The position numbers and the translations under genes were made by a program. From contig CBDCJO010000002.1 in NCBI GenBank assembly GCA_965217865.1, forward strand, positions 288,001 to 352,000: 64,000 nucleotides of DNA, written 5' to 3'. This document shows, in pieces, positions 1 through 64,000 of this stretch. Origin of the DNA: Candidatus Latescibacterota bacterium (GTDB lineage: Bacteria > Latescibacterota > UBA2968 > SICM01). Positions within the stretch are counted from its first letter, which is position 1, and each line of letters starts with the position of its first letter. Below the pieces are notes generated by a model, which saw only the letters and a list, made by a program, of their open reading frames with translations, did not search any database and was not told where the DNA came from.

Positions 1-602
1 TGGGGAATGTCCGCCAGCGTGAAAGGCGCGGTGGAATCAGGCCATGGGCAACAGTCCGGAGAGATATTGTCAATCACCTTCGAGACGATCAAGAAAGCGT
101 CGCTACCACGTTGGTGGACTACTATGGTCTTCCACAACGCGGCTCCGGAGCTTGGCCAGGACGCTCGGAAGCTTCGAGACGCGTCTTTCCGGAGAAGGCC
201 GGATCAGTGGAGAGGGCTTTATTGGCCGATGTTCGTAGCCACATGGACAATAACTTCGATCCACGGCGTTTCATTCCTTATGTGATGATGCATGAATTCG
301 AGGCGATGCTGTTCAGTGATTGTGAGCGGTTCAGTGCCAGCATTGGCCGTCCGGATCTTGCTCCGAGGTTTCAGGCCATTCGACGCTCATTCAACAGTCC
401 GGAGGAGATCGACGATTCATCGATCAACGCGCCCTCCAAGCGAATCGAAGCTCTGATAGGCGGGTATCAGAAACCGCTGCTAGGGACTATCGCCGTTTTG
501 GAGATCGGAATGAGACGAATCCGCAAGGAGTGTCCGCATTTTTCCGCTTGGCTGGATACCCTTGAGAACCTGTCGCGCGCGCGCCGAGACGGGTCGGCTT
601 GA
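1..602 (+). CDS. DUF4276 family protein, 5' part outside window
   Basis: Frame open from base 3 (GNVRQRERRGGIRPW...TTLVDYYGLP); motifs PYVMMHEFEAMLFSD, PEEIDD, PSKRI, IRKECPHF typical of DUF4276. Confidence 0.8.
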   Translation, partial: GNVRQRERRGGIRPWATVRRDIVNHLRDDQESVATTLVDYYGLPQRGSGAWPGRSEASRRVFPEKAGSVERALLADVRSHMDNNFDPRRFIPYVMMHEFEAMLFSDCERFSASIGRPDLAPRFQAIRRSFNSPEEIDDSSINAPSKRIEALIGGYQKPLLGTIAVLEIGMRRIRKECPHFSAWLDTLENLSRARRDGSA

Positions 603-804
603 CTCCGATGGCGTATTCGGATTGCGGATACGTTCGCCGACGGTGGCGGACGCTCTCGGGAAGGGCACCGGAAATCGCTCCCGATACGCGGTTTCCCTTG
701 TCTGGACCTTCACGTCGCCGAACCGGCGAATGCGGGACTACGCCACTAAGGCACTCACGCAGCTTCTTTCCGGGAGTCTGTCGGTGCGCCCAACACCACC
801 AGAT
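603..804 (+). pseudogene. Fragment of STAND/NACHT (Avs2-like) protein
   Basis: WTFTSPNRRMRDYATKALTQLL resembles the conserved W..TS.NR..RD.ATKAL segment of Avs2-like ATPases; cut by IS3. Confidence 0.45.
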
Positions 805-834
805 TGATATGACCCGGGAAAAGTGGACAGTGGA

Positions 835-1674
835 TTAAGCCGCTTTCTGCAGCGATAGCCGTTCAAAAAGGGCCGGGGGTACATAGTCCAGGTAAGCGTG
901 CAGCCGCTGATTGTTGTAAAACATTTCGATGTACTCGAAGAGTTCGCGCTCTGCATGATCGAGGTTGGTCAAGTCGACGTGATACAGCCATTCGGTCTTC
1001 AAGGTTTTGAAGAATGACTCGGAGACGGCGTTGTCCCAGCAATCAGCCTTCTTGCTCATGCTTTGAACAAACTGATGCGCGTCGACGGCCTTTCGGAAGC
1101 CATCGCAGCAATACTGAATACCTCGATCGGAATGAATCATCAGACCCGGTTGCGGTCTGCGTTGCCATACTGCACGTGACAGGGCCGTGAGTACCGTTTC
1201 GTGCGCCAGCGAGGTGCTGACGCACCAGCCAACCACGCGACGCGAAAACAGGTCAATAAATACAACCAGATACAGCCATCCCGATCGACTGGACAAATAC
1301 GTGATATCGCTGACCCACACTTCGTTGGGACGACCCGCGTCAAAGGCCCGGTTCAGCAAGTTCGGGGATGCCTTCAGGTCGTGCTTCGTATCCGTGGTTA
1401 CCACGAACTTCCGACGTACCTTTGACCGCAGGCCCTGACGACGCATCGAAAAGGCCACGCGGTTGCGCCTATACGGCTTTCCCTGTGCCGCCAGCGCACG
1501 GCTGATCTTCAGGCTCCCATACCGGCCACGGCTGGCCTCGCAGGCCGCTTTTACCAGGACATCCAGAAGAAGTCGTTCCTGCTCGCGCTCGCTCTCAGGG
1601 CGGGGAAACCAGCCATAGTAACCGCTTGTTGACACATCGAGCAACTTCGCCATCCTCTCCACCGAAAACTCCAA
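835..1674 (-). CDS. IS3 transposase OrfB (rve/DDE)
   Basis: WVSDITY, IHSDRGIQY, CWDNAVSESFFKTLKTE. Confidence 0.95.
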   Translation of the reverse strand: MEFSVERMAKLLDVSTSGYYGWFPRPESEREQERLLLDVLVKAACEASRGRYGSLKISRALAAQGKPYRRNRVAFSMRRQGLRSKVRRKFVVTTDTKHDLKASPNLLNRAFDAGRPNEVWVSDITYLSSRSGWLYLVVFIDLFSRRVVGWCVSTSLAHETVLTALSRAVWQRRPQPGLMIHSDRGIQYCCDGFRKAVDAHQFVQSMSKKADCWDNAVSESFFKTLKTEWLYHVDLTNLDHAERELFEYIEMFYNNQRLHAYLDYVPPALFERLSLQKAA

Positions 1675-1685
1675 GTGGTGGTCCT

Positions 1686-2012
1686 TTATGAACCTGAATC
1701 TGCTTTCGGTCCCTTTGAGAAGATGGCCACTACTTTTTTTAGGATGTCCCGTTCTTCCCGCGCGATGTCAAGCTCTCGAAGTAACCGGCGGTTCTCCTCC
1801 TCCAAAGGCTTCTGGTGACCTGTGCCCGGGAACGCATCAATCGGGTCTGCCTCCAGCTCATCACGCCAGCGCCGGATCGCCCCCTGGTATAATCCCAGGT
1901 CCCGTTCTATCTGCCGGTCCGTCTTTCCGCTGGTATCAGCCAGACGCACCGACTCTCTCTTGAACTCAGCATCATACCGCTTTCTCGGATGTGAAGTTCC
2001 TTGACCTTTCAT
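1686..2012 (-). CDS. IS3 transposase OrfA (HTH)
   Basis: RKRYDAEFKRESVRL...LEEENRRLLREL..ERDILKK; AGGAGG RBS before ATG at 2012. Confidence 0.9.
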   Translation of the reverse strand: MKGQGTSHPRKRYDAEFKRESVRLADTSGKTDRQIERDLGLYQGAIRRWRDELEADPIDAFPGTGHQKPLEEENRRLLRELDIAREERDILKKVVAIFSKGPKADSGS

Positions 2013-2078
2013 AGACACACCTCCTATACCTACAAAATATACTGCCTCTTGGTGTGTCCACAATCCCCAAACAGGTCA

Positions 2079-3653
2079 CCTGCGTCTCTTGGTGCGCAGC
2101 TCGCTCCATCCTGTACTTGTTACTCTCCTCCTTCTTGATCTCTTCCGTCACCCGCTTGAGCGTCTCCGTGATCGTCTGCTCGGTTAAGGCGTCCTCTTCG
2201 CCGAGCGTCAAGTTCATCAGTTCAGCTTGGGCCAACTGACTGCTTCGTAGGAGTTGGTGATCGCGCGCGGTGATCTTCCCTTGCTTCTCAAGCTTTTCAA
2301 TCTCGCTCAGGTACTTCTCAAATAGTCCCATCGATGGTTGAAGTGCCGCATAGGAGAACGCCAACAACTCTGTCATAGGGACGGCGGGGGCACCGAGTGG
2401 AGCCTTCAACCACGCCATGTTCGCCAGGCTGAAGTCCGTGATCACGCTCGATACCTCCCGCGACGCCTCGTGCCTCTGCCCATACTGAAATGCCGCCCGA
2501 GAGAACCCAGCATTGCTTGTGACAAGAGCAGCCTTCGACCGCTCGACAATTGCCGGTGACGTGCCCGCCCTGAGCACATAGATGCTGCGAACAGAGTTGA
2601 TGTCGTGTTCCTTAGCGCGAGGATTGAGATACGATACTTCGTCATCGAGCGCCTTTTCGAATGCCGTCTCGTCAATCTGACAACCCTCGATATACCGTGG
2701 AGTGCTGAGCACGTCGATCCGAGCATCTCTGAGCTTGTCGTCAATCTGGCCCGCCAAGACGAGCAAGTCCGATCTGGTCGTTCGGCGTCGGCGCGCGTCC
2801 ATCACGATGGCCCCACGTCCGTTCGGAGATTCGATATGTTGAGCAGCTCCCGTAATCACGCGCTCAAGTTCATCGCGCGAGTGTGAAAACGTCGCAACGG
2901 TGGCACCTAGTTCGAGAAGCAACGCGACCAAGCTGTTGACGGCCGCTTGCTTTGGTTCTCCTTCAAGTCCCAACTGCCGAACAAGAAGTGGCGTATCAAA
3001 ATAGAACGTTACACCCTTGTAGGACATTGGGGCGTTTTTGAGGTCTGGACAAAGAAAGCGTTTGCCAGCATGTGTCCCTTGACGACCACGAGGAAGCTCT
3101 CAAAGCGTTCTGGATCTGTGTTCTGTAAAGCTAGGACGTATTTGCTCACAAGAACGATCTGCGAGTGGTGTTGACCCTCGATGGTTGGAATTGACGTCCC
3201 ACGAACGTATGCGCGTAGGCACGGGATGTTGAACTGCGTGAGGAAGGCGCAGATTGCGGTCACGGCTTCATCGCGGCTCCCAATGGGCTTGGCGGTGCCC
3301 TTGGAGAACTCGCTAAGGCCTGATATCACGGCTTGGATGTGCCGGATGGCATCGGCCTTTTTGGTGGCAATGCAAGGGTCTGGCAGCTCCCCTGTGATCC
3401 GATAAACGCCGCTCTCCTTCTTCAACGGATATTGGCGCGATAGCCGCTTGAGCACGACCTGAACGGCGCGGTCAGGAATCTCCAGTCCGAAATCGGCCCT
3501 GATAAGATCCCGGACGATGGTGTCCGTTACCGGGTCCGGCGTGTGTACGACAAGTATCTGAAGAATGAAGGGCCGAAGATAGTCCAGGTAATCCTGCCCC
3601 TGGTCCACATGAACCTTCAGCATTGCCAAGCTTGTTAGAGTTTCAGCGGACAC
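2079..3653 (-). pseudogene. Putative PIN-like domain protein, frameshifted (~3030-3055) and 3'-truncated by IS3
   Basis: Overlapping ORFs 3009-3653 and 1972-3027 join into one protein; TFYFDTPLL, HDINSV and LVTSN fit a PIN-like pattern. Confidence 0.55.
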
Positions 3654-4095
3654 TTGGAGTTACCCCGATTTACCTGTGTCAGGCGATAGCGCTGGTTCCT
3701 GCTGCGTGGTTTGTCCGGAATGGTCATTTCGATCAGCCCGACGTGAAGGGCGGGTAAGAGATACGCCTTGCGAAAGTGCTCGTCATTCTTCAACCCAAGC
3801 GCCTTCCGGAGGTCTTGCCTGGTCATTTCGCCCGAGATCGCTTGTAGTAGTTGAACTTCCGTCGTGACGTGCTCCACCGAACGCACATCCGCTGTTCTTG
3901 CCCGCACATCGGGGCTGGGCCAAAAGGTGGCGGTGAAGAAGCCGTTGACCTCGAATTCGGGCTCGGGGCAGCCCTGCGCGCGAGTCTCGTTCCGGATGCG
4001 CCGAATGCCGGTGCCCGCCTTCTCTATGAAGTCGATGCGATGGAGCAGGTCGGCGATCAGCGCGTTCCGACGAACACTCTTGCTCCCAAGATCCG
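3635..4095 (-). pseudogene. C-terminal fragment of ATP-binding/regulator protein (HATPase_c_4-like plus C-terminal wHTH)
   Basis: SVRRNALIADLLHRIDFIEKAGTGIRRI and MTIPDKPRSRNQRYRLT; N-terminus missing. Confidence 0.7.
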
Positions 4096-4139
4096 ATAAA
4101 AGGTACGAGCGATCAGTGGGTTCCAGGGCCGACTCACCT

Positions 4140-5020
4140 CCCTGTAATTATAACCTAAGATGAGCGGTTCTTAGCGAAAAAAATAAGGGAATTCCTCTGT
4201 ACATGTGATGGATAAAGGCTTATAGTAAGTCAGAAGGTAGAAAGAAGACTTCACCCATCACGTGAAAGGAATTCCCATGGCTAAATATAGGTTTTCTTCG
4301 CCTCTGAGCAAAGTGGAAACGACGTCGGATACCCTGGAAAATCGTGGAGGATTGAGCATCTTCAGCAGGTATCTCGAACAGACGCGCATTTTCGATTTGC
4401 TTGAAGTGGCATTCGGTTCCCTGCGCAAGAGCAGCAAAGGGCTTGCTGTCTGGCATCTGTTCCATCAGTTGCACTGCTTTTTCGCCGACGGGACGAGCCG
4501 GCATCTGTCCTGCTTTGATCAGATCAAGGAAGATCCGGGCTACGCAGCGTCTATTCAGGTCGCTTCGGAGGAGATGGCGTCATCCCACACCGTCAAGCGG
4601 TTCTTCAGACTGTTCTCCTGGACGACAGGGAAGATCTTCCGGCGGATCCTCAAAGAACTGTTCGTGTGGCGTCTCCACTTCACTTCACACGACCCGCGGC
4701 GTCACGCCGACCTACAGGAAGAAGAAAGGCTTTCAGCCGATCCAGTTCACCTGGAAGGGCACGATCATTGACGCGGTGTTCCGCAGCGGCAAGTGGCACG
4801 GAATGACGAGGGGGACAGCCAAGGAGATGATCAAAGAGCTTGTGCATCTCATCCGAAGCCGCTATCGATCGGACGCCACGATCGTGCTCGAGATGGATGC
4901 CGGATTCTTCGACCAGATGTATTTCAAGCTGTGCGACGACCTGAACGCCGGCTTCGTGGCTTCAGGGAAAATGCATCCTGGCGTGAAAAAACACGTAGGC
5001 CAGACGGGAACACCGTGGAC
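4140..5020 (+). mobile_element. IS1380-family remnant, frameshifted and truncated transposase (ATG 4277)
   Basis: TSDTLENRGGLSIFSRYL, SSHTVKRFF, GVTPTYRKKKGFQP, VLEMDAGFFDQ. Confidence 0.75.
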
Positions 5021-5153
5021 GTCCTCCGGTGTGTTGCCGAGCCCATACTTGGCCGCCATACCGACTTCCATAGCGGCGAACGCGGTCGACACAGAATGTG
5101 GACCGGGATTCTGCGGTCATAGGGCCACTGAGCCTTCTAAAACCGGATTGAGG

Positions 5154-5477
5154 TTAAGCATAAGCCAGAACGGCTTCAATTATCTTTTTCGCTGCGCCCG
5201 GCGAAGGCGACAACTCTGTCAAAGCCTGAAAGATCCGCTGGTAAGTGGCAACGTCGGAACGCCGGACATTTCCGAGTGGCGGTCGGCCACGCCTAGGCCG
5301 GAAGTCCCTCAGTTTCGTATCCAGATTTTCCAACCGTGCGATGTCCTCCAGGGCCGAGGGACAACTGAGCATATGACCTGCAGGGATCGTGGTTGTCGTG
5401 CGAAGGAATTCCAGGGCATCCGCTTTGTTTCTCGTCAACAGCCCCATCTGTGCCTTTCCTGCTGACGGGAAACACAA
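5154..5477 (-). pseudogene. C-terminal fragment of unknown protein
   Basis: Protein-like 107 aa frame with no credible start. Confidence 0.35.
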
Positions 5478-5483
5478 AGAACC

Positions 5484-5900
5484 TCATATCGGCTTCACTT
5501 TATCGCCATTCACGACATCATCGAAAGGCTCTATCTCGCCAGGAATCGTAATCGTTTCCCGCTCACTCCCGAAGCTATACATAATCCCACGCCTAACCAC
5601 TTCCCGTCGCTCATTTGGGCCTTTGCGATCTGAAGACACCGTCGTTAAATTCTCCTGAACGTGGGTTGCAACGCCCGTGCCCCTAACAATCTCGAGCAGC
5701 CCCAAGTCTTGTCCTGTTTCTGGGTCCTTTATGGGATTTGTGTCCAGGTGGTACACCAAGAAGCGTTGTTCCTTCTGAATGCCATGCTTTGCACCTCGGT
5801 TGATGATAACCTTATGGTTGTCGATGACACGGACAACTGTGGCTGGAAAACTTACTGTGGCTGCTTTTGCTTCAGTCATCAAGGCCTCCACTCTCCCCAC
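5484..5900 (-). CDS. Hypothetical beta-barrel protein (FlgT C-terminal-like)
   Basis: VVRVIDNHKVIINRGAKHGIQKEQRFLVY...IKDPETGQDLG; overlaps upstream gene. Confidence 0.65.
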   Translation of the reverse strand: MGRVEALMTEAKAATVSFPATVVRVIDNHKVIINRGAKHGIQKEQRFLVYHLDTNPIKDPETGQDLGLLEIVRGTGVATHVQENLTTVSSDRKGPNERREVVRRGIMYSFGSERETITIPGEIEPFDDVVNGDKVKPI

Positions 5901-6459
5901 TATTCATGGCAAAGGCTGGATTCATGGCAAAGGCTGGCACGCTTGGTTTCACGATCAACCGTTGCAACGTGTCCGAGTTGTTCTCTTGCAGTTTGTCCAC
6001 AATAGCCTCCTGCCCTTTTGCTACTTGTTTCAATCCGACCTGAATTCTGAGGTCATCCTGAACATTCAGCACAAGCCCTATTCCGATCAAGACCTCGAAC
6101 TCCCCCGAATCCTTGAAATAGAACGAAACCACTACGCCGTGACTGAACAGCTCCGACTGCTCAAGAAGGCAAACGACATGGTAATCCTCGGAGGCACCGG
6201 TCCCTTTGCGCGAGAGAATGACACGAGGAAGTCGGCCTGAAAGTTCTTGGAGCGCCGAATAAGCCATGTGGGCAAGCGTGACCAGTATTGCGATACCAAA
6301 CATGTCAGTGACGATTACCATTCCGAGTGGCACTTGTATAGTCGGTGGGAAATACCAGGGTAAAAGAGCCAATGGCATGGACAAGATAGCGACCAGTGCC
6401 CCGTATGATCTCTGAGTGCTACACCAGAACCTTCTCCAGAATGACTGGTTCATGATCAT
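5872..6459 (-). CDS. Hypothetical membrane protein (2 N-terminal TM helices plus beta-rich domain)
   Basis: Two hydrophobic segments at aa ~20-65; ATGA overlap with upstream gene remnant; 18-bp tandem duplication near 3' end. Confidence 0.65.
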   Translation of the reverse strand: MIMNQSFWRRFWCSTQRSYGALVAILSMPLALLPWYFPPTIQVPLGMVIVTDMFGIAILVTLAHMAYSALQELSGRLPRVILSRKGTGASEDYHVVCLLEQSELFSHGVVVSFYFKDSGEFEVLIGIGLVLNVQDDLRIQVGLKQVAKGQEAIVDKLQENNSDTLQRLIVKPSVPAFAMNPAFAMNSGESGGLDD

Positions 6460-6587
6460 ATCGTGCGCTGCCGGGGTTCGGCGCCGCCATTCTTGCTCGG
6501 CCGATTCAACTCGAACCAGCGTTGAAAATCGTCGAACGCTTCAGAAACAGTCCAACTCCGTAATTCGAGTTCGTCGGCCAGCGCCTG

Positions 6588-6773
6588 TGGCCTGTTTGGG
6601 GATTGTGGACACACCAAGAGGTAGTATATTTTGTAGGTATAGGAGGTGTGTCTATGAAAGGTCAAGGAACTTCACATCCGGGAAAGCGGTATGATTCTGA
6701 GTTCAAGAGAGAGTCGGTGCGTCTGGCTGACACCAGTGGAAAGACGGACCGGCAGATAGAACGGAACCTGGGA
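6588..6773 (+). mobile_element. Truncated left end of the IS3 element at 805-2078
   Basis: Near-identical to reverse complement of ~1893-2078 (IR plus orfA start). Confidence 0.9.
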
Positions 6774-7180
6774 GCCCTGATTGTTGTGAGAATATACCAA
6801 TATAACAGGGAATGACAGGTCACACCAGTCTAAATTGAGGCAGGCTGGACAAAGGACACATCGGGAGGGAAGTGATGGCTGTGCCCCTTGTAGTCCGTGA
6901 ATTGGGTCACTTCGACGCCGGAACAGGCATCCTTAACGATTCGCATTTCCGGGGACATTTCAAAAGCAGGTCGACGGAGTGCTGGCCGCCAGGGAACTGA
7001 CCGACATGATACTCCTCGAATGACCCGGAGCACATTCCCACGTACGTGATGGCGTGTATTCATTCGGACGTGCCATGCTGCTTGCAGGAAGCGCATCGTC
7101 TCGAACTGGACGAGCGTGAACTCGGCATGGAACTTGTGCCCCTTCACGAAGGGAATCGCCAGCAGGGACCGGACCCACCG

Positions 7181-8315
7181 GGTCCGGCTTCCAGTGAATA
7201 CGTATCGGAGGACCTTCCTAAACGTCGAACCAGGCTGTTAAACAAGGCCGACGGGAAAAACAGAGAATCAGAGAATCCGGAGGAGATATCTCTGCTCAGC
7301 GGACGCAACCCCACGGTTGTGCTCGAACACCGGGGGGAACGCTTCGAAACAGAGAATCGGCAGAGAGGGGAAGGAGGTGGCACAAGTGTTTGTGAATACG
7401 GCAGAAACGACAGGACCCCGAAGGGTTGCCCCACGGGGTCTTGCGTTAACGGACGACCGCCTAAGTTGGCGGATGAGAATATGGCTCCCCATATGATCCT
7501 CTCCCCGGAACCATTCTCTGTTCGTCAGTGGTAACATGCTGTATTGAAAGGATATATCGTAATTACGCCCGCACCGTCGAGGCGGAAACCATGTCAAGAC
7601 GTCAAGACCGATTCCCGTTTTTCCAGTCATATCAGTCGTTTCTCCCACATTGAGACCGGCTCCCCAACTGCACCCTTTTCCTAACCGCTCACCCTCACGC
7701 CAGAGAGAGAAACCTCTTGTATTTGAGGAAGTTGTGGAACATGGACGCCTGGAGGGTGCGGGAAGCAGTCAACTTTTTGTCACTGGCTTCAGGTCGGCGT
7801 GACGGCCCTGGAGTTTTTGGAGATCCAGAAAAGGTCGGGGCGAAGCTCAATGTCTCGAACCTGGCCGTCATCCAACGGGCCGCGGCCGCTTCTGATCGCT
7901 TGGATCTGAAGCCTCCCTGGTTGACAGCTTCCGGCCAAACGGCTATATTACTGCATTCCGGGGGAGGGGGAGAGGGGATTTGATCGAAATTTGAGGAACA
8001 ACCCTGTGCAAAGTCTATTGCCCATGCACCGGAGCCCGCGATGCGGTGCCAGGACGAGAAGCGGGATGCCGTGCCGGTCACCCGCGATGACGAACGGCCG
8101 TTGCCGGATGCACGGGGGAACATCGCCCGGCGCACCGGCCGGTAACACGAACGCCTTCAAACACGGTCTTTTCACCGCCGCGGCGACCGCCGAGCGGCGG
8201 GAAGTGGCTGCGCTCATTCGTGGGATGAAGAGCCTTGTCGAGCAGGTCGACGGTCAAGACTGACCAGCCGTGCAGCCTGTTGGGGGGCAACTCCGGGGCC
8301 AGTTTGCCGCGGCCG
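7181..8315 (+). repeat. 1.1 kb module (long non-coding leader plus HGGxSTG gene), inverted copy at 53442-54598
   Basis: Collinear, highly similar sequence with scattered substitutions and indels. Confidence 0.9.
7991..8263 (+). CDS. HGGxSTG domain-containing protein
   Basis: RCGARTRSGMPCRSPAMTNGRCRMHGGTSPGAP.GNTNAFKHG. Confidence 0.85.
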   Translation: MRNNPVQSLLPMHRSPRCGARTRSGMPCRSPAMTNGRCRMHGGTSPGAPAGNTNAFKHGLFTAAATAERREVAALIRGMKSLVEQVDGQD

Positions 8316-8559
8316 GAGGGAGGCAGAGTTGCGCAAGCGTAGGGCAAATCAGCCGGACCCTGAAAGGAGTGTTTCATACCTCAAAGAATGTTGCGCCGGC
8401 GCGAAGTCGAAGCGTGAACCACCTGTTCCCGGCGAAAGACCTGAAAGGTCGGAAGCTGCGCCAAGCCAAGCCACGCCGGGTGCTGGTCCAACCTGCCGAC
8501 GGACTTCGAGGGCGTCTACCCCTGTTGCGACCCCGACGGGGAACGATTACGCGCGAACC

Positions 8560-8790
8560 TGTCGTTACCCTGCCGGTCTACCCGGCCGATCCCTGCCGAC
8601 GCAACGGCGAGGCGTGGGCGCATCGCATGCCCGGGCATCGCTTTCCGTACCGCGTCGAGACGCTGACCGGCGACGGACGGACGGTGCTGATCGTCGAAGG
8701 CGAAAAGTGCGCGGACGTGGCGGCCCGGGTTTTCAACCGTATCTGACGCTGGGCCTGGCTGGCGAAGGGGACCGGTGATCCTTCCCAACG
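8560..8790 (+). pseudogene. TOPRIM primase-like fragment
   Basis: PYRVETL...TVLIVEGEKCADVA followed by an in-frame stop. Confidence 0.5.
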
Positions 8791-8814
8791 AGTTGGAGAG
8801 AGTGATCGGCCCGG

Positions 8815-9837
8815 ATCGTGCGATGAACTTCTTGCGGAGTTTCCCGGCATCTGTAAGGGTGTTGGCGTAGGGGATCTGAACGAGCAACGCCCGAGCCTGG
8901 ACCTGTTGGCGCTTATGGATCTGGTTGACCACGTTGAGGACCTTGTGGTTCCAGCACCGCTGCTGCCGGGTCTGTGGCCAGACCTGATTGACCGCGGACC
9001 AGATTCCCATATTGCCGTCGGCGACGACGAGAGCAGGGGGGCTCAAGCCACGATCACGTAAGCCTCTGAGGACCTCCAGCCAGGACTCGGTAAACTCCCT
9101 GTATCCGGGCACCATGGCGAGAACCTCTTTGCGGCCGTCGCTCGTGGCCCCGATGACGATCAGCAGGCACGCCTTATCCTTCTCGAGCCCGGCCTTGACG
9201 TAGATGTCGTCGGCCCAGGCGTAGACCAACTCGCGATCATCCAGGCGTCGTTCCTGCCAGGTTTGGTAGTCGGTTTCCCATTGGCCGCGGAGTCGGGCAA
9301 TCGACGATGAAGACAACGGTGCCCCATCTCCGAGCAGACCCCGCAGGGCCAGCTCGAAGTCGCCTTGAGCCAGACCGTGCAGATAGAGCTCTGGCAGCAG
9401 TGCTCCCACCTCTTTTGTGCGACGCGCGAACAAAGGCAGGATCCGGCTCTCGAAGCGCTCCTTCAACCCACGAACACGGGGTCGCTTGATCTTTATCGTG
9501 CCACAGCAGGTCGACAATCGGCGCGGTTTCCCATAGCCGTTGCGATAACCGGGGGCCGCATCGACAACTCCTTTACGCTCATACCACCCTCGGCCGAGGA
9601 ACTGGGTCACTTCCTCCCCGGCAATCGACTGGATGCGAACCTCGATCTCATCTCGAATCCACCCTTCCAGGGCCTCCCAGGTAGGTATGGACAAAGGCGG
9701 TGCGTGTGATATATGTTTCTTCAAGGCCGATCCTCCTTCCCACCGGGGCCCAATGCCCGGAAGCGTGAATAGTGACTATCTCACGGGAAGTTGAGGGTCG
9801 CCTCCTCTCTTTTTTCACACCTTTCGAATGTAGCTCC
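8815..9837 (-). mobile_element. IS256-family element, 3'-truncated
   Basis: GYRNGYGKPR, YAWADDIYVK, VADGNMGIW, QRCWNHK; left IR GGAGCTACATTCGAAAGGTGTG at 9837. Confidence 0.9.
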
Positions 9838-9857
9838 AACAGCGGAAAGGATTACGT

Positions 9858-10878
9858 ATGGCCGTTCAGAAAATGGTAGCACTTTTCGATGAGTCTGGAA
9901 GGCCGGCTATAAAAGACGACGAGAGGACGGATTGGTTTTTGGGCGTCGGTGTAGGCTACGAGCAATCGGCGGAGAAGGCTATCTTTGCGGAGTGCGAAAG
10001 TGCTTCTGGGTTGGCGGAAAAGGAGCCTCTGAAAAACCACTGCATTACAAACTCCCGTGCGGTATGTATTGCAACAATCTTAGCAGACTTGCCCGCATGG
10101 ATCTCTGTTTCTCGCGTGAACACGGCAAATCCGACATATCGTAACGTGGTTGTTGATTACGAGGTTTTTGGTAACAAAATTAGGCAGTCGCGCCATTTCC
10201 CACGACGCCGCAAAGCCCACATTATCCATTCCCATGTACTTGACCACTGTCTATTTCATGAAAGTATTTGAACTTGGATACCCCTTCCTTTGGAAGGGGA
10301 GGAAAAGTTTAGCTTGCTGAGGGTAAGCTAAAAGGCTGTTTTGTCCGTACCGTAGTCGAAAAGGTAACTTCTAAAGTGATCAGAGGATATATTCGGTTTC
10401 ATCTTCAAGAGCAGAAAGGGCCCCTACAGTTGGATCTGTTTGGGGAGGGGAGTGGTTAATGCCCCGCCCTTTGGGCGGGGTGATTTACTTGATCACGCGC
10501 CCTTTTGAGACAGGTGAAGGCGACGCAGTCTTCTCGGTATTCATTGACAATTGGTCCATCCCTAAGAAAGACATTGATATTTACCTTAAGGAAAGGACTA
10601 CATTACTGCGCAAATCCATATCGTCACTCTGTGGCAAGTATGGCCTAAGTCAACCAGTTTCGATAGCACCTATTCAACTGCTTAAGGAGGATACCAGCAG
10701 GAAGAGGTTCGTCGATGTCGTTGCCAGTGTCGTCAGCAGGGCATACCTGAAGACGGACAACCGGAGATACTCGTGCGAAGCGGCGAATATTCTTATGGAA
10801 TGTGGAAAGGCGTTATTTCAAGACGCAACAAACTACTCCATAAATCTTATGCGAAAAACGATGAACCAGACGATCTGA
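9858..10878 (+). pseudogene. DUF3800-like protein interrupted by a mini-IS200
   Basis: LFDESG N-terminal motif and FVDVVASVV C-terminal motif; removing 10266-10491 or 10269-10488 restores one frame. Confidence 0.65.
10268..10490 (+). mobile_element. Non-autonomous IS200/IS605-family derivative (~220 bp)
   Basis: Subterminal hairpins CCCCTTCCtttGGAAGGGG and CCCCGCCCtttGGGCGGGG; TnpA C-terminal remnant GCFVRTVVEKVTSKVIRGYIRFH...QLDLF. Confidence 0.8.
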
Positions 10879-10933
10879 CCAACAAGCCCGCCGGACAAGA
10901 TGAATCCGTTGGATTGAGCGTCGTAGGCGATTC

Positions 10934-12069
10934 TTCTGTTTCGTTCCGACGGGTATCGGACGGAAACGTCAAAGTCGATCGTTCGTCGTTAATTTCAGCA
11001 GGGGCTAGGAAGTGCCAGTTTTTGATCTTTTTTCATATCGCAAACGGCGGGCCGAGGGCGAAAGACCGGATGTATTCGTCTACGACACGCTTCCCCAGCC
11101 ACTCCGAGTGCAAATCGTCCGAATTATGCAAGATGCTATCGGCCGATTTCATGTCTATAATTCCCCGTTCGATGGCGCGATCGAGAACAATAAAGGCTGG
11201 CAAATTATCCACGATACGGTTGCCCGGGAGCATGGTGTATTCCGGTTAGCGGATGAAATAAAACTAGATGCTCGTTGCGCGTATTTTCTTCTCAACTGTG
11301 ATTCGGTGAAACGAGTGCTTGATCTTGTTGAATTCAGCTTTCGCTACGTCGATAAGATTGCCCGGATATTCAACGAACATGATCGCCAGAGAAAAGGGAT
11401 AGAGGTGACAGCAAGCGATGCAATTGCTGAGCTCAACGAGCGTTTCCGACGTGCTGGCGTGGGATATCAATTTGAGGAGGGAAAGATCTTTCGTGTCGAC
11501 TCAGAATTGATTCACTCCGAAGTGGTGCGGCCCGCGCTTCGACATCTCCACCAAAAGGGCTTTGAGGGGCCACGTGATGAATTCATCCGCGCGCACAAGC
11601 ATTACCGTGCTGGCGAAATGCAAGATGCAATCACGGATGCCAACAACGCGTTCGAAAGCACATTGAAGGCGATTTGCGATCAGAAAGGTTGGCGGTATCC
11701 AGAGGGTGCCCGTGCTTCGGATCTTCTCAAGCTAGTGCGCGCGAAGGATCTTTTGCCAGACTATCTGGACCGGTCGTTCGACCAGCTGATTGCTACACTT
11801 AAGTCGGGTCTTCCGGAAGTGAGGAACGAGGAGGGTGCTCATGGCCAAGGAGCAACACCGCGGAAGACACCCAATTATGTGGCGGCCTACGCGCTCCATT
11901 TGGCGGCCGCCAACATACTGTTTCTCGCTGAAGCGCATAAAGCGATGAAATAAATAAGGCATACCGTGATGTTTCGCTTCATCAGACGGCTGTTCGGGAA
12001 CGATGTCACCACGGCCGATAGCCGGGGCGGCGACGACACGGAGTTGGTCGTTCATCGATCGTCCCGCGC
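10934..12069 (+). repeat. Direct duplication, partner 29569-30720
   Basis: Near-identical; partner has 15-bp and 1-bp insertions. Confidence 0.95.
11012..11953 (+). CDS. STM4504/CBY_0614-like abortive-infection protein (AbiJ-type N-domain plus Abi_C/HEPN)
   Basis: FDLFSYRKRR...DVFVYD.LP..LRVQI; AFESTLKAIC; RNEEGAHGQG. Confidence 0.8.
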   Translation: MPVFDLFSYRKRRAEGERPDVFVYDTLPQPLRVQIVRIMQDAIGRFHVYNSPFDGAIENNKGWQIIHDTVAREHGVFRLADEIKLDARCAYFLLNCDSVKRVLDLVEFSFRYVDKIARIFNEHDRQRKGIEVTASDAIAELNERFRRAGVGYQFEEGKIFRVDSELIHSEVVRPALRHLHQKGFEGPRDEFIRAHKHYRAGEMQDAITDANNAFESTLKAICDQKGWRYPEGARASDLLKLVRAKDLLPDYLDRSFDQLIATLKSGLPEVRNEEGAHGQGATPRKTPNYVAAYALHLAAANILFLAEAHKAMK

Positions 12070-12412
12070 ACACAAGCCCTGCGTCAGCGACACCTATTTC
12101 GACACCATGTCCCGGATGCAGGCGGCCGTCTCGAACCGGGATTACGAGGGGGCCGCACGGCTTGTGTGCGAGTCTCAAGTGCTACTGCGAACGCGATCTG
12201 AATATCGTGATTTAAGAGAAGAAAGCCTGGATGGTACGAAGCTGGAATTTATCCCCAGGTCCAGTCAACTATCACGATTATTTGCACCCGGTTAACGAGG
12301 GTGTATTAGCATTAGGTCCGTCTTATAGGTTGACAGTCCACATCTTTATCGAGTTGCGCGAATTCTACAATTTCTAGAACTTGAACTCGACCGCCGTTTC
12401 GAAGGAAGGCAA

Positions 12413-13207
12413 ATGGTTAATAGAGATTTTACTTCCATAGCTGAGTCATACGACTCGTCAAGGAACATTCCGGATCACGTATTGAGCACCGCATTTGATC
12501 GACTCGTGGCCAACGACCTCCTACCCGACCGCGGTCGGGTCCTCGATATAGGCTGTGGAACGGGCCAACTGGCTCTTCCGTTGGCGAGGCGAGGGTACGA
12601 CGTAGTCGGAGTAGATATCTCCGAGGCCATGCTTCGAATCGCTACTGAAAAAGCAGACCCATCGTGGTCCCTTGACTTGCAGGTGGGCAAGGCTGAGTCA
12701 CTTGAGTTTCCCGACGCCTCTTTTGATGCGATCGTTATTTCCAAATTGCTCCAGCACGTGGGGGAATGGAAAGCTGCAATAACCGAAATGGTGCGAGTTG
12801 TACGCCCCGGTTCACATATTATCCACGTCAACGAGACCGGCGCTTTTCGACACTCAGTGCGGCGTCGCATGGAGCACCTGGCCGACGAAGCGAGCTACAC
12901 CCATAGATACGCCGGCACAATTGACCATAACGAGATAGCGGCAGCGTTCGAGGAGCTTGGTTGTATACGGCAAGAAATCAACTGGCCGGATCTCACCTGG
13001 AAATTCCAAATTAGTTTTGGTGCCGCGATCGAAGCATTTGGGTACCGCCAGTTCGCAGAATTCTGGTGTATTCCAAATGACCTATACGACGCGATGATGG
13101 AAAAACTGCGCGCCTGGGCGGAATCCCTTGAAGGCGGCTTCGAGACAACGGAAACTATGGCTCCATGTTTGAAGATCGTAGTCTTCACTGTCGCGAGCGA
13201 GCGATGA
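12413..13207 (+). CDS. Class I SAM-dependent methyltransferase
   Basis: VLDIGCGTG, VVGVDISEAML, FPDASFDAI, RVVRPG; GGAAGG RBS. Confidence 0.9.
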   Translation: MVNRDFTSIAESYDSSRNIPDHVLSTAFDRLVANDLLPDRGRVLDIGCGTGQLALPLARRGYDVVGVDISEAMLRIATEKADPSWSLDLQVGKAESLEFPDASFDAIVISKLLQHVGEWKAAITEMVRVVRPGSHIIHVNETGAFRHSVRRRMEHLADEASYTHRYAGTIDHNEIAAAFEELGCIRQEINWPDLTWKFQISFGAAIEAFGYRQFAEFWCIPNDLYDAMMEKLRAWAESLEGGFETTETMAPCLKIVVFTVASER

Positions 13208-13267
13208 TAATATCCACTAGCCCTGATCGCGCTTAGGAATCAGCACGCTCCCAGACCTTGGACCTAG

Positions 13268-13515
13268 GTGAAGGGTCCTCCATATGTTCGCTACGATTAC
13301 CAGATCTTCAATCTCATGAGGTTCTGTGAGGCAGTTGCACCTGACAAAGGCAATGTCAAAGTGGAGCTTGTAACAGCAGCGGATTCAGACTTTGAAACAA
13401 CTGAACTGTCCGCCAAGTTTGAAGAACTCCAAAATAACCTTATACAGGGTCGGGTCCTATTTACGTATAGCTTTGACAGTAATCTACACGACCGTTGGAT
13501 TGAGTCTAATACTGG
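13268..13515 (+). pseudogene. MIT_C (PLD-like) domain fragment as in BREX BrxL C-terminus
   Basis: PYVRYDYQIFNLMRFCE...VELVT...LHDRWIESNTG; cut by IS256. Confidence 0.65.
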
Positions 13516-14407
13516 ATGCGGGGTCTGCTCGGAGATGGGGCGCCGTTGTCTTCATCGTCGATTGCCCGACTCCGCGGCCAATGGGAAACCGACTACCAAA
13601 CCTGGCAGGAACGACGCCTGGATGATCGCGAGTTGGTCTACGCCTGGGTCGACGACATCTACGTCAAGGCCGGGCTCGAGAAGGATAAGGCGTGCCTGCT
13701 GATCGTCATCGGGGCCACGAGCGACGGCCGCAAAGAGGTTCTCGCCATGGTGCCCGGATACAGGGAGTTTACCGAGTCCTGGCTGGAGGTCCTCAGAGGC
13801 TTACGTGATCGTGGCTTGAGCCCCCCTGCTCTCGTCGTCGCCGACGGCAATATGGGAATCTGGTCCGCGGTCAATCAGGTCTGGCCACAGACCCGGCAGC
13901 AGCGGTGCTGGAACCACAAGGTCCTCAACGTGCTCAACCAGATCCATAAGCGCCAACAGGTCCAGGCTCGGGCGTTGCTCGTTCAGATCCCCTACGCCAA
14001 CACCCTTACAGATGCCGGGAAGCTCCGCAAGAAGTTCATCGCACGATACCAAAGCCAGTTCCCCAAGGCAGTTAAAGCCCTTGATCGAGACTGGGATCGA
14101 ATGCTCACCTTCTTCGACTTTCCGGCAAAACACTGGAGACACCTGAGAACCACCAATGTCGTCGAAAGCCCCTTTGCCTCCGTCCGCCTGAGAACCAACG
14201 CGGCCAAGCGATACAAAAAGATCGTTGCGGAAAGCGCCCTGATCTGGCGCACACTGATGGTCGCTGAAAAACGCTTCCGACGACTCAACGCACCCCATCT
14301 GCTAAAGGATGTCTACGCACAGCACCACCGCAAAAACAAGATCACTATCGACTCGGGGAAGAAGCTGGCCGCCTGACCTTTTTACACACCTCTTGACGAG
14401 AGCTCCC
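13516..14407 (+). mobile_element. IS256-family element, 5'-truncated (same element as 8815-9837)
   Basis: ~530 bp overlap near-identical to the first copy; LRTTNVVESPF; right IR CACACCTCTTGACGAGAGCTCC. Confidence 0.9.
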
Positions 14408-14537
14408 TTGGAACAAAATTCTCAGCTTAGCAAGAGACACACATTCATCAATCAGGACAGGACGATCTCGGTGAGGGACGTGAGATTGAAATCACTCAAC
14501 CCTTTTGGAGACAGAGATCGAATCTAAGAGGAATACC

Positions 14538-17129
14538 ATGGAGCAACCGAAGAACAAGAAAAAGCGTGAGGTTGAGAACTACATGCATACCGGCAAGGAG
14601 CGTCTAAACAACCCGCCCGTTGGCTTGGTCACGCCGGAGACGGACAAGGATGCGGGCAAGAAGACCTACGTTTATGATCCACACCTAGATCCGCAACTCG
14701 TCTGGGCCGGGAAGGCCGAGTACACCTCGTTCGATGTCCCCACCGTATCCCTGCATGTCCACGAGCGCATTGACCCGTGCGTCATCGTGCAGGTGGTGAG
14801 AAAGCGCAACGGAGCGGGGACGCAGATATCCATGTTCGCGGCTCCGGAAGAAAACCCGCCGATCCGCCAAGCCATTGAGTTCTACAAGCACAGGCACAAT
14901 TGGAAGAACCGCCTGATCGCGGGCGACAGCCTGCTGGTGATGAACAGCCTGCTTGAGAAGGAGGGCCTCGGTGGGCAGGTGCAGATGGTCTATATCGACC
15001 CACCCTACGGCATACGCTACGGCTCGAATTTCCAGCCCTTCGTCAATAAGCGCGACGTGACCGACGGCAGGGACGAGGACCTGACCCAGGAGCCGGAGAC
15101 GATCCGCGCCTTCCGCGATACATGGGAGCTCGGCATCCATTCCTACTTGGCCTATCTGCGGGATCGCTTGCTATTAGCGCGGGAGCTTCTTCACGAAAGT
15201 GGAAGCTGTTTCGTGCAGATCGGAGATGAAAACGTCCATCGTGTAGGCTTAGTGATGGACGATATATTCGGCGCGGAGAATCGGTTGGCGACCATCTCGT
15301 TCGCCACGACGAGTGGCAGTTCTACGTCTCACTTGCCACAGGTAGCAGATTATTTGCTGTGGTACGCCAAGGACAAAGATCAAGTGAAGTATAGGCAATT
15401 GTATGAACCGCTCACGCGGCGCGAGGTGATCGAGTCCTTCAGTTGGCACGTGATGATAGAATTACCCGACGGGCAATGCCGCAAGCCGACGCCCGAAGAA
15501 AGTTTCGACCCAGACAAGTATCTACCGAATGGCGCGCGCATCTACCGGCGTACAGGTCTGGATTCGCAAGGTGTTTCCATGACCGGCCGTTCAGAACCCT
15601 ATGAGTGGAACGGCCGCGTCTTTCGTTGCGGCAATGCTCGGCACTGGGCGATCTCCAGAGAAGGCATGGACCGACTCTCCGAACTGAACCGGTTGGAGGC
15701 GCTGGAGGGACAGGCCTCATTGATGTGGAAAAAATACGAGGACGAGGTGCCGGGTCGAAGAATTAACAACATTTGGCCGGCACAGATGTATCCGAGTGAC
15801 AAGCGCTATGTGGTCCAGACCTCCGCAAAGGCGATTCAGCGCTGTATCCTGATGACCACGGACCCAGGCGATCTGGTATTTGATCCCACTTGCGGGTCAG
15901 GCACCACGGCCCATGTCAGCGAGCAGTGGGGCCGAAGGTGGATCACTTGCGACACCTCCCGCGTGGCGACAGCCTTGGCCAAGCAACGCCTCATGACGGC
16001 GAATTTCGACTATTACGAACTGGCTCATCCGGATGAAGGGGTTGGGGCCGGTTTTCGTTACCACAGCGTCGCCACCGTATCGGCGAAGACACTCGGCTAC
16101 CGCGAGCCCCCCGCCGAAATCATGCTTTACGACCGTCCCAGGATCGACCGGGGCAAGGCTCGTGTCACCGGTCCTTTTACGGTCGAAGCGGTGCCCGCGC
16201 CTGCGGTTAAGCCTCTGGACGAAATTGAAGAGTCCGCAGCGCCCCCTGCGGACGCCTCCGTGTCGCGTGCGGGGCAAACCTTGCGTCAGGCTGATTGGCG
16301 GGACGAACTGTTCAAAACGGGCATCCGCGGCAAGGCCGGGCAGCGTATCTCATTCGCTCGTCTGGAGCCGTTGCCTGGAACCCGGTGGTTGCATGCCGAG
16401 GGCGAGACCCGCCCTGACGAATCCATGGCTGAGGCGTCCCGCGAACCCGCGCACGATCCCGAGCGCCTCGTGGCCTCTTTCGGGCCGGACCACGCGCCGA
16501 TGGAACAGCGGCAAGTGGCTCTCGCCATCGAGGAGGCACAAAGCCTCGTCCCCAAGCCGAAGGTCATCGTCTTTGCGGCTTTCCAGTTCGACCCCGAGGC
16601 GTCCAAGGACATCGACGAGACCAATTGGCCCGGCGTCACTTTGTTGAAGGCGCAGATGAACGCCGATTTGCTGACCGACGATCTCAAGAAGGAGCGCGCG
16701 AACAACGAGAGCTTCTGGCTGATCGGCCAGCCGGACGTGGAGGCCGAGCGAATCACGGAAGGTGGTGACAAAGGCAAGCTCCGCGTCTCGGTCCGGGGTT
16801 TTGACTATTACAACACCAAGACCGGCAACGTGGAATCGGGCGGTAGGGACAGGATAGCCATGTGGATGCTCGACACCGACTATGACGGGCGCAGCCTGTT
16901 TCCCCGCCAAGTGTTCTTTCCCATGGTCGGCGACAAGGATGGCTGGGCCAAGCTCGCACACAATCTCAAAGCTGAGATCGACACGGACCTGATCGAAGCC
17001 TATCGCGGCGTCGTCTCCCTGCCATTTGAGCTTGGCAAGCACGGACGAGCGGCGGTCAAGATCGTGGACGATCGCGGCATCGAGAGCCTGAAAGTGGTCG
17101 AGGTGGATGGCGCATGCGACAGGAGTTGA
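14538..17129 (+). CDS. mod: Type III R-M adenine methyltransferase (Mod subunit)
   Basis: NRLIAGDSLLVM, YIDPPYG, FDPTCGSGTT, AVKIVDDRGIESLKV; Res remnant downstream. Confidence 0.88.
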   Translation: MEQPKNKKKREVENYMHTGKERLNNPPVGLVTPETDKDAGKKTYVYDPHLDPQLVWAGKAEYTSFDVPTVSLHVHERIDPCVIVQVVRKRNGAGTQISMFAAPEENPPIRQAIEFYKHRHNWKNRLIAGDSLLVMNSLLEKEGLGGQVQMVYIDPPYGIRYGSNFQPFVNKRDVTDGRDEDLTQEPETIRAFRDTWELGIHSYLAYLRDRLLLARELLHESGSCFVQIGDENVHRVGLVMDDIFGAENRLATISFATTSGSSTSHLPQVADYLLWYAKDKDQVKYRQLYEPLTRREVIESFSWHVMIELPDGQCRKPTPEESFDPDKYLPNGARIYRRTGLDSQGVSMTGRSEPYEWNGRVFRCGNARHWAISREGMDRLSELNRLEALEGQASLMWKKYEDEVPGRRINNIWPAQMYPSDKRYVVQTSAKAIQRCILMTTDPGDLVFDPTCGSGTTAHVSEQWGRRWITCDTSRVATALAKQRLMTANFDYYELAHPDEGVGAGFRYHSVATVSAKTLGYREPPAEIMLYDRPRIDRGKARVTGPFTVEAVPAPAVKPLDEIEESAAPPADASVSRAGQTLRQADWRDELFKTGIRGKAGQRISFARLEPLPGTRWLHAEGETRPDESMAEASREPAHDPERLVASFGPDHAPMEQRQVALAIEEAQSLVPKPKVIVFAAFQFDPEASKDIDETNWPGVTLLKAQMNADLLTDDLKKERANNESFWLIGQPDVEAERITEGGDKGKLRVSVRGFDYYNTKTGNVESGGRDRIAMWMLDTDYDGRSLFPRQVFFPMVGDKDGWAKLAHNLKAEIDTDLIEAYRGVVSLPFELGKHGRAAVKIVDDRGIESLKVVEVDGACDRS

Positions 17130-17443
17130 GCCGGATGCTTGGCCGGGAGGTGGATCTGATCGAACCCAGCGCCATCGAACGGAACCGCAACTACATTCGC
17201 CGCGTCGCCTGCACCAGAACGCTATTCTCAAAGCCATCGAGATCATCGGCGAGGCCACGGCCCGTATCGGCTGGGACAGACAGATGCGCCCCGGTATTTC
17301 ATGGCCGAAATCATCGGAATGCGGAATCGTCTCGTACATGCCCATTTCGAGGTGGACCTGAAGCGTGTATGGAAGACCGCACAACAGAATATCCCCCGTC
17401 TCATCTCCCTCATCGAACGCTGGTACCGCCGGAGGCTGTATGA
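17114..17443 (+). pseudogene. Degraded MNT/HepT (DUF86) toxin-antitoxin pair
   Basis: LSRMLGREVDLI (MNT C-terminus); IEIIGEA and GMRNRLVHAHFEVD (RxxxxH) in different frames. Confidence 0.75.
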
Positions 17444-17735
17444 TGGACCGGACAACTATTGACCGCCTGTCTTCGACCTTATTCCTCTGTCAACCGGATT
17501 CGGCCGGGGGATCACGAAGCGACTGGTTGGGGCACGAACTCAGAGTTCGATAGCCATCGGTTTTTCTTCTGCCAACTGGGGGCCGCCGAGACGCTGATCT
17601 GGCTCGTCGAGGCGCCAGCGGCCGATAAAGTTGGCGTGGAGTTTCCGTCCGATGGCGGAGCGTTCCAGCGTTTATGCACGAAGATGGCGACCGGCTCGGT
17701 GAAGACCGTCGTCATGGCCATGTTCATCGCATGGC
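17440..17735 (+). pseudogene. res: Type III restriction subunit (Res) N-terminal remnant
   Basis: FFFCQLGAAETLIWL...RLCTKMATGSVKTVVMAMFIAW, degenerate Walker A; remainder absent. Confidence 0.75.
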
Positions 17736-18284
17736 GCACCTGGAAGGGCTGCTGGCAGGGTTGAAGTTGTTCCGGTAGAGTTCTCGATTCATTGCCTTGC
17801 CTCCAATGGCCCTGCCATGTCGGCCTGACCGGGCTTCGACGCGGGCCGAGACCGACGCCTTGCTGGCCCAGTCCGCCTCAGAAAGATTGACAGATCCGGA
17901 CGACATGCCCGATCCGCCCCACGGCGTCGGCTATGAGCCGGCTTGGCGCACTAGGCACTTTCCGGAAAACCCGACGCACCGGTGAGATCCTCTGTTTGCA
18001 CACTGGCGAACCGAGTCAGCGGCTGGGCGATAATGCCAGACACCGTCATCAGGAACACTGGGTAGTGTCTCAGTTTAAAAAGCTTAAAATATGTATATGG
18101 CGATCGTTGATCGCATCGCTCTAAGGAAGGAGTAAACATTTCGAAGGGCCGAATGGAGAGCGCCGGCAAGCCAGTGTAATAGGCTACGCCGTGACGGTGG
18201 CTCGTGTCGCCATCGGCGAAATCGAGGAAACAAGCTACAAGTAGACCGCTAAGGTCAAGAGTGGCAGGACCGGGGTGATGGCAG

Positions 18285-18390
18285 GACACGGCCTGGAAAA
18301 TGATGATGCAGATTCGCAAGGCAATGAAGGAGGCCGATCAACACGAACTTCTGACGGGCGTGATTGAGATAGACGAGCATCTTGTGGGCC
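18285..18390 (+). mobile_element. IS1595-family transposase fragment
   Basis: TAWKMMMQIRKAM...LTGVIEIDE. Confidence 0.6.
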
Positions 18391-18479
18391 TTATTGACTG
18401 TCTTAAGGCGATTCAGACGGACGCCCTTCAGCCCCCTGCTGATCACCAAAGCGAACACGTAAGATAACGTGAGAAAGCG

Positions 18480-20801
18480 ATGAACAACAAAACACGACTC
18501 CTCGGCCCGCTCTTGACCGATCCTGACAAGCTCAAGAGACAAGCCGCCAAGTGTCGGGATGTCTTTGGCCAAGTTTCCGTAGCAAAATCGGATGTAGAAG
18601 CCTATCTCAAAGATGGCTGGGAAGTCGACAAGGAGCTTAAGCACAAGACGCATCTCAAACGAAGACGTGCGGCTGACGAGTTGCTGGAGAATCGCGTCTG
18701 GCTGCTTCTGTTTCTCTTGGGCTACCATGAACTCAATGATGGACGCAAGTTTTCTATCCTTGTCGAGCGTAAAGGTGCAGATCCAATCCGAAAGCAAATC
18801 GACGTCTTCGCAAAGGACGAGGAAACGGTGATTGTGGCTGAATGCAAAGCATCAGAAAAGTTGAAATGTAGGAGCTTGCAGAAGGATATTAAGGAACTCG
18901 CAAACCTGAAGGGCCCTCTTGCGAATGCCATAAAGAAACACTACGGTTCTAGTTTCAAGCCGAAAATCATATGGCTCTTTGTGACTCAGAACATAATCTG
19001 GTCCAAGCTGGACAAAGAACGTGCTGCAGGGGAAAAAATCCGCACGATCACAGAGAAAGAGCTTCCCTACTACAGCCAAATCGCTAATCATCTGCGCATG
19101 GCTGCCCGGTTCCAGTTCTTGGCAGAGTTTCTGAAGGATCAGAAGATCCCAGAACTCGCGAATCGGAAAGTCCCAGCGATCCGCGGCAAGCTCGGCGGTC
19201 ATACCTTCCATTGTTTTGTCACAACGCCAAAGGAGTTATTAAAAATTTCTTTTATTAACCATCGGTCCCTGAATGACCCAGACGGCGCACCTACTTATCA
19301 GCGACTCGTCACCCGTTTCCGAATGAAACAGATCAAACTGTTCTTGCTCGACGGGGGATTCTTTCCAACGAACATCCTCATTAACTTCACGAGACAGGTC
19401 CGCTTCGAGACTGTTTCCAAAGATGACAAGGCAGACGTTGCGTACGGGTACCTCTACATGCCCGATCGATACAGATCTGCGTGGGTCATCGACGGACAGC
19501 ACCGCCTCTATGGATTCGCCCTACTCAATGAGAAGCATCTCAGCCAAAACATCGTCGTCATTGCTTTTCATAGACTGAGCAAGGAACATGAAGCGAATCT
19601 CTTTGTGACAATCAACCATGAACAGAAATCTGTTCCAAAGAGTTTGTTGGACGACTTGGAAGGTGAACTGAAATGGGACTCCGATGTCCCCTCAGAACGC
19701 GTGGGAGCGATCAGCGCCCGTTTGATTGGCGGCCTCAATGCAGATATAAACGGGCCCCTCTATGAACGCGTAACACAGCAAGGCATAATAGCAACCGAGA
19801 AAACCTGCCTCACGGTCCCCGCGCTCAAAGATGGATTGCGGCGGTCTGGGCTCGTCGGCAAGTCCATACTGAAACGTAAGGAATACGAGCCCGGGGCGTT
19901 GTGTGGAACAACAGATTCAGAAACTCTTGACCGGGCTAGAGCAGCGTTGAATCAGTATTTCTCCCTCATACGATCCAGTTCTCCGACGCAATGGGAAATG
20001 GGGACAAGCGGGTTCTTTTGCTCCAACGTCGCGCTCCAAGCATATCTGCAGCTCTTGGCTGCCCTCGTGGCTTACATGGAGACGAACAAAGGCCTGAACG
20101 CACAAGAGTTGACACCGGAAGAGATCCTCTCGAATGTAGAGGAGTACTTGGACCCAATCCTCAAATGGCTATCTGATGCAACGCCCGTTGACATAGAAAA
20201 AACATTTAAGGTCCAGTTTGGGTCTGGTGGTCCTCGAGAGTACTTCTTTAGATTGTGCCGAATCATCAAGGCGGAGTTTTCTGATTTCGAGCCAGAAGGC
20301 ATGGGCGCGTGGGAACAAGAACAGTCGACAGAGCGCATCGAAATGGCAGATCGAAAGTTGAAGGAACTCAACATCCTTGTACAAAAGTCTATATTTGGCC
20401 AGTTCAAGGCGAAATATGGCACCGAAAAAAACGCATATTGGGAGAAAGGGGTTACCGACAGGAAGATTAAAATGCGTGCATATGAGAAGTCCCAAGATGA
20501 CGACATGGAAAAACGACTTCCTCTTGAGAATTACCTCAACTTCATTGAGTATAAGAATATCGTGGACAATAAGACTCATTGGCGCCTTTTCAAGCCCGTC
20601 TTCGACATTCCGGAACCTGGAGAAAAGGGATACTCCAAGAACGTGCGCTGGATGGAGAGGGTCAACAAACTACGGAGGATTCAAGCGCATCCTACTGAAA
20701 GCCGACGTTATAGGCTTGATGACTTTGAGTATATCGACTATATATACGAGCAATTCACCACCAAGCGGCAGGAGGCCGTTTCCACCGGGGAATTGGAGTG
20801 A
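18480..20801 (+). CDS. DGQHR (DndB/ParB-like) protein with N-terminal PD-(D/E)xK nuclease-like and C-terminal HEPN-like domains
   Basis: QIDVFAKD..VIVAECK; YQRL, FFPTNILIN, VIDGQHRLYG, LFVTINHEQKSV; NKLRRIQAHP. Confidence 0.85.
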   Translation: MNNKTRLLGPLLTDPDKLKRQAAKCRDVFGQVSVAKSDVEAYLKDGWEVDKELKHKTHLKRRRAADELLENRVWLLLFLLGYHELNDGRKFSILVERKGADPIRKQIDVFAKDEETVIVAECKASEKLKCRSLQKDIKELANLKGPLANAIKKHYGSSFKPKIIWLFVTQNIIWSKLDKERAAGEKIRTITEKELPYYSQIANHLRMAARFQFLAEFLKDQKIPELANRKVPAIRGKLGGHTFHCFVTTPKELLKISFINHRSLNDPDGAPTYQRLVTRFRMKQIKLFLLDGGFFPTNILINFTRQVRFETVSKDDKADVAYGYLYMPDRYRSAWVIDGQHRLYGFALLNEKHLSQNIVVIAFHRLSKEHEANLFVTINHEQKSVPKSLLDDLEGELKWDSDVPSERVGAISARLIGGLNADINGPLYERVTQQGIIATEKTCLTVPALKDGLRRSGLVGKSILKRKEYEPGALCGTTDSETLDRARAALNQYFSLIRSSSPTQWEMGTSGFFCSNVALQAYLQLLAALVAYMETNKGLNAQELTPEEILSNVEEYLDPILKWLSDATPVDIEKTFKVQFGSGGPREYFFRLCRIIKAEFSDFEPEGMGAWEQEQSTERIEMADRKLKELNILVQKSIFGQFKAKYGTEKNAYWEKGVTDRKIKMRAYEKSQDDDMEKRLPLENYLNFIEYKNIVDNKTHWRLFKPVFDIPEPGEKGYSKNVRWMERVNKLRRIQAHPTESRRYRLDDFEYIDYIYEQFTTKRQEAVSTGELE

Positions 20802-21637
20802 ACACATTCTCAGAGACATCTGTTAAGCCGTTTCTAAAGTGGGCTGGCGGTAAAAGATGGTTTGTTGCCAATCACTCCCGTATCCTTACCGCGTCATATC
20901 GGCGGTACTTTGAGCCCTTCGTTGGGAGCGGAGCCGTCTTTTTCCACCTCCGACCGCTGAGAGCTGTATTGGCAGATAGCAATGCAGCGTTGATCAACAC
21001 CTATCAGGCTATCCGTAGCGACTGGCGAAGTGTCTGGAAGAAACTGCGCAACCATCAGAGACAACATTGTGTTGCCTATTATTACCACGTACGTAGTTCT
21101 CAACCGATATCGCCAGCGGGTATGGCTGCGCGTTTTATCTACTTGAATAGGACCTGTTTCAACGGGCTATACCGAGTCAATCGGAATGGTGAATTCAACG
21201 TTCCAAAGGGTACTAAGAAAACCGTCGTCTTTCCGGATGACAACTTCCGTGCTGTGGCTATGGCGTTGCGCAACTGCGAACTTCGTGTGGCAGATTTTGA
21301 GGAAGTACTCGACAGGGCACAGAACGGAGACTTCGTTTACATAGATCCACCGTACACGGTGCGCCATAACAACAATAATTTCTTGAGGTACAACGAGAGT
21401 ATCTTTCGTTGGGAGGATCAGGTCCGGCTGGCTAAAGCCATGTATAGAGCCAATCGACGTGGCGCACTGATAGTCATGAGTAATGCCAACGCCAGTTGCA
21501 TTCGAGAACTCTATCGCGAGTTTGGTGTCATGTTGGAAGTATCACGGTGCAGTGTACTGGCAGCGGATTCGACGAAGCGCAGGAATACTACAGAGTTGAT
21601 CGTGACAAACATGAAGGAAGTGGGAATTGAGAGATAG
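20798..21637 (+). CDS. dam: Dam-family (D12 class) N6-adenine DNA methyltransferase
   Basis: FLKWAGGK, FEPFVGSGAV, YLNRTCFNGLYRVN..GEFNVP, YIDPPY; GTGA overlap with DGQHR gene. Confidence 0.9.
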   Translation: MNTFSETSVKPFLKWAGGKRWFVANHSRILTASYRRYFEPFVGSGAVFFHLRPLRAVLADSNAALINTYQAIRSDWRSVWKKLRNHQRQHCVAYYYHVRSSQPISPAGMAARFIYLNRTCFNGLYRVNRNGEFNVPKGTKKTVVFPDDNFRAVAMALRNCELRVADFEEVLDRAQNGDFVYIDPPYTVRHNNNNFLRYNESIFRWEDQVRLAKAMYRANRRGALIVMSNANASCIRELYREFGVMLEVSRCSVLAADSTKRRNTTELIVTNMKEVGIER

Positions 21638-21708
21638 GATTTCGGGGAAAGAAGGAAAAAGCAAACCAACCAGTCCAACTGACCGTCAAGTGCCAGGCGG
21701 TCCCCCGT

Positions 21709-21935
21709 GGGAGGGTGTAAATTTCTTTGTGTAAATGGCCATAATCTCCCAGAATTCCTAATAGTATGGAACCCATCAACAAAGGAGGAGATATGGCAAA
21801 ACCAGAAGAAGAGCGTGACCAGCTGCTCAATGAGTTGGTAGACGAGTTTGTCGAAGACTGCAAGAGTGCTGAAGATCTACTGTGGTGAAAACGGGATCGT
21901 CAAGCAGTTGATGAAACGGGTGTTGGAGCAGAAAT
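21709..21935 (+). mobile_element. IS256-family left-end remnant
   Basis: IR-like GGGAGGGTGTAAATTTCTTTGTGTAA; GGAGG RBS; LVDEFVEDCKSAEDLL/GENGIVKQLMKRVLE. Confidence 0.7.
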
Positions 21936-22056
21936 TATGGAATCCAGCCCCCCCTTGGCCCGGAATCGGCCGCTGAGGCACGGAATCCGGCCCGTGTGCG
22001 ACTTTAATTCGGAATCCGGGCAACGGATGCGACCTCCACAAAAAAAGCGACCGTGG
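21931..22056 (+). repeat. Short non-coding module with GGAATC repeats; inverted copy 55126-55252, diverged copy ~38770-38850
   Basis: Direct sequence comparison. Confidence 0.85.
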
Positions 22057-22144
22057 CAGCCTGGTTCGACGTTTGGGAACGTCCCCCGGTATGTATTCAC
22101 TGGAGCCGGACCAGTTCTCCCGAATTTGAGCAGTTCCGCGTCGG
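22057..22144 (+). repeat. Partial third copy of the end of the HGGxSTG module (matches 54543-54630)
   Basis: CAGCCTGGTTCGACGTTTGGGAACG...GTTCCGCGTCGG shared. Confidence 0.85.
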
Positions 22145-22145
22145 G

Positions 22146-22440
22146 GTTGAACGAAGCTCGCCCCGCGCCCGCGACATCCTCGCGGGCAAGAACCCCGCCG
22201 AGGACATCCGCATGGAGAAGCAGACGCCGACCTTCCGCGAGTTCACTGACGAGTATCTGCGCCGTGCGGTCCGCACTGGAAGCCTTCGGGACGCAAGACC
22301 GTGCGTATATACCTCAAGGCCCGCATCCTGCCCGCCTTCGGCAAGATGCCCATCGACCGAATCGGTCCCGAAGACGTGGCCGCGTGGTTCGACACGGCGA
22401 GCAGGCGGCAACCGTCATCGCCCGCGCCATGAGGTTCCGG
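22146..22440 (+). pseudogene. Tyrosine integrase N-terminal fragment
   Basis: GKNPAEDIRMEKQTPTFREFTDEYL; YLKARILPAFGKMPIDRIGPEDVAAWFD in shifted frame. Confidence 0.65.
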
Positions 22441-22646
22441 GTCAAGATCGCCATTCCCTATACACTGTTACTCGCCAATTTCGAATTTTTCCTCTTCGCT
22501 GTGAACATACTTTCCCAACCAGTTCCAAAAATCTTGTTTGAATATCGACAGAAGTTTGTCAGGTGTTTCTTCGCCATCTAAGGAATATTTGGGAAATTTT
22601 AAATTTGAGATTTCGGGAAGAAGGTTGTCTAGTTCTTTATGATCTC

Positions 22647-22763
22647 CTTGCCAGGAGGATTATCGAAGGCAGGCCATACAAAACTATCGAAGAGCTTCTA
22701 AATGTGAGAGACATCAGACCGGCAAAACTGAATGCCATCCGGCCGCACATAACCACAAACTAG
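22647..22763 (+). pseudogene. ComEA-like helix-hairpin-helix fragment
   Basis: LARRIIEGRPYKTIEELLNVRDI.PAKLNAIRPHI. Confidence 0.6.
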
Positions 22764-23068
22764 CACTTACCCTCTAAAGAGGGTGCGATCCATGGGGAGC
22801 TAATATCGAGTTGGTGGGCCGGGTGAGTTTCTTTCAGAGCGCGTCAGCGATCGTCTTCTGTGGGGGCTTGTCTCAGGGGCTTGGGAGAATGGACAGACTG
22901 ATTGGGGGAAAGCATGAGCGTTGAGCCAATCAGCATATTGACCGCGATCGTGGCGGTGGGAGTGGTCTTGGCCGAGGCGGCGATGTTCGCCTGTCTGAGC
23001 TTCGCCCGCCTGCAAGGCGTCGAGGCTGATCGCGGGCGGCCCTAACTGCGGTGGGAAGGGCGGTACGA

Positions 23069-23669
23069 ATGTCCGTGTTTCGGGCAAATTGTCCATATTG
23101 CGGCACCAAAGAGGTTGCGTTCACGATTCTCTGTGAAGAGTGCTTGGATAACAAGGGCCACTGGGATACATTTGCTAAATGCGGCTACTGCGACCGTGGG
23201 ATTGTCGCGACATTTGACGTGTTCGGCGGGCGGGCTCCAAGTGTAAGCCTCAAACTCCATCTTCTGGGAATTGCTCCGCCGCTTCCCGACACCGGTGCGC
23301 CGGACTATACTCCTGAAAATGTCGCGCGCTTCTCCGAGCAAGCTATTGATAACCTGCCTAAAAACTGGGACGCCGCCGGCAGTATGTTCCGCAAGGTGCT
23401 GGATACTGGCTTGAAAAGCAAGTTTCCCGAGATGAAAGGCACATTGTACAATCGCATAGAGGAGGCTGCCAAGAAACAGGATTTGACGCCCGCTTTGGCC
23501 GAATGGGCGCATCAGATTACGGCTTGGAGGCAATGACGCCGCACATGAGGAAGAGCCAATTTCTAAAAATGATGCGGAGAAATTATCCAAATTTACCAGG
23601 CTTGTTTTCCTCTACTTGTTCACACTGCCTGGCATGCTGGAGGAAGCTCAAAAGCGAACCGGAGAATAG
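23069..23669 (+). pseudogene. DUF4145 (HEPN-like) protein with Zn ribbon, frameshift ~23517
   Basis: CPYC/CGYC; AAGSMFRKVLD; WAHQI then RLGGNDAAH in another frame. Confidence 0.75.
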
Positions 23670-23718
23670 ACCGGTGATTTTGGAGGAAGCAAGTTTCGGC
23701 GAGGGAATCAACATACGC

Positions 23719-23795
23719 TGGCGGGCGTCGCAGATAAGGGGCTGTTCATCACCACAGGAGGGTTCACCAAGGATGCGGAGCGCGAGGCCGCGTGA
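23719..23795 (+). pseudogene. Mrr-family restriction endonuclease fragment
   Basis: ADKGLFITTGGFTKDAEREA. Confidence 0.6.
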
Positions 23796-24155
23796 CTCCA
23801 AGAGAATAGACATCAGAGCTAGCATCAACGGGTTCGCCAGCTTGTTGTTCGGGCGACATATAGCCTGGTGTTCCGATAACCCATCCGGACTTTGTGAGTT
23901 TCTTGGCGTCTTCTGCGGAAAGAGCAATTCCAAAATCAACGAGATAGGTGGATTCCCGGTCAGGCCGGATAATGATGTTTTCGGGCTTAATGTCTCGATG
24001 CACAATAGATAAACCGTGGGCGTGCTCCAAGGCCAATGCAACCTGATTAAACCAGACCCGGGCTTCACTAATCGAGCAAGGCCCCTCATTGAGTATTCCT
24101 CTGAGATCTGAACCTTCTATGAACTGAAAAATAATAAGAAATGGTGATTATGCAC

Positions 24156-24184
24156 TTGACTAAGGTTGGCAGGTTTGGTAAATT
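24156..24184 (+). promoter_or_regulatory. Putative sigma70 promoter from the left IR, reading into the passenger genes
   Basis: TTGACT-N17-TAAATT; ATG 6 nt downstream. Confidence 0.55.
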
Positions 24185-24190
24185 GATGGG

Positions 24191-24709
24191 ATGGAATGGA
24201 AAAGTGTTTTTCGGAACCCGCTTTGCGCCTTGTCGGTGCTGGCTATGTTCGCAGGTTTACTGGTCGATTTTCAGGGGGCGGCGTCTAAAATGGCACGAGC
24301 TATTCCCCTAATAGAAGCCTTACTGCCATTGATAGCCCTTGGGGGGGTTACGTTCTTTGGGTTGTGGTCAATATGGGCGGTTCCATCATTCTTCTGGGCG
24401 CGTCGCCCTGCTGCCAAGTTTGGAACAAATTACTATTTCATAGTGAAATGCCGCAATGCCGTTGAAGGTCGCATTATCGGCATATTGGACAACAATTCTC
24501 ACTTGTATGCCGGAATGACGGAACTTTCCAATACGTTGAGTCGATTCCGAATCCAATGTCCCAATATAAATCCTGACGATAAATATTACGCAGTAGTATG
24601 GTTCAACTTTCTTGCACAATTAGCGCCATTGGCACGGCACGATGATTTGTACAATGCACGCAAACTTGGATTACGGGGAAATGAATCACATGACCGAACC
24701 CAACTTTAA
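24191..24709 (+). CDS. Hypothetical 2-TM membrane protein (IS passenger)
   Basis: Two N-terminal hydrophobic helices; lower GC; overlaps methylase start. Confidence 0.6.
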   Translation: MEWKSVFRNPLCALSVLAMFAGLLVDFQGAASKMARAIPLIEALLPLIALGGVTFFGLWSIWAVPSFFWARRPAAKFGTNYYFIVKCRNAVEGRIIGILDNNSHLYAGMTELSNTLSRFRIQCPNINPDDKYYAVVWFNFLAQLAPLARHDDLYNARKLGLRGNESHDRTQL

Positions 24710-25859
24710 GAACCGCACGATATGGACGGGCGACAACCTGGACATCATGCGTGGCATGAACTCCGAAAGCGTTGATCTGATCTACCTTGATCCGCCCTTC
24801 AACTCCAATCGCACCTACTCCGCGCCCGTAGGAAGCAAGGCGGCGGGGGCTGCCTTCAAGGATTCATGGTCGTTATCCGATTTGGATGTTGCCTGGATGG
24901 GGATCATTGCCGACAAACATCCGGGCATGTATAAGGTTCTGGAAGCGTCTGGCGTCGCTCACGGAAAAGGGATGCAATCCTATCTTTGCATGATGGGTGT
25001 CCGAATCCTTGAAATGCATCGTCTCTTGAAGCCTGCGGGGAGCATCTATCTTCATTGCGATCCCACGGCCAGTCACTACCTCAAGCTGCTTATGGACGCG
25101 GTATTCGGGCAGGAAAATTTTCGGAGTGAGATCACGTGGCGCCGTACCAATGCGAAAGGATTGGCGTTCAAGAGCTACCCGAACAACGCTGACTTTCTGT
25201 TGTACTACAGCAAAGCCGAATCTTTTACGTGGAATCGTCCATTTCGCTCCCATGATCCGACCTATTTAAAAAAATTTTACCGACATGTTGATCCAAAAAC
25301 CGGACGGCGCTATCTACTCGACAATCTGGCGAACCCGAACTCGGATCGCCCTAATTTGACATACGAGTTTCTCGGAGTAACCAGAGTTTGGCGTTGGACA
25401 CGAAAACGAATGCAGAAAGCCTACGAACAGGGTCTCGTTGTGCAGCAACGTCCGGGTGCAGTTCCAAGACTCAAAAGGTATTTGGATGAGATGAAAGGCG
25501 CCCCGGTTGATACGATTTGGGACGATGTAAAGCCAGTACAGGCTCAATCCGGGGAGCGCATCGGCTATCCCACCCAGAAGCCCCTTGTCCTCCTGAACAG
25601 GATCATCCAGGCAAGCAGCGACATCAACGATATGGTCATGGACCCATTCTGCGGATGCGCAACGACCTGCGTGTCGGCGGACAAGCTGAACCGCCAATGG
25701 GTCGGAATAGACATCTCGCATAAAGCTTCCGAGCTTGTCAACATGAGACTTCAATCGGAATTGGGAGACCTTTATCATTCCCGCCTGGTTGCGGTCCGAA
25801 CCGACGTTGTATCTATTCTGAGATAACAAGAGAAAAGCAGATAAAGGTCCAAGCAAGAT

Positions 25860-26891
25860 TCAGGCAGCCTTGTGGATGGTCTGGGATGTTCTTTGCCGAT
25901 TGATTTCTATGCGGCGCTGCCGAGCCTCCTCCTTTCGACCTTGTCGGTGGTGAAGAATCTTTTGATGCTGGCCTTTATGCCTCTGAAGAGGCGTGACATA
26001 CTGTATTGCCCCGTGATAGCGTTCGGCGTTGTAGCTGTGAATGAAGGAATCAATCAGGCCTTCCAGTTGATGGAATGTGAAGATGTCCTGGAAGCGCAGC
26101 CAGTCGTATTTGAATGTCCGGAAAAAGGCTTCGATCCAGGCGTTGTCCGTGGGTGTTTGATATCGGGCAAACAGCTGCGAGATGCCCAGGTCCTTGAAGA
26201 ATTGGGCCATCGATTTGGCCTTCATCTGAGATCCGTGATCTGAGAGGGCTGTCAAGCTTATGGGCCCAGTGTCCAGGTCCAGCAGTCCTTCGTTGGCAAG
26301 GGCTTGATCCCAGGCCTGTTTGACCTGCTCCACGGTCGCGTTGAAGGAGAGCTTCCATCCTACGATCTTCCTGGAATACACGTCGAGAATGGCGGTAAAA
26401 TACAGGAACAAACCGAAAAATGGGATGTAGGTCAGGTCCCAGCTCCAGACCTGATTAGGACCTTCAGGTTTGACCTGGGGCTTGCTCTGCTTGACCGGCG
26501 TCCTCACCTGTTTCCTGCGTGCCAGACGTTCTTTCCTGGCCTGTCGGTAGAAGCTGGAGGCCGAGGCCTGCACTACCCCCTTCTCTGAGGCTACCACCGC
26601 CAGCTGATGGGGAGGCAGATCGGCATAGGTCTCATCCCTTAAGAGGGCCGGGATTTGCTCTTTCTCCTCCCTCAGCAATCCGTGTGGGGCCTCATCAGGG
26701 GCGGGCCCGGGCTTCCCATCCAAAAGCGGGTCCGACACCCCATCCAGCTTCTCTTCTCGATCTCGCCGGCTCCAGGCACAATACCGCTGGAGGGGAAGCT
26801 GTAGGATCTCGCAAGAACGGGTGAGTTTCACCCCTTTCTCCTTGGCCCGATGGACCATTAAGAGGATCTCGCGTTTGACCTCAGCTTGCAC
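25860..26891 (-). CDS. IS3-family transposase OrfB
   Basis: WSWDLTY, SDHGSQM, PTDNAWIEAFFRTFK. Confidence 0.9.
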   Translation of the reverse strand: MQAEVKREILLMVHRAKEKGVKLTRSCEILQLPLQRYCAWSRRDREEKLDGVSDPLLDGKPGPAPDEAPHGLLREEKEQIPALLRDETYADLPPHQLAVVASEKGVVQASASSFYRQARKERLARRKQVRTPVKQSKPQVKPEGPNQVWSWDLTYIPFFGLFLYFTAILDVYSRKIVGWKLSFNATVEQVKQAWDQALANEGLLDLDTGPISLTALSDHGSQMKAKSMAQFFKDLGISQLFARYQTPTDNAWIEAFFRTFKYDWLRFQDIFTFHQLEGLIDSFIHSYNAERYHGAIQYVTPLQRHKGQHQKILHHRQGRKEEARQRRIEINRQRTSQTIHKAA

Positions 26892-26914
26892 CCGGTGGCC
26901 CTTGATCGGGCCTG

Positions 26915-27250
26915 TCAGATCCCATTCACACTTTTTTTTAGCAGGGAAAGTTCCACAGATTGCTCAATGATCGTTTGCTCCAGGCGTGCCCGCTCTTTGC
27001 GCAGCTGCTCCACCTCCTCAGCCGATACCATCGGCTTGCGGCTCCGGCGACCCTTGAACTCCTTGAGGGCCCCGGACTTGACCGACTCACGAATACGCTT
27101 TAGATCCGAGGAATGAATGCCCCATTTCCGCAGCACCTGTGCAATGGGAACATCTCCCCGGCTGGCTTCAAGGAAAATCTCATACTTCTGTTCCGGGGAC
27201 AAGCTCCTGCGCTTCTTGACCGGGTCACTGTTTGAGGACAGTTGCTCCAT
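26915..27250 (-). CDS. IS3-family transposase OrfA
   Basis: RRSLSPEQKYEI HTH plus coiled coil; AGGAGG RBS. Confidence 0.85.
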   Translation of the reverse strand: MEQLSSNSDPVKKRRSLSPEQKYEIFLEASRGDVPIAQVLRKWGIHSSDLKRIRESVKSGALKEFKGRRSRKPMVSAEEVEQLRKERARLEQTIIEQSVELSLLKKSVNGI

Positions 27251-27637
27251 CTTTACTCCTCCTGTGAGGTCAGGGATATCCCAAAATATGTATCCCTTCT
27301 CAACCCTACAGGCAACCAGGATCTTGCTTCGACCTTGCCCCCGTTTTTTCGGGCGATCTCAGACAAAAGATAACGTTCCAAAGCGCACTGACTTGGGCGA
27401 ACTTCCCGATTACCGAACGTACAAGCATATCCTGTTCGGCAAGCAGGAAGGAGTATGCGGTGGTTGTCGTTCAACGTTCCAGTTCAGGAACTTCACGGTG
27501 GATCATATCGTACCCAAAATCAAAGGAGGAACCAACCACCAAGACAACCTGCAACTGCTCTGCGGAGCCTGTAACAGCTTGAAAGGTGATAGGCCGCAAG
27601 CCTATCTGGTGGCGAGATTGAAAGGCTTGGCCACACC

Positions 27638-28531
27638 TTAGGCCGCCGTCAGGTTCCGGTACGTGATGTTGTCCGTGTTCATGATCCGGCGAAGCGTATC
27701 GTGGAACAGGCGAGGATTGTTACGATTGTTGAACCTCCATTCAAGCTCTTCAAGATAACGGTCCATATGCTTAGTGCTCATCTTGTGAAACGTCCCTACG
27801 ATGGAACGCTTGAACAGGGACCAGACGCCCTCGACGCTGTTGGTGTGCACGTCGCCGACAACCCATTGCTCTTCGGAATGCCTGACGGTTTCATGACGGG
27901 TGTCATGGTCCTCGACTCCGAGATAGGATTTCAACTCGTCCGTGTAAATGGCTTCCGCTTCGTCCTTGACGGTTCGCCGGATAAAGTCATGAAGCGTCTG
28001 GCGTCTGACGTTGGAGATGCGCTCGATTCGGATGTTTCCGCCCCTCTGGACGGCCCCTGCGATCCAGGTTTTGTTTCCCTTGTAGGCGCGCCCCTTGTTC
28101 TTTGTCCTGCCTCCTACAAGCGTTTCGTCCACTTCCACGACGCCGAGCAGCGTCGGCCCCTCAAACGGATCGTTGCCCATAGCCTTCCGGATTCTGTGGC
28201 AGAGATACCAGGCCGACCGGTAGGCGACGCCGAGCGTTCGTTGAAGTTGAAGCGCGGAGATGCCTTTTTTGGATTCGCACATCAGGTAGATCGCCAGGAA
28301 CCATTTGCGAAGCGGCAGATGAGAATCATGCATGATGGTCCCGGACATAACGCTGAACTGGTACTCGCATGACCGGCATTCCCACAGGTTGTAATCGTGA
28401 AGCTCGTTTACCCCCGTGTCTCCGCAGCGCGTGCAACATACGCCGTTCGGCCAGCGGATGCGCTCAAGGGCTTCCCTGCACTTCCCGTCATTGCCGAACC
28501 GGTCAATCAAGGAGATAATATTGACGTCCAT
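27638..28531 (-). CDS. IS1595-family transposase
   Basis: Zn ribbon CTRC/CRSC; VEVDET, IYTDE, HTNSVEGVWS, YLEELEWRFN. Confidence 0.95.
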   Translation of the reverse strand: MDVNIISLIDRFGNDGKCREALERIRWPNGVCCTRCGDTGVNELHDYNLWECRSCEYQFSVMSGTIMHDSHLPLRKWFLAIYLMCESKKGISALQLQRTLGVAYRSAWYLCHRIRKAMGNDPFEGPTLLGVVEVDETLVGGRTKNKGRAYKGNKTWIAGAVQRGGNIRIERISNVRRQTLHDFIRRTVKDEAEAIYTDELKSYLGVEDHDTRHETVRHSEEQWVVGDVHTNSVEGVWSLFKRSIVGTFHKMSTKHMDRYLEELEWRFNNRNNPRLFHDTLRRIMNTDNITYRNLTAA

Positions 28532-28682
28532 GGATCACACTCCTAAGAAGAAGAAGAAATTGCCTAAGGATTTCGCCGAGCGGACCGACCACGAGCTCAT
28601 GGAGCTGCTTTTCGGAAAACAGGTCATGAAAGCCGTTGACAAGATCGTCGATGACCGGTCACAAGGCTTTGACAGTAAGTAA
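28530..28682 (+). CDS. Small hypothetical protein divergent from the IS1595 transposase
   Basis: MDHTPKKKKKLPKDFAERTDHELMELLFGK, 50 aa; start codons overlap in CATG. Confidence 0.35.
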   Translation: MDHTPKKKKKLPKDFAERTDHELMELLFGKQVMKAVDKIVDDRSQGFDSK

Positions 28683-28702
28683 GTAACGTCGTCCATAGAC
28701 TT

Positions 28703-28731
28703 AATATAACAATATTCTTATCCTTAGTCAA
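28703..28731 (-). promoter_or_regulatory. Putative sigma70 promoter from the right IR, reading toward the transposase
   Basis: TTGACT-N17-TATATT. Confidence 0.6.
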
Positions 28732-29293
28732 GTGCATAATAACCTAAGAAATACTTTTCCAGCACTGAAAGAGACATCGTAGATCGAAGGAATGTTCGGA
28801 TGGGAGAGGCTCGCTAGGATACGGGCCTCTCTACGAAATCTCTCTTGCTCAGTTTCAGAGAACTCGGTTGCCAGTGGAGTCAAAACCTTGACCGCAACAT
28901 CACGCTCTAGAGCGGTGTCAGCCAAGGGCGAACTTCGACAACGCCGTTAGCGCCCTTCCGTCGAGAAGCCGTTCGCCGATCGTTGCCGATCCGGTCAGAC
29001 CTTCGCGTAGCGTCTCGATGATTTCTTCCAGTAATGGCCGGTGGTCCTTGCCATCGGAGAAATCCTGGAGTGCCAACGCGGAAATGGCCCTCGTCCAACG
29101 GGCGACCGCTGATCGCATTTTAACTGCTCCGCACCGAGGCGAACGTCACGACGATATTCTGCCGGGCCTGCGGCATCTGACGATCAATCGTGCGATCTAC
29201 TGGTTTGACGTTAGTGAAGCCACGTCGAGCCACCGCCTCCGGCGCGGCTCGACCTTGGCCCTTCGCGGGCGGGGCATCAAACCCCGCCCTTGA

Positions 29294-29410
29294 CCAAAGG
29301 GGAACACATCCCCTTTGGAAACCCCAGGCTTAGGGAGCTTCGCGCCCCCTAAGAACCCCCGCGAGCAGTGTCGATTCCTCCCCGCGCAAAGCGCGGGGTA
29401 TCCTCGACAG
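29294..29410 (+). other. Putative oriT-like region
   Basis: Hairpins CCAAAGGGGA-N5-TCCCCTTTGG and CCCCGCGC-aaa-GCGCGGGG followed by TATCCTC; relaxase remnant nearby. Confidence 0.4.
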
Positions 29411-29646
29411 AAAAACCATGCATGAAGAAAAGAAAAGCATACGTATCCTGGCCGTGTTTTTCGGTCGACAGGATCACGTCCGACACATGCTGACTCGGCT
29501 CATCGGTAGCTGAGGAAGTCCATTCATGACAAGTGGATCGACAAACCTATATCGAGGTTTCCGTCTTTTTCTGTTTCGTTCCGACGGGTATCGGACGGAA
29601 ACGTCAAAGTCGATCGTTCGTCGTTAATTTCAGCAGGGGCTAGGAA

Positions 29647-30603
29647 GTGCCAGTTTTTGATCTTTTTTCATATCGCAAACGGCGGGCCGAAGGCGAAAGA
29701 CCGGATGTATTCGTCTACGACACGCTTCCCGAGCCACTCCGAGTGCAAATCGTCCAAATCATGCAAGATGCTATCGGCCGATTTCATGTCTATAATTCCC
29801 TGTTCGATAATTCCCCGTTCGATGGCGCGATCGAGAACAATGTAGGCTGGCAATTTATCCACGATACGGTTGCCCGGGAGCATGGTGTATTCCGGTTAGC
29901 GGATGAAATAAAACTAGATGCTCGTTGCGCGTATTTTCTTCTCAACTGTGATTCGGTGAAACGAGTGCTTGATCTTGTTGAATTCAGCTTTCGCTACGTC
30001 GATAAGATTGCCCGGATATTCAACGAACATGATCGCCAGAGAAAAGGGATAGAGGTGACAGCAAGCGATGCAATTGCTGAGCTCAACGAGCGTTTCCGAC
30101 GTGCTGGCGTGGGATATCAATTTGAGGAGGGAAATATCTTTCGTGTCGACTCAGAATTGATTCACTCCGAAGTGGTGCGGCCCGCGCTTCGACATCTCCA
30201 CCAAAAGGGCTTTGAGGGGCCACGTGATGAATTCATCCGCGCGCACAAGCATTACCGTGCTGGCGAAATGCAAGATGCAATCACGGATGCCAACAACGCG
30301 TTCGAAAGCACATTGAAGGCGATTTGCGATCAGAAAGGTTGGCGGTATCCAGAGGGTGCCCGTGCTTCGGATCTTCTCAAGCTAGTGCGCGCGAAGGATC
30401 TTTTGCCAGACTATCTGGACCGGTCGTTCGACCAGCTGATTGCTACACTTAAGTCGGGTCTTCCGGAAGTGAGGAACGAGGAGGGTGCTCATGGCCAAGG
30501 AGCAACACCGCGGAAGACACCCAATTATGTGGCGGCCTACGCGCTCCATTTGGCGGCCGCCAACATACTGTTTCTCGCTGAAGCGCATAAAGCGATGAAA
30601 TAA
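29647..30603 (+). CDS. STM4504/CBY_0614-like abortive-infection protein, copy 2
   Basis: Near-identical to 11012-11953 with a 5-aa insertion. Confidence 0.8.
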   Translation: MPVFDLFSYRKRRAEGERPDVFVYDTLPEPLRVQIVQIMQDAIGRFHVYNSLFDNSPFDGAIENNVGWQFIHDTVAREHGVFRLADEIKLDARCAYFLLNCDSVKRVLDLVEFSFRYVDKIARIFNEHDRQRKGIEVTASDAIAELNERFRRAGVGYQFEEGNIFRVDSELIHSEVVRPALRHLHQKGFEGPRDEFIRAHKHYRAGEMQDAITDANNAFESTLKAICDQKGWRYPEGARASDLLKLVRAKDLLPDYLDRSFDQLIATLKSGLPEVRNEEGAHGQGATPRKTPNYVAAYALHLAAANILFLAEAHKAMK

Positions 30604-30720
30604 ATAAGGCATACCGTGATGTTTCGCTTCATCAGACGGCTGTTCGGGAACGATGTCACCACGGCCGATAGCCGGGGCGGCGGACGACACGGGGTTGGTC
30701 GTTCATCGATCGTCCCGCGC

Positions 30721-31130
30721 GATGAAATCTGGTTGTACATGGCTTCTGTCTAGCTTGAATCCTTCCTCTACGAGTGCTGCAAACAAGTATAGCTCCCATA
30801 GGCGGCTGTTGAAGCCTGTGGTTTGAATATCCTTGACGAAGTTGCCATCTGGTTCGTCAAAGACGTTCGCCATTTCAGTAATTATCTCTCGCGCTGCTGA
30901 ACAATCCGGGTCGTCAGCAAGAATCAGAAAGTTGGAATGGAGCCGATCATTAGACAGTGGCGTAAAGAAATCGAGGTGCTTTTCGGTCTCGTCTCCTTGT
31001 TCGAACGCTGTATCTTCTTTGGCATGCACCTCGTTCGATAATGCGGTACTGGGAGCCGAACGCGGCTCTCGTGTCAGACTTTATCGGAATGGTAACAAGT
31101 GTGTGTTCCCGAGTGCCTCCGGTCCTTGTG
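30721..31130 (-). pseudogene. Fragment of conserved hypothetical (nuclease-like) protein
   Basis: PDGNFVKDIQTTGFNSRLWELYL...QPDF; truncated both sides. Confidence 0.5.
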
Positions 31131-31320
31131 CGCGAAACGAGCGGCACGGTGCAGGACCGGGCCGGCGTCGTCGCCGCCCTGCAAGGAGGCGGGCTTCGAC
31201 GTGCCGCGCCAGGGCAAGAACTACGTGACCGCCCACGACCCGGACAGTGGGAAGCGGTGGCGGCTGAAAGGAGCGCTGTACGAGCATGACTTCCAACGCG
31301 AACGATTTGAGCGCCCGATG
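31131..31320 (+). pseudogene. MbeA-like relaxase fragment
   Basis: EAGFDVPRQGKNYVTAHDPDSGKRWRLKGALYEHDF. Confidence 0.65.
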
Positions 31321-31324
31321 GCGC

Positions 31325-31699
31325 GCCTGGGGGATCCCAGTGCGATGCGGTGCGGGCATGGTGGCCCTGCAAACCCTCCTCGCGCTCTACCGCCTTGGAG
31401 ACAGCACGGCCCTGCTGCAGTTGGTGAATCCGCTGATGTGGATCGGGCTGGGTCTGTTCTTCGTCACGGGCTGGGTCATTGGCTGGGTGGTGGAACGCCT
31501 TCTCCGCGGCACGACCGGTCGGTTCCGCACGCTGCTGCTGGGCGCGACGTTCCTGGCCACCCCCGTGGCGGTCGCCGGGAGCCTCGTGGGGGGGCTATTC
31601 GGCCCTCCGGGGGTCCTGCTCTATGGCCTGATCCCGTATCTCCTCCTGGTGGGGATTCCCAGACTGATTGGGGTCGTGTGGACCCGGCATGGCTCCTGA
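31325..31699 (+). pseudogene. Membrane protein, probably 5'-truncated (copy at ~44060-44434)
   Basis: Several Gly/Leu-rich hydrophobic segments. Confidence 0.45.
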
Positions 31700-31789
31700 G
31701 CTTCCGGAAGCAGAGTACGAACAACTCGAGGCGGTGTAGGACCTCCCACCAGTTGGACCGCCCTCCTGATTCTGAACGAACCTGGGCTG

Positions 31790-31945
31790 GCCAAGCGACG
31801 CTGGACGAGGACCTTGCGCGGTTCCCATACGTCAATGGCCGGTTGTTCGAGGAGCCGCTACGCATCCCGGCCTTCAACGCAGAGATGCGGACAGCGTTGC
31901 TGGACGCTTGCCGTTTCGACTGGTCGAACATCTCACCCGCCATCA
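31790..31945 (+). pseudogene. MmeI-like (type IIL) R-M enzyme fragment (copy at ~44525-44680)
   Basis: LARFPYVNGRLFEE...LLDACRFDWSNISPAI. Confidence 0.7.
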
Positions 31946-32216
31946 TCTTGCGGCGCTGAAATTTGCATCAGCTTCCCCACCAAGCCCCCAGAGCATCGAG
32001 GATTCGCACGGCAGCTCGGATATGGTTGAACTCAAGCGGATCGTGATCAAAAACGGGAGTTGATCTATACGAAGCATCCCTTGAGGAATGGACCAAACAC
32101 GTTTGGTTCATTATCACTTTGTCAAGTATATAATTACCATTCAATTTCCCAGCCCGTTGGCTGCATCAAGCATACCTCCCGGGGTCGGGCCGAGGGGATC
32201 GTCGGCCCTCTGCGAT

Positions 32217-33790
32217 TCAGAAACGAACCGCCAATCCTGCCGACACCAGCCGTCCAATTTCCGGCGCCCCCACAAAAGACCGGTATTTTCGGTTCAGAAG
32301 GTTGCTGGCATCCAAACTCAACGTCACACGCGCCTGCCCCATAGGAATTTCGTAGGCGGCGTTCCCATCCACCACGGCATAAGAATCCACAGGTCCGACA
32401 AACACGCCCGAACTCATCGGGAATTTCCCTCGATAACGCACTTCCCCACCCAGGCTCAAACGGGTATTGGGCACTTTGTATTCGATGCCAAGGTTGAATT
32501 TCCGGGTGGGCGCATTCAACGCAACATCTCCGAGGTTGTCCAGATTTGGAAACAGATCTTCGCTAACATACGAAAAGTTTCCCGTAACCGTCCAGGCATC
32601 GTCGGGATAATAGGCAAAGGCCAGATCCGCGCCGTAGATCGTCACCTTGCCAAAATTTCGATAGGTCAGCATCACGGCCACTGGATCGGTTGCCTGTTCG
32701 GCCGTGATGGTCCCATACGGGATTCTCGCCGTATTGGTCGTAAACGTTGTGGTCAGTTCGTCTACCACTGACCCATTTCCATTTCCACCCAGTGTGGGCG
32801 CATCCAGCGCTGCCAGAGCCTCTGCCAGTTGAGCATTTGCCGGGTCCTGCAGCGCTTGACCAAACGCTGTTGACAATCCTGCGCGCAGTGACGCCGGTTC
32901 CAAAAACACATTGGGGGTTTCAATCCGCAACGGCCCTACGAAGTCCCGGATTCGGGTCCGGTAGAAATCGGCAGCCAGAATCAGCTTGTTCTGCACAACC
33001 CCCTTGTAGCCTACCTCAAACGTCTCGGTGATCGTCGGATCAATTCTTTTGAGATCCTCGACGGCATTGGTCAGACTCGCCACCGGATCAAATTCCGTAG
33101 TTTGCAGATTCAATTTTGCCACCGCATTTTGGAGCCCCGTCAACACCGTCGGCACAATGCCTGGAAAAGCAGCCGCCAGCCCTGCGGCTTGCTGTGCAGC
33201 TTGAGCCCGTGCCTGATCGGGCGCCAAACCGGCGGCAACCATCTGCCGTGTCATCGCGCCGGTGGCCACCTGGGTCAGCTGCGGCACCAATTGAGCCAGT
33301 ACCGCCGCACGGCCAACGCTCCACATCACATTTGTGAACTGAGGATCGTGCAACGGAAAATAGTGCTCTTTGGACAACCCTGCAACCGGCGCAAACGATG
33401 ACCGGAACATCGGTAACCCGTTTCCATCCCGCCGAAACGTGAACCCTTCCGTAGACCCCTGGGTCCGCACATCAACCGCCGGATTGAACCCCAGCGACGG
33501 ACTGAAGTTCCGTCCCAGTGAAAACGCATCCGGGCTGGCCACCAGATCCAGAAACAGATTCGGGCTCGAAGGGGTACCAAAGGCCCGGTTGTACGTAAAC
33601 CGCAGTGTGTGCGCCGGACCGGGCTTGAAAACCAGAGCCGCCCGGGGCGAAAAGACCGGATCTTCAACGTGATTGTGCCCGTCCACCCGTCCGGCTAAAA
33701 CCACGTCCACCCGATCATTCAGGCTCGTCTCACTCTGAAGGTAAACGCCGTATTCGTTAACATCGTCGTCCGTTTCATTTTGCCCGTGGG
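32217..33790 (-). pseudogene. TonB-dependent receptor, C-terminal part
   Basis: FSPRAALVF, TFEVGYKG, NLLNRKYR...GRLVSAGLAVRF with terminal Phe; N-terminus missing. Confidence 0.85.
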
Positions 33791-33984
33791 TTGTCGCTAT
33801 CCGATCATCGCGGTGCTGTTTGTTGTCATGTCGTCCAAGCCTCAGATACTGGCCTTGAGCCGCTTGACGACCGCCTTAACTATTTTGTCAGAATCGGAAG
33901 CGTAGTCCAACCTCGATGTTGTGGCTTTCGATCTTGGCTTCGCTCGTAATGCCATACCCCCGAGTTGCTGAAAGTCCTTGCTAG

Positions 33985-35377
33985 ACCCTGTGTCCAGACA
34001 CGTTCCTGAACGCTTTGGGCGCTCAGCGTCTCCCGGATCCGACCACAGCAGGCGACTTTACACGTCGTTTCCGGCCATCGGATATCGAGACGTTGATGGA
34101 TTGCATCAACCGGGTGCGCACCCGGATCTGGAAAAAGCGCGCCAGGGGCGAACTCAAAGAAGCCCTCATCGACATCGACGGCACCCTGGCCACCACCCTC
34201 GGAGAACGCAAGCAGGGCATGGCCCTGTCATACAACGGTATCTGGGGATACCATCCTCTCGTGGTCTCTCTGGCGAACACCAAGGAGGTGTTGTTTCTTG
34301 TGAATCGACCCGGCAATGTGCCCAGCCACGACGGTGCCGTAAAGTGGATCGATCGCGCCATCGCGCTGGTCGCCCCTTTCGCCAAACGCATCTGCCTGCG
34401 CGGAGACACCGGCTTCTCACTCACCCGGCACTTCGATCGTTGGTCGGAAAAGGTCGACTTCGTCTTCGGCATGGATGCTTACCGAGGATTGGTCAAGATC
34501 TCCAAATCCCTGTCACAGAGCGATTGGGAGCCCTTTGAACGACAACCCAAATACCAGGTCAAAACCTCCCAGAGACAGAAACGCGAGAACGTGAAAGCCC
34601 GGATCATCCGGGAGCGCGGCTTCAAAAACATCCGACTTGCCAGTGAACGTGTTGCCGAGGTTTCGTATCGTCCTGCTCGATGCAAGAAGACCTGTCGACT
34701 CGTGATCCTCGAAAAGAACCTGAGCGTCGAACGCGGCGAAAACGCCCTGTTCGATGACAAGCGCTGTTTCTTCTACATTACCACTCGAAAAGATCTTGCG
34801 GCCGCGGAAATCGTGAGGCTGGCCAATGGACGGTGCGATCAGGAAAACGTGATTGAACAACTCAAGAACGGGGTCAACGCCATGCGGATGCCCGTCGACA
34901 ACCTGATGAGCAACTGGGCTTACATGGTCATGACCGCCCTGGCGTGGAACCTCAAAGCCTGGTTCGCGTTGATGATCCGAAAGCGTGAGCGTCGCGATCA
35001 ACTTCTGAGAATGGAGTTTCGCGCCTTCCTCCAGAATCTGATCTGGATCCCTTGCCAGATCGTGACCCGGGGAAGACAGATCATCTATCGTGTCTTGGGC
35101 TACAACCGGTGGATGACTGACTTCTTCCCGGCCTGGAACAGAATTAGATGGCTCAAACCGGCCTGACTGCCATGTCAGCACCTGTCGTCGTAACATCACA
35201 AGGACAAGTCCGTCCACCCCGGCTAAAACACGTCCGCAAACTCAGTTAATTAGACAATCGCATGCCGAAACAATCACAAAAACAGCCCAGACATCATCTC
35301 CACCAAGTCACAAGTCTGAAATGCTCCGAAATCTTGTATAACACACCGCTCAACAAGCCTATTCGCTTATTTTAGGG
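33985..35377 (+). mobile_element. IS1380-family element with 5'-deleted transposase (34015-35166)
   Basis: PDPTTAGDF, IDIDGT, LRGDTGF, RCDQENVIEQLK, NWAYMVM; CTAG on both flanks. Confidence 0.85.
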
Positions 35378-35381
35378 CTAG

Positions 35382-36510
35382 CAGAGTGGGTTGGTGCTAA
35401 TGCGGAGACGCTCGATCAGCTGAGAGTTGAGGGCGATGCGCAACAATGGCTCGCGGTCTTTGTCGACATCGTTGGCGAATGCTGGAGCAACCGCGCTGGA
35501 ACTGACTTGTCCCCTCTTAGCGACATGATGCCAAACCAGAACCGGCGCCTATGTTCTCCTTCGGTGCTGAAGCGTGACCAGGGCGTTCCAGAACGCCTCA
35601 AGGACATCTGTACGGACATGGAATATGACATTCACGAAGAACTCTTTCTCGGCGGGTTTGAGGAAATCGCTGATTCTCTGGAACTAGGCCATTTGGCCAA
35701 AGCATTGGCAGATGCGATTCCCGCAGGCGTGACGGAAGATGATATCGTTTCGAAAGCTGTGAAGCTCATGGGCAGCAGATTGCCGGAGGATAGAAGCTGT
35801 GCCGATGTTGCTTCGAACGTGCAGCCGGCCACCGTTCGGCTCTTGGCTCATCTTTGGGAATCCAGAAAGGAGGCCGCCGCTTCCATTGCGAGACAAGTTC
35901 CGTTGGTCGCTTCGAGCTGTCGTGCTGTACGGTGGAGTTCGGAGCGGCTGTTCATGGGGCCGGTGCGGGCATGGCCGGAATCGGCGCAACCGTTCGCCGA
36001 CGCTTATCCGCCGAATCGCGTACTGAATGATCTATACGCTGGCTCTGAGGAAAATGAGATCCCGAATGTTGCTCCGGCTCTCGCCGAGTGGGGCATGGCC
36101 GTCTCCGATCCAATCACTGATGTCACGATCGAGTTGAAAGACCGTCGGCTCGATGCACTGAGTGGGGGTGATAGGACCGGAATCGTAGTCCCAGAGGAAC
36201 GATTGAGTCAGATTGCCCTTCTTCAACCCGAAGTGCTCAACCGCTGTCAGGAAGGAATCGATCAAGCGCGCGCGCTTCTGGGTCTTGTCCTGTGCGACGT
36301 GGCGCAACGTGACCCGGCGTGGAAGGAACAGCGAACTGCAAGGGGGAGAAGGTCGAACGAGGTTGTCGAGGTTCCAATACGAGGCGCTCTTTGGCTGGCG
36401 GATCTAAAAGTGCGAGCGTGGGTGCCGCAACCGGGGGAAGATGACAAGCCTCAGAAAATGGTTGCCAACGCGGCTACGCTTAAGGACCTACTGAATCCCA
36501 TGTGGCTGAC
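35382..36510 (+). pseudogene. Internal fragment of a large unknown protein (possibly sacsin/NOV-like)
   Basis: Long open frame with no start; ends at a junction. Confidence 0.4.
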
Positions 36511-36793
36511 GTCAGTATCCGAAATGAATCAGCGTTGCGGTACGAAGTGCCGCCAAAGATCTGGGAGTCCGGCGTGTCGATCGCCGCTTGGATCAAGGCC
36601 ATCATGGCTACCCTTTCGTAGTTGCTCGTTCCGGAGACAATTGCCGTCCTGTCGTGGCACGCTTACCTGGATATCTTTTGTCTGAGATCGCCCGAAAAAA
36701 CGGGGGCAAGGTCGAAGCAAGATCCTGGTTGCCTGTAGGGTTGAGAAGGGATACATATTTTGGGATATCCCTGACCTCACAGGAGGAGTAAAG

Positions 36794-37129
36794 ATGGAGC
36801 AACTGTCCTCAAACAGTGACCCGGTCAAGAAGCGCAGGAGCTTGTCCCCGGAACAGAAGTATGAGATTTTCCTTGAAGCCAGCCGGGGAGATGTTCCCAT
36901 TGCACAGGTGCTGCGGAAATGGGGCATTCATTCCTCGGATCTAAAGCGTATTCGTGAGTCGGTCAAGTCCGGGGCCCTCAAGGAGTTCAAGGGTCGCCGG
37001 AGCCGCAAGCCGATGGTATCGGCTGAGGAGGTGGAGCAGCTGCGCAAAGAGCGGGCACGCCTGGAGCAAACGATCATTGAGCAATCTGTGGAACTTTCCC
37101 TGCTAAAAAAAAGTGTGAATGGGATCTGA
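36794..37129 (+). CDS. IS3-family transposase OrfA
   Basis: Identical protein to 26915-27250. Confidence 0.85.
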   Translation: MEQLSSNSDPVKKRRSLSPEQKYEIFLEASRGDVPIAQVLRKWGIHSSDLKRIRESVKSGALKEFKGRRSRKPMVSAEEVEQLRKERARLEQTIIEQSVELSLLKKSVNGI

Positions 37130-37152
37130 CAGGCCCGATCAAGGGCCACCGG

Positions 37153-38184
37153 GTGCAAGCTGAGGTCAAACGCGAGATCCTCTTAATGGTCCATCGGGCC
37201 AAGGAGAAAGGGGTGAAACTCACCCGTTCTTGCGAGATCCTACAGCTTCCCCTCCAGCGGTATTGTGCCTGGAGCCGGCGAGATCGAGAAGAGAAGCTGG
37301 ATGGGGTGTCGGACCCGCTTTTGGATGGGAAGCCCGGGCCCGCCCCTGATAAGGCCCCACACGGATTGCTGAGGGAGGAGAAAGAGCAAATCCCGGCCCT
37401 CTTAAGGGATGAGACCTATGCCGATCTGCCTCCCCATCAGCTGGCGGTGGTAGCCTCAGAGAAGGGGGTAGTGCAGGCCTCGGCCTCCAGCTTCTACCGA
37501 CAGGCCAGGAAAGAACGTCTGGCACGCAGGAAACAGGTGAGGACGCCGGTCAAGCAGAGCAAGCCCCAGGTCAAACCTGAAGGTCCTAATCAGGTCTGGA
37601 GCTGGGACCTGACCTACATCCCATTTTTCGGTTTGTTCCTGTATTTTACCGCCATTCTCGACGTGTATTCCAGGAAGATCGTAGGATGGAAGCTCTCCTT
37701 CAACGCGACCGTGGAGCAGGTCAAACAGGCCTGGGATCAAGCCCTTGCCAACGAAGGACTGCTGGACCTGGACACTGGGCCCATAAGCTTGACAGCCCTC
37801 TCAGATCACGGATCTCAGATGAAGGCCAAATCGATGGCCCAATTCTTCAAGGACCTGGGCATCTCGCAGCTGTTTGCCCGATATCAAACACCCACGGACA
37901 ACGCCTGGATCGAAGCCTTTTTCCGGACATTCAAATACGACTGGCTGCGCTTCCAGGACATCTTCACATTCCATCAACTGGAAGGCCTGATTGATTCCTT
38001 CATTCACAGCTACAACGCCGAACGCTATCACGGGGCAATACAGTATGTCACGCCTCTTCAGAGGCATAAAGGCCAGCATCAAAAGATTCTTCACCACCGA
38101 CAAGGTCGAAAGGAGGAGGCTCGGCAGCGCCGCATAGAAATCAATCGGCAAAGAACATCCCAGACCATCCACAAGGCTGCCTGA
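37153..38184 (+). CDS. IS3-family transposase OrfB
   Basis: One aa difference from 25860-26891. Confidence 0.9.
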   Translation: MQAEVKREILLMVHRAKEKGVKLTRSCEILQLPLQRYCAWSRRDREEKLDGVSDPLLDGKPGPAPDKAPHGLLREEKEQIPALLRDETYADLPPHQLAVVASEKGVVQASASSFYRQARKERLARRKQVRTPVKQSKPQVKPEGPNQVWSWDLTYIPFFGLFLYFTAILDVYSRKIVGWKLSFNATVEQVKQAWDQALANEGLLDLDTGPISLTALSDHGSQMKAKSMAQFFKDLGISQLFARYQTPTDNAWIEAFFRTFKYDWLRFQDIFTFHQLEGLIDSFIHSYNAERYHGAIQYVTPLQRHKGQHQKILHHRQGRKEEARQRRIEINRQRTSQTIHKAA

Positions 38185-38977
38185 ATCTTGCTTGGACCTT
38201 TATCTACTTTTCTCTTGTTATCTCAGAATAGATACAAATTGTCGTAGGCAATGGCGTTTAACGATTTCACGGTGCGCAGCCAGGTTGCCCGAAGGGGCAA
38301 GGCGCGAATGCGCCGCAGCGAAAACCGATGAGTTATGTGGTGTGCCAATGTTACCAGTTTCACATCTTCTTTGTGCCGGACAAGAACAAGAACAGAGGAA
38401 TTCCGATGCGACCCGGGCCGGACCCGGCCCCCTAGAAGTGTCCTTCACGTTCCAGCCCGGAAACGCCCCCCCTGTTTCACTTGGTGGATGAGCGCCACGT
38501 TACAGCGTGACTGGCTGGAGACGAGCCCCGTCCGTCGTAGCCGACCCGCTCGATGAGCAGCCGGAGGCTCCGGGCCTGCTCCCTCGGGGCCAGCGCCGCC
38601 CAGACCGGGGTCGAAGACCTCCGCATCCGACCTTTCAAGTCCTTCTCCGGGAAACAGATCGCCAGATTTTGAGGGCGCAGGGTGGCTCATGGCGATTGAG
38701 AGATGAAAACTTGTGGAATTTGATTCCGTTGGGAGATTTCTGGCGTGGGTCAGTGGCGAACTCGAGACAGCGTTGAGGGCACAGATCCGGCCCGTTGTGC
38801 AACTATTCTTTCTGAATCCGGGAAAAGGGGGACGCGACCTCCACAAAACGGGCGGCACGGCACAGACGGCACGTGGGCGAAGTGAGAAGGTCCCGGTCCC
38901 GTGGATTTGCGGCCCGGGACCTCACTCGTGATCGGGGTCGAGCATCTCGAGAGCCCGAGCTTCAGCTTCCTCGCGAG

Positions 38978-39268
<291 letters not shown>

Positions 39269-39392
39269 CTAGATTTATGAGCTCTTTGTTTGTTAACTCC
39301 TTTATAAGCTTTTCACTATTCGAATAAACAATGTGCCTGAATACCCTTATTAATTGCAGAAGCATCACATAATCAATATCTACGGCTGGGGA

Positions 39393-39470
39393 TTTGCAAC
39401 CCTTTTGCAACCCAAGTTAAAAGGGGCTACAGTCTAGCTGCTGTAACTCCTTGTTTATATTGGTCGGGAT
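39393..39470 (-). other. att-site-like remnant (tRNA-Pro-like 3' end plus hairpin)
   Basis: Minus strand ATCCCGACCA, then AAGGAGTTACAG-N8-CTGTAGCCCCTT and repeated GGGTTGCAAA. Confidence 0.45.
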
Positions 39471-39785
39471 TAGCACAATCCTGTCGGGTCATGCACCGTA
39501 CTTACCTTCCCCCGCTGGGCACGGCTGAAGTAGAGGCTCTTCCCTCCGGTGGGGTTCTGTTGCCACACCATTACCGGTACTATTACCTCATCCGACTTCT
39601 TATACAGCATCCCTCCAGACTTCACGTCTCGTCGCTTATCCAGAGGTTATCGTGGATGTGGCCTCCGACTGAGACCTCCCTTGTTCCATCATCTACCGTA
39701 CCACATTCCGTTCACCCGACGCCGGGGAGTCCTTCGAGGCTGCATCTCCAGAGTCTTCGCCTCTTCCGTGGCCTTCACCTACGCG
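39471..39785 (-). ncRNA. Group II intron 5' fragment (distal DI, DII, DIII); no RT ORF
   Basis: Minus-strand GAAGGCCACGG, GGAACAAGGGAGG, AAGTCGGATGAGGTAATAGTACC, GGAGGGAAGAGCCTCTAC. Confidence 0.7.
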
Positions 39786-39851
39786 GACTTACACCGGTTA
39801 GCAGATGATGATTTCAAGGCACACGAGCGTGATATTATGCGCCGGCTCAGA

Positions 39852-40664
39852 TCACTCGGTCACATCACAGACGAAACATAGAATGCCACTCATTCCATCA
39901 TCTTCTTTCTCCTCATAGTCCACAAAAACGTTCGGCGAGAGACCTGCCTCCACGAAAAGGGAGATGTAATCACCTTTGAGCATCGCAGGAGCCTCAAAAG
40001 GGAATTCCTCAATGGTTTCTCTGCCAGCTGTGTCTATGGTTTTATAAATCATTGCCCCCCTTATCAGTTTTTCCTCTTTTATAAGTCGCCTTTCAATCTT
40101 CCGTGTCACCACGCCACCGGTGGTTGGATGCCGCATTGGATCTGACCAAGGGACATTTCTACGATCGTCTATGAACTCAGTGGGATCAAAGCGACGTACG
40201 GTCACAAGAACTTTTCCGTTTGTCTGTAGGTGATCTCGGACGCATTTCAAGCATGAACGCTGTTCGTCTTTGCTCTTCAGCTCTCGAAATGAATTGTCCG
40301 CGATAAGAATAAGGCAAAATATCTGATTAAAACGAAAGTTAGACATATCCATACTGCATACCTGAATACGCTCCTGTATCTCAATAGGCAGTTGAGAGAT
40401 CCGCTCGTTGGCTAGATTGAGCATAGCGCTTGATAAGTCAATGCCTACGACATTATCGCTCTCCTTGGCGAGGCAAGTCAGCAATCTTCCTGTGCCACAG
40501 GCCAACTCAAGCACAGGACCACCTGTCTTATATAAGAATCTCTTGTACCAATCCACTTCTTGTTTGCTCAACGGACAATGATGTTCATAATCCCAGCCGA
40601 AGAGCTCATAGCGTTTTAGATCGGTTTGCCGTTTCTGCTGAGCCTTACGAGTCCTTGCTTTCAT
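39852..40664 (-). CDS. Class I SAM-dependent methyltransferase
   Basis: GPVLELACGTGRL, VGIDLSSAML; GGAGG RBS. Confidence 0.88.
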   Translation of the reverse strand: MKARTRKAQQKRQTDLKRYELFGWDYEHHCPLSKQEVDWYKRFLYKTGGPVLELACGTGRLLTCLAKESDNVVGIDLSSAMLNLANERISQLPIEIQERIQVCSMDMSNFRFNQIFCLILIADNSFRELKSKDEQRSCLKCVRDHLQTNGKVLVTVRRFDPTEFIDDRRNVPWSDPMRHPTTGGVVTRKIERRLIKEEKLIRGAMIYKTIDTAGRETIEEFPFEAPAMLKGDYISLFVEAGLSPNVFVDYEEKEDDGMSGILCFVCDVTE

Positions 40665-41578
40665 CTCTACCTCCGGGCATTGGGTTTTGCGTGATGGTCT
40701 GTAGCTTAACCAAAAGACTATTTGTAATTGAAGCCATCAAGCATCCATCTCAAGAGATCTTAGGCGAATTCTGCCCGAATTCTATAGCCCATACATCGAT
40801 AGGCCTTGGCTATATAGAGTAAGCCAAGGCCAGCGTCTGTGTGTTTCAGGGGATACATCTCTTGTTTCGACGAACTGTACTACAAACTTGCGAAATGTTG
40901 TTTCGTTCAAAGGATCAAGCGTCCCAGGTATTTTCGTATTGCAGCGATGAAAATAACCGCCCGATTCAAGATCTCAGGCGAATAGATTTTGTGCCAACCC
41001 CCCACTCGCAATTACGTACTGCGGGCTCTCATTTGGCAGGAAATAGGTCTCGGAAATGAATACATATAAGATCTGGAGGCCTTATTGTTGCTGTCCCTTT
41101 ACACTCGAGCGGTTCCCTTCGGGCTTCTTCGAGATATCTTTTCATAAAGTTATCTATATTCTTGCTATTTTTCTCCAGTACTGAGCTAATATCCGTGCTG
41201 GGATGGAAAGTCGAGTTCTGAGTAAAAGGTAGAAATACCTTACTATTACTTCCTTATTTTCGCGATGACCCAGAGAGAATCACCCATTTTCTCTAAAAAA
41301 TTCGATTGGATACTTACAATTATTCAAATTTACAATGTAATGTTTTAATACATTTACCTGATTCTGACTCCCATAATTTTATTGCCTCGCGCACGATCTC
41401 TCTGACCTTCTCGGGCGTGGTAAGTCCGCCCAGATTGAGGAACTTCACAATTGCCTCCAGACCGCCTACTGGATTGGACATTGAGCACATGTGACATACT
41501 TTTCATTACGTTTCAATACAGAGCAAAGGACCACTATAAGTCTCGGAGCAGTGCCTTAGTTAGCATGCCAGAACTAAT

Positions 41579-41740
41579 ATGGGAATACGCATCCAACCCC
41601 GTGAAATCGACGTACCTAAAAACGATCCCTTCAAGAACAACCTCCTCGGGCGGAAGGAGTCGGTAGAGGTCCTCATCCACCTCATTGGTAATCTCGAAGG
41701 TCCATGTGTCCTGGCGGTCGATGCCGCATGGGGGACCGGA
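41579..41740 (+). pseudogene. KAP-family P-loop NTPase N-terminal fragment
   Basis: DPFKNNLLGRKE...VLAVDAAWGTG, broken within Walker A. Confidence 0.7.
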
Positions 41741-41954
41741 TTCGAACGGTGTATGTGGATTTATCAGGCGAATTGCAGGCGAACACGGTATGTCTTGCCA
41801 AAGCCTCAGAGCCTCAATTCGAACTCGCTACGACGTCATCAATTCGGCTTTCGCGGCCGGAAGTGTTCCGCAAGACGGGCGAGGTCAATCAATAGGGTTG
41901 CATAGGTGCTACGCCAACAATACCCGGTAGTATGCCGTCAGAGACGCACTTGGC

Positions 41955-42932
41955 ATGAACGGATTTCGAAAAAGAACAGTCAATGAAGTCGCAGACATGA
42001 TTTGCGGCAATGAAAGCGATCACTTCACCTATAGAAGTAGCTTCTATTTGTCGGAGTTCTTCGAAGACTGTGACATGGAGCAATATGTTCACGACGGCTC
42101 CACCCGGAAATGGTGGGTTGCGAGCGTCCTCAACGAGATTCTGAAAGAGCCGGGTGGCAACCCTGCTCTGCCTGGGACGGGTTTTCAAACTGTCATCCAG
42201 GTTTTGATGGATCGCGCGGACCACACCGAGGACGACCCTGAACGTGAGGCTGCGCTGGCGGAACTAAACGTGACGCTCGCTCGCGAGGGGCTTAAAGCGT
42301 TCTACGCCGAGGACAACCGCTGTTACATACGCAACACCAAGACTGGCGAAGAGGCCCGACCCGGCCCGGTCGTGGACCGCGCCTTGTCCAAGGACGAGAT
42401 TGATCGCCGCCGCCGCCTCGAGTCTTACATGGATGCGGCGAGCGAGGACGATATCACCGAGAAGGTGATTCTTCCACTTCTCCAAACACTCCGATTTCAG
42501 AGGATTTCAATCGCTGGCCACAAGGACAAGACAATGGAGTTCGGCAAAGATCTATGGATGAAGCATCGCCTGCCCACCGGACACTGGCTCTACTTTGGCC
42601 TGCAGGTGAAGCGCGGAAAGATAGATGTGACCGCGAGAACCAAGAATGAAAACGTCGCGGAGGTCCACCGCCAGATCACCATGATGCTCGGACATCAGAT
42701 ATTTGATCCGGACATCAACAAGAAACAGCTCGTAGATCATGCAATCATCGTGGCCGGTGGCGAAATCACCAAGCAGGCCAAACATTGGCTCGCAGAAAGG
42801 CTGGACGCCTCGCAGCGGAGTCAGATCCTGTTCACGGATCGGGCTGACATTCTTCACCTATTCGTCGTCCACAACGTTCCAATGCCGGACGACGAGCGCA
42901 CCGAGGAGTTCGATGACGACATTCCATTTTGA
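41955..42932 (+). CDS. Putative restriction-endonuclease-fold protein with AbiJ-like N-domain and SSB-like acidic tail
   Basis: ADMICGN..F.YRSS..LSEFF..HDGSTRKWW; SEDDITEKVILPLL, EFGKDL, FGLQVKRG; ends EEFDDDIPF. Confidence 0.7.
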   Translation: MNGFRKRTVNEVADMICGNESDHFTYRSSFYLSEFFEDCDMEQYVHDGSTRKWWVASVLNEILKEPGGNPALPGTGFQTVIQVLMDRADHTEDDPEREAALAELNVTLAREGLKAFYAEDNRCYIRNTKTGEEARPGPVVDRALSKDEIDRRRRLESYMDAASEDDITEKVILPLLQTLRFQRISIAGHKDKTMEFGKDLWMKHRLPTGHWLYFGLQVKRGKIDVTARTKNENVAEVHRQITMMLGHQIFDPDINKKQLVDHAIIVAGGEITKQAKHWLAERLDASQRSQILFTDRADILHLFVVHNVPMPDDERTEEFDDDIPF

Positions 42933-43526
42933 AGGTACTTAAGCGTCAAGTATATAAGCACCAATAAAATAGCTGAATAGCTAGACACTTAGGAGGACAA
43001 ATGAGCATCCGCATAGACGTTCAAATGGACCACGGAAGCGAGTCGACACGGTACGTCGCAACGGCCACGGAGGATGGGAAGCACCTGCACGAAGTCGAGA
43101 AGAACGGCGCCCGGAAGTCTGCGACGAGGTGTTCAGGGAGATGGCAGCGTGGTTATTGATGTGTTGCATTACGAGCCAGATCCGGAGGTTGAGCTGGAGC
43201 TAGACCTTATGTATTGACGAGTATATGAAAGACCTCCTTCTCAGTACGAAACAACATGCGCCTGTATCGCCTTTCGTGGCGGCTGACAGGAGAAGCGCGA
43301 AAAACCAGGGAATTCGCTCCTCTTGCATGTCCTTCCCAAACCGCCCAACGAGCCGCTCGAACATCGGAAAGCGTCGGCGCAATTCGTCGACAAGCTCCCG
43401 CTGATCGTTACTCGCTAAACCGCTACTCACCCGCATTGCCTCACGCTTTCCGATGTCCCGGTCTCCGTCGGCTTTTACGTTTAAATAACCATAAATCCTA
43501 CAACATATTGGGGAAGCGCGTCTCAT

Positions 43527-43915
43527 TCAGAATGACACTTTGGGGGTCAGGAACAGCGTGCGTCCCCGGACGGAATCCAGCGTCTCGTCTGCGCCAGCCT
43601 GGCCAGGGACCGTGGAATCGGTGGACGGACCGCGATTGCCGACATTGAGGATGCCGCCCTCGAGGTCCATCCCGCCCAAGCCGAACGCATCGTGCCAGCG
43701 GAACGTGATATCGTGTCCCATCCACGCTTTATAGCGGGCGGTTCCAAGCGTATTCCAACAGCCCGAAACCAGCGTGGACGCTCCATTTCACGGTGAAGCC
43801 GCTCCTGCTCGCGCGAAGCGATGCATTGACGTGATCGTGCGGGTAGTCGCCCGGTTGTATCTCGCCGGCCACCCGGTTCTCGTATCGGGTCAAGCGCGAC
43901 CAGGAGGCAGCAAAG
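43527..43915 (-). pseudogene. TonB-dependent receptor C-terminal fragment (second type), frameshifted
   Basis: GGILNVGNRGP...RGRTLFLTPKVSF. Confidence 0.55.
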
Positions 43916-43918
43916 GCC

Positions 43919-45826
43919 AGGAGGCGGGCTTCGACGTGCCGCGCCAGGGCAAGAACTACGTGACCGCCCACGACCCGGACAGTGGGAAGCGGTGGCGGCT
44001 GAAAGGAGCGCTGTACGAGCATGACTTCCAACGCGAACGATTTGAGCGCCCGATGGCGCGCCTGGGGGATCCCAGTGCGATGCGGGGCGGGCATGGTGGC
44101 CCTGCAAACCCTCCTCGCGCTCTACCGCTTTGGAGACAGCACGGCCCTGCTGCAGTTGGTGAATCCGCTGATGTGGATCGGGCTGGGTCTGTTCTTCGTC
44201 ACGGGCTGGGTCATTGGCTGGGTGGTGGAACGCCTTCTCCGCGGCACGACCGGTCGGTTCCGCACGCTGCTGCTGGGCGCGACGTTCCTGGCCACCCCCG
44301 TGGCGGTCGCCGGGAGCCTCGTGGGGGGGCTATTCGGCCCTCCGGGGGTCCTGCTCTATGGCCTGATCCCGTATCTCCTCCTGGTGGGGATTCCCAGACT
44401 GATTGGGGTCGTGTGGACCCGGCATGGCTCCTGAGCTTCCGGAAGCAGAGTACGAACAACTCGAGGCGGTGTAGGACCTCCCACCAGTTGGACCGCCCTC
44501 CTGATTCTGAACGAACCTGGGCTGGCCAAGCGACGCTGGACGAGGACCTTGCGCGGTTCCCATACGTCAATGGCCGGTTGTTCGAGGAGCCGCTACGCAT
44601 CCCGGCCTTCAACGCAGAGATGCGGACGGCGTTGCTGGACGCTTGCCGTTTCGACTGGTCGAACATCTCACCCGCCATCATCTTGCGGCGCTGAAATTTG
44701 CATCAGCTTCCCCACCAAGCCCCCAGAGCATCGAGGATTCGCACGGCAGCTCGGATATGGTTGAACTCAAGCGGATCGTGATCAAAAACGGGAGTTGATC
44801 TATACGAAGCATCCCTTGAGGAATGGACCAAACACGTTTGGTTCATTATCACTTTGTCAAGTATATAATTACCATTCAATTTCCCAGCCCGTTGGCTGCA
44901 TCAAGCATACCTCCCGGGGTCGGGCCGAGGAGATCGTCGGCCCTCTGCGATTCAGAAACGAACCGCCAATCCTGCCGACACCAGCCGTCCAATTTCCGGC
45001 GCCCCCACAAAAGACCGGTATTTTCGGTTCAGAAGGTTGCTGGCATCCAAACTCAACGTCACACGCGCCTGCCCCATAGGAATTTCGTAGGTGGCGTTCC
45101 CATCCACCACCGCATAAGAATCCACAGGTCCGACAAACACGCCCGAACTCATCGGGAATTTCCCTCGATAACGGACTTCCCCACCCAGGCTCAAACGGGT
45201 ATTGGGCACTTTGTATTCGATGCCGAGGTTGAATTTCCGGGTGGGCGCATTCAACGCAACATCTCCGAGGTTGTCCAGATTTGGAAACAGATCTTCGCTA
45301 ACATACGAAAAGTTTCCCGTAACCGTCCAGGCATCGTCGGGATAATAGGCAAAGGCCAGGTCCGCGCCGTAGATCGTCACCTTGCCAAAATTTCGATAGG
45401 TCAGCATCACGGCCACCGGATCGGTTGCCTGTTCGGCCGTGATGGTCCCATACGGGATTCTCGCCGTATTGGTCGTAAACGTTGTGGTCAGTTCGTCTAC
45501 CACTGACCCATTTCCATTTCCACCCAGTGTGGGCGCATCCAGCGCTGCCAGAGCCTCTGCCAGTTGAGCATTTGCCGGGTCCTGCAGCGCTTGACCAAAC
45601 GCTGTTGACAATCCTGCGCGCAGTGACGCCGGTTCCAAAAACACATTGGGGGTTTCAATCCGCAACGGCCCTACGAAGTCCCGGATTCGGGTCCGGTAGA
45701 AATCGGCAGCCAGAATCAGCTTGTTCTGCACAACCCCCTTGTAGCCTACCTCAAACGTCTCGGTGATCGTCGGATCAATTCTTTTGAGATCTTTGACGGC
45801 ATTGGTCAGACTCGCCACCGGATCAA
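43919..45826 (+). repeat. Second copy of the 1908-bp duplication (includes TonB receptor fragment 44952-45826, minus)
   Basis: Matches 31184-33091. Confidence 0.95.
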
Positions 45827-46165
45827 TCCTCGCGGCCGGAGGGCTTCCGCGTTCGGCAAATCACCACGCAGGCTTCCATGGGCGAGTTATAGAAGAGGTT
45901 TGGTCCGAGGCCGAGCACACATTCGAGGAGGTCCAACTCGACAAGCTGTCGCCGCATCGCCGCTTCTTCGTTGCGGAAGAGCACACCATGCGGGAAGAGA
46001 ATTGCGCAGCGGCCGGTCTGTGGGTTGAGGCTCGTGAGGATGTGCTGGAAGAAGGCGTAGTCGGCTCGGCCCTGAGGCGGTGTCCCGAGGAAGTTGCGGC
46101 CCCAGGGGTCGTGCTGCCACGCCTCGCGGTTCCACTTCTTGATCGAGTACGGCGGAACCCATAGA
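45827..46165 (-). pseudogene. hsdM: Type I R-M HsdM fragment
   Basis: GTPPQGRADYAFFQHI...ILFPHGVLFRNEEAAMR...VLGLGPNLFYNS. Confidence 0.8.
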
Positions 46166-46184
46166 GGACCGGACCGTGGTCAAC

Positions 46185-46288
46185 GGTTAGTGCCATCACG
46201 CTCGCCGCCGGTTGCGACACCCTGCTGACGGAGGACCTTCGGGCCGGCCGGCTGGTCGACGGCCTGAGCATCGTCAAAAACGAGTTAG
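46185..46288 (+). pseudogene. PIN/VapC toxin C-terminal fragment
   Basis: AAGCDTLLTEDLRAGRLVDGLSIV. Confidence 0.6.
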
Positions 46289-46296
46289 TGGCCTAC

Positions 46297-47823
46297 CAGC
46301 CTGTTGAAAAAGTGCGTTTATGCCAAGATGACTGTTGTCTTTCCTTGTGGTTTGGTCCTATGATATATCAGGTTCAAACTGAGAAGGGAGGACGAGCAGA
46401 TGGCAATGGGAAAACGAGGCCGACAGAGACAGGAAAACCTGTTCATCGCATCGAACACTTTGGTGAAATCTCCGGGTCATCCGTTCTACGAGAAGCTGAA
46501 TCAGGTATTGGGGGCGAACGGCTTCGACGAGTTCGTCGAGGGGCTTTGCCAGCGGTATTACGCTCCTCATATGGGTCGCAAGGGCATTCCGCCCGGGGTT
46601 TATTTTCGGATGCTTTTGATTGGGTATTTCGAGGGACTTGATTCGGAACGTGGGATCGAATGGCGTGTATCCGACTCGCTGACGTTGCGCCGGTTTTTGG
46701 GGTATGACCTTGACGAACAGACCCCGGATCATTCCAGCCTGTCTCGCATCCGGCATCGGCTTCCCTTGGAAGTTCACGAAGCGGTTTTCAAGTGGATCCT
46801 GAGGGTCTTGTGCAAAGCGGGTCTGGTGAAGGGGAAGACGTTGGGCGTGGATGCTACGACACTGGAGGCCAACGCCGCGATGCGCAGCATTGTACGCCGT
46901 GACACGGGTGAAGGCTACCAGGCATTCCTTGAGAATCTGGCCAAGGCCTCGGGCATTGAAACGCCTACCCGCGAGGACTTGTCCAAGATCGATAAGAAGC
47001 GACCGAAGAAGGGATCGAACCAGGACTGGGAGCACCCGCACGACCCGGATGCCAAGATCGCTAAGATGAAGGACGGTCGCACGCACATGGCGCACAAGGT
47101 GGAGCACGCGGTGGATCTGGACACCAATGCCATTGTGGCAGTGGCGTTGTCGGGAGCAGATGAAGGAGATACCGGGTCGTTGCCCTGGACGCTGCTCGAG
47201 GCGCAGCTCAATCTCAAGCAGGTCGCGAAGGACGAAAAAGCTGCCAAACGTTTGCACAGACAGCGTATACGGGAGGTGGTTGCGGACAAAGGATATCATA
47301 GCAACGATGTATTGACCAGTCTGAAGCAAGGCGGCATCCGGAGTTACATTTCAGAACCGGATCGGGGACGCCGCAAGTGGAACGGCCGACGAGATGAGCA
47401 GGCCGCGGTATATGCGAATCGACGCCGGATCAAGGGAGATCGCGGCAAGGCCTTGCGCCGAAGTCGTGCAGAACGGGTGGAAAGAACCATCGCTCACACA
47501 TATGATACCGGTGGCATGCGCAGGTTGCACTTGAGAGACCGCGGCAATATCCTCAAGCGTTTGCTGATCCACATCGGGGGCTGCAACCTGGCTCTGCTCA
47601 TGCGCAAAGTGATGGGCGTAGGTACTCCGAAGGCCCTCCAGGACTTGGCCAAGGCCTTGCAGCGTCTACTGCTCGTCCTACAATCACGCTTTGCTGCCCT
47701 CGGTCACCTTTTTAACCTCTTATCAGCGTCTCCTGCTCAATCTCCTTACCTTGATTTATCCGACCCGCACTCCAGGCGTCTTTTCCGTTTATGTGCGTTG
47801 AAAGGTAGTTCTTCAACGGGCTG
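46297..47823 (+). mobile_element. IS1182/IS5-like element, copy 1
   Basis: IRs CAGCCTGTTGAAAAAGT / AGTTCTTCAACGGGCTG; TSD CTAC. Confidence 0.92.
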
Positions 47824-47938
47824 CTACGCGTCTCTTAAGGAGAGGCCCTGTAGATCGTCGGCGAAAGCCAGACGTGTTCCTCCAGGGGCGGCTCGAGGCG
47901 GTAAGCGCGCGACTGTCGCCGGAAATCGTATAGCCTGA
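46400..47938 (+). CDS. DDE transposase (DUF772 plus DDE), reads through the right IR
   Basis: GRKGIPP, TPDHSSLSR, GVDATTLEANA, VADKGY. Confidence 0.9.
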   Translation: MAMGKRGRQRQENLFIASNTLVKSPGHPFYEKLNQVLGANGFDEFVEGLCQRYYAPHMGRKGIPPGVYFRMLLIGYFEGLDSERGIEWRVSDSLTLRRFLGYDLDEQTPDHSSLSRIRHRLPLEVHEAVFKWILRVLCKAGLVKGKTLGVDATTLEANAAMRSIVRRDTGEGYQAFLENLAKASGIETPTREDLSKIDKKRPKKGSNQDWEHPHDPDAKIAKMKDGRTHMAHKVEHAVDLDTNAIVAVALSGADEGDTGSLPWTLLEAQLNLKQVAKDEKAAKRLHRQRIREVVADKGYHSNDVLTSLKQGGIRSYISEPDRGRRKWNGRRDEQAAVYANRRRIKGDRGKALRRSRAERVERTIAHTYDTGGMRRLHLRDRGNILKRLLIHIGGCNLALLMRKVMGVGTPKALQDLAKALQRLLLVLQSRFAALGHLFNLLSASPAQSPYLDLSDPHSRRLFRLCALKGSSSTGCYASLKERPCRSSAKARRVPPGAARGGKRATVAGNRIA

Positions 47939-48639
47939 CGATCCTGAAGACCTCGGGGTGCTCATTGGAGACGCACAACTCGTTCTTGGTGATGAAAAAA
48001 GGAGTTGTCTTGGGACCATTCGTCGTCTTGATCTCCAGCCAACGCTCTCGGCAGGCCTCATCACCGGTTCCGTCGAAGGACATGATGTCGTAGCCGTAAC
48101 CGTCGCCATCGTCCCTGGCGACCCAGCGGACGCGGTCGGACAGGTCCTTCCGGCCAAGTTCCTCGAGGCGGTGCCTTTCCACCTTGAAGACGAGCGCTTC
48201 TCCCGCTTTTCCGAGATCCCGATTCCGGGCATCCCTCTCGTCCGGGCGTTTCGCGTGGCGGCGGTGCATCGTCGAAGACAAGACCCGGCCCGGCCAGGGG
48301 CTCTGAAGATTCGCGCCTTACCCCTACGGCTTCCCCGGTCAGGAGCGCATGAAGATCGCGGTCCTTGCCGAGGCGGGCTTCAACCGCCTTGAACAGCGCC
48401 TTCTGGTAATTCCTATACGGCTTGTAACCGTCTATGTAGGGAAGGCCGAGTGCGGCCATGACCGCACTGATATTCATGTGCTTGCGCTCGACCGATCCCT
48501 CGGAACGACCAATGGTTTCCATGAGTGCACGCCGATGCTCAGCCTTGTTGAAAGCACGTCCTGCCTGCTCATGCCCGAGCATGTCGAAGTAATCTCCGAT
48601 GATGGCATCGATTTCGTTGTCAGACCAGTTCCGTGCCAT
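47835..48639 (-). pseudogene. DUF3883 (NOV_C) nuclease-domain protein, frameshifted ~48270
   Basis: WSDNEIDAIIGDYF..KHMNISAV..GYKP; LGKAGE, GYGYDIMSF, WLEIKTT, FFITKNE. Confidence 0.8.
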
Positions 48640-48891
48640 GCGCTATCAGCCAGTACTTGCCATCAGGTTGTGCTCGACGTCGTCCAAGAATTCGGCGGGT
48701 TTCGGCGCTTTGGGCTGCGGTTCGTGGTTTGAAATCACTCAGCAGTCTTTGTTCTCAGGGGCCCACCAGGGCATCGAAGTCGCCCCCCAGATCAAGGGTC
48801 CGCGCGTCCCCCGCAGCGGGATGCCAATACCAATTGGACTTGACCCGGTTTCGTGGATACCTTATTACTTGGCAGAAAGGAGGATGCTACG

Positions 48892-49206
48892 ATGCCGAGG
48901 TCACATTCGCCGTATCCACCGGAGTTCAAGCGGCAGATTGTAGAACTGGTGCGAGCGGGTCGCACGCCCCATGAGTTGTCCCGTGAGTTCGAGCCGTCGG
49001 CCCAGGCGATCCGGATCTGGATGCGGCAGGCCGATCTGGATGAGGGCCTCCGCAGTGACGGTCTGATCACCGAGGAGCGGGAGGAGATCAGACGACTGCG
49101 CCGCGAGAATAGGCAGTTGCGACAGGAGCGGGAGATCCTTGCAAAAGCCGCGGCCTGGTTCGCTCGGGAGACCAACTCGGTGCCAGGGGAGTCTACGAGT
49201 TCGTGA
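48892..49206 (+). CDS. IS3 transposase OrfA
   Basis: YPPEFKRQIVELVRAG...LRQEREILAKAAAWFA. Confidence 0.9.
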   Translation: MPRSHSPYPPEFKRQIVELVRAGRTPHELSREFEPSAQAIRIWMRQADLDEGLRSDGLITEEREEIRRLRRENRQLRQEREILAKAAAWFARETNSVPGESTSS

Positions 49207-50063
49207 AAGCCAATCAGGCCTTCTATAAAGTAGCCACGATGTGCCGGGTCCTGGAAGTCTCCACCAGTGGGTACTACGCGTGGCTCAAGCGGCCGCTGTC
49301 GGCACGAGCGCAGGCCGATGTGGCTCTGACGGAACGGATCGTGAAGATTCACAAGTGTTCTGATGGCACCTACGGTGTCCCGCGCATATACGAGGAGCTT
49401 GTAGCCGAGGGGGAGCGGATCGGTCGCAAGCGCGTTGCGCGGTTGATGCGTGCTGCAGGCCTGGAGGGCGTAAGTCGTCGCAAGCGGCATCGAACCACCT
49501 ACCGTGATCGCGATGGGCGCGTCGCTGCTGACCTGGTCAATCGAGATTTCACGGCTAACGGGCCAGACCAGCTCTGGGTAGCCGACATCACTTACATCAG
49601 TACGTGGGCCGGCTTCCTGTATCTCGCGGTCGTTGTGGACGCCTGGAGCCGCCGCGTCGTTGGCTGGGCGATGGCGACCCATCTGCGCGCCGAGCTGGTG
49701 CTCGAGGCGTTGAATATGGCGCTCTGGCAACGACAGCCGGAAGCCGTCATCCATCACTCCGACCAGGGATGTCAGTACACCTCCATTGCCTTCGGTCTAC
49801 GGTGCCGCAAGGCCGGTGTCCGGCCCTCTATGGGCTCCACCGGTGACTGCTACGACAACGCGTTATGCGAGAGCTTCTTCGCCACGCTCGAATGCGAACG
49901 CCTGGATCGCCGAAACTACCGCACACAGGCCGAAGCTCGGATGTCCGTATTTCAATACATCGAGGGCTGGTACAACTCCCATCGGCGACACTCAGCACTC
50001 GGATATCTCTCTCCCATGAACTTTGAGCAGACCTCCAGCGCTGTTGCCCATGAAGCCGAATGA
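49203..50063 (+). CDS. IS3 transposase OrfB
   Basis: WVADITY, HHSDQGCQY, CYDNALCESFF. Confidence 0.95.
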   Translation: MKANQAFYKVATMCRVLEVSTSGYYAWLKRPLSARAQADVALTERIVKIHKCSDGTYGVPRIYEELVAEGERIGRKRVARLMRAAGLEGVSRRKRHRTTYRDRDGRVAADLVNRDFTANGPDQLWVADITYISTWAGFLYLAVVVDAWSRRVVGWAMATHLRAELVLEALNMALWQRQPEAVIHHSDQGCQYTSIAFGLRCRKAGVRPSMGSTGDCYDNALCESFFATLECERLDRRNYRTQAEARMSVFQYIEGWYNSHRRHSALGYLSPMNFEQTSSAVAHEAE

Positions 50064-50282
50064 ATCGCAACTGATAAACCGTCCGCTAAACCGGGGTAAC
50101 TCCAGTGAGTTACACCCAAATCGACACGAAAACCCGCTCCATCTGGGCTACCTTATAGATGCCGATTTCCCTGAGCGCCCTTCGGGGCCTTGAGGGTGTC
50201 AAACGCGGGTAGGGCATACGCTGCTTGGTCCGTGGCGTCAACACGTGTCTCATACTGGGAATACCCTTTCCATAGTTACCGG

Positions 50283-50815
50283 TCAGAACTGATACTTCAT
50301 GTTGAGGCTGACGCCCCAGAATTGAATGTCCTCCGTCATCGCTGTGTATCGCACCCGCGCACCGCCCGGTCTAACAGTGGACTCATGACTGCGGAGCTGA
50401 TCCCACTCTTCCCCATCCTCGAATTCACCGAAATCCGCCCACTGGAACTTGAGCCCGATGGTGACCGGCTCACTGACCCGATAATCCACCCCGGCGATCG
50501 CCTGATACCCGAACAGCGTATCCGAGAGCTTGGCCCTGCCGATGGTAGTCGTCCCGGCGACCCGCTGGTTCAGAATCTCGCGGTCTTCAAGTTCTGCCTC
50601 CGAAATACCTTCAATGTCCTTGTCATTTGTGAATGTCGGGATGTCGCGGTCGTCATAGTTCCTCGTCCATCGGTTAAAGAAGTCCAAGGAAACCTGCCCA
50701 ACCCCGACTCCAAACCCCACGTACGGTGTAAACTTCGAGTCCACGCAAACCCAACGACGCTTATTACGCTCACAACCGATACCTCGAGAAAGTCGTCGGT
50801 AGAGGTGTGGTGGGA
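50283..50815 (-). pseudogene. Outer-membrane beta-barrel (Opa-like) C-terminal fragment
   Basis: FTPYVGFGVG, FGYQAIAGVDY, WGVSLNMKYQF. Confidence 0.7.
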
Positions 50816-51698
50816 TTTCACCATTCACGAATGTATTAGAGATATCCCAATGGCGCTGGATCATCACATCTCGCGCAGTGGGGTGTCTTGACAGGTGGAG
50901 GAACCACAAGGCACGTCGTGACCCTTGGGGTCGCACGAAGAAGGGCGTATCGTAGGTCGCGTGCGTTACGGCACGAATATGGTCACGCAACGTTCTCTGA
51001 ACGAGGGCTCTTCCGCCATATCCATCTCTCTGCTCGACCAACTCGTGCATTCGTGATTCTGTCAATTCGAGCGGAGCAACTGCCTTGACTAGCAACGGTG
51101 TTTTCGCAAGGTGGTTCACGAGTGCGTCTGCGGCAAACGTAAGTATGACCTCCGCCGCCGGAAGTTCACGAAAAATCCGAGCAATGAGTTCCAGCTTCAC
51201 CTGTGAAAATCCGGTCTGGTCAAGGAGAAATATCGAGCGGCCGGCCCGAGGCTGACGGCGGCGAATTTCCGCGATGATGTCGTCAATCGCTTCTTCGAAC
51301 CGTTCGTTTCTAACGACGATCGATTCATCATCGACTCGGAACCCGCGTTCATTCAGAACTCTCCTGAGATGATCCACATGAGCGGATTCCTTGTCGACAA
51401 AGTAGTATTTGCAATCCAAATTTAGGGGCTTTGTGCGCTTCCGGTTCAGTCTGGTCTTTGCTGCTTTGGATTCCTCCAGCATGATCAGGGGCGTACCGGA
51501 CACGATCTCATCGTCGTCCCGGAACGTGCCTCCTCCGGCAAAGCCATCGACAAGATCGAGTTTGAATTCTTCGCGAAGAGGACTGACGTTCAGCCTGTCA
51601 AAATAGGCGCGAAGGTACTGCCGCAAAACGTCGAGCTTTGCCTTGCTGTGCGCCTCGATCGGAGGCGGCGATTCGTCAGGATACCACCTGAAATCCAT
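50816..51698 (-). pseudogene. tcmP: Three-Cys-motif partner protein TcmP, 3'-truncated and fused in frame to the barrel fragment
   Basis: HSKAKLDVLRQYL, LVDGFAGGG, SGTPL, FLLDQTG; follows DUF5131. Confidence 0.75.
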
Positions 51699-52437
51699 AA
51701 TCTCTTGTCTCCATCAAGTAGAAGGGCATGGCGTTATGCTCGATGCCTTCGAGCATCCGTCCGCCCGATTTCGGCGTCCGGCCGCCCCATTGCTTGAAGA
51801 AGAACGCGACTCCTTCACGCTCGCATACATCCCTGATATTAAGCACCCAACTTCGTTCCATCGGGCGGGCCTTGGGGCCACTCTCGCCGCCGACGATGAC
51901 CCACGAGATTCCTTTAAGGTTGAGATCTCGCACAGGCCCCAGCAAAGGTTCTATGGAAAGAAAACGAATCGGAACCGGAGCCTTTTGGAGGTGCCGAATT
52001 CTGCTGGTCGCTGTGTGATCTTCAACAGACACGCCGCACCAGATATGTCGCGGAGCGACAGCCTGACCGTATCTGCGTTCGAGGTAGTGCTTCATGAGCG
52101 CGCTTCGCTTCGTGAGCACCTGAAATATGTGCCGATCGGCCGCCTCCATTGTGTCGAAAACTCGATCGATCAACTCCGTCGATATCTCCTTATGGAAGAG
52201 GTCGCTCATCGAATTGACGAAGATCATTCGCGGGCGCTTCCATGAGAGCGGTTGGGAAAGCCGCTCCGGGTGCAACGTAAGGTCGAACCCCTTCTCGAAT
52301 GGATGTCCGGGCACGCCGCGGAAGCGCTCGGCTAGGCGCTCGGCGTAACAGTTGTCACAGCCGCGCGTGATCTTAGTGCAACCGGTTACTGGGTTCCAGG
52401 TTGCGTCGGTCCATTCGATGGCAGATTCTTTACTCAT
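51676..52437 (-). CDS. DUF5131 / phage Gp37-Gp68 family protein
   Basis: IEWTDATWNPVTGCTKITRGCDNCYA, FVNSMSDLFH, WVIVGGESG, FFKQWGG. Confidence 0.92.
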   Translation of the reverse strand: MSKESAIEWTDATWNPVTGCTKITRGCDNCYAERLAERFRGVPGHPFEKGFDLTLHPERLSQPLSWKRPRMIFVNSMSDLFHKEISTELIDRVFDTMEAADRHIFQVLTKRSALMKHYLERRYGQAVAPRHIWCGVSVEDHTATSRIRHLQKAPVPIRFLSIEPLLGPVRDLNLKGISWVIVGGESGPKARPMERSWVLNIRDVCEREGVAFFFKQWGGRTPKSGGRMLEGIEHNAMPFYLMETRDYGFQVVS

Positions 52438-52469
52438 ACGAACAATCCGTGATCCAGTCTCGCTGTATC

Positions 52470-52740
52470 AGATCTCGGCGTGCGAGGGAAGAACGCAAGA
52501 ACCCTTGCGCCCGGCCGGCGGCAGGTGAACCTGATCAACACCCAGAAGCGCGAGCACAGCCGGAAGCCCGATGAACTCTACGACGTGATCGAGGCTTGCA
52601 GCAAAGGCCCCTTCCTTGAGATGTTCGCCCGTGACACGCGCAAGGGCTGGGTCGGTTGGGGCAATCAAGCCAACAACTATGAGATCACTTGGGACACTTA
52701 TGCCCACCACAGCCAAGTTGCCGCAGCTCCTGCCGAGTGA
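52470..52740 (+). pseudogene. MT-A70 family methyltransferase C-terminal fragment
   Basis: KREHSRKPDELY...FLEMFAR...WVGWGNQ. Confidence 0.8.
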
Positions 52741-52900
52741 GATGGGCCATTCGAGCACAGTTCTGAACGCGTATCAATTGGCTCTTTCTCGTTGCCGGCG
52801 GGTCGGGTTCCATGCGAATTTGGTGAAGGCAGGAGAGATTCGATGGGCAATAGTTTTGTATGAGGTGATCGGACCGTCCAAACAACCCCCTTTCCCTCAT

Positions 52901-53285
52901 TCACTTGATCCCGTTGTCGGTGAAGAATTTTGACCAAAACTCCATGGCTCGATCGACAACATCGTTGACCAAGATCGTTTGGCCGTCTGGTAGCGTTACT
53001 TCAAGACGCGGAGTAGCGAAGTCGTGGGGATCGAAATCAACCGGGGAGAAATCGCCACCTTGATATCGGGCTTCGTCAATTTGAGGCGGATACCTCGAAA
53101 TCTTTCCGTGTTTCGACGCAGTACAGATGTCCTGCAAATAGCCGAGTTCGCGGCAGATGTCTTTAACGTGATCCTGGAGAACTCTCAATCTTGCAAACCG
53201 AGAATTCGAACCGATGGCTTTGAAGACGTGATCACAGAGATGCCAAGCCTTGCAAGCGCACTCCCGCGCCAATTCTTTATTTAGG
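52901..53285 (-). pseudogene. HEPN-like hypothetical protein, 5' part missing
   Basis: AWHLCDH and DICTASKH pattern. Confidence 0.45.
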
Positions 53286-53441
53286 CCGTCGTCTTTGAAC
53301 TTCTCCGCGCGGCGGCCTTGAACGCCTCAAGCGCCGAAGGCGCATCAAGACCGAATGAGTGTGTCATTCGTCAGGCCTTTCCTGTCCACACGGCTACAAT
53401 CAGAGACCGCATCAGTCAGTGGGTACTACGCGTGGCTCAAG

Positions 53442-54598
53442 CGGCCGCGGCAAACTGGCCCGGAGTTGCCCCCCAATGTATGAAGGGGCGAAAAGGAACC
53501 GCACAGGCTGCACGGCTGGTCAGTCTTGGCCGTCGACCTGCTCGACAAGGCTCTTCATCTCACGAATGAGCGTAGCCACTTCCCGCCGCTCGGCGGTCGC
53601 CGCGGCGGTGAAAAGACCGTGTTTGAAGGCGTTTGTGTTACCGACCGGTGCGCCGGGCGATGTTCCCCCGTGCATCCGGCAACGGCCATTCGTCATCGCG
53701 GGTGACCGGCACGGCATCCCGCTTCTCGTCCTGGCACCGCATCGCGGGCTCCGGTGCATGGGCAATCTACTTTGCACAGGGTTGTTCCTCAAATTTTGAC
53801 CGAATCCCCTCTCCCCCTCCCCCGGAATGAGTAATATAGCCGTTTGGCCGGAAGCTGTCAACCAGGGAGGCTTCAGATCCAAGCGATCAGAAGCGGTCGC
53901 GGCCCGTTGGATGACGGCCAGGTTCGAGACATTGGCCTTCGCCCCGGCCTTTTCAGGATCTCGAAAAACTCCAGGGCCGTCACGCCGACCTGAAGCCAGT
54001 GAAAAAAAGTCGACTGATTCCCGCACCCTCCAGGCGTCCATGTTCCACAACTCCCTCAAATACAAGAGGTTTCTCTCTCTGGCGTGAGGTGAGCGGTTAG
54101 GAAAAGGGTGCAGTTGGGGAGCCGGTCTCAATGTGGAAGAAACGACTGATATGACTGGAAAAACGGGAATCGGTCTTGACGTCTTGACATGGTTTCCGCC
54201 TCGACGGTGCGGGCGTAATTACGATAGATCCTTTCAATACAGCAGGTTACGTCTGAAGAACAGAGAATGGTTCCGGGGAAAGGATCATATGGGGAGCCAT
54301 ATTCCCATCCGCCAACTTCGGCGGTCGTCCGTTAACGCAAGACCCCGTGGGGCAACCCTTCGGGGTCTTGTCGTTTCTATTGTATTCACAAACACTTGTG
54401 CCACCTCCCCCCTTCTCTGCCGATTCTCTGTTTCGAAGCGTTTCCCCCGGTGTCCGAGCACAACCGTGGGGTTGCGCCCGCTGAGCAGAGATATCTCCTC
54501 CGGATTCTCTGATTCTCTGTTTTTCCCGTCGGCTTTATTTAACAGCCTGGTTCGACGTTTGGGAACGTCCCCCGGTATGTATTCACTGGAGCCGGACC
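53442..54598 (-). repeat. Inverted copy of the 7181-8315 module
   Basis: Direct comparison. Confidence 0.9.
53520..53792 (-). CDS. HGGxSTG domain-containing protein, copy 2
   Basis: Four aa differences from 7991-8263. Confidence 0.85.
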   Translation of the reverse strand: MRNNPVQSRLPMHRSPRCGARTRSGMPCRSPAMTNGRCRMHGGTSPGAPVGNTNAFKHGLFTAAATAERREVATLIREMKSLVEQVDGQD

Positions 54599-55316
54599 AG
54601 TTCCCCCGAATTTGAGCAGTTCCGCGTCGGAGGTTTCCCGTCCGGGCTCCGTACCACCACGCCACCCACTGCCCCCCCTGCCGGTGAACGCAGGGTTTTG
54701 CTGGTCAGCCTTGTATTTCAGGGTATCGGTACCGGAATCCCGATGATGGTGGCTGTTTCGTTAGAGTTTGCCGCCTTCCCCGCCGTGTTTCCTGAAACGT
54801 CTCTCGTCGTCGCCCTCACGACTATGGTTTCGCCAACGAAATTAATGGAGTCCGGCGCACCAGATCCCATCGTCACCGCCATGACGCCCGCGACCGGCTT
54901 GGTGCTCGCCTTCAGCATGACCGTCTTTCGTACGATGAAGCGATTCGCATAATTTTGCGCAACGAAGGCGGTCGCGATCCCTGCATCGCTGGTATCCGCT
55001 GCATTCTTGTGGGAGAACAGAAAGTCGTCGGCCCCGAAGTCGACCACGATCCTCGCGTTCGACTCCGTGGCCCCCAGGGTATCAACGAAACCCGGTGCTG
55101 TGCCGGGCCGTAAGTCATACTCCCCCCACGGTCGCTTTTTTTGTGGAGGTCGCACCCGTTGCCCGGATTCCGAATTAAAGTCGCACACGGGCCGGATTCC
55201 GTGCCTCAGCGGCCGATTCCGGGCCAAGGGGGGGGTTGGATTCCATAATTTCGGAGCGAGTATAAAAAGGCGGGTGGGTGAGGTCCCGGTTCCGGATATG
55301 TGAAACCACGGTCTAG

Positions 55317-56842
55317 CAGCCTGTTGAAAAAGTGCGTTTATGCCAAGATGACTGTTGTCTTTCCTTGTGGTTTGGTCCTATGATATATCAGGTTCAAACT
55401 GAGAAGGGAGGACGAGCAAATGGCAATGGGAAAACGAGGACGACAGAGACAGGAAAACCTGTTCATCGCATCGAACACTTTGGTGAAATCTCCGGGTCAT
55501 CCGTTCTACGAGAAGCTGAATCAGGTATTGGGGGCGAACGGCTTCGACGAGTTCGTCGAGGGGCTTTGCCAGCGGTATTACGCTCCTCATATGGGTCGCA
55601 AGGGCATTCCGCCCGGGGTTTATTTTCGGATGCTTTTGATTGGGTATTTCGAGGGACTTGATTCGGAACGTGGGATCGAATGGCGTGTATCTGACTCGCT
55701 GACGTTGCGCCGGTTTTTGGGGTATGCCCTTGACGAACAGACCCCGGATCATTCCAGCCTGTCTCGCATCCGGCATCGGCTTCCCTTGGAAGTTCACGAA
55801 GCGGTTTTCAAGTGGATCCTGAGGGTCTTGTGCAAAGCGGGTCTGGTGAAGGGGAAGACGTTGGGCGTGGATGCTACGACACTGGAGGCCAACGCCGCGA
55901 TGCGCAGCATTGTACGCCGTGACACGGGTGAAGGCTACCAGGCATTCCTTGAGAATCTGGCCAAGGCCTCGGGCATTGAAACGCCTACCCGCGAGGACTT
56001 GTCCAAGATCGATAAGAAGCGACCGAAGAAGGGATCGAACCAGGACTGGGAGCACCCGCACGACCCGGATGCCAAGATCGCTAAGATGAAGGACGGTCGC
56101 ACGCACATGGCGCACAAGGTGGAGCACGCGGTGGATCTGGACACCAATGCCATTGTGGCAGTGGCGTTGTCGGGAGCAGATGAAGGAGATACCGAGTCGT
56201 TGCCCTGGACGCTGCTCGAGGCGCAGCTCAATCTCAAGCAGGTCGCGAAGGACGAAAAAGCTGCTAAGCGTTTGCACAGACAGCGTATACGGGAGGTGGT
56301 TGCGGACAAAGGATATCATAGCAACGATGTATTGACCAGTCTGAAGCAAGGCGGCATCCGGAGTTACATTTCAGAACCGGATCGGGGACGCCGCAAGTGG
56401 AACGGCCGACGAGATGAGCAGGCCGCGGTATATGCGAATCGACGCCGGATCAAGGGAGATCGCGGCAAGGCCTTGCGCCGAAGTCGTGCAGAACGGGTGG
56501 AAAGAACCATCGCTCACACATATGATACCGGTGGCATGCGCAGGTTGCACTTGAGAGACCGCGGCAATATCCTCAAGCGTTTGCTGATCCACATCGGGGG
56601 CTGCAACCTGGCTCTGCTCATGCGCAAAGTGATGGGCGTAGGTACTCCGAAGGCCCTCCAGGACCTGGCCAAGGCCTTGCAGCGTCTACTGCTCGTCCTA
56701 CAATCACGTTTGCTGCCCTCGGTCACCTTTTTAACCTCTTATCAGCGTCTCCTGCTCAATCTCCTTACCTTGATTTATCTGACCCGCACTCCAGGCGTCT
56801 TTTCCGTTTATGTGCGTTGAAAGGTAGTTCTTCAACGGGCTG
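55317..56842 (+). mobile_element. IS1182/IS5-like element, copy 2
   Basis: Same IRs as copy 1; TSD CTAG; 1 bp shorter. Confidence 0.92.
55420..56820 (+). CDS. DDE transposase copy 2 (late frameshift alters C-terminus)
   Basis: Near-identical to 46400 copy up to LQSR. Confidence 0.88.
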   Translation: MAMGKRGRQRQENLFIASNTLVKSPGHPFYEKLNQVLGANGFDEFVEGLCQRYYAPHMGRKGIPPGVYFRMLLIGYFEGLDSERGIEWRVSDSLTLRRFLGYALDEQTPDHSSLSRIRHRLPLEVHEAVFKWILRVLCKAGLVKGKTLGVDATTLEANAAMRSIVRRDTGEGYQAFLENLAKASGIETPTREDLSKIDKKRPKKGSNQDWEHPHDPDAKIAKMKDGRTHMAHKVEHAVDLDTNAIVAVALSGADEGDTESLPWTLLEAQLNLKQVAKDEKAAKRLHRQRIREVVADKGYHSNDVLTSLKQGGIRSYISEPDRGRRKWNGRRDEQAAVYANRRRIKGDRGKALRRSRAERVERTIAHTYDTGGMRRLHLRDRGNILKRLLIHIGGCNLALLMRKVMGVGTPKALQDLAKALQRLLLVLQSRLLPSVTFLTSYQRLLLNLLTLIYLTRTPGVFSVYVR

Positions 56843-56953
56843 CTAGGCGCTTGATGCGTCACATCGCGCATAGATTGCGCTTCGTTAGAGTAGCCAATGT
56901 CGTGCCGCCGCGGAGCCCCTACATTCTCGTTGAACGATTGGTTAGCTCCTTCG

Positions 56954-57415
56954 TCATATCTGATACGTGTAATCAATATTCGATTGAAATTCTTGACTAA
57001 ACACCAGGGAGAACCCGTCTGGTATTTCTGGAAAGAACACGTCACCATCAACCTCGCAATGTACAGTAGACACATGCAATGTATCTGCCCTGTGAATCAT
57101 GCTATGGTAGACTTGCCCACCACCAGCAACAATCAGATGATCTGTAAAGTTTGACATTGCATTGAGCGCATCGTCAATCGATGAGAAAGCCCGGATTCTA
57201 TCCGATTCCTGACAGGCACCCGAATTTGTCAGGACTGCATATTTCCGGTTTGGAAGTGTCCCCATCGAATCAAACGTCTTGCGCCCGACCAACAACCATT
57301 GTTTATATGTCAAGGCTTTAAACAAGAGATGCTCGCCCTTTGCCTTCCATGGAATGTTCGGCCCAGCGCCGATAACCCGATTATCGGATTTTGCTCCAAT
57401 GAGTGAGATATTCAT
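56954..57415 (-). CDS. dfrA: DfrA1-clade dihydrofolate reductase (putative trimethoprim-insensitive)
   Basis: [63 protein letters not shown]; TGA where DfrA1 has Trp. Confidence 0.88.
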
Positions 57416-57468
57416 TTTGTGAAAAAACTCAAGATGGGGTGGTTGGATTTCGCTTTCGCGTCAGTTTC

Positions 57469-57606
57469 GCATAACGCTCAGGGGTTGCAGAAGTGGCCGT
57501 GCATTGCTAAAAGATAAGGGTTTGAAGGAAATGGGAAAAGAAAAACCCACGCCCATTTTAGGGGTGAGCGGAAGGTGCGCTGGGGAACTGCAACCCTCTG
57601 TTATAG
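57469..57606 (-). other. Integron attC recombination site
   Basis: Minus strand CTATAAC-agAGGGTTGCAG ... CTGCAACCCCT-gagc-GTTATGC, 138 bp, between two co-oriented ORFs. Confidence 0.7.
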
Positions 57607-57623
57607 GATGTGCCAGTCCGCTC

Positions 57624-57845
57624 TTAAAACCAGTCGTTTACGGATGCCCTTGTCTGTTGTAGTCGCCGCAGTCTATCCTCAAAGTCATCGCCTATGGGTC
57701 GAACCGAAGTGTACCCCGAGAGGAAATCAGAGTGATTTTCCGGCGGTATTCCATGATCTAGCGCCTTCAATAGATCCAGATCGAAATAGCTGTAGCACAA
57801 TGAGGTAAAGTCGATCAAGCAAGGTTCCGTGTCTTGAAAGAGCAT
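57624..57845 (-). pseudogene. C-terminal fragment of upstream cassette gene (possibly phosphotransferase-like)
   Basis: CLIDF...YFDL; stop 17 bp before attC. Confidence 0.35.
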
Positions 57846-57919
57846 GTTTTCACAGGTCAGGTCACCGTGAATAATACCACATGCGCAGACACATGCGCCA
57901 AATCCACGGGAAGTTCAAA

Positions 57920-60577
57920 ATGAAACGTCTGGTTCCCATTTCATTTGCATTTCTGTTCATGGCACTCACGTCCGACGCTTTCGCCAGGCGCTCGGGCCTG
58001 ATGGTGGTTGAGAAGATCGTCGCCTTCGAGATCCGGGTCGTCTCCTTACCCCCTTCTCCAGATTTCAGCGGAAACGGCGTGGTCGGGCTTGAGGATTTCT
58101 TCGCGTTCGCGGAGGTTTACGGTTCCGTCGACGGCGATGGGATCTACCAAGCCAAGTTCGACCTGAGCCGGAACGGGAGTATCGGGTTCGAGGATTTCTT
58201 CATTTTCGCCGAGTCCTTTGGAATGGAAGTTGGTACATCATCGCCGCCACCGGACCCGCCAGCCGGATTGGCGCCGGCGGATCAGGCAGCGTTCGACAGT
58301 CTGGCTGTCGGGAAGCAGATAGTGGCCCAAGGTTCGGACGATAGGCTGGTCTTTCTTTCTCCCGGCCGCATCCGGGAGCTTTTCCAAGGTGAGTCCTACG
58401 ACGGCGACTATCAGTATGAAAATACCGGTGAAAATACGGGGACCCTCACGTACACCTATGACGTGACAGGCAACAACCCCAACGTCGAAAAGTCGGTGCT
58501 CGAGCTTACGTTCACTTCAATGACCGCGGGCACGTTCGTCTATACCTATACCGAGAGCGGGTCGGTCGTCGTGTCGCCGTCTGAGGAGACCATCGCTCTG
58601 GGCAACACGCTTCAGCTGACGGCGGAGGCATTCGACGAGAGCGGGCACGCGGTGGCGGAGGTCGAGTTCTCCTGGGAGTCCAGTGACGCTGCGGTGGCCA
58701 CGGTGGACGCGTCGGGTCTGGTGACAGGAGTCGCCGTGGGAACGGCCACGATCACGGCGAGTGCAGGCAGCGGACAGGGGACAGCGGAGATCACCGTCAT
58801 GGACCTGGAACGGGCAGCGCTGGTTGCGCTGTACGAAGCGACGGATGGGCCGAACTGGGTCAACAGCAACAACTGGCTGACGGACGCGCCGCTCGGGGAC
58901 TGGTACGGGGTGGATGTGGATGGGCGGGGCCGGGTTGTCCGGCTGGATCTCAGCGGCAGGGTGGATGAGGCGGGAAGGTCTGTCAGTCATGGCCTGTCGG
59001 GTCCGATCCCAGGCGAACTCGCTGACCTCGCCGGCCTGACGGAGCTGTGGCTCCACGACAACGAACTGTCGGGCCCGATCCCGGGCGAACTCGGGAACCT
59101 GGCCCGCCTGGAAAGTCTGCGTCTCACCTTCAACGACCTTTCGGGCCCGATCCCGAGCGAACTCGGTAGCCTGGCCCGCCTGGAGAGGCTGGAGATCGGC
59201 TTCAACGAACTTTCGGGCCCGATCCCGGGCGAGCTTGGCAACTTGTCCAGCTTGTGGCGGCTAGCACTCTACGAGAACGACCTGACCGGCCCGATTCCGC
59301 CCGAACTCGCCAACCTCCTAAGCCTGACGCAGCTGTGGCTCCGGGACAACGACCTCACGGGCCCAATTCCGCCCGAACTCGCCAACCTCATTGGCCTCAC
59401 GCAGCTGGATCTCTCCAGCAATGACCTGACGGGTCCGATCCCGCATAGTTTCCTGCAACTTGACAGGCTTCGTCAGTTTTTCATTGGGGGAAACGGAAGT
59501 CTCTGCGTACCAGGGACTTCTTCTTTCGTGGCGTGGCTGCAAGGAATTGAGAATGCCTCCGGGCCTTATTGCAACGAGGCGGACGCGGCGGCGCTGGAAA
59601 CCCTGTACAACGCCTCCGGCGGAGCAGACTGGACGAATTCCAGCAGATGGCTCGAGACTCCCGCTCTCGACGAATGGTACGGCGTGACGGCGGACGCCCT
59701 CGGCCGGGTCGTGTCACTCGACCTGAGCCGCAACGGACTCGCGGGACGGCTTCCGGGCAGCCTGGGCGAACTGGCTCACATGACCGAGCTAAGGATCGCT
59801 GGCAACACTGGCCTTTCCGGCCGCCTTCCGTTGTCGCTGGCCGGCCTCTCCCTCCGGGCGCTTCACTACGCCGGGACGGAGCTGTGTGCCCCGGTCGACA
59901 CGTCCTTCCAAGCCTGGCTGAACGCCATTCCGTCGCATGAGGGCACCGGGGCCGAGTGCGCCCCGCCTTCCGACCGGGACATCCTGGTGGCGCTCTACGA
60001 AGCGACCGGCGGACCTTACTGGGTCAACAGCAGCAACTGGCTCACGAAAGCGCCGCTGCAGGATTGGCACGGCGTGGCCGTTGACGGTGAAGGTCGCGTG
60101 TCGCATCTCTCGCTCAGGGGAAACGGTCTACGGGGGCCGATACCACGCGAACTCGGCAGCCTCACCAGCCTGACGGTGCTGAGCCTTACGAGAAACCAAC
60201 TCTCCGGCCCCATCCCCCCGGAACTCGGCAACCTGGCCAGCCTGACAACTCTGGAACTAGGCGGTAACGCCCTCGAAGGCCCCATCCCACCTGAACTGGG
60301 CAACCTCGCCAGCCTGACGCACCTTTACCTCTGGGAGAATGAGCTCTCAGGCCGGATCCCCGGCGAACTGGGCCTAACCAGTCTGAGGCAGATTCTCCTC
60401 CCGAAAAACAAGCTCTCAGGCCCGATCCCACCCGAACTCGGCAACCTGTCCAGCCTTTCGGAACTGGTCCTTAACGAGAACCGCCTGACCGGTCCGATCC
60501 CACCCGAGCTCGGCAACCTCACCCGCCCGCGGAAGGCTGGGTCGGTATCAGGGAAGTCGCTGCCCACCTGCAGGTAG
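57920..60577 (+). CDS. Secreted leucine-rich-repeat protein with EF-hand/dockerin-like and Big_2 domains, probably 3'-truncated
   Basis: Signal peptide; PDFSGNGVVGLEDF; WESSDAAVATVD; three ALY.A..G..W caps; many LSGPIPxELGNL 24-aa repeats. Confidence 0.88.
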   Translation: MKRLVPISFAFLFMALTSDAFARRSGLMVVEKIVAFEIRVVSLPPSPDFSGNGVVGLEDFFAFAEVYGSVDGDGIYQAKFDLSRNGSIGFEDFFIFAESFGMEVGTSSPPPDPPAGLAPADQAAFDSLAVGKQIVAQGSDDRLVFLSPGRIRELFQGESYDGDYQYENTGENTGTLTYTYDVTGNNPNVEKSVLELTFTSMTAGTFVYTYTESGSVVVSPSEETIALGNTLQLTAEAFDESGHAVAEVEFSWESSDAAVATVDASGLVTGVAVGTATITASAGSGQGTAEITVMDLERAALVALYEATDGPNWVNSNNWLTDAPLGDWYGVDVDGRGRVVRLDLSGRVDEAGRSVSHGLSGPIPGELADLAGLTELWLHDNELSGPIPGELGNLARLESLRLTFNDLSGPIPSELGSLARLERLEIGFNELSGPIPGELGNLSSLWRLALYENDLTGPIPPELANLLSLTQLWLRDNDLTGPIPPELANLIGLTQLDLSSNDLTGPIPHSFLQLDRLRQFFIGGNGSLCVPGTSSFVAWLQGIENASGPYCNEADAAALETLYNASGGADWTNSSRWLETPALDEWYGVTADALGRVVSLDLSRNGLAGRLPGSLGELAHMTELRIAGNTGLSGRLPLSLAGLSLRALHYAGTELCAPVDTSFQAWLNAIPSHEGTGAECAPPSDRDILVALYEATGGPYWVNSSNWLTKAPLQDWHGVAVDGEGRVSHLSLRGNGLRGPIPRELGSLTSLTVLSLTRNQLSGPIPPELGNLASLTTLELGGNALEGPIPPELGNLASLTHLYLWENELSGRIPGELGLTSLRQILLPKNKLSGPIPPELGNLSSLSELVLNENRLTGPIPPELGNLTRPRKAGSVSGKSLPTCR

Positions 60578-60750
60578 CCAGAGATACCGTCTACCGTTGG
60601 GTCGACTCAAAGGGCCTTCCCGCACACCGCGTGGGACGGTTGTTGCGATTCAGGCTCTCGGAGGTGGACGAGTGGGTGCAAAACAGCAGCGGAGATGAGT
60701 CTGAACAAAACCCATCGGGCAAGATGGCTCAGGACGAGAGAGACGATTAG
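60572..60750 (+). pseudogene. Excisionase-like HTH_17 fragment
   Basis: VARDTVYRWVDSKGLPAHRVGRLLRFRLSEVDEWV. Confidence 0.7.
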
Positions 60751-60753
60751 AGA

Positions 60754-61630
60754 ATGGGTGAGAATCCTCTTTCAGCGCAGGTCGGAAATCGAATATCCCT
60801 ATTGGAGCACTTCGACGTACCTGTCATCCTGGAGGATGTAAGGCCCCTCGGTACGGACGGGTCTGCTGGCTACGAGTGCCGGGTTCGATTGCCGGACGGC
60901 GCACTTGAGGAGGCGGTCATCTCATCCGAGGAGGCCGCGAGCATTTTCGGCGCGGAAGAGAAAGTGGCGGCCCAGCCCGCGGATGCGGAAAGGCTGCGGC
61001 TCCTGATCGAGTCTGCGCGTATTCGTCTCGCCTACGCCTACGACCGCCAGTTTGCCGTCAGTCTGTCCGGTATACGCACCCTGCCTCATCAGATCGAGGC
61101 GGTCTATCAGAAGATGCTGCCGCAGCCGCGGTTGCGATTCCTGCTCGCCGACGACCCCGGTGCGGGCAAGACGATCATGGCCGGGCTTCTTATTAAGGAA
61201 CTCAAGCTCCGAGAGGCTATCGACCGATGCCTCATCCTCGTCCCTGCACCGTTGACCATTCAGTGGCAGGACGAACTGCTCCGCTTTTTTAATGAGCCGT
61301 TTCAGATGATCCACTCGGCGAATGACCAGCAGCAGCTTCTAAATCTGTGGGAGCGGGAATCTCAGGTCATCTCGTCCATCGACTACGCCAAGCAGGACGA
61401 CGTCCGTGAACGCGTCTGGCAACAGCGGTGGGACCTCATCGTCATCGACGAAGCACACAAATGCAGCGCCTACACGAAGCGCTCGGCAGGTCGCGGTGAC
61501 GAGGTCGAGCGCACGAAGCGGTATCAGCTCGCCGAGCGACTCTCGGAGCAATGCGACAACCTCCTGCTCCTGACGGCGACACCCCATCATGGTGACGACG
61601 ACCGGTTCGCGCATTTCATACGTCTCCTCA
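60754..61630 (+). pseudogene. SNF2-family helicase, N-terminal part
   Basis: LPHQIEAV, LLADDPGAGKT, QWQDEL, IDEAH, LLLTATPH; truncated. Confidence 0.85.
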
Positions 61631-62400
61631 GGAGGTCCAAACTCCAGATCTGCCAGGACATGTAGGATTGTCCGGGACTTCGCACCCATCCTCTCCCAGA
61701 ATGACCGGTAGTAGTCGCGAATATCGCCGATGGGACAGGCGGGAAGTGCTGCCACTTTCTCTGCTGTCACCGTTTTGCCAGCTCGGACAACCTCCTCGAA
61801 CGAATAGATCAGATGGAGCGGCAAACCATGCGAGATGTCGTGAAAAGCTCTCGCTACTGCTCGGACCACTTGGCCGCGCGTTTGCCGTCCGACCACTTCC
61901 AGATTTAGTCTACCGGCCTTGTCTTGGAAGTGCAGCCAGCGGTGCACCGCCGCCTGGGACATCAATGGAAGCTCGGTCCAGCGCTCGGTGGGAAGGGCGT
62001 TTAGAAGTCTCGCGGGCAAATGTTCGCTGGCGATCTTCTGCGTCCCCACGACTAGCCTGACATTCGTCGGAAGTGGAAGAAGCGCATCGAACAGCTCTTC
62101 CATGTCCTCGTGATCACGATGATTGCGCCATACATGATCTAGCCCGTCGACGGTCACGATCAGTCGGCGGCCTTCGCCCTGCAGCCGGAGAGCCGCCGTC
62201 TCGAGAAATTTCCTGAAGTCCCCGCACGATCCTTTCAGATCCTGAATTCCCTCCTCAAGCTGATATTCAAGTGATCGGGCTATCGCATGGTAGTGAAAGC
62301 GGCCCTCCGAACGGTCCTCAAAGCTCAGAAAATAGTGGTGGCGTATGCATACGGCGCTCTTCGGGTCGATGCGCGCAGCGCAATGGCTGAGGTAAGTGCT
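61631..62400 (-). pseudogene. NACHT/STAND ATPase internal fragment (Avs3-like)
   Basis: HHYFLS, LIVTVDGLDHV, LVVGTQ, HGLPLHLIY. Confidence 0.6.
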
Positions 62401-62412
62401 CTTGCCACGCCC

Positions 62413-62520
62413 AGGTGGGCAACCTGAAAAACCTTGTGTACCTGAATCTGTCCGACAATCAGTTGAGTGGGAGTATTCCTGCCGAATTGGGCAACCTGGA
62501 AAGCCTCGGGAATCTGAATC
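62413..62520 (+). pseudogene. LRR fragment
   Basis: GNLKNLVYLNLSDNQLSGSIPAELGNLESL. Confidence 0.7.
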
Positions 62521-62521
62521 A

Positions 62522-63245
62522 GAGATATTGTCAAATGTTGTGGATGAGGGCGAGCGTATCCGAATGGATCAGGCAGCCCTTTTCAGGTCACCATCTTCGA
62601 ACAGGGCGCCATCAACGACCAGCTGTATCAGGTTTGAGCCTCGCAATCTGAGCCACGATTTCTCAGCTCCGAGAGCCAGCTTATAGACCATTGCCATCGT
62701 GGCATTAACCGATCCGCATCCTTTGGTTTGACGTGTCCTGTGTCTGACCGTAGCGAAGGTTGATTCAATCGGATTTGTGCTGCGCAGGTGGAGCCAGTGT
62801 ATCGCCGGGAAATCGTAATAGGTGAAAAGCACATCCCTGCCCTTGGTCAGGCACTCGCAGGCCTTCGGATATCTGGCCTGGTAGAGTTCGCAGAATCGAT
62901 CATAGGTCGAAAAGGGCGTGTTTACGGCTCGGTGATCGATACATTTCGTGGATCAGCCTCTTAGCGTCGGGCTGAACGGATTTCGGGAGTTTGTCCAGCA
63001 CGTTGGCAGTCTTATGGACCCAACATCGCTGGTGCTTTGTCCGGGGGTACTCCTCTTCCAATGCCGCCCAGAAGCCCAGAGCGCCGTCTCCCACGGCCAG
63101 GAATGGGTCGATCGTCAAACCTCGTGCTTTGAGATCCCGCAACAGGGTTTGCCAGGAGAGCTTGCTCTCACGCTGGCCGTCCTCGATAGCGATGACTTCC
63201 TTGCAGCCTTCAGCCGTTGCACCGACCAGCACGAGCACACAGGAA
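62522..63245 (-). mobile_element. IS256-family remnant (different element), 5'-truncated and frameshifted
   Basis: VGDGALGFW, QRCWVHK, LRSTNPIESTF. Confidence 0.85.
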
Positions 63246-63246
63246 C

Positions 63247-64000
63247 GCCGGTCTGGCCGCCCTGGACTCCGACGGAGACGGGACCACCAACGGCGAGGAG
63301 CTTGGGGACCCTGACGGCGACGGTGTCCCGGTCGACGGCGCGGTCGTCACCAATCCCGCAGACTCGGCCAGCACTCCGCCCCCGGAAGGAGTGATCCAGG
63401 TACTCTCCTTTGCCATCGCCGGTCAGGAACTTGTCGGGGACGCCTCGAACCCCCCGGTGGATGCCGGTGACCGGGAGGTGGTGATCCGCTTTGCCGAGCC
63501 CGTGGCCTTCGAACCGTCGGAGGACGGCTCGCCGGTCTTCGACAACCTGGGCGTCGGTTTCGCACCCTACCTGGGGATTGGTGAAGAGGTCACGAATCTT
63601 TCGATCAGCGGAGACGGACGGACTCTCACGGCAACGGTCTTCCTGGCGGAGAACACGGCGTATCAGGTTCTGGTCGGACCGACCGACCCCGGCTCTTTCG
63701 ACGAGCATCAGGTCTACTACGTCGGGACAAGCGAACTTCCCGGCGTCTCCATCACCGGCCGGGCGATCTATCCTGAGGATCTGGCCGACCGTGCCGGAGA
63801 AGGCCTGGCGGTGGTCGTCCTTCTCGATCGCGAGCGGTACGAGTTGCTCCAGGAAGAAGGACAGGGGTTCAATCCCGCCATGGCGAAAATCCTCGCCGAG
63901 GCGTCAGCGTCCCGGGTACGGGAGGAACCCGAAGCGGAGGACGCAGAGACCGTTGCGCTGGTGCGGATGACTGGAATCGGGTCGGGTGGGCGTTACGAGT
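63247..64000 (+). pseudogene. Internal part of a secreted/surface protein, runs off the window
   Basis: Open frame LAALDSDGDGTTNGEELGDPDGDG followed by an Ig-like segment; 5' end cut by IS256. Confidence 0.55.

Follow-up and report, generated by a model that had tools for sequence, protein, structure and literature searches.

A predicted DNase-DGQHR-HEPN protein coupled to a Dam-like methylase: a candidate methylation-surveillance defence cassette with exchangeable effectors

In a 64,000-nucleotide stretch of DNA from a Candidatus Latescibacterota bacterium, hereafter the window, the gene of a 773-aa protein predicted to combine a DNase, a nucleotide-binding ParB-like core, a helical domain and an RNase (HEPN) overlaps that of a Dam-family adenine methylase. 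We tentatively propose that the pair is a methylation-surveillance defence cassette, in which the methylase would mark the host and the DGQHR/ParB core would switch on effectors at unmarked DNA. The DGQHR core itself probably senses DNA methylation and would switch on interchangeable anti-phage effectors, and a constant methylase and DGQHR core with swappable effectors fits surveillance, that is, the DndI/SspE logic applied to m6A and partly abortive, better than plain restriction-modification (R-M). The original prediction of an R-M-like pair, with m6A marking self, a nucleotide-gated nuclease and an aborting HEPN, comes close to this reading in its parts, but not as simple R-M, the methylase being found mostly with nuclease-less cores. 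It had also held that the pair is not a characterised system, and neither PADLOC nor a literature search found a described system that matches it. The features of the locus are as follows:

18288..18389, + strand: IS1595-family transposase remnant, ~90 bp upstream of the start codon of the 773-aa gene
18480..20801, + strand: gene of the predicted nuclease-DGQHR-helical-HEPN protein, 773 aa, "type A" sensor-effector, intact ORF
18486..19145, + strand: predicted N-terminal PD-(D/E)xK nuclease domain, residues ~3-222 (E70, D108, E121, K123)
19161..19664, + strand: predicted DGQHR / ParB-Srx fold NTP-binding domain, residues ~228-395 (YQR 273-275, DGQHR 338-342, FxxIN 375-379)
19491-19505, + strand: DGQHR motif, residues 338-342, present in 147/147 relatives
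19665..20315, + strand: helical domain after the ParB core, residues ~396-612, common to nuclease-less DGQHR relatives
20316..20774, + strand: predicted C-terminal HEPN domain, residues ~613-765 (E683, R732xxxxH737)
20798..20801, + strand: GTGA stop/start overlap of both genes
20798..21637, + strand: D12/Dam-family adenine methyltransferase gene, 279 aa, intact ORF

Both frames are intact and share the GTGA overlap, as first described; from this overlap we infer translational coupling, and the two frames abut or overlap in most relatives too. The neighbours had been called nearly all broken. This holds for the immediate flanks, which are remnants, the IS1595 fragment among them (46% over 35 aa, E 2e-4, to the window's own IS1595 transposase), but not for an 874-aa type III-like methylase (14505-17129) and two AbiJ_NTD4/DUF7014 genes, which are long open frames. 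An assembly artefact is ruled out by an independent run, which reproduces positions 17600-21977 in a single contig with 0 differences. Pfam scans of 15 + 56 window ORFs found no Dnd, Ssp or Dpd families, in line with the absence claimed earlier, and independence from dnd and dpd extends to the 96%-complete genome, where the dndC and dpdA models gave no match, nor did the dndD model, run without a positive control. The genome holds a single DGQHR gene, that of the 773-aa protein. A single-protein scan of a collection of genome contigs found one locus only. Promoter and terminator scans gave results no better than chance. Private changes at conserved positions are in excess in the window's copy (30 vs 11, p 0.004, in columns conserved at >=70%; 10 vs 4, p 0.18, at >=90%), an observation that counts against surveillance; the pair is intact here but may be under relaxed selection.

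The AF2 model of the 773-aa protein (pLDDT 93.9, pTM 0.86) and structure comparisons agree with the nuclease, DGQHR and HEPN anatomy initially proposed, and its D...ExK, DGQHR and C-terminal RxxxxH motifs are present and conserved across the 147 relatives of 25-75% identity in which motif conservation was scored. In the N-terminal domain, E70 is kept in 127, D108 in 142, E121 in 130 and K123 in 114 of these 147, and the modelled fold together with the D...ExK motif places the domain among PD-(D/E)xK nucleases. Structure comparison aligned it with AF1548 (Z 11.8, rmsd 2.2, 113 aligned), Can2 (Z 9.4, rmsd 8.2, 150 aligned), VC1899 (Z 9.3, rmsd 4.8, 167 aligned) and Card1 (Z 9.0, rmsd 4.5, 148 aligned), and also with BspD6I, FokI and BstEII (Z 7.6-6.7); Cdn1 matched at E 4.4e-4 and Pfam Card1_endonuc weakly (E 0.065). 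In the model, the fold comes closest to Card1/Can2, nucleases activated by a ligand, and not to a restriction enzyme of the site-specific kind. While the nuclease half is alike in fold to the CRISPR ancillary nucleases Card1, Can2 and Cdn1, the 773-aa protein has no CARF ligand domain, carries a ParB core at the regulatory position and is only 13-17% identical to them. PDB sequence searches, with the protein or with a 148-sequence profile, returned nothing meaningful.

The central domain belongs to the DGQHR family (TIGR03187, 136.6 bits against a cut-off of 58.85), and its DGQHR, QR and FxxxN motifs are invariant in 147/147 relatives. Its fold resembles PadC (Z 8.5, rmsd 3.0, 100 aligned), KorB (Z 7.1) and sulfiredoxin (Z 6.1); the resemblance to SspE (Z 4.3, rmsd 4.2, 115 aligned) and BrxU (Z 3.7) is slight and limited to the ParB core, which speaks against surveillance. 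No DUF262 match was found by Pfam in the 773-aa protein. The helical domain, folded together with the ParB core, has no clear fold match, which does not show a new fold. By hhalign, the protein aligns to type B DGQHR proteins at 99.9% over residues 217-592 and to type C at 99.7% over 220-591, and P426, R430, T445, W505, G581 and G584 are kept in both. At the C-terminus, R732 is kept in 128 and H737 in 124 of the 147 relatives, residues 616-770 match AbiF (Z 8.7, rmsd 3.5, 134 aligned) and many other HEPN chains, and the modelled helical fold, RxxxxH and upstream acidic residue place the domain in the HEPN superfamily, with a predicted RNase role; a Pfam scan of the protein gave no HEPN match. 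Nuclease and HEPN look like exchangeable effectors around a constant ParB and helical core. The C-terminus of one relative matches PADLOC PDC-M34B.

The partner is a Dam-family enzyme by TIGR00571 (243 bits, cut-off 114.85) and by its match to DpnM (E 2e-56), retaining FxGxG and DPPY, which are invariant columns across 95 sequences. In FastTree trees built without duplicate loci (11 and 12 ids) or partial proteins, it falls in a distinct Dam subfamily (clade support 0.997) with GGKRW and DPPYTVxHN motifs and further specific positions at W21, H190, N191, N193, N199, R250 and S252. EcoDam K9, N120, L122, R124 and P134 are retained as K14, N122, L124, R126 and P136, whereas EcoDam Y138, at the first base pair, is replaced by K140 in 93/97 subfamily members. 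Because recognition residues for the first base pair are altered across the subfamily, "Dam" is not to be read as GATC. The methylated site is presumably Dam-related, the residues reading the TC end being kept, but not necessarily GATC, and plain GATC is probably not the target; GATC and palindrome counts in the genome pointed to no target. DpnII-type R-M and EcoDam share the methylase fold, whereas a DpnII-like nuclease is absent from the pair. None of 5 carriers examined has a second full Dam, Dam-positive enterobacteria lying outside this comparison, and a plasmid with a subfamily methylase lies outside the coverage of the Zymomonas methylome paper.

A neighbourhood survey bore out the predicted linkage to a Dam-like methylase. 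Such a gene lies at 64 of the 88 loci of relatives of the 773-aa protein, and 11 more carry an MT-A70 methylase (5), a larger D12 methylase with no PDB relative (3) or a radical-SAM enzyme (3); the remaining loci were cut by a contig end (10) or showed nothing (3). No dndC or dndD match was found beside the 88 relatives. On the tree, the methylase was swapped for MT-A70 twice, for the larger D12 enzyme once and for radical SAM at least twice, swaps that are hard to square with one fixed sequence read and as such weigh against surveillance. In the reverse survey, a DGQHR gene was present at 38/47 proviral loci of the methylase subfamily, compared with 0/33 loci of ordinary Dams, and at both plasmid examples opened; among 401 genomes of one class, four of the five subfamily carriers are type A. 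Most proviral partners (26/38) are ~385-aa proteins without nuclease or HEPN domain that align over residues 217-592 only. Their neighbours are small, with 2-5 hydrophobic stretches (27/27 examined), and the ~385-aa proteins are predicted to pair with a small membrane protein; the partner of the type C protein matches no named family. The methylase is 49-50% identical across effector types, 49% within type A and 36% to ordinary Dams, its tree holds at least 15 partner changes, and the DGQHR partners of one methylase clade are only ~20% alike. Because the same subfamily pairs with homologous cores lacking nuclease and HEPN, the methylase coupling runs through the DGQHR core. That the subfamily is kept with such different partners, an ordinary Dam replacing it at one locus only (L041), suggests a specific DNA mark.

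At 13/26 membrane-type proviral loci the methylase lies on the opposite, convergent strand, so co-regulation is not required, and at 9/47 methylase loci no DGQHR gene is visible; both observations count against surveillance. Three of these nine carry HerA and NurA-like genes, one a nucleoside-phosphorylase fusion without homology to the DGQHR family, one a phosphoesterase and an ORC-like ATPase, and four no partner or a cut locus.

In the proposed surveillance, the methylase would put m6A on host DNA and the DGQHR/ParB core would be a nucleotide-gated clamp that reads this mark. Reasoning from DndI, SspE and DpdB, we suppose that the core dimerises on NTP and encircles DNA; a marked site would stimulate NTP hydrolysis and release it, and on unmarked phage or plasmid DNA it would stay engaged. 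The engaged core could then license the Card1/Can2-like nuclease, leading to DNA nicking or degradation, and bring two HEPN halves together, leading to RNA cleavage and growth arrest. In nuclease-less relatives, the engaged state would be passed to the small membrane protein or a separate partner for an abortive output. In the published account of DndI, the mark on self DNA stimulates the ATPase and DndI lets go, whereas unmarked phage DNA is restricted (PMC11662687). Mark recognition, GTP hydrolysis and nuclease are described as coupled in SspE (PMC13251355), and DpdB is presented as a dimer whose ATPase is stimulated by DNA, which has a tunnel fit for dsDNA and, in that account, forms no complex with its modifying enzyme (PMC10164549). 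DndI (IscS-DndBCDE-DndI) and SspE (SspABCD-SspE) likewise join a ParB-like NTPase-nuclease fusion, with a DGQQR motif, to a separate self-marking enzyme, and NTP hydrolysis is reported to gate the nuclease. By contrast, their mark is phosphorothioate and not a predicted m6A, they use an HNH nickase where the pair has PD-(D/E)xK and HEPN around a DGQHR (TIGR03187) core, and only in the pair's family are effectors exchangeable for a membrane protein. The C-terminal HNH (DUF1524) of the SspE/DndI/GmrSD type is missing from the 773-aa protein, which ends in HEPN and begins with PD-(D/E)xK.

The main rival to surveillance, which we consider unlikely, is a Metis-like system that senses methylated nucleotides in free form: a phage would degrade the methylated chromosome, and the m6dAMP so released, or one of its phosphorylated forms, would bind the ParB pocket, trigger the effectors and abort infection. 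Metis (MisA/MisB, MisC/MisB and a proposed type III with its own methylase) likewise depends on adenine methylation, predicted here, and its abortive enzyme or three-helix membrane effectors (types I and II) are paralleled by the effector choice around one sensor in the pair's relatives; systems with their own methylase are predicted by the Metis paper (bioRxiv 2025.11.05.686725). Swaps among three unrelated adenine-methylase groups preserve the product and not obviously the sequence, the nuclease is closest to ligand-activated Card1/Can2/Cdn1, and no variable target-recognition region stands out. However, any Dam would give m6A, yet it is one special subfamily that is retained, with ordinary Dams unused (0/33). 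Metis is described as sensing m6dAMP by a PUA-like domain and as having a HAD phosphatase, its "cleaner", and no PUA-like/calcineurin-like MisA, MisC or HAD MisB Pfam domains occur in the pair or scanned flanks. In addition, the ParB pocket is described as built around a triphosphate (PMC12065111), and a DNase would be of little use once the genome is degraded.

Rather improbable is a type II-like R-M system, conventional apart from its NTP dependence, in which the 773-aa protein would recognise the methylase's site and cut unmethylated DNA, HEPN serving as dimerisation module or backup. Adjacent nuclease and methylase genes, as in type II R-M, with coupled translation, an intact PD-(D/E)xK motif, type II enzymes as the best PADLOC models for the methylase and the BspD6I, FokI and BstEII fold matches favour it. 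It leaves unexplained the same methylase clade serving nuclease-less DGQHR proteins, the low rate of divergence (the 120 best matches to the 773-aa protein are 59-75% identical) and the methylase-class swaps; no PADLOC restriction-enzyme model matches the 773-aa protein, and the genome shows no avoidance of GATC (O/E 0.98), a weak point as the cassette is patchy and probably recent. Least probable is a guard or addiction module, whose core would help or regulate the methylase and unleash the toxic domains upon its loss or inhibition (by cassette loss, phage SAM lyase or anti-restriction proteins): it draws on the DpdB ATPase reported as required for DNA modification (PMC10164549), DndB as a negative regulator (PMC10853773), DGQHR genes flanking beta-class methylases in proviruses (L089, L096), a patchy, mobile distribution (2/168 host-phylum genomes) and two intact frames surviving among remnants, but a second, effector-less DGQHR gene at radical-SAM loci and 6 Dam loci would take the helper role, and DGQHR partners so unlike each other make a common interface with one methylase clade unlikely.

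Other described systems share single elements with the pair. DndB (Pfam, E 7e-12) and DpdB (E 3e-20 over residues 230-537) have the ParB-fold core, but the 773-aa protein adds nuclease and HEPN domains and scores far under the equivalog cut-offs (72.3 vs 300 bits for DpdB, 63 vs 450 for DndB). With the missing dnd and dpd genes, this excludes Dpd and Dnd membership. PD-lambda-5 also consists of two genes, a D12-class methylase and a partner, which is an ApeA-like HEPN protein. Its methylase is of another subfamily: PD-Lambda-5_B matches the pair's methylase weakly (E 3e-8, far below general methylase models), and PD-Lambda-5_A gives no match on the 773-aa protein at E<=0.1. The pair is assigned neither to PD-lambda-5 nor to Metis. 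PD-lambda-5 has been described as a compact "RM+Abi" system (PMC9519451).

More broadly, though we hold this doubtful, the DGQHR core could be a general receptor for a self-installed mark or a phage-released methylated nucleotide, in a widespread immune platform with a dedicated methylase. The receptor would act through a DNase-HEPN fusion, as in the window, through a membrane protein or through a separate partner, and radical-SAM versions would read an unknown base modification. The pair, if it works as proposed, would give many "DGQHR domain-containing proteins" that are now orphans a role beyond phosphorothioate and deazaguanine systems, extend the mark-gated ParB nucleases DndI and SspE to base methylation, mark out a subfamily of Dam-like methylases of unknown target and, by joining an R-M-type writer to abortive effectors including a membrane protein, blur the R-M/Abi boundary. 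Annotated phages hold no full-length relative of the 773-aa protein and no subfamily methylase at E<=1e-60, and two DNA queries of E. coli genomes, an insensitive DNA-level search, gave no match. The family is large, with 2240 matches among 8000 scored and 502 clusters at E<=1e-30, and its two-gene form is easily tested.

The predicted pair of intact genes joined by a GTGA overlap held up: both frames are complete, and a contig from an independent run covers positions 17600-21977 with 0 differences.

18480-20801, DGQHR protein, 773 aa, intact frame
20798-21637, methylase, 279 aa, intact frame, overlapping the upstream 773-aa gene by GTGA
about 90 bp upstream of the pair, IS1595 remnant

The 773-aa protein scores 136.6 bits against the DGQHR model (cut-off 58.85) and stays short of the DpdB equivalog (72 vs 300 bits) and the dnd-associated equivalog (63 vs 450 bits), while the methylase reaches 243 bits against the Dam model (cut-off 114.85). 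PADLOC returned a DpdB core match alone for the former and general methylase matches alone for the latter. The host genome (6.4 Mb, 96% complete) contains a single DGQHR gene and yielded 0 matches to the dndC, dndD and dpdA models, in line with the independence from dnd and dpd systems claimed earlier. The surroundings of the pair are rich in IS elements, its GC content is 49% against 55% for the genome, and family members occur in 2 of 168 genomes of the phylum, indicating that it was likely acquired by the host.

The original prediction assigned the large protein a D...ExK nuclease, a DGQHR core and a C-terminal HEPN, and the predicted structure agrees on all three. In a confident AlphaFold2 model built from 148 sequences (pLDDT 93.9, pTM 0.86), residues ~3-222 adopt a PD-(D/E)xK nuclease fold (AF1548 Z 11.8, Can2 9.4, VC1899 9.3, Card1 9.0), residues ~228-395 a ParB/sulfiredoxin fold (PadC Z 8.5, KorB 7.1, sulfiredoxin 6.1, SspE 4.3, BrxU 3.7), residues ~396-612 a helical domain, and residues ~613-765 a HEPN domain (AbiF Z 8.7, with many HEPN chains). 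Foldseek gave Cdn1 as the sole match of the nuclease domain below E 0.001. The model thus places this domain nearer to Card1/Can2 than to restriction enzymes, a modest preference because BspD6I, BstEII and FokI come next (Z 7.6-6.7). Across 147 relatives (25-75% identity), DGQHR is kept in 147, D108, E121 and K123 of the nuclease in 142, 130 and 114, and R732 and H737 of the HEPN in 128 and 124. The family is large: of 8000 candidates that were scored, 2240 were hits, and clustering at E<=1e-30 gave 502 groups.

Compared with L002, the closest relative (82%), dN is far below dS in both the large gene (0.096 vs 1.13) and the methylase gene (0.16 vs 1.30), so long-run selection on the pair is purifying. 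All catalytic motifs of the window's pair are intact. The 773-aa protein nevertheless departs from the family at 18 of 309 strongly conserved columns, against a median of 8. This count is within the top six of 121, and most of these deviations are absent from its closest relative. Its private changes number 30 vs 11 at columns conserved at >=70% (p 0.004) and 10 vs 4 at >=90% (p 0.18). This excess may stem from early decay or from a faster rate in this lineage.

A forward survey of 88 loci (1 genome, 80 metagenome and 7 viral full-length; near-duplicates L023/24, L049/50, L079/80 and L086/87) addressed the anticipated dam linkage: a Dam-like gene was present at 64, abutting almost without exception. 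The other 24 comprised 10 cut by a contig edge, 5 with MT-A70, 3 with a larger D12 methylase, 3 with a radical-SAM gene, and 3 where nothing was seen. On a midpoint-rooted FastTree of 69 full-length DGQHR proteins, several of whose deep nodes are weak, MT-A70 partners originate twice, larger D12 once and radical SAM at least twice. K123 is replaced by T or R in 6/6 radical-SAM-linked proteins. The sole other genome of the host phylum with a family member is of the radical-SAM type, as are two plasmid relatives (32% identity), which have, in addition, one more DGQHR gene and an ATP-binding protein.

Radical-SAM pairing in place of the methylase was observed in deep-branching relatives (L081:4992-9018, L078, L088, L106, L107, L109), where a GHKL ATPase and another DGQHR gene are also present. 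At L079:4977-11080, the relative is in two pieces, the second of 1227 aa, and sits between an EcoRII-like gene on its upstream side and a larger D12 methylase on its downstream side.

Judged by sequence, the methylase stands apart from ordinary Dams and represents a distinct subfamily. The 97 sequences with DPPYT(V/T)xHN form one clade (support 0.997), which includes two further members with an inexact motif, and fixed differences from ordinary Dams are W21, K140, H190, N191, N193, N199, R250 and S252. Alignment to EcoDam, using the contact list in the accessible part of PMC4417163, showed that R124, L122, P134 and N120 are retained as R126, L124, P136 and N122, and that K9 corresponds to K14 in 88/97 members. 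Y138, described there as the first-base-pair reader, is replaced by K in 93/97, so the site is probably Dam-related and need not be GATC. Genome word counts were uninformative on the target (GATC O/E 0.98).

In a reverse survey, viral contigs were scanned with the methylase alignment, and 80 of 455 confirmed loci (47 subfamily, 33 ordinary) were compared. A DGQHR gene lay within 4 kb at 38/47 subfamily loci vs 0/33 ordinary ones, one of which had DGQQR nearby. These 38 proviral loci comprise 6 of type A (as in the window), 26 of type B (a small partner beside a ~385-aa DGQHR protein) and 6 of type C (a ~440-aa partner beside a ~500-aa DGQHR protein). Among the other nine, three carry HerA and NurA-like genes, one has a nucleoside-phosphorylase fusion, one encodes a phosphoesterase next to an ORC-like ATPase, and four show no partner in view, three of these at contig ends. 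On plasmids, the two best groups of the subfamily are of type B (Roseateles) and type C (Zymomonas), and among 401 genomes of one class, five carriers were found, four of type A and one of the HerA type.

In hhalign comparisons, type B proteins match residues 217-592 of the window's 773-aa protein at 99.9%, and type C proteins match residues 220-591 at 99.7%; therefore, the predicted ParB and helical domains are common to A, B and C, and type B has no space for a nuclease or HEPN domain. A simple hydropathy scan detected 2-5 hydrophobic stretches in 27/27 small partners examined; Pfam gave no family above cut-off for the 20 scanned. The methylases share 49% identity within type A and 36% with ordinary Dams, and those of A are 49-50% identical to those of B or C. 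The methylase tree shows at least 15 changes of partner type vs 31 with shuffled labels, arguing that the cassettes are in part inherited together and in part reshuffled. At six loci, A and B both flank one methylase. Counting against a tight unit, the methylase gene faces the membrane-protein and DGQHR genes in convergent orientation at 13/26 B loci.

In these convergent proviruses (L124, L125, L129, L131-L135, L137, L138, L141, L145, L155), the methylase shares the strand of the upstream genes, and two methylase loci come after a baseplate-hub gene. The same subfamily leads an operon of a ~673-aa HerA (DUF87) ATPase and a ~445-aa NurA-like protein (L112:4001-8146, L143, L149, L194), which looks like a separate unnamed cassette; the DGQHR gene is absent from HerA-NurA loci except L003:7316-11448, which has both. 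At two loci (L146:5065-6834 and L037:7705-9474), the gene 3' of the methylase encodes a 590-aa protein that ends in a nucleoside phosphorylase domain and has an unassigned N-terminal part. Twelve proviral loci (L089-L101, e.g. L096:5105-7897) carry a trio of a beta-class N6/N4 methylase, a short DGQHR protein and a ~294-aa protein that matched no Pfam family.

Across cassettes, a predicted DNA-mark writer and the ParB/helical module are constant and the effector varies. In the accessible portions of the respective reports, all characterised relatives of this module are NTP-driven dimers on DNA: ATP hydrolysis frees DndI from marked self DNA and unmarked phage DNA is restricted (PMC11662687), SspE couples mark, GTP hydrolysis and nuclease (PMC13251355), and DpdB is a dimeric, DNA-stimulated ATPase with a DNA tunnel (PMC10164549). 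Because these relatives act in this way, we give most weight, tentatively, to a model in which the ParB/helical core would be a clamp reading the methylation state at the methylase's sites and, on unmarked DNA, would license the DNase and the HEPN RNase; in nuclease-less relatives, the output would be abortive. Sensing like that of Metis, which responds to m6dAMP, accounts well for the swaps of effector and of methylase class and leaves the retention of a special methylase subfamily unexplained, and we consider it unlikely. The R-M-like pair of the original prediction, taken as a plain type II-like pair, gains from the ability of ParB folds themselves to nick DNA (excerpts of PMC12839542), but leaves the type B cassettes unexplained and is less probable still. 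A guard or addiction role seems the least likely.

The pair is a candidate modification-linked defence system. Our literature search found no description of the architecture or the methylase-DGQHR link; an earlier mention may exist in subscription journals, in REBASE or DefenseFinder, or in preprint supplements such as Metis Table S3. DGQHR is described as a ParB-family domain tied to many defence systems, and the accessible text of PMC3632139 notes its fusions to HNH, PD-(D/E)xK and HEPN in general, naming no such system.

Elsewhere in the window, at 24642-27641, an IS3-family element (25860-27250) lies between an N6/N4 methylase and a C-terminal HNH piece and seems to have interrupted what was once a methylase-HNH fusion; the interrupted form is found again in the genome at 100% identity, together with six more related methylases (50-61%). 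At 14505-17764, short frames come after an 874-aa type III-like methylase; by eye, 17459-17764 resembles a restriction-subunit remnant and 17107-17361 what is left of a small toxin gene of the HEPN type, and neither gave a profile match. A near-identical pair of AbiJ_NTD4/DUF7014 (HEPN-like) genes is found at 11012-11953 and 29647-30603, and 57881-60574 encodes an 898-aa protein that combines Ig-like (Big_2) with leucine-rich repeats.

Follow-up and report, generated by a model that had tools for sequence, protein, structure and literature searches.

We analyzed a 64,000-nt stretch of DNA (hereafter the window, meaning the whole stretch) and identified on its forward strand, at positions 41955 to 42932, an unbroken ORF of 325 aa with the C-terminus DDERTEEFDDDIPF, followed by a stop codon. 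The whole gene (41955..42932, +) encodes an AbiJ-NTD1-type domain, an Mrr-type nuclease domain and a tail resembling the SSB tip, and it is present in one copy in the 6.43-Mb host genome. A short-read contig from run X2, possibly the source sample, covered positions 42378-43201 with zero differences, and a contig from another study (run X7) spanned the entire gene with 32 substitutions and no gap. The ORF call, the translation and these contigs bear out the preliminary description, which had reported an intact 325-aa ORF with an SSB-like terminus. Promoter and terminator scans around the gene gave results no better than chance, and a single 152-nt contig (depth 3.5) in one RNA run was not counted as evidence of expression. 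Sequence searches of Pfam, NCBIfam and the PDB returned no family for the 325-aa protein. There was also no full-length profile match in PADLOC 2.0 or the NCBIfam defence systems; weak partial matches were found in PADLOC (Cmr4, 0.0016; Stk2, 0.004) and none in NCBIfam. Placement in the Atlas put the protein in an unnamed 'restriction endonuclease' cluster of 2,683 members, and the family is without a library model and annotated as hypothetical.

Directly upstream of the nuclease gene lies a truncated gene for a KAP-type P-loop ATPase (41579-41905, +), whose first 50 residues match PADLOC PDC-S20 at E 2e-13. In public runs, related contigs part from the window at ~41733, indicating that the window carries just the start of this ATPase gene. 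A PDC-S36-like defence candidate with a NOV_C domain is split into two overlapping ORFs (47835-48639, -; matches of 1e-39 and 3e-56), 5 kb away from the nuclease gene. Another ORF (50283-51698, -) matched PADLOC PDC-M30A/M41A in its first 200 residues while its end resembled an outer-membrane beta-barrel, suggesting that two broken genes were joined into one chimeric ORF. Positions 34015-38184 and 46400-50063 hold gene fragments and several ORFs that we take, from their sequences, to be transposase-like; the GC content shifts abruptly here, and the region has a mosaic make-up.

The N-terminal and nuclease domains

The N-terminal domain (aa 1-130; 41955..42344, +) is mostly helical and was assigned to the AbiJ-NTD1 type by profile comparison and by a set of fusion partners like that in Table 2 of PMC3710099. 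Its conserved residues are G18, F24, Y26, R27, H46, T50, R51, W54, R97 and R110. A profile of aa 1-130 identified Abi_C HEPN proteins (L195-L197) with E-values of 1.6e-13, 2.7e-11 and 2e-7, and hhalign aligned the domain with an Abi_C protein at 96.7% (E 4e-10, 108 columns) that itself had a PADLOC AbiJ match at 1.6e-22. HEPN proteins bearing the N-domain had E-values of 1e-22 to 1e-27 against PADLOC AbiJ and of 6e-11 to 6e-9 against the Stk2 N-terminus. The window N-domain alone matched Stk2 with an E-value of 7e-4 at profile positions 5-70 only, and 6 of 32 family members matched the Stk2 profile at E 0.1 or better; judged from these profiles, the direct link to Stk2 appears weak and is otherwise transitive via the HEPN proteins. 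The domain was also found on protein L204 (E 2e-34), whose effector we take to be deoxyribosyltransferase-like, a label for which PADLOC gave a weak match (1e-5). Although the 'AbiJ-like N-domain' of the preliminary description had no Pfam match, the label stands, since the profile comparison and the fusion set both agree with AbiJ-NTD1.

AbiJ-NTD1 was defined as a ~140-aa mostly helical domain, with fusions to an MRR-type REase named, as a prediction only (Anantharaman et al. 2013, PMC3710099). The part of that paper on these architectures gives AbiJ HEPN, kinase, REase and nucleoside deoxyribosyltransferase-like effectors as fusion partners, the same set as was recovered here, and proposes that they combine a sensor with a suicidal toxin. 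The pairing of AbiJ-NTD1 with an MRR-type REase is thus already predicted in 2013, and our protein has the same domain pair, a likeness that rests on the fusion set and not on a published alignment; the account of this pair in that part of the paper mentions no SSB-like tail and no trigger. We infer that the N-domain (aa 1-130) acts as a sensor. AbiJ of Lactococcus and Stk2 of Staphylococcus are also single-gene defences, and the kinship of the N-domain is direct for AbiJ-like proteins and weak or transitive for Stk2. However, the AbiJ effector is a HEPN domain and the Stk2 effector a kinase, neither of them a DNase, and the AbiJ-like fusions that we examined had no SSB tip, unlike the 325-aa nuclease. 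The C-terminal Abi_C HEPN domain of the AbiJ system is absent from our protein, whose C-domain has a PD-(D/E)xK fold and no Abi_C or AbiJ match, and a Stk2-type Ser/Thr kinase domain is absent as well. Pfam AbiJ_NTD3 matched neither the 325-aa protein nor 58 relatives, and in 301 proteobacterial genomes it detected one unrelated protein. A search among proteins of 570-2000 aa for longer N-domain fusions was negative, which carries little weight. When the N-domain was folded alone without an alignment, the pLDDT was 49.9 and a fold search of that model was uninformative. A CARD reading of the domain was dropped as the death/CARD alignment reached only Z 4.6, within background; NLR or protease partner genes, as in a bacterial CARD-NLR, were not conserved around the nuclease gene.

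The AlphaFold model of the protein (63 sequences; pLDDT 83.6) contained two domains and a low-confidence tail. Structure matches by VIA-align located an Mrr-type PD-(D/E)xK nuclease domain at about aa 143-311 (42381..42887, +), and aa 143-315 of the model matched AspBHI (4oc8; Z 10.2, rmsd 4.0, 138 aligned), AF1548 (1y88; Z 9.2) and MspJI (4f0p; Z 8.9). Foldseek with the nuclease model gave a best E-value of 1.3e-3, and a viral fold library yielded weak nuclease matches only. Four residues were invariant across 32 diverse and 90 further homologues (alignments A2 and A3), and they form the predicted active site (42444..42611, +): E164 (42444-46), D199 (42549-51), Q217 (42603-05) and K219 (42609-11). 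We assume their catalytic role from the PD-(D/E)xK consensus. The D...QxK restriction-fold motif noted in the preliminary description is therefore real, the four residues being invariant and the model matching Mrr-type nuclease domains, and DNA cleavage by this domain is the predicted activity. Pfam Mrr_cat did not match the 325-aa protein and matched below cut-off in 5 of 32 relatives (best E 0.002). Our protein shares its fold and the D...QxK active site with the nuclease domains of Mrr, MspJI and AspBHI (PF04471; Z 8.9-10.2). On the other hand, it lies below the Pfam cut-off for these nucleases, has no SRA or Mrr_N reader, and adds a sensor-type N-domain and a tail. We also noted the same nuclease domain, tailless and fused to Schlafen/AlbA_2 or LRR, in several proteins (P0192, P0227, P0238, P0243, P0244, P0254; P0234), and these are a further uncharacterised effector family.

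The SSB-like tip and its apparent match to the host SSB

The nuclease domain is followed by a variable, predicted disordered linker (aa 312-318; 42888..42908, +) and by FDDDIPF (aa 319-325; 42909..42932 with the stop codon, +), a mimic of the SSB C-terminal tip as judged from sequence, conservation and comparison with the host. E. coli SSB ends in MDFDDDIPF, and the translation of ORF 41955-42932 closes with EEFDDDIPF. DDDIPF is given as the bacterial SSB tip in the relevant part of PMC5872125. The nuclease tip has the SSB motif, with a terminal Phe, Pro at -2, a hydrophobic residue at -3, acidic residues at -4 to -6 and a disordered linker; it is, like that of bacterial SSB, a free C-terminal acidic-hydrophobic-Pro-Phe end and appears matched to lineage. 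To place this in the background of the host genome, whose SSB ends in KEDDDLPF, we used its 31,804 six-frame ORFs of at least 60 aa, most of them not genes: 122 ended in PF, 27 ended in [ILVMAF]PF, and only two of the 27, the nuclease ORF and the host SSB, had at least four acidic residues at -9 to -4. The SSB-like end of the nuclease ORF is more than chance.

The PF end was present in 74 of 80 GTDB loci (the best 80 of at least 516), with two of the six exceptions being broken genes, in 19 of 21 viral loci and in 91 of the 120 closest proteins, the tip being lost or degenerate in the remaining 29. Intact-looking genes without it were L007, L072, P0041, P0086 and P0127. In a 90-sequence alignment, for which mostly tailed members had been chosen, mean column conservation was 0.80 for the nuclease domain, 0.35 for the linker (aa 312-319) and 0.77 for the tip. 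In an unselected set of 127, the last residue was F in 100 and the second-last P in 103, residues -4 and -5 were acidic in 72-74%, and position -7 was often F or L, as in SSB. The SSB-tail mimic of the preliminary description thus survives the comparison with homologues, with a conserved tip against a variable linker, though 29 of 120 were without an intact tip. The tail was undocked in the AlphaFold model, where residues 315-323 had a pLDDT below 50.

In a related clade of nucleases, whose fusion partners include Schlafen and LRR domains, the tip was absent (0/18). Among close nucleases with swapped N-domains it was present in 2 of 6, while none of four other complete N-domain fusions (three HEPN and one glycosylase-like) had it. 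These three observations indicate that the tip belongs to this nuclease clade, and the absence of the tip from other N-domain fusions ruled out that it goes with the N-domain. That the tip is general on defence effectors was likewise unsupported, the one case being a HEPN protein. This gene, in a Massilia locus (L047:4874-5875, +), lies just upstream of the nuclease, has weak HEPN/RES-NTD1 and HEPN matches and ends in DLDDIPF, and its four homologues found elsewhere had no SSB-like tip. We also noted that actinobacterial-type tails (L207, L208, L209, L039, P0142) often contain Pro-Trp shortly before the tip, and that the actinobacterial SSB tails L153 and L158 have DPW upstream.

Mimics of the SSB tip that we found in print are phage-borne, namely Bas52_0087 (DRT10 preprint) and DUF669 (PMC13687109), as described in the sections compared. 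SSB and these proteins bind ssDNA or are phage-borne, whereas the protein described here lacks an SSB domain and is predicted to be a bacterial immune effector. No published SSB-like tip on a defence effector was found, nor any paper on six plasmid accessions and one E. coli accession, with subscription papers and the supplements of defence screens outside coverage, and the DRT10, CARD, modularity and integron preprints describe other systems in the parts concerned.

We searched 77 host genomes for SSB and obtained a match in 74, of which 70 gave pairs, the window included, with PF at both ends. Residue -3 of the nuclease was the same as in the host SSB in 48 of the 70 pairs (shuffle mean 30, p 5e-5) and in 44 of 65 without the Actinomycetota (p 2e-4). 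When shuffled within phyla, the match remained significant for positions -7 to -3 (p 1e-4) and -12 to -4 (p 4e-4), and position -3 alone was not significant (p 0.33). The SSB of Actinomycetota ends in EPPF, and PPF ended the nuclease in 4 of 5 paired Actinomycetota and in none of the 65 other pairs. Actinobacterial plasmid copies, compared without their own hosts' SSBs, had PPF in three of four, two of them as DEPPF, and the Corynebacterium copy had ELPF. LPF was found in 7 of 8 Bacteroidota pairs, the exception grouping with Alphaproteobacteria, and two Patescibacteria copies that are nested among actinobacterial ones had IPF as in their hosts. In one Patescibacteria pair the nuclease ended in DDKPISLDEIPF and the host SSB in DDKPIDLSEIPF, with 10 of 13 residues identical. 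Identical codons were used at only four of these 10 residues, which favours selection at the protein level over recent DNA copying; codons mostly differed in the eight pairs checked, and recent copying from ssb was rejected. The longest match seen, of about 12 mirrored residues, was between the Patescibacteria loci L061 and L075 and the host SSB loci L185 and L180.

On the tree, independent pairs numbered 4 and 1 with none opposite, which was not significant, and a single origin each is permitted for the actinobacterial and the Bacteroidota tips. The host match therefore appears strong by permutation but reflects few independent events on the phylogeny. L occurred in the nuclease tip where the host SSB has I in 10 pairs, and the window itself is a mismatch, with IPF in the nuclease and LPF in its own host's SSB; in two genomes of the same class as the window's host, tip and SSB agree at LPF. 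The closest copy among the matches listed (97%) comes from a genome whose SSBs end in IPF, which fits recent transfer of the window copy. A 97%-identical copy in another genome (L009:6001-6970) is split in two frames, by pseudogene formation or an assembly error.

Distribution and genomic context

The search for homologues yielded 2,125 among 4,468 candidates. At least 516 stretches were confirmed in 185,579 GTDB genomes, the best 80 of which were analyzed, and the nuclease was also found in 21 viral loci and 47 plasmid records. A 981-bp version was present in 189 of 5,426 complete E. coli genomes; the E. coli copy is carried as cargo by a prophage remnant, in which it is flanked by dicB and hokD. 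E. coli homologues include WP_023147794.1 and the plasmid-encoded WP_089576189.1. The 50,697 GenBank phage records searched contained no copy. Only two of 40 relatives of the host had the gene, neither of them in the same family, and the distribution is patchy.

An all-against-all comparison of the flanks of 101 loci detected no conserved partner gene, indicating that the nuclease has no operon or antitoxin gene, and a cognate methyltransferase was not conserved in the flanks. For 43 of 91 loci (150 of 318 proteins), we examined the two genes closest to the nuclease on either flank for defence functions; as controls we took arbitrary stretches from the same genomes, of which 34 of 40 (133 of 160 proteins) were covered. 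ABC ATPases, sigma70, sigma54 activators, desulfurases and methyltransferases were dropped by judgement on both sides. A clear defence neighbour was present in 13 of 43 loci as compared to 1 of 34 controls (Fisher p 0.002), the controls leaning to long contigs. These neighbours included Gabija, AbiL, retron I-C, Uzume, PifA and Mrr plus type I RM, and the plasmid copies lay among DUF4062, DUF4238, DUF3800, HEPN, VapBC and type I RM genes. The context, together with the lack of a conserved partner, supports the earlier suggestion of a single-gene defence. Retron-type reverse transcriptases (L041, L044, L049, L057, L101) and SRAP peptidases (L002, L012, L029, L040, L087) recurred in the flanks, probably as shared cargo of hotspots. 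In three proteobacterial loci (L011, L054 and L059, one of them from Bradyrhizobium) the nuclease was near uvrA, directly behind it in L011 (2727-6972) and with ssb close by in L054 (837-6987); these copies are possibly settling into a repair locus.

A candidate role in sensing phage annealases and its alternatives

The 325-aa nuclease is best placed with the predicted AbiJ-NTD1 sensor-effector proteins, to which it adds an unusual mimicry element. We consider it probable that the tip acts in trans, by binding an SSB-tip pocket of some kind. Our preferred reading, to which we give a probability of about 0.4, is that the protein is a single-gene abortive-infection nuclease sensing phage single-strand annealing proteins. 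The dispersed nuclease would be inactive, since each chain has one active site. An incoming phage would make an oligomeric annealase, which ordinarily loads on coated ssDNA by gripping SSB tips, and the false tip would tether the nuclease to the annealase ring or filament. The N-domain would read the annealase or its complex with DNA, as its Stk2 and AbiJ relatives appear to do, and crowding on the oligomer would pair the nuclease domains and activate them. The paired domains would then cleave recombination intermediates of the phage, and probably the DNA of the host too, so that the infection is aborted. A role for the tip in docking or as bait, proposed in the preliminary description, would fit both the conservation of the tip and its tracking of the host SSB.

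This reading draws on published work on related defences and on annealases. The activators of Stk2 are Sak or Sak4 homologues (PMC5499656; PMC12323379), and phages escaping AbiJ had Sak or Erf mutated in 9 of 9 cases (PMC12184496; PMC13064643). Red-beta binds the C-terminal nine residues of E. coli SSB (PMC6393309), Sak4 requires the terminal six of the SSB of its phage (PMC5928155), Sak80a requires the tail of its SSB (PMC11846896), and the portability of RecT was guided by the host SSB tip (PMC13490951). Despite their unrelated folds, these annealases have a need for SSB tips in common. Both the AbiJ and the Stk2 relatives thus point to annealases that need SSB tips, and this suggested to us the annealase-sensing reading. 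On the other hand, expression of annealases did not trigger AbiJ but relieved its toxicity instead (PMC12184496), which counts against it, as does the fact that other N-domain fusions have no tip, since the N-domain then does not need one. The weak Stk2 link, the few independent host-match events, the IPF/LPF mismatch, the 29 of 120 tipless proteins and the uvrA and ssb neighbours also argue against it. A match to the host is not required by this model, as Sak and Sak4 use the SSB tail of their own phage, and host SSB partners would explain the match equally well. A narrow profile found no Red-beta-like gene in the window's genome. Hna, AbpAB and retron Eco8 (cited in PMC12184496), DRT4, AbiK and Stl2 also sense phage ssDNA-handling machinery, being triggered by phage SSB or directed at phage recombinases, but in the accounts compared none recognizes the phage through an SSB tip that it carries itself.

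More specifically, and more tentatively, the tip may be a counterfeit of the host SSB tip that is tuned to each host lineage and baits an SSB-tip pocket common to structurally unrelated phage recombinases. If true, one gene would contain a decoy sensor based on host mimicry, and AbiJ-NTD1 would be a general recombinase-sensing module, which would help explain the response of Stk2 and AbiJ to unrelated annealase folds. How unrelated defences sense unrelated phage annealases is stated to be unclear in the abstract of PMC11846896, and a tip-bearing nuclease would make this testable. The SSB tip is a hub of bacterial genome maintenance and the entry point used by phage recombinases; a defence effector wearing it would turn this dependence of the phage into an alarm that could hardly be evaded unless recombination were given up. 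The same mechanism may bear on the failure or toxicity of recombineering proteins in some strains.

The SSB partners of the host include RecQ, PriA, RecO, RecG, RarA, ExoI and the clamp-loader subunit chi, and these partners differ between the phyla that carry the nuclease gene. The tip could dock the nuclease on such partners, either at forks and ssDNA gaps or as a guard of the partner, with the N-domain sensing infection separately; in the guard version we propose that phage interference with the partner would release or activate the nuclease. This is the main rival reading, and we regard it as somewhat unlikely. A tip that follows host lineage is what a host-encoded pocket would lead one to expect. 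The reading also gains from the tip staying with the nuclease domain when the N-domain is a different one (in 2 of 6 close swaps) and being absent where the N-domain joins other effectors, from the three copies that neighbour uvrA, one of them also near ssb, and from the precedent, in the part of the DRT10 preprint concerned, of the SSB partner SbcB setting a defence threshold (bioRxiv 10.64898/2026.04.29.721553). However, it gives no account of why both characterised N-domain relatives point to phage annealases, the gene spans phyla with differing SSB partners, and a nuclease stationed at host forks all the time would put the cell at risk and need a further switch. If the reading holds, the tip would nonetheless connect an immune nuclease to the replication network in a new manner. 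A modification-dependent type IV restriction enzyme of the Mrr/MspJI kind, whose N-domain reads modified or damaged DNA and whose tip aids access to replicating DNA, is unlikely. The best fold matches were indeed the nuclease domains of AspBHI and MspJI, a cognate methyltransferase was not conserved, and the aromatic and basic residues that are conserved could serve in DNA binding; but the fold match is confined to the catalytic domain (aa 143-315), Pfam found no SRA or Mrr_N reader, and the N-domain is homologous to AbiJ-type N-domains and occurs on HEPN, kinase and glycosylase-like effectors too, suiting an infection sensor.

The autoinhibitory latch of the preliminary description is less favoured, and we find it quite improbable. 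In the version considered here, the acidic tip would fold onto the protein's own basic DNA-binding surface or an N-domain pocket and keep the nuclease off, and release would come from phage SSB tips, ssDNA or a phage protein that binds SSB tips. Many Arg and aromatic residues are conserved in the N-domain, inhibition in cis has been proposed for these architectures (PMC3710099, section 12), and the SSB tail binds back on its own OB domain according to the relevant part of PMC3936761. On the other hand, the tail was undocked in the 63-sequence AlphaFold model (pLDDT below 50), a purely internal contact need not track the host as this tip does, and the intact-looking genes without a tip should be toxic if the latch model were correct. 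The tip may also be incidental, an acidic end without an SSB-related role or a relic, which we judge to be very improbable. The exact PF end is missing in 29 of the 120 closest proteins and in all 18 of the Schlafen/LRR-fused clade, and the similar tip on the neighbouring Massilia HEPN protein is missing from its four homologues. However, the nuclease tip is kept behind its free linker in homologues down to ~40% identity, it follows the pattern of SSB even at -7, where the residue is hydrophobic, and its lineage-specific variants mirror those of the host.
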